The position numbers were made by a program, and so were the translations under genes. A stretch of 64,000 nucleotides of DNA, from NCBI RefSeq assembly GCF_002113885.1, contig NW_018406231.1, positions 850,211-914,210 of the forward strand, given 5' to 3'. This document shows, piece by piece, positions 1-64,000 of the stretch. The stretch comes from Mizuhopecten yessoensis (Eukaryota). The notes beneath the pieces were generated by a model. It saw only the letters and a list, made by a program, of their open reading frames with translations, was not told the DNA's origin and ran no database searches. How positions within the stretch are numbered: the first letter of the stretch is position 1; every line of letters begins with the position of its first letter.

Positions 1-166
1 TTTTTGTTGACCTTTGTCCATGGAAGGTCCCTGCAAAATTTCATTGAAATTGGTTCAGGGGTTTTGGAGAAGAAGTCGAAAATGTAAATTGTTTACGGAC
101 GCACGACGACGGACAAAAGGCGATCGCAATAGGTCACTTGAGACTTTGTCTCAGGTGACCTAAAAA
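1..166. mobile_element. End of a Helentron/HINE (pearl-like) non-autonomous element
   Basis: (gacg/ggac) microsatellite, subterminal inverted repeat aggtcac/gtgacct, short hairpin tgagac..gtctca, terminal A-run. Confidence 0.65.
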
Positions 167-233
167 TCGGACAAGAACTTACTGATCATTCAGACAAAAC
201 TGTGATAACGGGTAATATGAGTACTTGATACAT

Positions 234-581
234 TAGGTCTGCAACGATACCTTAACATGGTGATACGATACATATCACAATATATATTAACAGTAGAATA
301 TTTGTTGCAAATTTTTAATGGCAATATTACAAAAGGAAATAGACTTGGCCCAAAATGGGCATGACTTTAACATTTCACACAATGCACGGCTTTTGTCGTG
401 CATGCCGAGCTGGAGCTGTCACTTACCATGTGGGAATGGATATGAGCAAACTAAATTCAGAAAAGACAAAATCCGGAAAACACCCTAGGTGTATCATGAC
501 CTCCCAAGAAATATTGTGTATTTTTGTACCGTATTTAAAATATTGTGTTATATCGTCGCACGATATATCATTGCAGCCCTA
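234..581. mobile_element. hAT-type MITE
   Basis: TIR taggtctgcaacgata/tatcattgcagcccta; 8-bp TSD tgatacat/tgatacag. Confidence 0.7.
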
Positions 582-811
582 TGATACAGTATAAATGTTT
601 TAAGTAAGTATACAAAAAAGTTTTTACAAGTATATAAAATATTATGGTTAAATTTATTGTTTAATTCAATGCAGTGTACTGTTGTATCTGTGGCATTTTG
701 ATATTGGGCTATAAAGGACAATAAGCTAATAATGAGTGTTTGGTTAAAAAAAATAACCCAGGAGATAAAAAAAAGAAAGAAAAAAGGGGCGCGCGGTACG
801 TTCTGACTCAC

Positions 812-3800
812 AGTTTCATTGACGATTTTCCAAACACGAGTATACAGAGCTTTATGTAGAGATGGGAACTCCCCAATAACACTGACGAGGTTTGATGCCC
901 AGGTAAGGTCCGGCTGGTCAGTCTGTAAACTGTGGCTGGTCACCTTACAGATCACATTCAGTAACAGGTCCACTACCTACAAACACATACAAGTAGGAGG
1001 AAGTCTTGAGGATAACAACTCACAATAACCTTTTCTACTGTCAAAAAAGGAACTCTATATTCTATATCCTTACAATGGTTACCATTAGCTTTATTTCGAC
1101 ATGAATAATTAATAATTGGAAAGCAACTTTTCCAGAGTTTCAATAGTATGTGGTGATGCATCTTAGAGAATATGTTTAAATGAATACTGTGTCTGATGCA
1201 GGGACTAAGTCCCAGGGGGCAAGGCTGGACACCAGAAACAATCCTGTTAGCATGATTGTGTTTGTCTCTTGATGTCCAGCAAGTAGGTATAGGGATACTG
1301 GGTAGGGATAAATATCACTCGAAATTATTATCCATTTTTGGCCTGGTCTCTCAACTGCCTAGGGGTCAGCCTCTCCAATTGAACAGTTTTTAAATCATGA
1401 TCACCTAAGAATGCTTAAAATCCATTATGGTCAATATCTATAATACAGTATCTAGGGATAATTACCTTTCAGCCCCCTGAGGAGGACAGCCCCTCTGTTT
1501 GTATATTTTCTAATTTTCATCACCTGAGGGTGCTCCCAACCAAATATGGTTGATCATTATATCCGTCACATTGTTCCAAAGGAGAAGTTGCTTAAACCAC
1601 TATAGCTGAATTACCCCTTTTGACCCAGCCCCAGCCCTTGGGTTAAGCTCCATCATTTGTACAGTTTTGAATCTCCTCCACCTATCTATCAGGATGTTTC
1701 ATGTCTTTGGTAATATTCCATGTGTTCAAAGTTGTTTGAGGAAACCCTTGTCTGACAGACAAATGATGACCCTGTGCTATGACATAAGGTAACTGAAGGG
1801 CTATTTGAGCTAAACATTGATAAGTGACAATTTCTTTAAGAGAATATTACCATTTTAACACATAAGATTCAGGCGGAAACATTTACCCCTGAAAACTCAT
1901 TTGAACTCTTCCAATTTAAAGGTTGGAATAGTTCATTATGAAAGTTAAGGGGTGAATAAGTTAATGCATAAGAATCAGGCAGAACCCGTTTTTACCTTTA
2001 CATGTATGAGTGACAGCTGAGGAGAGTGGGCGTTGACTGTGACCACAGTCCGCTGTGGAGACTGATTACTCTCCTCATCCAGAGTAACGGACATTTTCTC
2101 TCTGATGATTGACATCAGTTCTGGCTCTACAACATTTGTTAGTTCAAAATCAGATGAGAGAAGTCTCCCTTACAAACAAACAAATTCTGAATAAGTTCTG
2201 TCTATCAATACAGAAACCTAAATAATAAGGACGAAAAACACTTGACTGAGGCAAACACATTGTATATGTTTTATCTATCAATACAGAAACCTAAATAATA
2301 ATGATGAAAAACACTTGACTGAGGCACAAACATTGTATATGTTTTATCTATCAATACAGAAACCTAAATAGTAAGGACGAAAAACACTTGACTGAGGCAC
2401 ACACATTGTATATGTTTTATCTATCAATACAGAAACCTAAATAATAAGGACGAAAAACACTTGACTGAGGCACACATATTGCATATGTTCTGTCTATCAA
2501 TACAGCAAGCTAAATAATAAGGACGAAAAACACTTGACTTAGGCACACATATTGTATATGTTCTGTCTATCAATACAGAAACCTAAAAAATAAGGACGAA
2601 AAACACTTGACTGAGGCACACATATTGCATATGTTCTGTCTATCAATACAGAAACCTAAATAAGAAGGACGAAAAACACTTGACTGAGGCACACACGTTG
2701 TATATGTTCTGTCTATCAATACAGAAACCTAAATAAGAAGGACGAAAAACACTTGACTGAGGCACACACATTGTATATGTTCTGCCTATCAATACAGAAA
2801 CCTAAATAATAAGGACGAACAACACTTGACTGAGGCACACACATTGTATATGTTCTGTCTATCAATACAGAAACCTAAAAAATAAGGACGAAAAACACTT
2901 GACTGGGGCGCACACATTGTATATGTTCTGTCTATCAATACAGCAACCTAAATAATAAGGACGAAAAACACTTGACTGAGACACACACATTGTATATGTT
3001 TTATCTATCAATACAGAAACCTAAATAATAAGGACGAAAAACAATTGACTGAGGCACACATATTGTATATGTTCTGGCTATCAATTCAGAAATCTAAATA
3101 ATAAGGACGAAAAACACTTGACTGAGGCACACATATTGCATATGTTCTGTCTATCAATACAGAAACCTAAAGAATAAGGACGAAAAACACTTGACTGAGG
3201 CAAACACATTGTATATGTTTTATCTATCAATACAGAAACCTAAATAATAAGGATGAAAAACACTTGACTGAGGCACACATATTGCATATGTTCTGTCTAT
3301 CAATACAGAAACCTAAAGAATAAGGACGAAAAACACTTGACTGAGGCACACTCGTTGTATATGTTCTGTCTATCAATACAGAAACCTAAACAATAAGGAC
3401 GAAAAACACTTCACTGAGGCACACACATTGTATATGTTCTGTCTATCAATACAGCAACCTAAATAATAAGGACGAAAAACACTTGACTGAGGCACACACG
3501 TTGTATATGTTCTGTCTATCAATACAGAAACCTAAATAATAAGGACGAAAACCACTTGACTGAGGCACACATATTGTATATGTTCTGTCTATCAATCCAG
3601 AAACCTAAATAATAAGGACGAAAAACAATTGACTGAGGCACACATATTGTATATGTTCTGGCTATCAATTCAGAAATCTAAATAATAAGGACGAAAAACA
3701 CTTGACTTAGGCACACATATTGTATATGTTCTGTCTATCAATACAGAAACCTAAAAAATAAGGACGAAAAACACTTCACTGAGGCACACACATTGTATAT

Positions 3801-6800
3801 GTTCTGTCAAAAAAGGTAAACAGAATTGCAGGTAACCTTAAGCTTCCTGTCTAATAGTTAACACAGAATTGAAAACTTAAAGAAAAACAATTTTAGCTTG
3901 AACTTTTAAATGAAATTATCCAAATTCAAATTACAAATTTTAGTATATTATCATGAGGGTGATATCACAATCTACATATTTAAAAAAAATGGTCTTATAA
4001 AGTATGAAATGTTCTGCAGGGTTTTACAGGGAAAACAAGAGGTACATGGGCCTTAACGGTCATCTGAGTCCTACAGTATTTATTTCTGTTGGTGAAATAT
4101 GTACCAATTTGAGTAAAAAATAGTTAAGTATAACGTTAACTTAAGTTTTTCAGGACCATGAGCTGATCATTCCTAGACTGAGTTTCAGTTAGATCGGCCT
4201 ATTTGAACTTGTTTTTAAGTTTGAAATAGTTATTTTCAAAAAAAGCAGCTATGGCACCCAAATTGTATTTCTGATCGAACGGAAAAATAACAACCCTTTG
4301 TCAGGACCATGAGTCGATCATTCCTACAAAGTTTCAGTTCAATCGGCCCAGTAGAACTTGATTTTAAGTTTGAAATAGTTTTTTAAAATGGGGGCCGTGG
4401 TGGCCATATTGGATTTATGATCAAACCGAAAAATAACAACATTTGGTCAGGGAGATGTCAGTAACCTTCCCATGAAATATTAATGAAATCCCTTTGCTAG
4501 TATTTCAGCTTAAGTTTAAAATGTAAAATGTGAACAGACGACGACGGATGAAGACGGATAGCAATAGTTCACTCGAGCTAAAGCTCAAGGTGACCTAAAA
4601 ATTAACATTATTTGACCAGGAACCTTGAAATTCTTATTGCTGCCAATATTCTGAAAGCCCAAGAGAAATTATTAACATTGACGGTGTGTTCCAGCATAAA
4701 CAAGCTGTACTAATTCTACAGATAGCTAAATAGCATTTCAGTTCAGTTTAAATAACACTTTCGTTACCTTTAAGATTGTAGCATTGAGAAGCAGGGCCGA
4801 GAGTAAGTGTGTCGATTAGTTGTCCAAGACGATGCTCAAGCTGCTCCAGGGGATCCATGGTCATGTCGGTGATATCATCCTCTTCATCCTCTGGGAAAAC
4901 ACCTGGGATATAAAGGATGGAAAACAATTCAGACGTACATAATGCAGCGTATCTTTGCAATTTGGAAACCTGTATAAACCTTCTATTTATAGTAGTCCTA
5001 CATAGTGTATGTCTGATTCAACCCATTCGTTCTCTTAATTCAACTTTATCATCTATCTGACTCTGGATCCTGAATAAACCTTTAACTTAAAGGTTTTTTT
5101 CTTCTGGTTTTGAGATCTTCCCCCTCTCACTTACTGCACACCTGTGTCCTATTCAGTTATTTAGGTCAACTACTGTATACTGGGAAATGTTCGCTGTAGT
5201 TTAATTTTCACTTTCTTGCCATCAGTAACGAGGGTGAATTTATTGTTACTGTGAATTTAGTAAACAACCCATGATATGCATAGTGCCTGAATGTGGAGGG
5301 CGAAATTAACACTGGGCGAATAGGAATTATTCTGGCAAAGAGCGAAAGTTTGACTGGGCGAAAATCTCCCGGTATACCTTATATCTACCTATTAGGTCTC
5401 ATGTGAATAAGCAGTATGAAAGTCTGAAGATGTTACGTACGCCCCACGAAGGCTCACCTTGTAAGAGCTTGGCAGCTTCCTGACGACAGGCTGTCACATA
5501 GACTGTGTACAGGTTAGTGGGAATCTTCTCCACGCTGTAATACATGACAGGAAACAAATCAATGATCAACCTAGTATTTGATGCACAACGTCTCTCGGGT
5601 GACCTGAAATATTTCGGACAAAGACACTACTTTTGGACAATTCTCTTTTCCCCCACACAAAACTTAATCGGAGACAACTATATCGGTACCTGGTCGGGTT
5701 GTGACCAGTTCAGCAACCAGTTAGAATGTAAAACAACTCACCGTTTGAGCGTGTCAATGAACTTCATCCTCCCATCACGGACATCAGGAAGCTGACAAGA
5801 AACACCAAAATTTCAGGTAATTCTGTCACCTAGGAATGTTCATGTTATCGAAAACATTTGTTTTTAAACAGCACTTATTATATATTAGGTAGTAGCTGTT
5901 TTATATACCATATTTATCCTGCAAAAAGCCCAGGGTGGGTCAATGAAATTTCTGACTAACTCAAGGTAGGTAAATGGGTTTATTACAGGAAAAAGAAATA
6001 ACATTTGTTTACATTTCTATTTTGTTATAAACCGACTTGTTTGTAAAAACATTACCTATTCCAATTAAATGTTTCATAATGATAAATTTCAATGAAAATA
6101 AAACTATTCTCTGGGTTATTTCAGAATTTTTCTAGAGGACTAAAGTTATGGGGTATGAAAAAACAGGATACCTAGCTATCATCCACCCAGTTATAAATCT
6201 GGAATATCAATACATTTATAAATGTCACAAATCCTGCTTTTGGATCAATTTTAAAAAAGCCATTAAATATTCTAAGTTCAATGTACAGTGAGTTAATGGA
6301 TGTAGTGTAGAGATTGAGAATTTGGTAGAAGGCAAGGAGTCTAACTTACATGATGATAAGGCTCAAATGCGTAAAACACTTAACTTTTAATAACCAATTT
6401 TGATGCGGGTTCACTTCAAAAATAACAACATCTCACTTACTGGTCTTGGTTTGAGTAATGCTGGTACAAATCTCCCAATGAAGTAGGGCTTTCGGAAGAT
6501 ACTGCAGGATAAATTTAAAATAATTTGAAACACAAGGAATCCATTTATTAACTTCTACCAGCAAATTCCAAATACCTTAAATATAAATATAAAATTTATT
6601 TATTTTACAACAATTATGAAACAAGTTATTTCAACTTATGTTAATCACTGTTGTTGGCCCGGATCTTAGTGCGTGGGGGGTCTATGTGTGGGAGGAAACC
6701 GGAGTACCCGGAGAAAACCCACGTGGTCGGCAAGGTGACCCCATACCTTATCACGTCAGATCGGGGAATCGAACCCCGGCCGCATTGGTGAAAGGCAAGT

Positions 6801-9800
6801 GTGCTATCTACTGCACCACCTGACCACCCCTTACCACCTTGCAGTCTAGTTCGATATTTATTAAGCATACATGGTTTTCAAAAACAAATTACGAGTAAGA
6901 AATTCACTGAAATCTATTTAGTTTGATATACTTCTGTAATTATCTAGTGTGTAGGTTTAAGTATATACTGTATACAGATAATTTTTCGCCCTGTCAAACT
7001 TTCGACCTTCGCCAGAATAATACCTTTTCGCCCATTGTTAATTTCGCCCTTCACATTTAATTACTATGTATATTATGTTATTTGTGATAAACCCTCATTA
7101 CGGCAGGCAAAAAAAGTTATAACTAAACTGCACCAAAAATGTCCCAGTCTACAGCAGTTATGATCCCTTGCAACAACTAACTTAATCTCTATTTCATAGG
7201 GGCCGGTTCAGAAAATATTATGAGCTTAACAGTTAATATGTGACATTAGTCAGTATGCTAAGCTGCTAGTGGTTGAATAGGTCTAATCTTTCATTAGTAT
7301 TTAAGAAAACAACTTTTTTCCACGATTTACCTGGCCTCCATCACAGATGATGGAATTTTGTTTGTTCCTTCAAAGGTAGACAATGCTAGCTGTACATCTC
7401 TCTCCGTTTGCTCCAATATCTGTTAAATACCAAAGATGTATCACAATTGAAGCTGTTTTATAACAATATTTCACAACAGATTATCAACTAAAACTTTTGC
7501 CAATAGAGTAATGTATCAAGATTTCTACATATCCATAACAATATAATATGTGTACCTTATTTGTCATAGTTATCGCCCTTCCGTTTTTTCCCGAGGAATT
7601 GAAATGATATAAACCCTCTTCCCCTCACAATTATCCTGACCTGACCCAGTCAATGACTTACAGGACTTTCCTGTTACAATAAAGGTGCTAATTACAACAA
7701 ATACAGTATAAATACACAGGAATACATTAAAATAAAGTTAAAAAAACAAAAAAAAACCCAGTAAAATGTAAAATCCTTTGATCCAAATACTGGATATTCA
7801 GTCTTTCTCCTTCCAGTCCCCAGTCTCACAATTATTCATTTTTTTCCCCCATAGGAAGCTTATCAGTGGAATTTAAAAAATAATCTTCAGTTGGAGAATT
7901 TTTTTCTGAAATTTCAGTATTAATGCTTAATTCCTATGGAAAATCTTTTGTAAAGGAATGCCATTTATAATTAGTTATAAGGAATGTTTGTAAAACTAAG
8001 GTTAAATCAACAGTTATATAAAAACTGTCTAAAATCTGTTTCAGCTATGTCCTTTAATTGAACACTGATTCAAAGTTATTTTCTGGATAAAACCACATAT
8101 TAAAGCATATTTTTTATTTGTTTTTTCTAAATAATGAAAATCATGTATTTTTTCAAGTTCAATGATAATTAACAAGCTTTCTGGACATGAATAAACTTAC
8201 CTTCCTTTTATCACCATCCTCTCTATCTCCTGTTAAGTCTATAGGGTCCTATAATTTAAACATATCATTACAAAAAGATCTCACGAACTTGGGATGGATA
8301 GAATTATATCTTAATTGCCAACAACACAAGTTTGAAAGTCAAGCTAAAATGTCACTTGACATCAATTAAATCAGACAGCAGAAAATAACTTCAACTAATT
8401 GTACTATAATGTAATGATTTTCTAAAATTCTGTTTACAAAATATGTTTGACACAAGATATAGTTTTCTCTCATATCCAGTCATGTAATATAACTCTGGCC
8501 ATGTAAAATAGCCATGCTTGCGGAGTCTATCTTTATACATGGGCGTGACGTCACAATAGCTCAACAATGACGTGACGTCACAAATTTGGAAACCACTGAT
8601 GTCGCAATGCGGAAAAAGCAACGTGATGAAATTAAAAACTTTTACGATACGTACATTTACCATACACGTTAGAAAGATGAGATAATATTTTCTGAACAAA
8701 CTCTGTATGCAAATATTGGGTATTGCTTAATCCTGCTGACAAATTTGTTTTCGTCAAAAAAGTTCTGGAGAATATTCTGGAGAATATTTTTTTTTTAAAA
8801 TAGTAGCCACTCCAAATGCATTTTCATGGTTTCTGAGCTTATTCTGGTAGTTGGAATGAGAGTAAAAAATACTCTTTCATGCCCAAGGGTGTAGGATAGG
8901 GAATTTCATCCTCAGGATTTTCAAATTTGGCAAAACCCTCGGCAAAGCCTCATGTTTACCAAATTTGAAAACCCCTCGGGTGGAATTTCCCTATCCTACA
9001 TTCCTGGACATAAAAGAGTCTTATAATCTGTGTTAACTACCTTACCTTAAGATCTGCTAATCGTGTCTTCGCCAACATGATGTAGTCTGTGAGGAGCTCT
9101 CTACACTTTGGAGGTACAAATGGGGGTCGTAGGATATGTACCTTAAGTGCAAATCAAGAACTAAATTTCTCCTACAAATTTTTCTTCATGAACTTGTGAC
9201 ACTCTGGCAGGTTAGCAGATGTCGGTATTAAGAAGGAGAAGGACAATATGTTATAATCACTACAAACGGATGAACAACTGCCAAGTATATGTCAAATCAC
9301 AGGATTTGAGTATCCAATAGTCATGCTCTGATGTTAAATATGAAAAATAAATCTCACTTAAATTTCACAATTTTCACTTGCCATCTGCTACAAAATCTCA
9401 ATAAGTAACAGATCACCGTTGTCGTCGTCATCATCATCACCTCTCATCAACTATAAAAGTTCAGCTATGTACAATACCATTAAGGAAAAAGTATTATCTA
9501 CAGGAGTACCTTGAGGTGTGCTGTCCATTCAAAGGGAACTAGCTCAGTAAGAAACCTCATTAGAACTGTGAATGCTTTCCTTGTGTTGGTCAACGACCGC
9601 GATCCATCACCAAACATTCTCTGTAGGAACAAATGGTTACACCCAGATTACAGTTAAAACAAACTTGATTGTAAAATTGATTGTATTATTCCCAGCAAAA
9701 TTAGAACAACAATCCCAACAATAAATAACAGCCTCCGCCTCTTTTATGGAAAACATTTTGGTTGAAATAGACTTCAGCCCAAAGTTGTTTTTAAAATCTG

Positions 9801-12800
9801 TTTTACGATACAGGAGTAGGAAACTGGACAAGGTTTCATTAAAGGAAATCAAGGCCCATTACTCTCTCAATAGTACTAGTAACGTTGTTCACAAACAAAA
9901 TCTTTTATGTTATTTTACTGTGGCATAAATTGTATGTAACACTTAGAAAATACAGTGAAGTGTACCTGAAACCATTCCTGGTAGGACATGGCTACATGTG
10001 TACCCTCCAAACAGCCTTGACGAGCCAGCAGGAAAGCCACAGTCACCTGGTCCATGTCAGATCTCTCCAATCCTGTCCTCAACAGGGTGTACACAAACTC
10101 TGATAATTAAACAACAGCACAACAATAATGTAATGATTCACAAACAACAGTACCACGCCATAAGGCCAAAAACAAAATAAGTAATTCAAGTATCCTGACC
10201 TACCCTAGAAATTGTATCACTATATATATAGCTACGTTGTATAGATCTAAGATAAAGGACCACGGTCATTAAGGGTCATTTCTAGCCTCATCTGGGATTT
10301 TGAATTAGTGGTTATATTCATATTCTGGAATAAATGATAAAAGTATGGAAATATGAAATATGAAATTCATTCGACAACTAGTTTAGGAGATATGGCATTA
10401 CAAAGAGAGACATAAACCCGCATTTTCATAATAAAATGCGTGAATATCGTCTGGGGTGTGCTATTTTGTTGAAAATTGACCATTTTGAAGGAAATTAACT
10501 TCACACTTTGAAAAAATTCGCACCAAAAAGATAGCCCCAATTTATTAATATAATGACTTTTATAACAGAAATTGGTAAATAAACTCAAGTTGAATTTGTT
10601 ACTATTTATGAGGCCAAAAATGACCAATAACGCCCTAAGTCCTTGATTAGCCGTCAAAGTTCACAACCACTCAGTAAAATGTACCTTCTTCCTGTTCTGG
10701 GAGTCTGACCATATTCTTATTCTTAATAAATTCATAGCCATTGTAATGTGTGGAAATGCATTGTAAAATTTGTTATAAAAGCATAATTATAGTGATCCAT
10801 GAAAAAAAACCTAAAATTAAAAAAATTAAAATAAAATTATTTGCCTACTGATCATGCATGACCTACCATATTATTTTCAGGCATGTTACCTGAAACACAT
10901 GTGTTATTTGTTTTGTAAATTTAGAAATTTCATGATATACAAACAACACAATTTAAATGTCAAAATGCACAAAGAGCAACACAATCAATGTCATTGGTGT
11001 ATTAAGGTGAAGGGAAGGAATATGCAAACAACACAGATAATAAACAGAGGACACTTAAACGGGATAGGACACTTATAAGTTGAAATACAGTATTACGTGA
11101 GGTGAGAATAAATCGGAGTCAAGTTAATACTTAAAACATATCTAGATGAAGATGACAGCTAGATGTTGTTTCATAGTCAACATAATTAAAACAGCTTTGT
11201 GTTCAATAAAGTCCCATTATGAAACTGACAACCAGTTATTTACCGAAGAGACAGTTCGTGGCTGTGGGTAGACACACAATAAACGTGGAGACCAGAGTGA
11301 GTAGATGGGGCCAGTTGATTGGTCGATCCTGTATCTGTCGAAGGATTTCAACCACTTCCTCAACATCAAACACCAATAGTAGCTGCAAACAGTACAACCA
11401 ACGGAAAATCAAAATAGTTTTTTAATGAAGATTATTTTATTTCACTCTATTGGTAGATAAGCAAATTAAATTTGTTAACTGTTTAACAAACAAGAGTTAT
11501 CTTTTTTTCTACTAAAATCTTTTCATGTATAGATGCATGATTTAATTCATGAATAAGTCAAGTAGTCAAGTACCAGTCTCAAATGTATTTCTCCTGACAG
11601 GGATCTAATCCAGAATATGGCTTCCCTTTTCATTCAATTAATAAAACATAAATGACCTAGAATTGAAAGTACTTTATTTTGTCAGATACAATAGTTTACC
11701 TGTTTGAACATGGTGACAAGAAGAGGAGGAGATCGGGGGTAGGTCAGGTCTGTCTGGACACTGAATGCTGATCTGGCTGTAATATATATAGTAAACACAT
11801 CTTGTTACTATAGTCCACAACTGTCCTCCATCCTAAGTTTACAGCATTTTTATAAGTATATAACAAATGCAACATGCATAGCCAAACTGGGATTCAAACC
11901 CAGGACCTTCTGAACTCCAGGCGAGCGCTCTTCCACTTGAGCTACCTGGTCGCAGACGGTTGACCCTGTTTACTTCGCTGCATTCCTCCCTCCTTTGACA
12001 AAGTCTTCGACCCCCCCAAGACACACGATACTCCATACCACTTTTCATGGGTATATTTTCAGGGCGCCAAACTTGTAACAGGACCGTAGGTCGGTGGTTT
12101 TTCTCCGGGAACTCTGGCTTTCCTCTACCACCAAAACCTGGCAGGTCCTTAAATGACTATAACTGTTAATAGGACGTAAAACACAAACAAACCAAACCAA
12201 ACTGTATATTATATAGGTCAGAGTTGTAAGGTTATATATTAACCTTCACAGGGTTGGGTCACAAAGGGTCAAGGTTACAAGGTTAAGGTCACAAAGGTCA
12301 CGGGGTCAGTTTCACAGGTTAGACGACTTAGTCGTACCTGTGGTAGGTCGATGTGTGAGAATGAGGTTGATGACATGACCATACTGTTTCCTCATGCCGT
12401 CTGAGTTGTGTCCCTGTTGAACCGAGGCCACGGGCAGTCTCACAGGCTTACTGTCTGCTGTCATAGTGTCAACAAGCTCTGAAATGACAAGGTGAATGTA
12501 CACAGTGGAACGTACCAGTACATGCATTAACATACACATTGGTCATTGAAAGGATTCTACCAATTCCATGCCAATACACCTGCACTTGCCCAAGTCAACC
12601 TGCAAATGACTTTCACGACTAGCACAGATTTTGGCATACATGTATTTTGCAGTCTCCTGCATTTGCACTGCTTCTCCCAACATTTAAAATGTTAAAAAAA
12701 ATACTTTTTTTTTTTTAAAGTTTTCAACATTTAACTCATTCATGCCTAAAATTTCATAGTGAACTATTCCATCCTTTGAATTGGAAAAGTTCAAATGTGT

Positions 12801-15800
12801 CTTTAGGGGTGAATAAGTTAAGACACTTATTAGAAAAGACATATTGGTGTTTTAAAAGGAAACAATAATGGTTTCAATGTCATACTCATGACTTTGAAGA
12901 CTTTGAAAATTATAAAACACTGAAATGACCTGCAGTAAGCAGATTTGACTAACATTTTGACCATCTAGCTATGATACTCCTTTTATTGTTCAGAACTCGG
13001 CAGGTATGTCAACTTGTAGTGTACAATTTTAGCTATTAAATGATTTTAAAGTGCAATCAAGGATTAAAATGCATTTTTTTCAAACATTTTTGATGATATG
13101 AAACACTTTTGTCATTAAAACATACTGGAAATCCATCTTGTCTGAAGCATAGATTTATACAGTAGTTAAATGAGCCAGAATAATGCATCGGATATGATAT
13201 GGGTATATTGTAAAGCAAACTAATATTTTAAATGAAGTCTACATAAAACAATATTTACATTAATAGTCATAAAATTATTCCAGATCTAAAGACTAGATGA
13301 ACATTTGTATTATTGTTAATTGTTATCAATGATTTGTTGATATTGTAAACCTTAGGCTAATACATTTATTGCAACAGTTTAACATTTAACATGACAACAA
13401 CATCTTAATGTTATTAATTTTGTACTTACTCAATATTACGGAATCCAATATCACATTGGCGAACTGAAAACCAAAACAGAATGAAATATAATCCTACTCA
13501 TCATCATCACAGTCAGTGATTTTATTTTGTTGTAAATGCTTTCTATATATAGTAAGCAACAGTATCGCAAATTGAACATGTGGTGATGCAGAAGATGAAT
13601 TTCACTTCATCCTAAAATGTTGATTCTACCAAGACCTGAGATGTAAATATATCAAGCGATTCTATCACAGAAGTCCTAGTGTTTTAAAGTTAACAAAATT
13701 ATTGAGTAATAATAATGTAAAATAATTGCATAATCTAAGAAAGTAAATCTCGGAAAGCATTTATATTGTGCTACGAGATTAATGCAGAGCAATCAATGTT
13801 TGATATTGAAAACTACTTCTGTACTTTGTAAGCTCACTCTCCACTTATTAATTTCAATATGTACACATAATCTCTTGGTTTAAACAATATTTATTACTTA
13901 AATTCATTTACAATACAATACAATCACATAAATTGAAAGGATCTGGCGACAAGATATAAAATCTTATATTAGGCCATCTCCTGTACATAATCTCTTGTAC
14001 ATGTACTACATGATGTATTTTTTTATATTTAAGCTATGAGTCGGATGGTTCTTGGAAATAAAGAAACTGAAACTGAGACATGATACAGTGGTAAATATAT
14101 CAACCCATGGGACAGTGTCCGACAGCTTCAACTCATAGCTTCACTCAATTGTCTATAAATTGTGATGTCAAATCACAGATATTTCATTGAAAAATCATCA
14201 CTTGTTTTAATATCTTTGAAATCTAAATGTTTCGCTCTCGATGTCATATATTAACACTGCACCCCTGGATTTCCTAAAGACTGAACCAAAGATCCTTAAA
14301 CTCCACATTGATGATGATACCAGATAACTTATTGGGAAACTGTCATTGAATCCTGCGTACTTGTAATCTCAGCGTAATGCTTTGGTTAAAGATAAAAGGG
14401 AGTTGTGAGGCAGTATTACAGTAAAAATTACCCAAACCTGACTGCCTTCGATATCAATGTAACTCTGATATTTTCAAAGAACAGGTTCATTGTCTAAAAA
14501 AATTGTGATTGGTCAGTTTTTGGTGTCTGGAACCAATCAATCAATCAAAGTTAAAATTATGATAAATCATGTAGCAGATATAAAACAAAATTATTTAATT
14601 CACACACAGTTAGACTTAAGTCCCTTACCTTTTTCAGTGGCAATTTCTCAGGGTCAGTTTTTCCTGGGAAGGCAAGCTGGGATATGTGATTTATAAGACT
14701 TTCTGAAAAAGTAATTAATTTTATTGAATTAATGAAACATTATGTATTACATGTCAACAAAATTTACATTTTTATAAACATTGAATGTGCTTTTTGCTTT
14801 ATCCAATGGATACCCCTCTTCAAATAAATTTCATTTAAAAGTCAGAAATCAGATAATCTTTTGGATGCTGACTGATAATCACATCCAAACCTTATCTTAC
14901 TATAGCCCATAGAGGGCAAATCCAAACCATATCTTTCTATTGTCCATAGACATCAATTAATCCAAACCTTATCTTTCTATTGCCCATAGACATCAATTAA
15001 TCCAAACCTTATCTTACTTTAGCCCATAGAGGGCAAATCCAAACCTTATCTTTCTATTGCCCATAGAGGGCAAATCAAAATCTTATCTTTCTATTGCCCA
15101 AAGAGGGCAAATCCAAACCTTATCTTACTATAGCCCATAGAGGTCAAACCCAAACCTTATCTTACTATATATAGTCCATAGAGGGCAAACCCAAACCTTA
15201 TCTTACTATATATAGTCCATAGAGGGCAAACCCAAACCTTATCTTACTATAGCTCATAGAGGGCAAATACAAACCTCATCTTACTATAGCCCACAGAGGG
15301 CAAATCCAAATATTCTCTTACAACCAATAAACAGCAAATTATCTGAACATTATATTACAGCCCATAGTCAGTTTCACTAGGGGGAACTATCCCATAGTCA
15401 GTTTCGCTAGGGGGAACTATTCCAGTCAGTTTCACTAGGGGGAACTATTCCATAGTCAGTTTCACTAGGGGGAACTATCCAATAGTCAGTTTAACTAGGG
15501 GGAACTATCCCATAGTCAGTTTCACTAGGGGGAACTATTCCAGTCAGTTTCACTAGGGGGAACTATTCCATAGTCAGTTTCACAATCTCTTGTACATGTA
15601 CTACATGATGTACTAGGGGGAACTATCCAATAGTCAGTTTAACTAGGGGGAACTATCCCATAGTCAGTTTCACTAGGGGGAACTATCCAATAGTCAGTTT
15701 CACTAGGGGGAACTATTCCGTAGTCAGTTTCACTAAGGAAAACAGTTGTCCTACGAGAAGATGCCAAAGTCCTGGATACTACAACAATTCCTGGATGCAG

Positions 15801-27800: not shown

Positions 27801-30506
27801 GAAATTTCATAATGAACTATTCCAACCTTTGAATTGGAAGAGTTCAAAATGTGTCTTTAGGGGTGAATGAGTTAAAGGGCTTTACTGTATTTCACCCTGA
27901 TGACTCTGTTTTAGTTGCTCAGTTTGGTTACCTGAAACAAATGTTCCCTTCCATTGTCATGACATAGTCCAGGGATCCACAAAACTGTGCATAACCTCTT
28001 TTTGAGGATGCATTCATTTTATTATTATTTCTTAGGTCCTGACCAAGGGGATATTCAGGCTTTCAACAAGAGACAATTATAACTACCATATTTTTACGAT
28101 CAACTGAAAAATTACTGATTCTTTAATGTAATAAGTTGTGAAAAAAATGTTGCTTAAAGAACTTCTGAAAACTGATACCTGAAACAGGAAGTATATACCG
28201 TAAAACAAGTCATTCTCATACGAATCACTTTTGTGATATTTATGGATGCATGTGATAGCAAAACAACGTTGCTAGAGCAACCAAGCTTTTCTTAAAATAG
28301 TAACACTGAGCAACCAAGCTTTTCTTAAAATAGTAACACTGAGCAACCAAGCTTTTCTTAAAATAGTAACACTGAGCAACCAAGCTTTTCTTAAAATAGT
28401 AACACTGAGCAACCAAGCTTTTCTTAAAATAGTAACACTGAGCAACCAAGCTTTTCTTAAAATAGTAACACTGAGCAACCAAGCTTTTCTTAAGATAGTA
28501 ACACTGACCTTGACCTCAGCACCATGAACTGTGAATTTGTTCAATACACAAACTGTACAATACTTAACCCTCAATTGTACGAAGTTTCATGATGATCATG
28601 TGCACAACTAGCTGCCAGCTGCCTATAATTACTTCTGTAACAAATTGATTGTTTGTTGCTATACCCTAGTTTTCACTTTGAGGAGGTGACATTACTAGAT
28701 ATTTGTCTTAGATTCACAACGCCGTTGTCAACGATGAAGCTGAAGACACTTATCCTTCTGGAACTCCTGGTCTTCGTTTTCTTTTGTTCATATTTTCCCG
28801 CTAGTTTCATCGATTTCACACTTAGGCATTCTCTTGCTGTTTTTTTTTTTAGAAAACATTCAAAAAGGCTGAATTACAATATACCAGCATAAGACGTACG
28901 TTAATCAGTGTCAGCAGTAGCTACCTACCTCGTTGAAGACTTTGTCTGGATCTTGATGGTAAGTAACAAGCTGGAGAACTGCCTCCTTTAACATTGTCTT
29001 ACTGCCCTCAGACAGGTCAACAACAACCCGACGTCTTTTACAGCAATCTTAAAATTAATTCATACAATATTAATTAAATCAATCTAACAATGTTTTTCCT
29101 GTGGGATTCTAAAGTTAATCTATACAATTAATTAAAGAAATATTAACAGCATATTGCAAAATTATTTTTCACTACACATATATATACTTATGTAACAGCT
29201 AGGAAAGAGAATAGTGTGCCTCGATCTGTCATTCCACTTGGGATCGAACCCTTGTTCTCAAGGTTCCTAGTCCGACTGAGCCAAAGGGAAACTCCCTCTA
29301 GCTCGAAGCTAGAAGGCGACCGTAATCCTATGTACCATGAAAATCTGCCACACTACTCCCATCTTTTTAAATGTGTTCGTCCTCGAACAGCACATTACCC
29401 AGGTTCTAACTCCTTGTCAACACAGGGATCAAGGGCCACGGACACCTATTTGTAACAGGAAAGAGAATAGTGTGCTTTCACCGGGGATTGAACCTGCAAC
29501 CCCTAGGTTCCTAGTTGGGTGCTCTACCATTGAGCTAAAGGGAAATTCCCTCTAGCTCGAAGCTAGAAGACGACCGTAATCCTATATGTACAAGCTGTTG
29601 AGGGAATAATTTTAACTATCAACTTCAAGGCTAGTTTTTCTTTCATTTATCCTTCTGTAATACCAATTAAACATGTCGAAATGAAGGTCAATCCTTAAAT
29701 GAAATTTATCGGAAATGACCACACAAAAATACAACTAGAAAAACAGACTTTACGAAAGGCGGAAAGTTATTCTTAAACTGTCACTGGTAAACCATGCATA
29801 AACAGCAGCCAATGATCAATTAATATACAGTTAAATTGACATAAAAGTACCATCTAGTGAAAAACACTTGTTTGCATTGCATGACAGTTTCCTAATGGGA
29901 CTCTTAAGCTTCCCCACAAATTGTCTGTTAATGGTAGATTACAGTAGTATCAAAATGAAAGGTTGAGATGGGAAGTAACTCTCAGTCATACAGTCCACTT
30001 GGTTGCTATGCATTTATATGGGAGAATGCTCCAAGTTAAAACTGCCCTTGCCTGAAGTGGAACTCTTCTTCGTGTTTATAACTTTGGCAGAGCCTGAGAG
30101 GTAAAAGTTATCTTAATAGGGCCTTTTCCCTTACAGAACAGGTGGAAAATATTGGCTTTTTTCAATGTGAATAATAATATATATTTTATGAATACCATAG
30201 AAATGGGGTTTATTTAACTCATAAGAGGACCCTTGTCTGCTCCTCCCTCTATATCTTCACCTAAAACTTAATTTTCGATAATTTTCGTCACCACCACTAG
30301 TCACTACCTTACAGTCCTTTTTGCTATTTCGTGGTTATTATTCACACTCGCGGGAAAGCTCAAAACGGGAGAAATAGCGGACACTTTTTTCTATGATACA
30401 ATGTTAAATTGCTGGTAGATGTTTCACTGGATTTGTCAGTTCACTAAATGTTAACACAGTTATATTTTCATGAAAATCTCAGCCAATTATTACCGTTAAG
30501 ATCCAT
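812..30506 (-). CDS. FANCA: Fanconi anemia group A protein homolog, 5' portion (24 coding exons, ~726 aa; gene continues beyond the window start)
   Basis: Phase-consistent exons: 30506-30494, 30093-30052, 29047-28929, 27537-27498, 26197-26052, 24823-24731, 19456-19383, 17550-17462, 14702-14629, 13463-13430, 12478-12338, 11776-11700, 11382-11244, 10099-9966, 9620-9510, 9141-9046, 8248-8201, 7419-7331, 6501-6441, 5791-5742, 5534-5458, 4902-4768, 2126-1996, 976-812. The translation contains [108 protein letters not shown] and [21 protein letters not shown]. These match vertebrate FANCA as I recall it (e.g. [32 protein letters not shown]). The first two exons and 27537-27498 are less certain. An alternative in-frame acceptor near 2168 is possible. 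Confidence 0.92.
2195..3807. repeat. Minisatellite, 73-bp unit x ~22
   Basis: Unit tatatgttctgtctatcaatacagaaacctaaataataaggacgaaaaacacttgactgaggcacacacattg; lies just upstream of a FANCA splice acceptor. Confidence 0.95.
4035..4601. mobile_element. Helentron/HINE-like element with internal ~150-bp repeats
   Basis: Starts aacaagag..ggtcatctgag, has an internal duplication (caggaccatgag at 4151 and 4302), a gacg microsatellite and the hairpin gagctaaagctc, and ends ggtgacctaaaaa. Confidence 0.7.
5171..5377. mobile_element. TA-flanked tactgta...tacagta MITE family (Tc1/mariner-like), representative copy
   Basis: Termini tactgtatactggga.. / ..cccggtatac, with internal ttcgccc/gggcgaa motifs. 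Related copies near 6966-7155, 34962-35310, 42110-42204 and 46205-46424. Confidence 0.5.
6586..6826 (-). mobile_element. tRNA-derived SINE with V-type central domain
   Basis: tRNA head (ggtggtgcagtagatagc..gcctttcacc..ggttcgattcccc), conserved core gggttttctccgggtactccggtttcctcccac, AT-rich tail. A second copy is at 54760-54995. Confidence 0.8.
8868..9025. mobile_element. Palindromic MITE-like element
   Basis: Near-perfect foldback: tgtaggatagggaattt...caaatttgg / ccaaatttg...aatttccctatcctaca. Confidence 0.55.
11859..12082 (-). mobile_element. Partial tRNA-LTR TRIM, family C
   Basis: On the minus strand: LTR end cctgttaca, PBS tggcgccc, a short internal region, PPT aggagggaggaa, then an LTR with A-box (tagctcaagtggaagagc) and B-box (ggtttgaatccc). 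Confidence 0.6.
12085..12202 (+). mobile_element. SINE 3' fragment with Meta-like core
   Basis: ggtcggtggtttttctccgggaactctggctttcctctaccac core plus tail ...aggacgtaaaacacaaacaaaccaaacc. Confidence 0.6.
13550..14078 (+). mobile_element. LINE 3' fragment with a nested short retro-insertion
   Basis: Translates to [26 protein letters not shown] (C-terminal LINE ORF2 motif) and ends aataaagaaactgaaactga. An antisense insert at ~13878-13984 is flanked by the TSD acataatctcttg. Confidence 0.6.
14883..15310. repeat. Minisatellite, ~37-bp unit x ~11
   Basis: Unit aatccaaaccttatcttactatagcccatagagggca. Confidence 0.9.
15361..15735. repeat. Minisatellite, 30-bp unit x ~12 with one foreign insertion
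   Basis: Unit cccatagtcagtttcactagggggaactat; interrupted at 15584-15612. Confidence 0.9.
16208..17413. repeat. Low-complexity tandem array of ggttgtacat / ggttgta units
   Basis: Mixed 7/10/17-bp periods. It produces stop-free ORFs in several frames. Confidence 0.95.
18448..18776. mobile_element. MITE with long TIRs and 9-bp TSD (Mutator-like)
   Basis: ~75-bp inverted arms; flanking direct repeat ggaatggac at 18439-18447 and 18777-18785. Confidence 0.7.
19973..21683. repeat. Minisatellite, 47-bp unit x ~36
   Basis: Unit ggggtcaaatttagtaggatttatggccaggttaatctagtcgtata. Confidence 0.95.
22287..22658. mobile_element. Helentron/HINE-like element (second family)
   Basis: aacaagag start, subTIR atacgcccgtc / gacggtcgtat, ggac microsatellite, hairpin accgtcagatttgacggt, terminal A-run. 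Confidence 0.65.
23624..24360. repeat. Minisatellite, 46-bp unit x 16, nearly invariant
   Basis: Unit gttataggccagaagcaatgtgtgacaatgtggaagctagacagat. Confidence 0.95.
27784..27875. mobile_element. Tiny (~90 bp) TTAA-flanked MITE, at least 6 copies in the window
   Basis: ttaaCTCATTCACCCCT...AGGGGTGAATGAGttaa. Other copies at 1880-1964 (reverse), 12731-12821, 44444-44534, 53969-54059 and 62489-62575. Confidence 0.75.
28275..28506. repeat. Minisatellite, 33-bp unit x 7
   Basis: Unit gagcaaccaagcttttcttaaaatagtaacact. Confidence 0.95.
29191..29592 (-). mobile_element. tRNA-LTR TRIM family A copy (5' LTR truncated)
   Basis: Reverse-complement match to 31796-32215, including both LTRs, the internal region, PBS and PPT. 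Confidence 0.8.
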
Positions 30507-31061
30507 AATATATCCTATGTTGTTCCGTCGTCTATCCGCCTTGCATTTGTCAAAATGGCCACCTTCATTTTCGGCGGTTGAAACGGTCCAAATAGCTTCA
30601 AAGTTTTTCGTTATCACTGAACAAACTATGGCTGAAAGTTGGTTAACCTTATAGAGAGAGCTCAGAATGCATATTTTGAGGGTTTGCTGTCAAATAGTTG
30701 GCAATAGATATATCTATATCGCGTTTTATATTACTAAATTAGTATCTTATCATTTAGGAAAGATTTAGCCGAATAAACGAAAGGACACACGTCTTCCTTC
30801 TAAATACTGAAACGAATTCCGCATAAAGTATTAAAATAATCTAAGGGAAATGTTGAACAACTTAGGTTATATGGTATATGAAAACATTTTTTTTAAAATG
30901 ATTTGCAACATGTTTAGTGTTTTTTGTTGTTATCAACAAAGGATACTTCAAGACTACCAGGTATTTGCTAGGGGATAAATATTTAGAGTGTTGAAATTAG
31001 CCCGACACCGTCGTAAAGCATCAAGGGAGAGAATTCGAAGTGGGTCTACACATCTGCCAAG
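30507..31061. promoter_or_regulatory. Probable bidirectional promoter between FANCA and NDUFB9
   Basis: Divergent start codons 555 bp apart, local CpG enrichment, and a YY1-like caaaatggcc at 30551-30560. Function is inferred. Confidence 0.55.
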
Positions 31062-34000
31062 ATGTCGTACATGAAAACTAAAGCTTTCAGTCATGCCCAG
31101 CTAGTGAAAACACTCTTCAAGAAAGTCGTAAGAGCTCACGAAACTACATGCGGCAGCAGGCAAGTTAGCATATTGGTTAAAACCAAACAACATTTTCTTA
31201 AGATGCACACGCTATTCAAGTGCCGAAGTGGACACTGATGAGTATGACCTTGCCCAAACACAGCACAGGAGCCTGACATTATGTCAAAAATTAATAACAA
31301 TAGTTATACAAAAACAATACCTATACTATGCATATTATAGGTATTTTTTGTATTACTGTTATTAATAATTTTGATAAATAATTATAATAGGAACGGCAGG
31401 CTCCTGTGCCCAAACATAGGGGTATGAAAATAGATTTTAAGATTTTTAGATTTTTCGTTGAAAATTGGCTTAGGCAGATAAGTGTGAAAATCGGCCAACC
31501 ATACCAGGAGTCTATTTATAGGTATTATTGTCAATTTCCTAATTTGTTAGCTTGATTTTCCATCTGTATTCACATTATTTTTCTCCCTAACTGAAGCACA
31601 GGGGTTCATTACAAATTTCTGAAATACACATGTGCTATATATAAACATACACATGTAACGAACCCCTGTGACTGTATCGATCGCGATCATATACAGTAAG
31701 TAATAACACAATGATGTAAATTAATATTTATAAAAAATATTTTATAAGATACCGACTGTAAATACAGGAAAACAGAATCTAAATGTTATTGCTAGTGTGG
31801 CAGGTTTTAATTGTACTTAGGATTTAAAGGTCACCTTCTAGCTTCGAGCTAGAGGGAATTTCCCTTTAGCTCAGACGTAGATCGTCCGACTAGGAACCTG
31901 GAGATAGAGGGGTCGATCCCCGGTGGAAGCACACTATTCTCTTTCCTGTTACAAATGGTGTATGTGGCCCTCCCTGTGTTGACAAGGAGTTAGAACCTGG
32001 CCATGGGTTGTGGTGTTCGAGGGCGAACACATTTAAAAAAGGGGGGAGAAGTGTGGCAGATTTAAATTGTACATAGGATTACGGTCGCCTTTTAGCTTCG
32101 AGCTAGAGGGAATGTCCCTTTAGCTCAGTCGTTGAGCGTTCGACTATAGGGACCTGGAGATGGAGGGTTTGATCCCCGGTAGAAATTCTAGCACGCTATT
32201 CTCTTTCCTGTTACACTAGCTTAAATACTTTTATTATGAATTAACTTGAGTTTTGTTTGATTTCTTCATTATTTGTTACTTCGGTAAAATATTAGCTGCT
32301 TCCTACCAACTTGGCTTGAGACAATTTCACTTCAGCTCATTTTGAAAAGCGCAATACTAGTAAGCCAGAGGTCCTGGGTTCGACTCCTAGCGGAGGCATT
32401 GAAAAAATAATCGCCTCTGTTACAATATTTTATCTATATATCTTACACTTAGGTAAGATTTGATGCAAAATAGTTAATTACGAAACCATGTGTGGTAAAA
32501 TGTTAAAGCAAAACTCATTATTTGAGGTTCAATATTTATTATTTAAACACCATTATCAAATTAAATCACCTTTTGGCCCAAATTGGATGCATTTATATAA
32601 ATATATGCGACTGGAAATGTGTAGGATTCATACTTTTAGAGGATAAAAGGCTTTTAAAAACATACCCCGAAAACTGAAAAGTTTTAGTTGCGATGCAGAT
32701 GAAAGGTTGTGGGTATGGTATTAGCTTACATGAACGTATACAGTCACCTGTGACTAGTGAGCTAAAATTGATACTTAAAATACAGAATATCCAAGGCTGA
32801 AAATTAATGTTTGCTTAATACAACTAACCTGGACAAAAAAAGCTTGCTCAAAGTATTTAATTGAAATAAACAGTTATATTTTACTGATTTTAGAATTTTT
32901 GAACTTAAGTCACTCGTATGTTAAATTATTTGTGTTTATGGTTTTTGATCTGTCATAAAACATGATTTATATTTATTTCTGACTATATTATCAAATATAA
33001 CAAAGGATGCAACAATTTAAAAAAAAAAAAAACTTTTAAAGGATTAATTTAAACTGTGGAAAAGGGGTTTGCAAATTAAATAAAAAAAATCCCTACCTAC
33101 TGTAAACATAAAATGCTTGGTTTGTTGAAGGTACTATTGTAACAGGAGAGGTAAAATGCACGGTCAGACCAGGGTTCAAACCCGGAACCCTCCGAAATCT
33201 AGACAGACGCTCTACCAAAAGAGCTATCTGGTCGCCGACAATCGACCCAGTCCAGTTCCGCTACACTCGTATAACATAACTTATAACAGGTCATTTGTCA
33301 ACTATTTTTTAACAGATGTGGTTAGGCTGTTATGCGGCGCCTGTCAAAAGTATCTTGCTGTGTTAAATCTCTAACATTGTTGGAGAAGTTATGCTGGCCT
33401 AACTGGTAAATTTACAATAACATTCTCCGATTAATATTGGTCGTTTCAGCAACATGGTTATTTTTCTGTTGTAGACTTACTTTAAGATCTGGCGCAGTGC
33501 ACATAAGAGCCATGTTTGATAGACACAAAGATGAGCGAGACATGGCGAAAGTTGAGAAAATGATGGAGCAAGCTGAGCGTTATATACACTGGGTTGTCCC
33601 CAAAAGGAAACAGTGTAAGTAAAATGATGGAGCAAGCTGAACGTTATATACACTGGGTTGTCCCCAAAAGGAAACAGTGTAAGTAAAATGATGGAGCAAG
33701 CTGAACGTTATATAAACTGGGTTGTCCCCAAAAGGAAACAGTGTAAGAAAAATGATGGAGCATGCTGAACGTTATATACACTGGGTTGTCCCCAAAAGGA
33801 AACATTGTAAGTATAATGATGGAGCATGCTGGACGTTATATATACTGGGTTGTCCCCAAAAGGAAACAGTGTAAGTAAAATGATGGAGCAAGCTGAACGT
33901 TATATACACTGGGTTGTCCCCAAAAGGAAACAGTGTAAATAAAATGATGGAGCAAAGCTGAACGTTATATACACTGGGTTGTCCCCAAAAGGAAGCAATG

Positions 34001-37000
34001 TAAGTAAAATGATGGAGCATGCTTGACGTTATATATACTGGGTTGTCCCCTAAAGGAAACAGTGTAAGTAAAATGATGGAGCAAGCTTGACGTTATATAT
34101 ACTGGGTTGTCCCCTAAAGGAAACAGTGTAAGGAAAATGATGGAGCAAGCTGCACGTTATATACACTGGGGTGTCCCCAAAAGGAAACAGTGTAAGTAAA
34201 ACGATGGATCAAGCTGAACGTTATATACACTGGGTTGTCCCCAAAAGGAAACGGCGTAAGTAAAATGATGGAGCATGCTTGACGTTATATATACTGGGTT
34301 GTCCCCAAAAGGAAACAGTGTAAGTAAAATGATGGAGCATGCTTGACGTTATATATACTGGGTTGTCCCCAAAAGGAAACAGTGTAAGTAAAATGATGGA
34401 GCAAGCTGAACGTTATATACACTGGGTTGTCCCCAAAAGGAAACGGTGTAAGTAAAATGATGGAGCAAGCTGAACGTTATATACACTGGGTTGTCCCCAA
34501 ATGGGAAACAGTGTAAGTAAAATGATGGAGCAAGCTGAACGTTATATACACTGGGTTGTCCCCAAAAGGAAACGGTGTAAGTAAAATGATGGAGCAAGCT
34601 GAACGTTATATACACTGGGTTGTCCCCAAATGGGAAACAGTGTAAGTAAAATGATGGAGCAAGCTGAACGTTATATACACTGGGTTGTCCCCAAAAGGAA
34701 ACGGTGTAAGTAAAATGATGGAGCAAGCTGAACGTTATATACACTGGGTTGTCCCCAAATGGGAAACAGTGTAAGTAAAATGATGGAGCAAGCTGAACGT
34801 TATATACACTGGGTTGTCCCCAAAAGGAAACGGTGTAAGTAAAATGATGGAGCATGTTGAACGTTATATACACTGGGTTGTCCCCAAATGGGAAACAGTG
34901 TAAGTAAAATGATATTGAACTTTTAAAATAAAAAAAATAAAAATATATACTCAAATTTAACTACTGTGTACCAGAAAAGTTTTGCTTCATCAAACTTTTG
35001 CCCTTCATATCAGGGATAATCCTGGAGGGGGCAAAGGGGCCACATGACCCCTCAAAACTGAAACTGACCCCTTCATGTTCCAGTTTTCTTTTAATTTCAC
35101 ATAGAATGGCCGGCCCCTCTTAATTTTGATATGGACTTAAAATTGCTGAAAATGGCCCACATCTCTCAAATTCCAGGATTTTCCCTGTACAATCAATAAC
35201 GATGTATATTTTTTGTATCAATATTCGCTGTAATGATAAATTCACCATCAGTATGAACGGTAAGAAAGGGGAAAAGTAACCCGCAGCACAAGTTTCCTGG
35301 TATACAGCAGCATCCAAGTTATGACTTTTTCAGATTTCCTGATCTGTCATTTTGAGCTTTTTATATTTGAATTATATCCTGGTGTATGACATTGTGTTGT
35401 CTTTATTTATCTTTAAATCGCCGTAGTCCAGAATGACGAGGAGATTTTGACTGAAGGATCTTGTACACAGTAACACTTTCATTTAAGGGAATATAGTCTA
35501 TTTCTGGAGTTCAGTGCTGTGTATCACAAGGGTTGTGAAGATATTAAACGTATCACAATACTTGTCACCAACTTGTGTACAAACTGTTACCATAGTTTTC
35601 CTAGATTTGAAACAAACCTTGATAAGAAACAAATCTTAAGTGTTTGTATTTCCTGCTGAATTAATTTTAATTTTTTAAGTGATCTATCTCCTAAATTGTA
35701 AAGCATAATAAAGCAATTTTTATTTTTGAAATAATGTGGTGGTTTTTTTGATAGAACAAGAGGAAATTAATGCATAAGTGAAGGGCCATAACCCATACAA
35801 ACCTTTTATAAAGTATCACAATACTTTCGACGACTGCCATGATGCATCAGCACACAAGTATGATAGGTTAGCACACCAGTGAATCCTTGAATTGTGTAGA
35901 CATACAGTTACAGTGCATGTTAACTGCCGTTCAGTTTTATACCGAGTTATACCAATCTATACCATTATGGTTGTTTATCGATGTGTTCCTCTATTTATAC
36001 AAAAAAATGTAGTTGCAAAAAAAGTGTGCAAAATTCCTTAGGGATGTTGAATACATTGCATTATTTCTGCTTGCAGATGATCATTGTCCCGGAGGAATAG
36101 CCCATGGGAGATACGAGGTTTCCCCGGATATGGTAAGCAGCGTTTTAAAATGTTGAATATTGTGCTTTAGTGATAATACTGTATAACCTGAAATGTTCGT
36201 TGTGTATACACATTCGTGGTTTTCGTGGTTGCTATTAAACCACGAAAATAAATAGAATTAATTTGAATGATATATGTATCCACTGTCTGTTGATATAGGA
36301 TATCCACGAAAGTTTGTACCACGAAACGATCTAAAGGGCTTCAAACCATGAAGGAAAGTACCCACGATCCTATTTTAGGAAATTTTTCTAATCACCCAAG
36401 TTAGAATCTCGCTCCGACCCCAAACTTTGATATATATTGCCAAGTCACTTCACTCCCATAGCAGTCCTCTTCTCATTTCAACAAATTTTAACAAAAATCC
36501 ATATTTCAACTCCGGTGACATGTATATAGCAAAAAGTGCTTATAGTATCACAAACATAAGCCCTGTTATGTGACAATATGCAGTCTAGAGAACACTATCT
36601 TTCTGTTATGCTGATGTCATACCTTATGTCATGATCTTCAAAGCCAGGTTTGGTCCCCAGAATGTCATATGACATTGGTGAAACATTCACATAATATTGC
36701 TTAGTTTTAATGGTAAAATAAATATTTGTCCAGTGTCCAGGGTTAGAGTTAGTATTTTTGTTTGGTAGTGCTCTGGACTGGCTGAATAGATTGTTTGATA
36801 ATCCTACGTAAATGCATCTAGTCAAACAAGAAATCCTACGTTAATGTACCTAGTCAAACAAGTAATCCTCCGTTACTGTATCTAGTCAAACAAGCAATCC
36901 TACGTTAATGTATCTAATCAAACAAGCAATCCTACGTTAATGTACCTAGTCAAACAAGTAATCCTACATTAATGTATCTAGTCAAACAAGTAATCCTACG

Positions 37001-38528
37001 TTAATGTATCTAGTCAAACAAGTAATCCGCTGTTACTGTATCTAGTCAAACAAGTAATCCTACGTTAATGTATCTAATCAAACAAGCAATCCTACGTTAA
37101 TGTACCTAGTCAAACAAGTAATCCGCCGTTACTGTATCTAGTCAAACAAGTAATCCGCGGTTACTGTATCCAGTCAAACAAGTAATCCGCGGTTAATGTA
37201 TCTAGTCAAGCAAGTAATCCTACGTTAAGGGATCTAATCAAACAAGCAATCCTAAGTTAATGTACCTAGTCAGACAAGTAATCCGCCGTTACTGTCTCTA
37301 GTCAAACAAGTAACCCTACGTTAATGTATCTAGTCAAACAAGTAATCCGCGGTTACTGTATCTAGTCAAACAAGTAATCCTACGTTAATGTATCTAGTCA
37401 AACAAGTAATCTTACGTTAATGTATCTAATCAAACAAGTAATCCGCCGTTACTGTATCTAGTCAAACAAGTAACCTACGTTAATGAATCTAGTCAAACAA
37501 GTAATCCTCCGTTACTGTATCTAGTCAAACAAGTAATTAACTGTAGGGGACATCTGAAAATTACTACCATAATGATATTGTGAAGACAACTGTCATGTAA
37601 TATATCTGTATTTGAAGCAGTTTTCCAAAAGGAATAATAATACTTTATATAATCTGTGAAATGATACTGTTCTAACATTTATTTTTGTAAGTCCAAAGGA
37701 CCAGTTAGGTTAGGTGATTCACTAGTCCTTGCGGAGATCATATAGTCTAGGGCCTAGAGGCCTAAGATTAGTGTTAATGTCGAACCCTGGGAACAAAAAA
37801 AGTTAATTAAGAGTTGGACTCAAACTTATTTGTGACGTCATTTTGAAAATACTTTTTCTCATTTATTTGACCTGGTTTTAGATATGCTCATCAGGTGGTA
37901 GCTATATATATAGAGGGCCATGTGTACCTCCGGTAAATATGGATCATCTGATCACTGCTACAACAATAGGGATCAAAAACTGGCGGCTGTCCCTAGCTAC
38001 ATTTCTGACGAAAGAGTACTAGTCAGTAGATATCCCTTTGTGAAGAATGTGAAACTTCTGCCATTTTCAAACAAATTAACAAGTCATACACTTGGGCCAA
38101 GTTGACTTGTTATTGTTTAACAAGAAATTTTCGACCTTCGACGATAAAATCAATATTCAGCCAATATTAAATTTGCCCTTCACATTTACTTGATATGTAT
38201 TTTATGTTGTTTTCAATATTCGCTGTAATGATAAATTCGCCCTCTGTAAAGACAAAAATTCCCAGTACTTATTTAACTTCACACACCAGAAGTACATGTA
38301 CCCCTTCATATCATGTGACTTTTGTTTCGGGAACTTTTTATCTCAGAAAAGACGAATTAAATTTATCTACATGTATTACTTCTTTATTTTTTGAAGGTAT
38401 TGGACAATTATCATCCCATGGAAAAAGCTGCATACCCAAAGTACTTCGCCAAACGAGAGTTAGCAAAACGTGACTATATTTTGTGGTGGGAGAAAACCTA
38501 TGGCAACACAGAGGCAAAAACAAATTAA
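31062..38528 (+). CDS. NDUFB9: NADH dehydrogenase [ubiquinone] 1 beta subcomplex subunit 9 (LYR family), 4 exons, 141 aa
   Basis: Exons 31062-31159, 33475-33614, 36077-36132, 38397-38528. Translation: MSYMKTKAFSHAQLVKTLFKKVVRAHETTCGSRLTLRSGAVHIRAMFDRHKDERDMAKVEKMMEQAERYIHWVVPKRKQYDHCPGGIAHGRYEVSPDMVLDNYHPMEKAAYPKYFAKRELAKRDYILWWEKTYGNTEAKTN. The motifs RAxFxxHKxExDMAK, PGG..xR and LDxxHPxEKAxYPxYFAKRE are diagnostic. Intron 1 is GC-AG. Confidence 0.93.
31796..32215 (+). mobile_element. Complete TRIM (non-autonomous LTR retrotransposon) with tRNA-like sequence in both LTRs, family A
   Basis: LTR1 31796-31953 and LTR2 32052-32215, both TG...CA (tgtggcag...cctgttaca). A 4-bp TSD CTAG is on both sides. 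PBS-like tggtgt.. follows LTR1 and a polypurine tract aaaaaaggggggagaag precedes LTR2. Each LTR has A-box (tagctcagtc..gagc) and B-box (ggtt(t/c)gatcccc) like motifs. Confidence 0.85.
32290..32424 (+). mobile_element. Solo LTR of tRNA-LTR TRIM family B
   Basis: Shares ..gaggtcctgggttcgactcctagcggaggcattgaaaaaataatcgcctctgttaca with the LTRs at 60883-61357. Confidence 0.65.
33138..33265 (-). mobile_element. Solo tRNA-like LTR (family C-related)
   Basis: TG...CA ends; minus strand reads tgtagcgg...tagctcttttggtagagcg...gggtttgaaccc...cctgttaca. Related copies at 57805-57941 and 58542-58646. Confidence 0.6.
33557..34912 (+). repeat. Minisatellite, 64/65-bp unit x ~21, derived from the NDUFB9 exon 2 end and splice donor
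   Basis: Unit aaatgatggagcaagctgaacgttatatacactgggttgtccccaaaaggaaacagtgtaagta; the first copy is the coding exon itself. Confidence 0.95.
36817..37537. repeat. Minisatellite, 32-bp unit x ~22
   Basis: Unit tctagtcaaacaagtaatcctacgttaatgta with a variant ..atccgccgttactgta. Confidence 0.95.
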
Positions 38529-39799
38529 TGGCTATGAATACAATATACAAATAGATTCAAGATTTCAAAATGATTTTGTGAACAAGTGTCGGACAACTGT
38601 TTTAACCAAGACTGACAGTACATGTACAGTGTGTATTATGTATTAACAAAATAAAAAGGTCAATGCATATCCAGTTTTTACAGTTGTATGAACATTGCCT
38701 TGATTTCTGGAGTTACAAATAAATTATTAAAAACAACCTTGTAGAGTTTTAAATATTTTTTTTTACAGAAGTATACAAAAACAACAAAGTACCAACCTCT
38801 CGTACTATTTTCAGTGTTTGGTTTTGTAAACCATATTGAATTAGATTAGATACATCAAAAGTGGAAAGTTGGAATTATTATGTTATGTAAAATAAAATAG
38901 TCCACACATCAGGGTCTATATTCATGAAACTGTTCTCATGCTCAAGCATAGTTTTTGTGCTCAAATCAAATGTCTTGTAACTTGCTTAAATCATGACAAA
39001 CAATCAAAAGACAAATGTAAACATTGAAAACAGTTTTGGCTTTCAATCTCCTCAATGTCTTTCCAAATTATTGACATTATAAGATGTTTTTATTAATATA
39101 TAGTGGGAAATTGAAATTTGGCTCAGCACAAAATCCATGCTTGAGCATGAGAACTGTTTCAAGTATTTGGCAACTACTCAGTAGCGAAGGGGGTGTAAAA
39201 CCAATAGATCAATTAATCAATGCTGCATATTACTTGAATTACTTTTCAAAATATCTGAATCAAGAAAGAAAATTTGCACCTTTTATGCTCAAGGAAGTCA
39301 ACGCTTGGTCAGTTTGTCCAGAATGTTTGACCAGGACATAACCCCAAATTTCAAATTGAGGTCAAGCATCAAATTCCTTGTCTGGACCATAACTTCAATT
39401 TGACTCGCTGAAGATGGCTCAATTGAATTTTAGCGATATATGTCGGATGTATTAAGACGGTGTGGTGCGTACCTCTATTGGGGGTATGCCCAAGGTCTCA
39501 TAAAAGGTCAAATTCACTGCCCAGGCCATAACATCTGATACCTTTGCAAAATGTTATAGACATTTGTAAGAAGGCAAGATGCTGTCTTGTTAAATTCCAA
39601 ATTTATATCAATGTTTGAAAATTAGTTAACAAATTAAAAATTCAAAAATTCACATTTTAAAACTTAAATGACAATTGTTTATTTTACATTTAATTTCAAA
39701 AGTCTCAAAAAACTAAGTAAAATGATCTGAATTGAAAATTTACCTGGTACCTGAATTTTAAAAGTTTTGATTTTTTCCTCCATAATTTGTAGAACAGCT

Positions 39800-39988
39800 T
39801 ATTCCGTTTTTGAATATTGCAGAGTTATCTTCTCTTGAGAGCAGGTATTGATTGTTATGTCATTTGTATATGAGAACAACGTCATCAATTTTTGAGAAAA
39901 CGACGTAATTTTCTCACAAACCAACGACGTAACAATCAATCCCTGCTCACAAGAGAAGATAACTCTGCAATACGCAAAGACGGAATTC
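39800..39988. mobile_element. Palindromic MITE-like element
   Basis: Arms attccgt..tattgcagagttatcttctcttg / caagagaagataactctgcaata..acggaat. Confidence 0.55.
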
Positions 39989-40829
39989 CAAGCATTACAT
40001 GCTGTGTGGATTCTAGTTTATATAGTCTAACAACACTATCAGCCCAAGGAGGTTTAACATTTAGCACTGTTTCTCAGAATGTTGCTGTTGATGGCCAAAG
40101 CAGGGATACGTTAGACGTAAGATTATGTGGATTTCTTGCCCTTATTATGCGTTTCCTTTAATGATCCCCGTCTCACTGTGGTTTTAGTGACCAGTGACCT
40201 CCCCTTAACTTCTGTAGGGCCAGAACACTGTAGGCCAGGTTACAAGTCAAACGATAGTATAATGATCCCAGGTCTAGGGTTCGAATCTCGGTCCAAGAGA
40301 TGTTTTGTCTCGGAACACTGTTGTTGACTACATTTTGTTTATTTCATCTTTTACTTCTCATAAGAGTCCAGCAAGGAAGGAGGAATGATTTGCTTTTCAG
40401 GAATGATTTATCAAACATATTTATGCCTTATAAAAACAGTTTCCAACACTTTTTTACTACACCTTCTTGACCAGGACAAAGTTTTGTTTTCTAGCTTAAG
40501 AGCATTCCTAGTGTTAAGAAATGTTAAGATATCCAGGCCAGACAATATCTATAAGTTTAATACAGACAGTTAACGAGGTCAACAATATATCTCCTGGTGA
40601 TTTCACAATGTCACTTTCTGTTGATCATAATATTCATATAAAAAAAAAAAAATTCAATGTAAATCTTGTTTTCAATACAATTGTGAAGATAAAAATATCT
40701 GAGTTATAAATGTGTTTATTATCATAATAAAACATAGTAAAACCATTCCTGTTGCGTCACAGTAGATTCTTTCCATGTTGTATGAGTTTTATATTTGTCT
40801 GTTGATACATTGTTGAATAAACCATGTTA

Positions 40830-43800
40830 TCATTCATTTTCTATCACCACAAATTTTTTCTGTGTTGTAAGTCTGAGGTCGATGTCCGAGTCATCACTAG
40901 ATGAACATGAGTCACTTGAGTCATTATTATAGGCGCCAACACCTGGTAGAATACCAATAATCCTTGCTCTGTCACACGCTCTATTTAACGTGGGTACTCG
41001 GGAGTCTGCCACAACTGCATCTGCAATGAGAGTACCATTGAGTACATTAATTATGGAAAAAATAGATTTTGCATTCAACCATCGCTGAAGGATCCCTGTC
41101 CCACTGCAAGCTAAACAAGAGGCCCACAGGGCATGCATAGCTCACCTGCATAGTTAAGCAACCACAGGAATATATTTTCATTATATATGATTCAGTAACT
41201 ATTAGCTTTTTCTCTCAGCAACACCCATCCCTCATTTGGTCCCTTCGTTCTGTCCCAATGCAGTGGGGTGGATTTTAAACCTTTACCTCAATTTCCTCCA
41301 AGTGGTCAGTCATTTGAGCTAAAAACCATGAGAATTCCATTGTAGTGTTTCATACATACAGTTATCGCCTCCTTAACTTAATTTTGGGTAAAACTGTTGT
41401 AAATGAACTAGCTAGCACCATGCCAGTGACTATCATTGGTAAGGTGTAGCTCAGCCAGTTCGAGCAACTAGATTCTGATCGGAGGTCCTTGGTCTGAATC
41501 TTGGTCTGGCCCTGTTGCCTTTAATATTGTCATAACATTATGTCGTTTATTTATTTATTTTTTGTTTATTTCATCTTTATTATTTTTCCATCAAAGTATT
41601 GTGTGGCATAATAATACAAATTATAAATAGCCATTAATATAACGCCCCATTCTACTGAAGCTAGCGGTTCTAGAGTGCTATTTTACATAAAGGACATTTA
41701 TTATATGGTGTATGGATTTCTTTACAGAAATGACTTATTGAAGCTATGGTCATGCCTGTAAAAACATTTCTAATTCATATGTTTGGGCAGTGGTACAGGG
41801 ATCCTAAATCAATAATGAAAACTGTCAACATGTGTTAGACTTAGGAGTCAAACAGCTACAGTGTGTGACACAAACAACACGTTCAATGACAGCAGCAAAA
41901 TATCATACCGGTAGTCTCACGGAATGTTTTAAAGACCGTTTATTATGGCCTAGCTAATATGCCTATAAATGTACACTGTATTGAAGTGAGCACATTCAAT
42001 GTTTCACATTTTGCTAGTCCAGAATTGCATTGGTTATGCCTAGCAAAGAGCAACTTCAATTATAGTTTAATAACATGCATCTGCTCTTGGTATTGAATCA
42101 CTAAATATACTATATACTGGGAAAATTCTGCAGCAACTGGGAAAACATGCATTTTACGTATAAAGGGTGACTATTTGACAGGATGAAGTTTCCCGGTATA
42201 CAGTATTACAGAAGGGTAATTACAACATCAAATAAGCATAGGATTTTATTATATACCCACTTCATTTTTCTGCATACTTTTTATGTACATATCAATTTTC
42301 AGGGGACACAATACAAGTTTTCATAGTTCACAATCTGAAAATATTGATGTAAAATCAATTCCATTTGAAAGAACCATCATCTTTTAAAGACTTTTATTTA
42401 TAACCCATTAATTTAACCTGCAATAAAAATGCAGCTGTCTTTATTGGACATCTCAGATTGCACTCGCTATTTAATTATGTAGGTGTAAAATATATACCCT
42501 CCTGACATATTACCCTACACAATAAACTCTTACTGGCTGAGATGATATTACCCTGCACAATAAACTCTTACAGGCTGAGATGATATTATTATGCACAATA
42601 AACTCTTACAGGCTGAGATGATATTATTATGCACAATAAACTCTTACTGGCTGAGATGATATTACCCTGCACAATAAACTCTTCCTGGCTGAGATGGTAT
42701 TACCCTGCACAATAAACTCTTACTGGCTGAGACAATATTACCCTGCACAATAAACTCTTACTGGCTGTGATGCTATTACCCTGCACAATAAACTCTTACT
42801 GGCTGAGACGATATTACCCTGCACAATAAACTCTTACAGGCTGAGATGATATTACCCTGCACACTAAACTCTTATTGGCTGTAATGATATTACCCTGCAC
42901 AATAAACTCTTACTGGCTGTGATGATATTATTATGCACAATAAACTCTTACTGACTGAGACGATATTACCCTGCACAATAAACTCTTACTGGCTGAGACG
43001 ATATTACCCTGCACAAAAAAACTCTTACTGGCTGAGATGATATTACCCTGCACAATAAACTCTTACTGGATGAGATGATATTACCCTCCACAATAAACTC
43101 TTACTGGCTGAGATGATATTACCCTGCACAATAAACTCTTACTGGCTGAGATGATATTACCCTGCACAATAAACTCTTACTGGCTGAGATGATATTACCC
43201 TGCACAATAAACTCTTACTGGCTGAGATGATATTACCCTGCACAATAAACTCTTACTGGCTGAGATGGTATTACCCTGCACAATAAACTCTTACTGGCTG
43301 AGATGATATTACCCTGCACAATAAACTCTTACTGGCTGAGATGATATTACCCTTACTGGCTGAGATGTCTGATGAACACACATGGATGATGTTGCCCTAA
43401 CTTGCCGAAAGATTTTTCCAGCCAACAAAAAGTTCTCTGTCCATTCACCTTTTCCACAATTATTTTATTCTTGTGGCTTCATAATTAATATTTCAAATTG
43501 AATTCAAGAACACTGTAAATGCAAAAATGTTGTTTTTTCAGTTTAACTTTGACTGTGTTGCATTGGTACCTAATTACCATTACTCTTACAGCGTACAGCT
43601 TAATATTAACTATAGAAAAACATGATAAATTACCATCATCAGGCGACAGCTTCCTCTTCTTCCCATCTTCAACAGCATCTGACCTACAGAACAAACTAAA
43701 GTCTTCACACTACTTACATAGTAATTCTGAATACCAGCAAGTCTACTCTCTTGATACTTTTATTAAATCAATTATAAATATCAAGGAACTAAATCTATTT

Positions 43801-46800
43801 TTGGTGACAATCACAAATGACAGACCATGTGTAATTGACCATTTATATACAATATTAACAATGCTATTATTCGGTATAGGGTATACCCATATACATATAA
43901 GATAAACTAAGGTCATATAGACAGTGAATTTGTAGTTCATTAACACTATAAATTAAAACTATTGGTATTAACCTCACACCAATAAACTTAAAAGTGGACT
44001 CAGTTTTAAGACCAGCTTAATTAACTACAAGCCAATTCCACTATCAACACCCTAGGCCTTTTGATTATTAAGATAAAATTATTTTAAAGATTTTGGACCC
44101 ATGTGACCTTAAAAGTGGCTCAAGGTCATTCTTTTGATAAAAGTTTGTAGCCTATCATTCCAACATGAAACTGGTCAAATATCATCACCCTTGGACTTTT
44201 GGTTATTAGGATGTTAAAATATTTCAACACAATTGATCCATGTGACCTTGAAAGCAGGTAAAGGTCATCCATTTGACCACACTTTGTAGCCCTTTATCCC
44301 AGCAGGCTACTTGCCAGATATCATCACCCTTGGCCTTCTGGGTATTAAGAACAAGATGTTTAATTATTTTGACAAATTTGACCACTTTGGGCCAGGTGAG
44401 AAGCATGACCTGACCATTAAAATCATTGAAGTGTCCAGATCAATTAACACTTTCACCCCTGAAATTTAATGATGTACTATTCCAACCTTTGAATTGGAAG
44501 AGTTCAAGTGTGTATTCAGGGGTGAATGAGTTGATGATGTTAAAGTACACTTTACCGTTCAAAGACTAATACATGGCATTCTACTGTAAACACAATCTAC
44601 CAAAGTGTCCAGACTAATAAACTTCAACTAATGTGTTCAGACAGATTTGGTTCTATTGTACTCAAAATCCATCAATGTTTCCAGAGATATTGTGTTACAT
44701 AGTACAATAACATAGATATATTACTATTATAGTAATTGATCGTCCTACGTTATTTAATAAATATAATTGCATTGAATCTTATAATGGAAGTTTTGGCAAT
44801 TAAAGTCTTTAATCTGTTTAGATACTACTCCACATAATGTTGTTTTCAATTTGAACACTTTGTACGAAAACTTTTTAATGAAGATGATCTACATACCCTT
44901 TCCGTTTGACAGCGCCGGCTAAAAGTGTCATCTGAGATTTCTTGTTTTGTGCTGCACCAATTGGAGGTTTGGATGGAACTTTTCTGTCGTCAGACATTTT
45001 TGGATCTGTTACCTTGGTAACGGATGCTTCCTGATCAAGGTTAAGGCTAACACATAGATTCAATATACTACTGTACTGAGGTTCCACAGTACACTGTACT
45101 GATAGCTGGATTTACTTGTGGTTTTCACTAACAATATATTTTCACCTGGAAACTTCAACATACAGTCATAAAATATACTGCAATAATCAGTAAAAAAACC
45201 TCAATATAATGCCTATTATTTCATATGCCAGCTCGCCTACAACCACAACACTTTAAGGTCCCTTTGTCACATTTTTTCAAGAATTCCTTGATACCTTTTC
45301 CTTCAATTGATTATGATATCCCTTTATAATGCCAAGATAAACATTGGCAGTATAACAAGATTTACTTTTTGCAAAGTGTTATAAGTATTTATTTCTTTAT
45401 CCTACATTGATCACAATCATGTTGGTCTCCACCTTTCTCAGATCTGTTAAACAGTGAACAGGAAAATGTGCAAAATGAAATCAGAACCTAGCATCGGTGT
45501 TAGCATATACATGTAACAAGGTTACCTCGAGCGGTATATAATACGCCCGTCACACATTGAATAAGCAGTTGTTTGTATGATTGAAATATATGAAGTATTT
45601 GTGAGTAATTGATATTAAAAGAGAAATCATTCAACATAACTGGTAGATCAATGAGTGCAATACAACATCATGGAACGCATGCATCGCATTAATGAAACCA
45701 AGGGGCATAACTCCAAAAATAACTCGGATAATGGCGGTTATCGAACTTGTCCGAGGTTTCATGGTAATTAACCTTGTTGTGAAGATTGTAGTTAATCCGT
45801 TAATAATTACTCGAGATATATCGAGCGGACACCGTTTCGGCAAGTAAAGGGGCATAACTCCACAAAATATGGTCAGATAATGGCGGTTATCAAACTTGTC
45901 CGAGCTTTCATGGTGATTAACCTTGTTGTGAAGTTTGAAGTTAATCCGTTAATAATTACTTGAGATATCGAGCGGACATCGTTTGCATGCCCGCCCGCTC
46001 GCTCACGTGATAACATAATATGTCCCCGTCTTCGACGGGCGTATAAAAAGGGACTGCAAATAGTCCTCTATCATGATTTTGCTTTAGGTTTCTGCACTTA
46101 ACCACCAAGCTGCAGGGCAACTGGCCGACATTTACTGACCCCACGCTGAGGATGAAGTCCCAGGTCAGTTTCCCCACCCTCCTGTAGTGGACTAGTAGAT
46201 ATGATACTGTACACCGGCAAAACAGTCAAATATTCACCCTTTTCTGATATAATCCATGTTCACCATGTGTTAATTTCGCCCTCCACATGCAATTTTGTAA
46301 TTTCTATATGTTGTATGTTGTGTACTAAAATTTGCTGTCATGGTATATATATTCGCCCTCATTGGGGAGAGCGAAAAAAAGGTGAAAGTTAAATTGTGGC
46401 AAACAATTCCCAGTTTATACAGTTTACTAAATGACCACCGTTACCATTAGTGAAGAAAAACAATCAGAACATTTAAAATTCCCTTCAAACTTCAACATCC
46501 TCAGGCATAAATGTTTTTACTAGTCACAGGATACTTCCATCTCTTTCATGATGTCCTTTTCTTCTTTGTATCTGGCCTTTATGATGTCTATTTGATTCTT
46601 TGACACATACTCCAGAAATCCAGCCTCATCTTCATCTAAACCCTTGACACTGTTCTCTACAAAAAAGCATATCAAATCATGAAACAGCTTTTCTAGAGTT
46701 TCAGTGTACAAACACAGGACTAGGAACAGTTGCCAAGGAAACATAACCTCATACTGTACTTGTCAATTTAAGCCTCGTGGTTCTTAAGAAGAAGTTGTTT

Positions 46801-48403
46801 AAAAAAAAAGTGATGACAAAATGCAACAGACATTGCAATATGCCATATGTTGATAATAATACAGACAGATACAATTGTGGTAGCTGGCACATATGGATGG
46901 GGAGATGCATTAGGGCCGAGGAGTATACTTTTTGTCTTTGTTTTTCAGTTTTACCTGAGAAAAACTTACTCAGTTTGTGTGTTTCCTCATATTCCTCCTG
47001 CTGCCTCATCTTCTGTTCCTGTAGTTTCTCATACAGAGATCTGTTGTCCACCACTTCCTCTGGACATTCTGCAAAGTTAACATAAGAAGTTGGTTAGAAA
47101 AAAACATAGCAGTCACAATTCATCAGTAGTTCAATGTTTTAGGAATTTTGTACATCATTTACAAATTTTTTTCTTTAATTTCAAATTTTGTAACAATTTA
47201 ATTTCAAATGTACATGTCTAATAAAAAAATGTACTAAAATCTTTATTGATTTAATTTGTTACCCGACTCTCTATGTCATATAAAGCAGTTTTGACTGTTT
47301 TCCTCCTAAAATTACTAACCATAATATGCACATTTTTGCTACCATACGACTGATGACTGGTCAAATGTAATACTAGGACTGTTTGACTGGTGATGTGCGA
47401 TGTACATTATGCAATTGAATGAAAGGCATTTTCAAAAATTGTGATGACTCAAACTTTGATGAAGAATGGAAGTGTTTGACTGCTGTAAGGTGTTATAAAT
47501 CTAATTAGGCTAACATGTAACGGTGGGAAATGGTATTGATGACAGTTGATTTGATTGAGGCCCTTTTTTAATTTATTTGTGTTTTAATCTCACTTATTGA
47601 CTTAAAATATATATGTGTGTTTCCCGGGTATCCCAACCTACCCTATATATTTTTTTGCAGACCCTAGAATTTCAGATATTTGTATCTATAAGATTAATTT
47701 ATAAGTCAGACAAAGCTCATAGCACATCTACGTATTAAAGTGTATCACCATGTCAAATTTAAAAAAAAATCCTTTTTTTAGATTTCAGAGGCATTGACCA
47801 TGATCATGACTTACGAACGTTTTGTAATCCCTAGCTATAGAACATCTACACATCACAGTGCGTCACCATGTCAAATGTAAAAAATATGCACAAAATTCGT
47901 GAATATGAAGGTGATTGTGCACTGTGCAGACAGTCATAAAATTGCAAATTTTTGGCATTCAAAGTCCAATAACTCTTAAAAATATTGACGAATTTCAATA
48001 TTGAACCCATACAAGGTCTCGTTGATATGAGGCCACACATAAAATTTGGTGAACACCCAAACACAAATATGCAAGAAATTGTGCCGAAAGTGAAAAAAAA
48101 ATGAAAATTTTATAGTTCAAAGTCATATAACTCAATACGGACAGCAGACAGACAAGCTGATTACTTGATGTGGGGCCCTAATTATTTGCCTACCGACCTA
48201 CCCTATTTCTTCAAGCATGTTACCTGAAACATATTTGTGATTTTTTTAGCCTTAATAATAAATTCACCTAATGGTTGGTCTTCTGTTCTGGTCTTATCCC
48301 ATTCCTCTTGTCGCTTTTTCCTGGCACTGTCAACTTCCTCTTGAGAGACGAATGACATCACGGATACACCCGGAACATTTTTTGATCCACCTCCAGCACT
48401 CAT
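40830..48403 (-). CDS. PSME3IP1: PSME3-interacting protein (FAM192A/NIP30), 6 coding exons
   Basis: Exons 48403-48268, 47068-46970, 46656-46535, 45030-44897, 43683-43634, 41020-40830. Motifs: [70 protein letters not shown], and C-terminal [19 protein letters not shown]. Confidence 0.92.
42508..43367. repeat. Minisatellite, 38-bp unit x ~22
   Basis: Unit atattaccctgcacaataaactcttactggctgagatg. Confidence 0.95.
45515..46049. mobile_element. Helentron/HINE-like element with internal ~150-bp repeats
   Basis: aacaagg start, subTIR atacgcccgtc / gacgggcgtat, hairpin cccgtcttcgacggg, two internal ggggcataactcc units. Confidence 0.7.
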
Positions 48404-48549
48404 CTTCTTTGGAAATCCTTGAAACAGAAAGCAACTTATTGATGGTCAGGATACTTGTATACAATGTATGTAATTTAATATAAAGGCATTTATAAGTAAA
48501 AAGACCTAGCACTGTTTGTATTTCCATAAAAGAAGAGTTTAAATTTTCT

Positions 48550-50005
48550 GGGCCAATTCAGACACTCCGTTTTAGAAATATCGCTCAACACAGGTAAAAG
48601 GAAACCTGTTGGGAAATATGAAAACCAGACACACAGACAACATTTGCATAGGACCACTTCTGAAAGATGGCACTTGACACCACGACAGTCACTCGAGGGC
48701 AGAAATACTCAATACCCAGTTTAGATCTGTGTTAACTGAAGACTGCACTAATGAAACAACATCTGAACTACAAGGTAACAAATACCCACCCAAAAGAACC
48801 ATAGAAGGTGTAGTAAAGCTACTATCTAATCTCCAGATCAATCACCCACATCTTCCAGATCAGCCTGTCTACTGGTCACCTACCATCAGATTGGAGAAGC
48901 GCCTACATCACACCACTCATAAAGAAAGCAAATAACCACAACACTGCAAACTACAGACCTAACTCGCTAACTACAGTGTGCTGAAAACTTCTCGAACACA
49001 TCATAGTGCGATTGAACACATCATAGTGCGACTGAACACATCATAGTGTGACTGAACACATCATAGTGCGACTGAACACATCATTGTGCAACATATCACA
49101 AACGACATGTGACCTCATGAAGAAATTTGGCATGATAATCCAAACTGACATTACTATATATACTGGACTTTCTGTAAATCTTTCGATACTGTCTCCCATA
49201 TCGGTAGTGATGGGCAATCGGTTTAAAATCATAATCGATAATCAGTTTGTAATTGGAAGTAGTAAACCAATCGATGATCGATTGCATAATCGGTTCATAA
49301 TTTTATGGGACTGAATACGTAATTACCCAAATAAAGTGAGAACACTACCATAACATCAATAGACAGAGTTGTTAACTATACACTAGGCTTCTATAATGAA
49401 TGGATTTCAAGCAATTTTTATGTAGCATTATCAATCATATAATAAAATCATAAGAATATATGACTTTCAATTCATTTTTTACATTGAAAACATTAACACT
49501 TTGATTTCAATAAGGAACCGATTATATAGATAATGGAATTTGTAATTAATAATCGGAATCGGAAAGGTCAAACCGATCAATTTTCGATTATAATCGATCA
49601 TGATCATCAGCCCATCACTACATATCAGACTCTTGCATAAATTGGAACATTACGGAATCATAGGTGAAATTCATCAGTTGATAAAAACCTTCCTCACTCA
49701 AAAAGGCATCATAGAATTTGAAGGTGACCATGCATTCTTTAACACAACAGCCTGGGTTGAGTTGGGAGGTCCGCAAGGGACCATACTTGGCCCCCTCATG
49801 TTTCTCTGCTTCATGAACGACCTGCCATATTCTGTGTCATTCACTGTCTATCTCTCTGCAGATGACTGTCTGTTATACAGACAGATGATCAGGACTCACT
49901 CAGATCAAATCACACTCCAGTCAAGGCAGTGCACGTGTGACTTGTTTTCTATGGAACAATTGGCATCAAAGTGGGGAATGCACTTTAATGGCAAGAAGTG
50001 TTAAC
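48550..50005 (+). pseudogene. Degenerate LINE (CR1/L2-like) reverse-transcriptase fragment interrupted by a hAT MITE
   Basis: Frameshifted RT motifs: NYRPxSLT.VC.KLLEHII, LDFxKxFDTVSHIRLLHKLEHYG (joined across the MITE), GPQGTILGPLMFLCFMNDLP, ADDCLLYR, WGMHFNGKKC. Confidence 0.8.
49205..49620. mobile_element. hAT-type MITE nested in the LINE relic
   Basis: TIR tagtgatggg/cccatcacta; 8-bp TSD catatcgg/catatcag; subterminal aatcg repeats. Confidence 0.8.
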
Positions 50006-50349
50006 ACTCACAGTCTAGACAATTTAATTTTACAGCAAATAACCGACAGTCCAGAATTTCAAACACCTGTGAAATAATCCATTTATCGATATATGTTGTG
50101 TCATAGTAGATTTTTGTTGTCACCACCTCAATACCAAACGGTGTTGGAGAATTCCACGTTTTCATATAATATTGCGCTCTGGCCCCACACCAGACATCTA
50201 TCTGTCAAAATGTTTAAATCTGGCCAGAGGCAGAGGAAACTCTGGCTATCCAGCGATTGGATATTTGATATGTTACCATAGAAGTGGCGCATGGTGAAAT
50301 ATGATCGATCTCAAACGAAAATCGTGTCTACTGCATTAAGAAAATGTAT

Positions 50350-50670
50350 ACCTGTTCAATTCTCAACTTGTTCAGTCTTTCTGTACCCTCAATTACGCTA
50401 CAGGTAATTCTCTTACTGCAGGTCCCCCTCTCAATTTTCCTAATCGGTGTCATTTAAATGTTTTAACATTGCTATGTTCAAATGTGTCTGAATGAAACAC
50501 GAGCATGACTGAGAATGGGCGATAACTTTAGTACGCATGCGTGAAGTCGACAAAATATTATTTCGTCGCTTGAATGTTTGATTTTAGTGGTTCTGTAAAA
50601 CAGATGTTTAAGCGTCTAAGAAGAACTAGATGGTGAAAATAACATCAACACTTTATTCCAACACGACATA
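50350..50670. promoter_or_regulatory. Probable bidirectional promoter between PSME3IP1 (5'UTR exon) and RABIF
   Basis: Divergent gene orientation, an NRF1-like palindrome acgcatgcgt at ~50533-50542, a CpG-richer stretch, and a possible minus-strand UTR-exon donor near 50351. Function is inferred. Confidence 0.5.
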
Positions 50671-53600
50671 ATGAGCGGTGCAAGCGCAGATGTAGTGGCT
50701 CCTAACAATAGCGATATCGGCGACATGGTTCAGGAAGGAAAGAACAAAACAAAGATATACTGCCAAAGATGTTCGTCTCTCATTCTTCTGCAACAGAAAG
50801 CCAGCATAAAGGAAAAAGAGGTGATCGAATAATCAATCAATGGTTTTGTGTCTCACTTAAAAGCGTCCTCAACCGACAACAAGCGTCTTCAAGTGACAAC
50901 AAGCGTCGCCAGACAAAATCTTCAAAAATGCTGAATAAAGTAAGCGACATCGGAAGATATGTTGTTAATGTGACTATAATACACCCCTGCACCAAATTTT
51001 AATTTGATATTTGATAAAATGACCAAGTTATGATGAATTGAATTTTTACGATCGCGGCGTGGCACATGTGTGTATTAGCTTGAAAAGTGTAGAAAGTGTC
51101 GCCAGATAATATCGTTACAATTACCCGCTAAAGTAAGCGACATCAGAAGATATGTTATTAATGAGACTTTTATTGATATATATTCCAAATTTCAGCTCGA
51201 TATTTGAAAACATGATCGAGTTATGATTAATTTATTATTACAATCGGCGGCGTGACATACGTGTGTGAATAGAACACTACAGATCGTAAAGCGTCTTCAG
51301 ACAATATCTCGAATATTAACCTATAATGTAAGCGACATCAGAAGATATGTTATTCATATAACTATGATACAACTTTATACTAAACTTCCGGTAAAAATTC
51401 GAATAAATGACTGAGTAAGGATGTTTTTAATTATTATGATCGACGACTTGGCACATGTGTGTGAATAGAATTCGACAGATTGTGAAGCGTCTTCAAACTA
51501 TATCTCTAAAATTAATCGATTAAGTAAGCGACATCAGAAGATATGTTATTCATATAACTATGATACCCCTTTATACCAAACTTCAGGTAGAAATTTGAAT
51601 AAATGACCGATTAATGATGTTGAAACAAAAAAACGTACCACTTAACCCACAGCCACAATTGGACGAGATTTTTGTACTGAAACGGTATTACTCGACCCTT
51701 AAGCTTCTTCATATGTCGAGTTCTATTCACACACGTATGCCACGTCGCCGATCGTAATAATAAATTAATCATAACTCGATCATTTTTTCAAATATCGAGC
51801 TGAAATTTGGAATATATATCAATAAAAGTTTAACTAATAACATATCTTCTGATGCCGCTTACTTTAGTGGGTAATTGTAACGATATTATCTGGCGACGCT
51901 TTCTTCACTTTACATGCTAATATAAACATGTGCCACGCCGAGATCGTAAAAATTCAATTCATCATAACTCGGTCATTTTATCAAATATCAAATTAAAATT
52001 TGGTACAGAGGTGTATTATAGTCATATTAACAGCATATCTTTTGATGTCGCTTACTTTATTCAGTATTTTTGAAGATTTTGTCTTGCTACGCTTGTTGTC
52101 ACTTGAAGACGCTTGTTGTCGGTTGAAGACGCTTTTAAGTGAGACCGATGACAATCATTATCTGATTAGGATACAACAAAACTCGTGAATGATGTCAAAG
52201 ACTCCTGTCTAGGAGTTTCTGACATTTCCTGTCTTTGACATAAGACCCTTTAATGTTTGTTCATAGCATGACATGTGCTGACTTTATCATATGACATATA
52301 CCAACAGGCTGAGCCTGACTCTAAAGTTAACACTGCAAACCAATACACTCCTGTTAGAATAGTACAATTGCCCCTGAACCTGGGGTCTCGACTCACCCAA
52401 AGGATCAACTCCCTAGGTTATAACATGGACAAGTACCCTAACCATACAGTACAATGTATATACAATTGCTTAGCATGAAGAGATGAATACACTTGTGCTA
52501 CCATGATTTGCATAGGGATCGGGCCCCACCCTACATACATGTACTTGCTTCCTGGCCTTGGGTCATAGTCTGAAACAAGTCACACTTAAAACCGTCTTCA
52601 ACGTGGAACTGACAACAAGCGACAAAAAGCATTGCCAGACAAAATCTTTTAAATACTAAATAAAGTAAACGACATCAGAACTAGGCAATACATGACAATA
52701 ACACACATATATATATAGACTGACTTTGTATACTTAATAGTGCATGAACAGTTATGAAGCAGAGATACTTATTACTGTTTTAATTGTACATAGGATTAAG
52801 GTCGCCGTCTAGCTTCGAGCTGAAGAGGGAATTTCCCTTTAAAGCTGATCAGTGGTAGAGCATCCGACTAGGAACCTGGAGATTGAGGGTACCCAGTTTG
52901 ATCCCGGGTGGAAGCACACTATTCTCTTTCCTGTCACAAATGGTGTCCGTGGCCCTCCCTGTGGTGACAGGGAGTTAGAACCTGGGTTGTGGTGTTCAAT
53001 GGCGAACACATTTAAAAAGGAGGGAGTAGTGTGGCAGGTTTTAATTGTACATTGGATTAAGGTCGCCGTCTAGCTTAGAGCTGAAGAGTGAATTTCTTTA
53101 GCTTTAGAGGGTCCGACTAGGAACCTTGAGATTGAGTGTTCGACCCCCTTCTCTTTCCTGTTACTTTACCAACTTGACACAGATTGTAGTGAATCTGAAA
53201 TTCGTCTCAGGATGAACCTTGATTATGTAATTCTTTACATAAAAAATTGGGTTCATAACCATATAGCCACATGGTAGTATGATGGTACCCAAAAATATGA
53301 ATATAATAAAACGCCCTACCTACCCTGGGTTTTTTTGGCCCATGGAACCCAAAACAGACATATCTCTTTTTTTTGGTCTAAGAATTTAGCTTTTAGCCAC
53401 ACAATAGTTAATGTTTTGTACAATTGTTCACACCATTATTAATATGAAGCTGTAAGTAATTATGTTTTACTGCTTTTCCAGTTGTTTCTTCCACACATGA
53501 AGAAGAAGCCTAACGCTGCCCCTGAGGACGGGGAAACGCTGAACAACTTCTGGCTAGTGGAGGACATGTTCACCTTCGAGAACCTCGGATTCACGAACAC

Positions 53601-53721
53601 AGTGGACAACATTAAATATCTTATCTGTGCCGACTGTGAAGTGGGACCAATCGGAGTGCACGACATACGTCAGAATAAACTCTTCTACGTCGCATTGGAC
53701 CGTGTTAAACATGGAGAGTAG
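50671..53721 (+). CDS. RABIF: Guanine nucleotide exchange factor/chaperone MSS4 (RAB-interacting factor), 2 exons, 129 aa
   Basis: Exons 50671-50820 and 53482-53721. Zinc-binding CQRC...CADC pairs, FWLVEDMFTFENLGFT, KYLICADCEVGPIG and FYVALDRV are characteristic of Mss4. Confidence 0.95.
50850..52145. mobile_element. Foldback-like element with ~425-bp inverted arms built from ~195-bp subrepeats
   Basis: 50850-51274 is the reverse complement of 51721-52145. The subrepeat gtaagcgacatc(a/g)gaagatatg recurs at ~50940, 51132, 51328 and 51524. A degenerate terminal fragment lies at ~52580-52690. Confidence 0.8.
52778..53164 (+). mobile_element. tRNA-LTR TRIM family A copy in the RABIF intron
   Basis: Direct match to 31796-32215: LTR...cctgtcaca, aatggtgtccgtgg (PBS), aaaaaggagggagtag (PPT), tgtggcagg LTR. 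Confidence 0.8.
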
Positions 53722-54759
53722 AGTGTACAAACATCATGTCTTGACCGAATAGAATGTTTGACTTGGTAACTGTGCTAAAGAAAACTACGTTATGTTCTCA
53801 TGATTAAATAGTACTGATAAAAAATCACATTGTTTACCATTGTTGATGGTAATTTTATCTGTGCTGCATATTTTTTCTTCGAATTGTATCACAAATGTAA
53901 CAATATTAATGCTGAATGAAAATTTTAAGATAAGGGTACCCCTAGCGACCCTTTTTTATGTTGATCCTTTAACTCATTAACCCTTGAAATTTCATAATGA
54001 ACTATTTCAACCTTTGAATTGGAAGGGTTCAAATGTGTTTTCAAGGATGAATGAGTTAATTTGATCCCAGATATCCCATTTTAGACAAGCTTTGTTGATT
54101 ATAAAATCAGGATCTGCGCTCCATTGTCAAAATCCTTCTCTGAGCCCAAACAGGTTTCAAGGTGAATGATTTACAATTTCAGCATGATTTTTATCACTTC
54201 TGTTAGTCTATGAATGATGTGTGTACCTTGCTCTGTAACATGTAATGGATATTGGAGTCATATGTGTATTATTTTTATACCCCGGCTTTGACAAAGTCCT
54301 TTTTTTTTATAGTATTTGTTTTGTTCGTGCATGTACATGTCTGCGCTGATTATGGTTTCAAGGGCATATCTCAGCCACTTTTTCACAAATGGGCTTCAAA
54401 CCTATAATTTGGTACCTATAGCATCGGAAGGTGGTGTGTCGCATTCTAAAATAAGGTCATTGTGACCTCAACTTTACTTTACTATATATTGATTCCTGGT
54501 TATTGGGACCATTTTTAATTAATTTTTATTTAGTTTAACATTTTACATGCTTATCTAGAAAGGAAAATAGAACAAATACTGGTGCTCACAGTGTGTCAAA
54601 ACTAAGAAACTGCATTATTGAAATTTTTGGGAAAATAAATAGTTCAATACAAGTTATATACATCTCTGCAAATTTATCCGACAAAAAGCCCATGTCTGAA
54701 ATTAAGCCCACCCATATCTATTGCAGATTTAAAAAGAAGTTGCAACAAATACTCTTGGT

Positions 54760-54995
54760 AGGTCGGATGACACAGTGGATAGCGCACTTGCCTTTCACCA
54801 AGGCGACCAGGGTTCGATTCCCCCATTGGACTTGAAAAGGTTGGGGTCACCTGCCCGACCATGTGGGTTTTCCCTGGGAACTCGGGTTTCCTCCCACATT
54901 AAGACCCCTGCGTCCTAACATCCGGGCAAAACAAGAGTGATTAATATAAGTTGTAATAACTTGTTTCGAAATTGTTGTAAACTAAATAAAATTGA
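54760..54995 (+). mobile_element. tRNA-derived SINE, same family as 6586-6826
   Basis: Colinear head, core (gggttttccctgggaactcgggtttcctcccac) and tail. Confidence 0.8.
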
Positions 54996-57804
54996 TATTT
55001 AATACTCTTTCATTTCACTATACAATGTATGTTCTCCCACTTTGAGTCAGTGTGTTGACTCGCTGGGTTTATTGCCGAATAAATGTATTTAGAAACAAAC
55101 ATGATTAGTAAAGTGTATTTCCGATACATTCAGTCTATGTCGAGATCAGTGTAGGAAAACACATTTTAGGCCTTACAAAAAATGTCTTCATTTCCTTTTA
55201 CATTTTTGAAAAAATTAGGGTAGGAAAGTAGGTAATTAATGTTATTTTTATAGGTTTATATGCGAGAGTAATCTTGACTTAACAGTGCTTATTTGAAAAT
55301 TGCCAAAAATTGTTAAGGGTAGGCAAATAATATGAGGGTTGGTAGGGTTACCGGAAACAAATAATGTTTGTTTCTGTGGCATTTAATAATTCACAAATCC
55401 AAAAAAAAATCAGAGTTGTTTGACACTCAACGAATCGGTTTCTTCTGTAAATTTTTTTAATGTTTATGTGTCCTAGTGTGTAATGAAAGTTAATTTTCGT
55501 GAGTTAAGTTTTAACTCACTTTACTAGTCCAATATTTAATTGACGAAGCTAAAGAGAAATTCCTCCTGTTGATCCAGTGGTACAAAACTTAAAGGTTATT
55601 TTGTGAAGTCTAGATTTCCAGTTATAAGTAATATAGTTGTATTGTGGACTGTCTCAAACAATAGGAAATGTTGTTTTGTTGGGGGCTGTCTTGAGAAATG
55701 AGTAATATTATTTTGTAGTTGGCCAGCAAGGAAGTAGTGTTATTTTGAAGGGGACTGTCTCCATAAAATAAGTACATGTAATATTATTTCATGGGAGACT
55801 GTATCCAGCAATAAATATTGTAATTTTTTAAGCAGAAAAGTATTTAATGTCTTTTTGTAGGGGGCTGGCCCCAGCAAGGAAGTGATGCTGTATTGTAGGG
55901 ACTGTTTCCACCAAGAAAATTGTACTATTGTAAATATATGTATCTATTTCCAGCAGGGTAATACTGTCTTTTTGTTTTTACCTGTCGTATTGAGTGTATG
56001 GTGCTGATAAATATTGTTAAGCATGCTGTAACCCAGTTTAGATTTCTAGATTATTCCTTAGGTTAACCCTTTCACCCCTATGTAACTGAAATAGACTCTA
56101 CCATGCATTTATCTTGATGAGTACATTATGGTCTACAGTGATGGAAAGGCTAAAATCAAATCTTTCCTGAACTTAAGCAATTCTTTCCCCATAGGGAATT
56201 TCAGTTACCGATAAGGGCAAAATATTTTGATTTTTCATGAAACTGAAATCAGATAATTTGAGGTTCTATAAAAGTCTTGATATTGTTGTGTGTTTAAAAT
56301 GTAAAGAGTCGAAATTTAAATTTGTAGGGTTTGATATATCAGCTGTTTACTTGTTTGTGTAATACTGTATGGTTGGTGATATTGGTGGGGGATTTAATTT
56401 CACTTTATTCACAGTCACCAAAGATAGCACAAAATTAAATACTCAGCAAATATTAACACCACAATTAATGATTCCATAAATATACAAAAGCAATCTGTTT
56501 ACCCCTTAAATGCCAAATAATGAAGATACAACTACAACTTAGTCTTGCATATTACTTTATTTTCACAAAACGCTTGTAAAATAAATTCTGTCACCCAAAT
56601 ACTGAAGTACTTTCACGAGTGCAACATTTTTACCTGATCATATTTCGCAAAATTTAATCCCTGCAAGATAGTTCTGATCAGAACGACCACGAAATGGAAT
56701 AAATGATAAATCTGTTGTATATAATAAATGTAGAAACTAATGAAATCCATTAAGTGTATTTATATTTTAAGGGTTGTTGATGCTAAAAAGAAAACCTACA
56801 GTAAGTGTGTGAAGTCTTTTGAATGAGTTAAATAAAATCATATGTTAGCATATTTGGTAGATATGTTTTAGGCTTGTTACAGAGATGTTTCAGTATAATT
56901 GCAATAAGAGTCTTATATGTTGTCCTGGCCAGTAGTGTAATCGAACATTGAGAGTATTGTACGACTCCCCAAAATGAGTTTAACTCTCAAGTTTTGAAGG
57001 AAAGATCTACATTGTACAAGACAAATTTTGTTTTGACTCTCCAAAGTTTCGGCAAATTTCTGTTTGACTTCTGAATTTGCTAAATGTCGAAAGATAACAT
57101 AAAATTCTTGGCTATTCTTACACACCTCAGAAGACTTCCATGTGTATGTTGTGTTCCTCTGTCACATGGCCGGTCTAGCAGAAAGACTAGACAAGACATG
57201 TCTTGTGCTCTCCGATATTTATCTAAAGGATTTTACACAAAGGCATCAATATATAATGATTTTCTGTTAGCTGTTCGGTACATAAATGATAATAGTGGTA
57301 TGAAATACACTCACAAATGTACTTACCTGATTGTAGTATGCATGGTGTGTATATATACTTTTGTAAATTGTGTAGTAAAAATGATGTAAATTGGATCAAG
57401 TTAACCAAGTCATCAGTTTTGTATTTTTCAATGTGCAATTGATATTGAATTTATATGTGAAATAAATGGTAGTAATGAACAAAACCCTGTTGATTATGGT
57501 CATTTTGACATTTTACCGACAACACAAGGAACAAGGAGGTGTAGAAATATTGTTATTTTATTTAATCAAGCTTGTTCAGATATAGATTAATGGGGGTAAG
57601 GAGATTCAATGCATCATTAATTTGAGAATTCTTTAATTACTTAATTGGTTTTATAGAAGACTACGAAATTTTTATGGTTGGTGAGTTCGGGCTAATGATG
57701 GCTGATGGGCTCAAAAATGGCCTGTTCACTTCTTAACCCCACCACTGTATGTTATTTCTGGAATGACCGTTACATCCGAGTGGTTATGTTTGGCCTATAT
57801 AATG

Positions 57805-57941
57805 TGTAACAGGAGAAAGAGAAAGGCAACGACCAGACAAGGATTCTAATCCAGGACCCTCGGAACTCAATCAATTGAAGGACACTCTACCAATTGAGAT
57901 AACCTGGTTTCTGATGATTTACCTAGTGTAGTTCCACTACA
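57805..57941 (-). mobile_element. Degenerate solo tRNA-like LTR (family C-related)
   Basis: Plus strand tgtaacaggag...gttccactaca, colinear with 33138-33265. Confidence 0.5.
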
Positions 57942-58099
57942 TTTCTTCCTCCTTTTGCTGAAGTATTTGACCCCATAGATACAACTATTTACAACGCAGT
58001 TATGAATAGGTAAAGATGACCATGACAATGGTGTGTATCTTATGTGTGGAAACTGGTCAACTCTACTACTACAGCCAGACTCTTGTATTCCTTGTGGAA

Positions 58100-58405
58100 T
58101 CCGTCTGCTGGGTAACACAGAACTGTCCGTCTGCTGGGTAACATAGAACTGTCTGTCTGCTGGGTAACACAGAACTGTCTGTCTGCTGGGTAACACAGAA
58201 CTGTCCGTCTGCTGGGTAACATAGAACTATCTGTCTGTTGGGTAACACAGAACTGTCTGTCTGCTGGGTAACACAGAACTGTCCATCTGCTGGGTAACAC
58301 AGAACTGTCCGTCTGCTGGGTAACACAGAACTGTCAGTCTATTGCGTAACACAGAACTGTCCATCTGCTGGGTAACACAGAACTATCATTCTGCTGGGTA
58401 TAACA
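58100..58405. repeat. Minisatellite, 26-bp unit x ~12
   Basis: Unit ctgtccgtctgctgggtaacacagaa. Confidence 0.92.
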
Positions 58406-60322
58406 GAAATCCACTGAACTCTTTGCATGGACATTAGATCTCCCACTCCCCGTATTTACGCCCAGGTTTGGGTATCACCTCGCCAAGCATTTTCCCAGTG
58501 CTTGAAACAAGGCATGGCAAGCTCTCCAGTTTTGTATTACATGTAGAAGAATAGCCAGACCAAAATTTGAACCCGGTACCATCCCAAACTCTTGATGGAT
58601 CAATTGAGCTACCTGGTCACCAACAACCCAGTCCAGTTCCCCTACAAATGCAGGTTCTGTGTACGTATTAGTCAAATAAAGAGTCAAAGTCACTAAAAGT
58701 TATGTAACACACTTTTATTCTAGAAAACATACTACAATCTCACTCTCTGGGTTAGAAGTTTTGTTTCCATTACACAATCATCAATGTGATATTTCTTTTT
58801 CTCACCAACTTTCTTTAATGGACAAATTGCAAAGATAAACACTAGTACACAACCTAGTGTGAATACAGCAGTTCCTAGTAGAGCATGTACTTTTCCCACA
58901 GATTTAGACGGGGAAATCTCGCGCCAGAAATATGGGCGATCATTGCTTCAATTTGTGTGAGAAAAAGACATGAAACAATATCAATGAGCATAGCACAGCT
59001 AAATTATCACACAACAAATATATATCAAAATACTTACTAATACCATAAAGGTAGATTATAACTTAGTTCACTCTCAACAAATATCACACTCCCTGCAATG
59101 ACTCCGACAAATATACAATAAATTAAATTCATTTTTATGAACGAGTCATTTACAATACATCACACAATACAATTTGTTTTTAGTTAAAAGAGTGTTTGAT
59201 ATTTCATTAAAACAACATTCTTCATATAATTGCATGAACGTTAGAAAAAGATTGTACATCATTTTGTAAAATAATAAATATTGTGTAAAATCAAAATATT
59301 TTTTTAAAATAATGAATGAAACCTAACAATGATAAATTACTAACAGATGTATACATATATATGTGTATAATATTCGGATGCTATAATATTAATATTTAAT
59401 GTATATATGCATTGCACAGGATGATCTACATAATTTATTATATACCATATAAAACTGATCAACATTTGAATTTGCACAACTGCTCAAGCTTAACAAAAAC
59501 TAGACACCTGCATTACCTAATTAACGCATGTGTCAAAAACAGTGTTTTACATGTTTAATTTGTAATTTGTATAGCAAAAGAATTTTCATTGACATTTTTT
59601 TTCATTAAATTAAATGTAGCTCAATTTCCAAAAACAGAGCTAGAGTCAACACATCTTCTTGAAGACAAGTATTTTGTGTTAAAGTTAAAAAAGAGTGAAT
59701 AAATAATTAAAATAAGTCACTTTATCATTCAAGGACAAATTTCTTAAATATGTACATTTCAATTGTAATAAAATGTTTTTAAAATATAAACAAAATCACT
59801 ATTAACTACATTCTATGGGTGTATGTATAAGCTTCTAAAAAGACTTCAAGAATAAAAAAATAACTTAAGTATACAATGTACCCTTAGACATTACAAAAAT
59901 GAACCATTGTCATGATTGATGATTTTAAACATTGCAGTGACATGTATACAATAGAAAATGAAAATTGTCAAATATAATGTGATGTAATATAGCACTTGGT
60001 GACATTACGATTCCACTAGTGATCTTATAAACAAGCTGCCGGTTGGTTTTATACAGACGTTTGATTGTCTGATATAGAAGTAGAGGTATAGTATTACATG
60101 TTCTAATATTCATCTTGCAATAAGCCCACGGGGGCCAATTAACACATTAACTCCAGCTAAAAGTAGTGGTCAGGCTTATTGGAATGCAATGACGAAAACA
60201 GTATCTGCTGGTATCTTTGTTAAACTGTCATGTCATGAGTGGGCTTTTCACCAGGCATGGGCTTATTGGCGGATAAAAATGGTCATTTGTTCTTATAATT
60301 TGTTTATCATATGAACAAAACA

Positions 60323-63300
60323 TCATTTGTCAGCTGGTGTCACTGGAACATCTGCATCCTTGGGCTTTGTGGCGTCTATCCTCACACCAAGAAACGTGGG
60401 GAAGCGTGGGCTGCCTGAGTTTGTGTATTCCTGAAACTTGTACGTTATTATAGAACCAATCTTGGGTGGCCTTCTGTGGTCCTTGTCGGTCAATCTGTCA
60501 ACACAAACAAAATCAATTTCAATTCTGAATTTCTACACAGAAATTATACCTTTTTTAAAATTTACCCTGCTCATTTATTCAATTGAATTTAATTACCATG
60601 ATAACCATATATACAAGTATTTTTTTCAATAGTTGAATGATAAAACATAATTTTAGATTTTCACCTCATAAAATGGTAAAATTAGCGCTGTTTTCAGACT
60701 CTTAACAAGTTACATGTACAATGTATAGGTATGTGCTCAAATCCTTTGTCATGCACCGCTATGATTCAATCTTGTGATGGGATCAGAAAGTTAACATTAA
60801 ACATAGGAAAGGTTCTCAGCTTAGGTTTGTTCAAGCTAATATCTACTAAATATGGAATTATATGATGATCATTAAAGGCTATTGTCACCCTGTTACAGAA
60901 TGCTACCTGCTTCCTATTGACTCGGCTAGGGAGCTTCCTATTGACTCGGCTAGGGAGCTTCCTATTGACTCGGCTAGGGAGAATTTCTCTTTAGCTAATT
61001 TGGTAGAGCATTAGATCAGAGGTTCTGAGTTCGACTCCTAGTGGAGGCATTGAAAAAATAATGACCTCTGTTACATTGGCGCCCAGGTAAGGACACGGGG
61101 ATATATTACAAAAAACCTTGACAATACTTGCAAAGGAATCGCTATGACCGCTGGAAAACTTGGGACAATTAAGTTCTTTCCTGGAATGGGAGTATGCCAC
61201 CCTGGTACAAAATACTGACCACTTTCTATCCACTTGGCAAGGAAGAATTTCTCTTGGCTCCTTTGGTAGAGCATAAGACTATATCTAGCTAAGTAAATCA
61301 AAGGTCCTGGGTTCGACTCCTAATGGAGACATTGGACAAATAATGATGTCTGTTACACTATTTTGCTTGAATAAGGATTTGGTTTAAAGTTTGAGACTGG
61401 AGTTATGAATACCAGTGCAGCTCTAGATCTACTGCTGTACTTACCCGGACCCCACAGAGAAAAGCTTGCCACACTCCATCTTGCATCGTAATGCTCCCAC
61501 TGCTCCTGTGAAACGACCTTTTCCAGGGTCGTAACCAACCACAACTGCCTAAAGTTAAAAAAAACAATGAACCAATGTCTTCATTTCCAAACGAAAATAG
61601 TATTTGCGACCTTTAGGAGTTCACTTTTTAAATAATTTTATATTTACAATCATGTAGTCCTTCTACATAAAAAAAGTCAGTAAAATTATTAGAGTTTATA
61701 TGTTTATATCAACCGTTAACAGGCAAATAACTTTAACCATTTTGATACTGAGCAAAGCATATTTACCTGTACGACTCATCTATAAACCATTGGTATAATA
61801 ATAATAATCTTTATTTAACGTCATGTACAATTGTCAACAACAAACATAAGCTCTGAAGTGCTTTTATTACGAAGCCGCTAAGGGAACAAATGGTGTTTTC
61901 GTGGTGGAGGAAAACCCACGGGAGGAAACCACTGTGCCATTGGAGGGATAACAACTAACCCTATCAGACATCACTCTCTTATTTCCGCCACCGCTGGGGA
62001 TCGAACCGAAATTCTTGGGAGAGCGATCAATTGGTCTGAAGCTAATGCTTGATAAAAATTAACACACAGTTGTACAATGACTGTGCGCACTAGTGATAAC
62101 GGCTACCAAGGCACCCAACAGGTGCTTGGGTTACAATAATATTTGTTTGACTTACCTCGGCATCATAAAACTTCTTCAACTTTAGAAGTGTTTTTGACCT
62201 CTTTCGTTCATATTTAGACTTTGGTTCTCTGATCATAAGTCCCTCTCCCCCAAGAGCGATGATTTTTTTCAGGTCGTCCTCCAATTGCTGTTTACTGGTA
62301 CATTTAGTCTGTTTCACAAGCTCAGCGTACTGAGGTCTGTAGCAACAAAATATACAATTAAAAGCTGAAAATAACTGGGTATTCCTTAAATACATTCTAC
62401 AACATATTTTTCAAGGTTTGATGCTTTTTTCATAGGCTTTCCTGCCCATCAATTGGACAATCATTTTGATACATGTATTGTGATTGTGATCACTCACCCC
62501 TGAAATTTCATTATGAACTATTCCAACCATTGAATTGGCAGAGTTCAAATGTGTCTTCAGGGGTGAATGAGTTAATATATCCTGATTAGCAACAATGGTA
62601 AATCATAAATTGTAGGCTTTGCAAAGTAAAGGTACTAAGTTCAACACCTGCAGGGTTTTTTTCCATCTTATTTGTGTATTTTTTGTATTTCTATTGTTAA
62701 AAACTCAATGTTCGAAAAACTATAATTCTGTAAAAACATAGCAACATTTGATTTTTTGTAGAATTTTTCCTTTGAAAAGGACTGAAATGTTTTACAGTAG
62801 CGACATTGGTTATAATATAGCTTATATGACTTACTGGTACCCTTTATCTTAATTGAATCAAAATTGTTTTACCGTCGATAAGTATGTTATAAACAGAATA
62901 AAGTTAAATGGAGGAGGTCATATTTACGTGTTTTCATCAAAATACTCTCTCAGGGCTTCCTGTCGCTTTTCAAACGTTTCCTTCTCCATATACGGGGCAT
63001 CAAACACCTATTAAAAAATCAGTCACTTTGTTATTCTTTTTTTTTTTTTTAATATTTTATCTTTCACCTGGTAAATTATATACCCAACCAGAGTATAACA
63101 TAGTCACCACATCCATTTATTCCGTCAGTGTTAGCTCAAATTGTTTTATTAAGGTTAAATGTCTATGATAGAACTTTTACGGAATTGTTCCATATAGACA
63201 GGTTGTCTTCTTATTTAAGTTATGACAGGTTTCACAAATAATTTGTCCGATATTTTGGTTACCACTAATAAAATAAAATAATTTCACTTGGTAGCAACAT

Positions 63301-63900
63301 AGTTAAAAAAAACACAATATAATAAAAAAAATTGTAAGCATTGTTGAAGAATACAATTATAACTACATTATAATCACAAATTTTGTGTTAGATTCTATAT
63401 AACAGAAATCCTATGATTGGCAATGACATAAGTACACACAAGATCTGCAAATATTGGTGCAATTCTGCATGAAAGAATAAGATATAATTCTAACAACTTA
63501 TCCAAATTTCATTTCAACTTTTCTATATTTTTTTTCCTTCAAACTGATGAGATTTGGACTACAATTGTATATGGACTTCAGACAAAATTTGTCCTTATAT
63601 CTATATGACTTAGACAATATACCACAGTAAATCACTGACACACAAAACATAAACACCCACAGCTGGAAATCAATTTTCCCCATTCATACGATCTTCAATC
63701 CTGTTCAGATCTAACTTATTTTCTAAAACACATTTTTTTATCATCTTTATAAATATTAGATATAAACATTGCTGACTTACAGAGTATTTAATCTTTTTCC
63801 AATTGTCACACTCGGGTGTTTTTACGATGCTGACGGTCGACTGGAACTTCTTCCTTCCACCAAACAATTCACCATCAAGATGCATGTCTTTTGGCAGATC
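60323..63900 (-). CDS. Minimal ATP-dependent DNA ligase (bacterial Lig E / Chlorella-virus-like), 3' five exons; 5' part beyond the window end
   Basis: Exons 63900-63781, 63007-62928, 62336-62156, 61548-61445, 60494-60323, all GT-AG and in phase. Nucleotidyltransferase motifs III (LDGELF), IIIa (YSVFDAP), IV (GGEGLMIR) and V (LLKLKKFYDAEA) are present. They are followed by an OB fold (GKGRFTGAVGAL, FSVGSGLTD, PPKIGSIITYKFQ) and motif VI (PRFPTFLGVR). Motif I (KxDG) is not in the window. Confidence 0.9.
60883..61357 (+). mobile_element. Complete TRIM with tRNA-like LTRs, family B
   Basis: LTR1 60883-61075 (tgtcaccctg...ctgttaca) and LTR2 61195-61357 (tgccaccctg...ctgttaca). 4-bp TSD CTAT/CTAT, PBS tggcgccc at 61077, purine-rich ggaatgggag before LTR2. 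A-box (tagctaatttggtagagc) and B-box (ggttcgactcc) lie inside the LTRs. LTR1 contains a 24-bp triplication. Confidence 0.8.
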
Positions 63901-64000
63901 CTTTAAAATAAACATTTGCCAATTAGTTATCAGACTGCAACAGAGGTCATTGTATTTCAATGGTTCTGCTAAGTGTCGAACCCAGGACATGTGGTTTACT

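Follow-up and report, generated by a model that had tools for sequence, protein, structure and literature searches.

The bivalve Mizuhopecten yessoensis has a single copy of a gene, transcribed and spliced, that encodes an ATP-dependent DNA ligase of LigK/Lig E-like type bearing two PBZ fingers and one SWIM-like finger. This gene has likely been inherited vertically since at least the bilaterian ancestor, and the PBZ fingers of its product probably recognise poly(ADP-ribose) at breaks in nuclear DNA, where the catalytic core would seal the nick. We assign this reading as a whole a probability of about 0.68.

The gene has 10 coding exons specifying 489 amino acids, and every intron is bounded by GT and AG (Table 1). 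Five of the exons lie in the window (the whole stretch of 64,000 nucleotides that was analysed), on the minus strand from 63900 to 60323, with an AG acceptor at all five and a GT donor at the first four. They join into a single open frame, 218 codons long before the TGA stop; the in-phase exons, late ligase motifs and compact OB fold read earlier from the window were thus exact. Five further coding exons beyond window position 64000 supply 271 upstream codons, which encode the two PBZ fingers, the SWIM-like finger and motif I, including the lysine (K242) that the sequence-only reading had proposed to look for there. Only one PF14743 locus is found in the genome, and LIG1, LIG3 and LIG4 are all present at other loci.

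Table 1. Features of the ligase gene, in window positions unless the contig is named
Feature	Position	Strand	Content	Support
Non-coding first exon	contig (G000:C2904) donor at 920204	-	5' end not defined	
Coding exon 1	contig (G000:C2904) 918817-918939	-	ATG at 918916, PBZ1	
Coding exon 2	contig (G000:C2904) 917687-918080	-	charged linker, PBZ2, SWIM-like finger first half	
Coding exon 3	contig (G000:C2904) 916540-916734	-	SWIM-like finger second half, linker	
Coding exon 4	contig (G000:C2904) 915782-915850	-	motif I, K242	
Coding exon 5	contig (G000:C2904) 915136-915190	-	SR motif, R258	
Intron 5, 3' end	63901..64000	-	gene continues beyond window	
Coding exon 6	63781..63900	-	motif III (LDGELF, E282)	junction reads
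Coding exon 7	62928..63007	-	remainder of motif IIIa (F313) and next helix	junction reads
Coding exon 8	62156..62336	-	motif IV (EGLM, E369/M372), motif V (LLKLKK, K390/K392)	PF01068 32 bits; junction reads
Coding exon 9	61445..61548	-	OB-2 first half, Lig E-type GKGRF loop, FSVGSG	junction reads
Coding exon 10 of 10 (last)	60323..60494	-	OB-2 second half (PPKIGS..YKFQE..PRFPTF) and stop	PF14743 53.4 bits; junction reads

From its N-terminus the protein carries two PBZ fingers and a SWIM-like finger (CxC..CxH), followed by an adenylation domain (with K242) and an OB-2 fold. The description of the enzyme as a minimal ligase therefore does not hold, as the three fingers precede the adenylation and OB-2 domains. 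Both PF01068 (adenylation) and PF14743 (OB-2) score above the Pfam cut-off, each within a single exon, and the active-site residues that PMC6144786 names for Lig E have counterparts in the Mizuhopecten protein. The five core motifs are kept in 47/47 homologues of the animal clade, and 42 of these 47 have the pattern of two PBZ fingers plus a SWIM-like finger; three echinoderm proteins are missing both PBZ and SWIM. No BRCT domain was found in the full-length relative P0001 (88.6% identical to the Mizuhopecten protein), which bears out the absence of C-terminal BRCT domains noted earlier.

Two PF10283 matches above cut-off (40.4 and 39.6 bits) identify the PBZ fingers. The C2H2 ligands are present, as are the aromatic and Arg residues that form the pocket in APLF, and PBZ2 can be aligned to both APLF fingers, retaining C-x-Y, CYR and the two His residues. 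In both fingers a Trp follows the aromatic residue, whereas the consensus given in PMC4030884 has Gly at this position.

The SWIM-like finger (C164-x-C166 ... C181-x-H183) follows predicted beta strands, the AF2 model of P0001 having strands and then helices there with pLDDT >90. Its CxC..CxH residues are invariant in 35 prokaryotic and viral sequences, and the bacterial and eukaryotic versions of the domain match each other with a profile-profile probability of 99.7. The score for PF04434 (SWIM) stays under the Pfam cut-off (best 14.2 vs 19.6 bits), and PF04434 is the sole family matched by 8/10 bacterial segments, all below cut-off. A model of the domain (pLDDT 83) matched nothing in Foldseek with E ≤0.001 and reached a best Z of only 2.2 among 48,161 chains, and a comparison with PDB sequences gave nothing convincing (best E 0.21); these failed matches neither establish nor rule out a new fold. 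Several relatives bear the UniRef title 'SWIM-type domain-containing protein'; the word "SWIM" is missing from the main texts of PMC6264785 and PMC10665377.

The claim that this is a fourth ligase outside LIG1, LIG3 and LIG4 is upheld, P0001 scoring 320 bits on NCBIfam NF006592 (cut-off 200) and 38.7 bits on the dnl1 model TIGR00574 (cut-off 217.8). The three canonical ligases share its nucleotidyl-transferase chemistry, but with about 20% identity in structural alignment and an OB fold of a different family; no Pfam match to their helical DNA-binding domain or to a PF04679-type OB fold is found in P0001, and none of the 18 PDB matches is a chain named DNA ligase 1, 3 or 4. The AF2 model of P0001 superposes on DNA-bound Lig E (6gdr) at 2.1 A, with a TM-score of 0.90 by target length. 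As to the C-terminal signature, previously ascribed to bacterial Lig E and to Chlorella-virus-like ligases alike, the Lig E part stands (best match E 3.7e-57) but the viral part does not: PBCV-1 ligase reaches only 1e-9, and where Chlorella-virus-like ligases have an OB latch of about 29 residues the Mizuhopecten protein has a short GKGRF loop, aligning to Lig E without gaps. A short loop in place of the latch is also what PMC6144786 describes for Lig E.

With canonical Lig E (Psychromonas 4d05, Alteromonas 6gdr, Neisseria 8u6x) the protein shares its fold, 39-41% identity, the lack of a latch, the G-K-G-x-F loop and the GSG motif. Its GKGRF and FSVGSGLTD are close variants of the Lig E motifs GKGK-aromatic and F-basic-IGSGFxD, one DNA-contacting basic residue being replaced by Ser. 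Canonical Lig E has a leader peptide and two domains only, however, whereas the Mizuhopecten protein is leaderless, begins with a PBZ finger and has about 240 residues ahead of motif I, so that the label 'canonical Lig E' was rejected. Its nearest bacterial relatives are instead the leaderless NT-OB2 ligases of Myxococcota and Planctomycetota, in which a CxC..CxH domain precedes motif I in 70/80 of the best GTDB loci; these differ in that no PBZ was seen and many have WGR instead. This group is cluster c of PMC8455567 and a sub-cluster of #3 in PMC7470946, and both link it to mostly fungal sequences.

The Mizuhopecten gene is an additional species member of a family already described as LigK or ligase E, whose mollusc, annelid and hemichordate members have N-terminal PBZ domains (PMC6264785, PMC10665377), and its novelty had been overstated. 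The animal proteins named in print (Lottia, Aplysia, Capitella, Saccoglossus and Biomphalaria; PMC6264785 Fig. 5, PMC10665377 Fig. 2) have the same PF01068 plus PF14743 core and N-terminal PBZs, with no difference of kind. That 'DNA ligase-like' models might already exist in invertebrate annotations proved correct, as RefSeq annotates the oyster orthologues in this way. The bdelloid rotifer enzyme AvLigE/LigK shares the core and one or two PBZ fingers, but these are C-terminal, among PST-rich repeats, and the enzyme is reported to be phylogenetically distinct from other animals (PMC10665377, PMC6264785). In two proteins of rotifer architecture (P0280 and P0308) no SWIM-like pattern precedes the core; they group with Actinomortierella and not within the bilaterian clade. 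The rotifer relative is a nuclear, radiation-induced and active nick ligase (PMC10665377); since it represents a separate branch with its PBZs at the opposite end, its function carries over by analogy only. No tested animal orthologue with N-terminal PBZs was found in the literature examined, nor was any paper on SWIM-bearing ligases, on PBZ ligases in bivalves or on the family dating back to the last eukaryotic common ancestor (subscription papers lay outside the search).

In two trees, built without Capitella and without LIG1/3/4, the animal copies form one clade (99/94 and 99/98) that largely tracks species relationships, bivalves, gastropods, hemichordates and echinoderms all being recovered. 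The Mizuhopecten gene nests among its bivalve orthologues, with oyster cluster P0040 (76% identical over tree columns) as sister in reduced trees (100/92); Lottia, Aplysia and Saccoglossus fall in the same clade (99/98), and Biomphalaria also groups there. The chiton Liolophura is placed outside the other molluscs. The animal clade is itself embedded among relatives of similar architecture from choanoflagellates, fungi, amoebozoans and diplonemids; three choanoflagellates, chytrids, Mastigamoeba and Diplonema combine PBZ, a SWIM-like finger and ligase. It is therefore likely that the gene came down from early eukaryotes by inheritance and not by recent bacterial uptake. Intron positions are uninformative as a test of vertical descent, because match lengths at nearly all of 80 loci in a metagenome scan are consistent with unbroken frames and one locus (L276) carries a lone intron within the SWIM-like domain, but not where the Mizuhopecten gene has its own.

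A transfer from a fungus or protist into an early bilaterian, followed by vertical descent and with the same biochemical role, would account for some of these observations. Choanoflagellates are not the sister group of animals when the trees are left free, the matches listed by three homologue searches (39 of 39, 120 of 3912 and 120 of 3082, many of them unnamed) include no name from cnidarians, sponges, ctenophores or placozoans, and oomycetes group with two mucoromycote/glomeromycote fungi (100/99), a sign that transfer between eukaryotes has probably occurred in this family. Monophyly of Holozoa is not rejected, however (p 0.134), the shared architecture extends to the choanoflagellates and other eukaryotes named above, and the backbone among eukaryotic groups, which the trees leave unresolved, is equally compatible with old vertical descent. 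We consider such a transfer unlikely.

An ancient fourth eukaryotic ligase is a plausible reinterpretation of the family. In its fullest form, which we offer tentatively and at somewhat less than even odds, a PBZ-(BRCT)-SWIM-ligase would have been gained once, in or close to the last eukaryotic common ancestor, from a SWIM-ligase of Myxococcota/Planctomycetota type or its viruses. As a self-contained, PAR-guided repair ligase it would survive in molluscs, hemichordates, echinoderms, choanoflagellates, many fungi, Amoebozoa and Discoba; vertebrates, arthropods, nematodes and model yeasts would have lost it. The several independent bacterial transfers now published would then become one origin with many losses, and the account of a 'horizontally acquired ligase E' would need to be re-tested against loss. 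The textbook list of three animal ligases owes its length to model animals, which reportedly lack LigK/ligase E. If the enzyme is both ancestral and PAR-guided, molluscs and hemichordates hold a repair route lost in flies, worms and mammals.

PARP marks strand breaks with poly(ADP-ribose), and LIG3 is likewise recruited via PAR signalling. Judging from its domains, the putative role of the Mizuhopecten enzyme is likely to be poly(ADP-ribose)-recruited nuclear nick sealing, and the repair function suggested earlier is plausible. A strand break would be tagged with poly(ADP-ribose) by PARP, and the pair of flexibly tethered PBZ fingers would dock the enzyme there, as homology to APLF suggests. 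By analogy with Lig E, and consistent with the residues and predicted fold, ATP would adenylate K242, AMP would pass to the 5' phosphate and the nick would be closed, the adenylation and OB-2 domains forming a C-shaped clamp that does not fully encircle the DNA. In what is the weakest step, the SWIM-like finger is likely to offer an extra DNA- or partner-binding surface replacing the helical DNA-binding domain of LIG1/3/4. In base-excision and single-strand-break repair the enzyme would support LIG3 as a back-up or as a partner induced by stress.

A mitochondrial function, which had also been raised, would agree with the kinetoplast ligases behind the name LigK: according to PMC3077386 the kinetoplastid enzymes are mitochondrial and maintain kinetoplast DNA, and they are placed in or near the LigK/ligase E family (PMC10665377). 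By inspection, however, the Mizuhopecten protein has no room for a presequence, as Cys6 of PBZ1 comes directly after the start codon, and its first 40 residues include 11 acidic and 8 basic ones. The spliced 5' leader of the transcript carries an in-frame stop 12 codons ahead of the ATG, with no other ATG in between. With PBZ fingers that indicate PARP signalling, and a nuclear location for the rotifer enzyme (PMC10665377), service to mitochondrial DNA seems improbable.

That this lineage recently acquired the gene from bacterial Lig E or from a virus, and gained the introns later, is more improbable still. The family is reported missing from vertebrates, arthropods and nematodes (PMC6264785), and the core is 39-46% identical to 11 signal-peptide-type sequences and 43-53% identical to bacterial SWIM-ligases, but it is 57-95% identical to other animals. 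The bacteria nearest to the animals are the leaderless SWIM-ligases, not secreted Lig E, whose six canonical sequences form a separate branch (100/99). In AU tests, a grouping of the animals with the full set of 15 SWIM bacteria sampled is rejected (p 0.00019), and so is one with a 9-sequence clade of these (p 0.00065). Together with the nesting among bivalve orthologues, this refutes recent transfer at present sampling; of the earlier alternatives, retained or acquired, vertical inheritance is the likely one.

The ligase gene is intact, spliced and transcribed. RNA reads from two studies, with one contig set, cross 9/9 coding introns and one UTR junction (X21, X22, contig X1), with 9-27 spanning reads for each of the four in-window introns in X21 and 27-66 in X22; run X24 shows 7/9 coding junctions, and runs X5-X14 cover only small parts of the window. 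Among 40 of 74 variant rows, 16 read variants fall in the coding region, 12 synonymous and 4 nonsynonymous, giving a pN/pS of about 0.09 (306 synonymous and 1161 nonsynonymous sites), a sign of purifying selection, and none falls within a catalytic motif. Despite the fragmented assembly (82,659 contigs), a contaminant or assembly artefact is scarcely credible on a 1.09 Mb contig whose window also holds FAM192A and Mss4 exons, given the open frame and mostly synonymous variants, and a pseudogene is refuted by the spliced reads across coding introns.

About one tenth of X21 and X22 reads have a one-base insertion in exon 2, inside a homopolymer run. The Mytilus orthologue clusters with SLC66A2-like proteins, apparently through fused gene models; in Mizuhopecten the SLC66A2-like gene lies on a different contig (C3738) from the ligase.

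All five exons proposed in the sequence-only reading, and the ligase motifs recognised in them, were correct, as their splice sites could be verified and joining them gives a single open frame ending in TGA (see table). The window (C2904:850211-914210) lies on a contig of 1,089,826 bases (assembly of 988 Mb), and five further coding exons lie outside it, the complete frame of 1470 bases encoding a 489-aa protein. Extending the model past position 64000 did uncover motif I (SEKLDGVR, K242), preceded by N-terminal PBZ zinc fingers (PF10283) and a CxC..CxH (SWIM-like) domain. In the spliced leader a stop codon lies in frame 12 codons 5' of the ATG (by inspection), so that this isoform encodes no N-terminal presequence.

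Features of the ligase gene, its protein and their surroundings (bare positions, window; C numbers, contigs of the genome G000)
Feature	Position	Strand	Remark
Ligase exon	63900-63781	minus	AG acceptor, GT donor
Ligase exon	63007-62928	minus	AG acceptor, GT donor
Ligase exon	62336-62156	minus	AG acceptor, GT donor
Ligase exon	61548-61445	minus	AG acceptor, GT donor
Ligase exon	60494-60323	minus	AG acceptor; frame ends in TGA
PBZ1	from Cys6		ligase protein
Charged linker	between PBZ1 and PBZ2		predicted pLDDT <50 in close relative P0001
PBZ2	from Cys107		ligase protein
CxC..CxH (SWIM-like) domain	about 141-198		ligase protein
Adenylation domain	motif I SEKLDGVR, K242		ligase protein
OB-2 fold	C-terminal to adenylation domain		ligase protein
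FAM192A exon (PF10187)	46752-47093	minus	ordinary eukaryotic neighbour
Mss4 exon (PF04421)	53443-53718	plus	ordinary eukaryotic neighbour
Reverse-transcriptase fragment (PF00078)	49594-50004	plus	just under cut-off
Broken LINE-like element	C2904:921000-925500	minus	upstream of ligase gene; translations, by eye
Tandem repeat arrays	16022-17578, 28240-28586, 33772-34960, 58100-58400		long repetitive open frames
Strong G-over-C skew	16001-18000, 20001-22000
LIG3 PBZ exon	C5506:280703-280780 (L285:4703-4780)	minus	3' of OB fold
LIG3 zf-PARP	C5506:295393-295644

In profile searches this locus is the sole match to PF14743 (OB-2 fold) in the genome and one of four to PF01068 (adenylation domain), the other three being exons that match DNA ligases 1, 4 and 3 in the PDB; the claim of a fourth ligase was right. 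With LIG1, LIG3 and LIG4 at other loci and FAM192A and Mss4 exons sharing the window, the gene belongs to an animal chromosome and is not a contaminant. The LIG3 gene has a PBZ exon joined to its upstream exon by RNA reads in all four runs, so that two ligases in this genome bear PBZ fingers; loose read ends in run X23 extend into a downstream LIG3 exon, BRCT-like by eye.

The ligase gene is real, intact and expressed. In two runs of one study, X21 and X22, RNA reads cross every one of the nine coding introns (9-27 reads per junction in X21, 26-66 in X22) and an intron of the 5' UTR, which bears out the proposed spliced structure. Seven of the nine coding junctions are covered in X24, from a second study (2-5 reads), and 10/10 junctions are present in the contig set X1, which is guessed to derive from RNA. 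Five LIG3 junctions have 3-13 and 4-14 reads in X21 and X22, and the ligase transcript is therefore at least as abundant as that of LIG3 in these runs. In 40 of 74 variant rows there are 16 coding variants, 12 synonymous and 4 nonsynonymous, giving a pN/pS of about 0.09 (306 synonymous and 1161 nonsynonymous sites; two adjacent changes within one codon scored separately). About a tenth of reads carry a one-base insertion in an exon 2 homopolymer. A short, highly repeated element, which draws hundreds of partially matching reads, has copies in introns 7 (window about 62500-62580) and 5 (locus L010, 4632-4696).

The Mizuhopecten ligase is a further member of an already published family. The database protein P0001, 88.6% identical to the model, served as proxy query; it scored 320 bits on NF006592, above the cut-off of 200, and 38.7 bits on dnl1, below the cut-off of 217.8. 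Its top PDB matches are Lig E enzymes (E 3.7e-57 to 7.1e-47), followed by Chlorella-type ligases (about 1e-9) and then APLF PBZ fingers, and its AF2 model lies 2.1 A from DNA-bound Lig E (6gdr). Named homologues come from bivalves, gastropods, one chiton, three hemichordates and three echinoderms, and, outside animals, from choanoflagellates, chytrids, basidiomycetes, mucoromycote and glomeromycote fungi and oomycetes; the nearest named clusters are those of Mytilus, Tegillarca and oysters, and the oyster proteins bear the annotation 'DNA ligase-like'. PMC6264785 reports LigK from bacteria and many fungi, with a sporadic occurrence among protists and animals and none in vertebrates, arthropods or nematodes; it describes N-terminal PBZs and gives domain models of the Capitella, Lottia, Aplysia and Salpingoeca proteins. 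In PMC10665377 LigK is renamed ligase E; Saccoglossus, Lottia, Biomphalaria and Capitella are among the animals named, three animals are noted to have PBZs at the N-terminus, and the taxon table covers fungi, oomycetes, ciliates, Amoebozoa, Capsaspora, Thecamonas and Bodo. Paramecium has four LIGK genes (PMC3077386); the accessible text of PMC2806865 does not address the family.

Two PBZ fingers and one SWIM-like finger occur in 42 of 47 animal-clade proteins, one PBZ in two, and neither finger type in three (echinoderms). Diplonema combines two PBZ fingers with a SWIM-like and a ligase domain, plus a weak FHA match under cut-off, and Mastigamoeba has a PBZ-BRCT-PBZ-SWIM-like-ligase order. A BRCT domain also lies between the PBZ fingers in Liolophura and P0056, and Solemya shows a similar insert (proteins P0053, P0056, P0200, P0041); it may be ancestral and lost from the Mizuhopecten gene.

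Lig E active-site residues have counterparts, matched by motif, in S240, K242, R247, R258, E282, F313, M372, K390 and K392. The residues used for matching are described in PMC6144786; ligase motif numbers beyond those stated there follow the usual scheme. Where the Chlorella ligase has a latch, the Mizuhopecten ligase has a loop, GKGRF. By analogy with Lig E, the enzyme would seal nicks in an ATP-dependent manner by a partial clamp, and, after APLF (PMC4030884), both PBZ fingers would dock on poly(ADP-ribose); the SWIM-like finger may bind DNA or a partner, the weakest step. Its putative job is likely back-up or stress-induced ligation in nuclear base-excision and single-strand-break repair. 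A rotifer relative, on a separate branch from the Mizuhopecten ligase, is nuclear and radiation-induced, and about 35% of the ligation in extracts of irradiated material is due to it (PMC10665377).

The gene had been proposed to be retained or horizontally acquired. Horizontal acquisition, possibly several times, is argued for ligase E in PMC10665377; leaderless Myxococcales and Planctomycetia ligases have been linked to mostly fungal sequences (PMC8455567, PMC7470946). The best 80 GTDB loci listed are mostly from Planctomycetota and Myxococcota, and some are from Verrucomicrobiota and Obscuribacterales; 70 of the 80 have the CxC..CxH domain, a homologue of its eukaryotic counterpart (probability 99.7). 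Of 151 genomes sampled class-wide around one of Gammaproteobacteria, 19 have the family, most of their proteins having hydrophobic, leader-like N-termini (by eye) and no finger.

A quick tree of 106 cores placed 51/51 rows labelled eukaryotic on one branch (SH 93), 12 of these labels being assumed for unnamed rows, one of which, P0096, proved to be from a choanoflagellate. Two careful trees, each of 58 rows picked for spread and aligned over the SWIM-like domain plus core, recovered a eukaryotic branch (33 rows, supports 100/99, in the first; 38 rows, 95/94, in the second) and an animal clade, including one unnamed row, at 99/94 and 99/98. Within this clade bivalves (98/92), gastropods (92/84), hemichordates (100/100) and echinoderms (96/95) group, with the chiton branching first, contrary to the species tree. 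Tree rows were best matches to animal-centred queries, a choice that makes recovery of a eukaryotic clade more likely, and no ciliate, kinetoplastid or named bdelloid protein and none of LIG1/3/4 was knowingly among them. AU tests, with groupings set after the free trees were known, rejected animals constrained with all 15 SWIM bacteria (p 0.00019) or with the 9-row clade of these bacteria, set apart from other eukaryotes and Lig E (p 0.00065); a grouping of animals and choanoflagellates was not rejected (p 0.134). A FastTree covered 233 rows (14/141 new representatives excluded for a missing motif); in it a large eukaryote-rich branch (97) includes one viral row and one protein labelled 'bacterium' by NCBI, and the C-terminal-PBZ forms lie outside that branch. 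Cnidarian, sponge and annelid names were absent from the matches listed (best 120 of 3912 and best 120 of 3082).

Retention fits these results better than horizontal acquisition. Vertical descent since the bilaterian ancestor is well supported and a single origin near the base of eukaryotes plausible; to one ancient eukaryotic ligase, lost from model organisms, we give a probability of roughly 0.4. Our literature search found neither this reading nor the SWIM-like finger as a trait common to eukaryotic and nearest bacterial ligases, and the words SWIM, vertical, loss and LECA are absent from the main text of PMC10665377. Oomycete ligases are nested with those of two fungi, Jimgerdemannia and Gigaspora (100/99; group of P0078, P0136, P0112 and P0124), which suggests transfer among eukaryotes, a candidate fungus-oomycete event.

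SWIM-like-finger ligases also occur on large viral contigs of 54-527 kb (L103-L105, L113, L125, L130, L134, L179, L181, L182), and four other loci (L174, L177, L178, L180) have another N-terminal domain, BRCT-like by eye. In two Obscuribacterales loci (L023, L024) the SWIM-ligase opens far longer frames (1182 and 723 aa).
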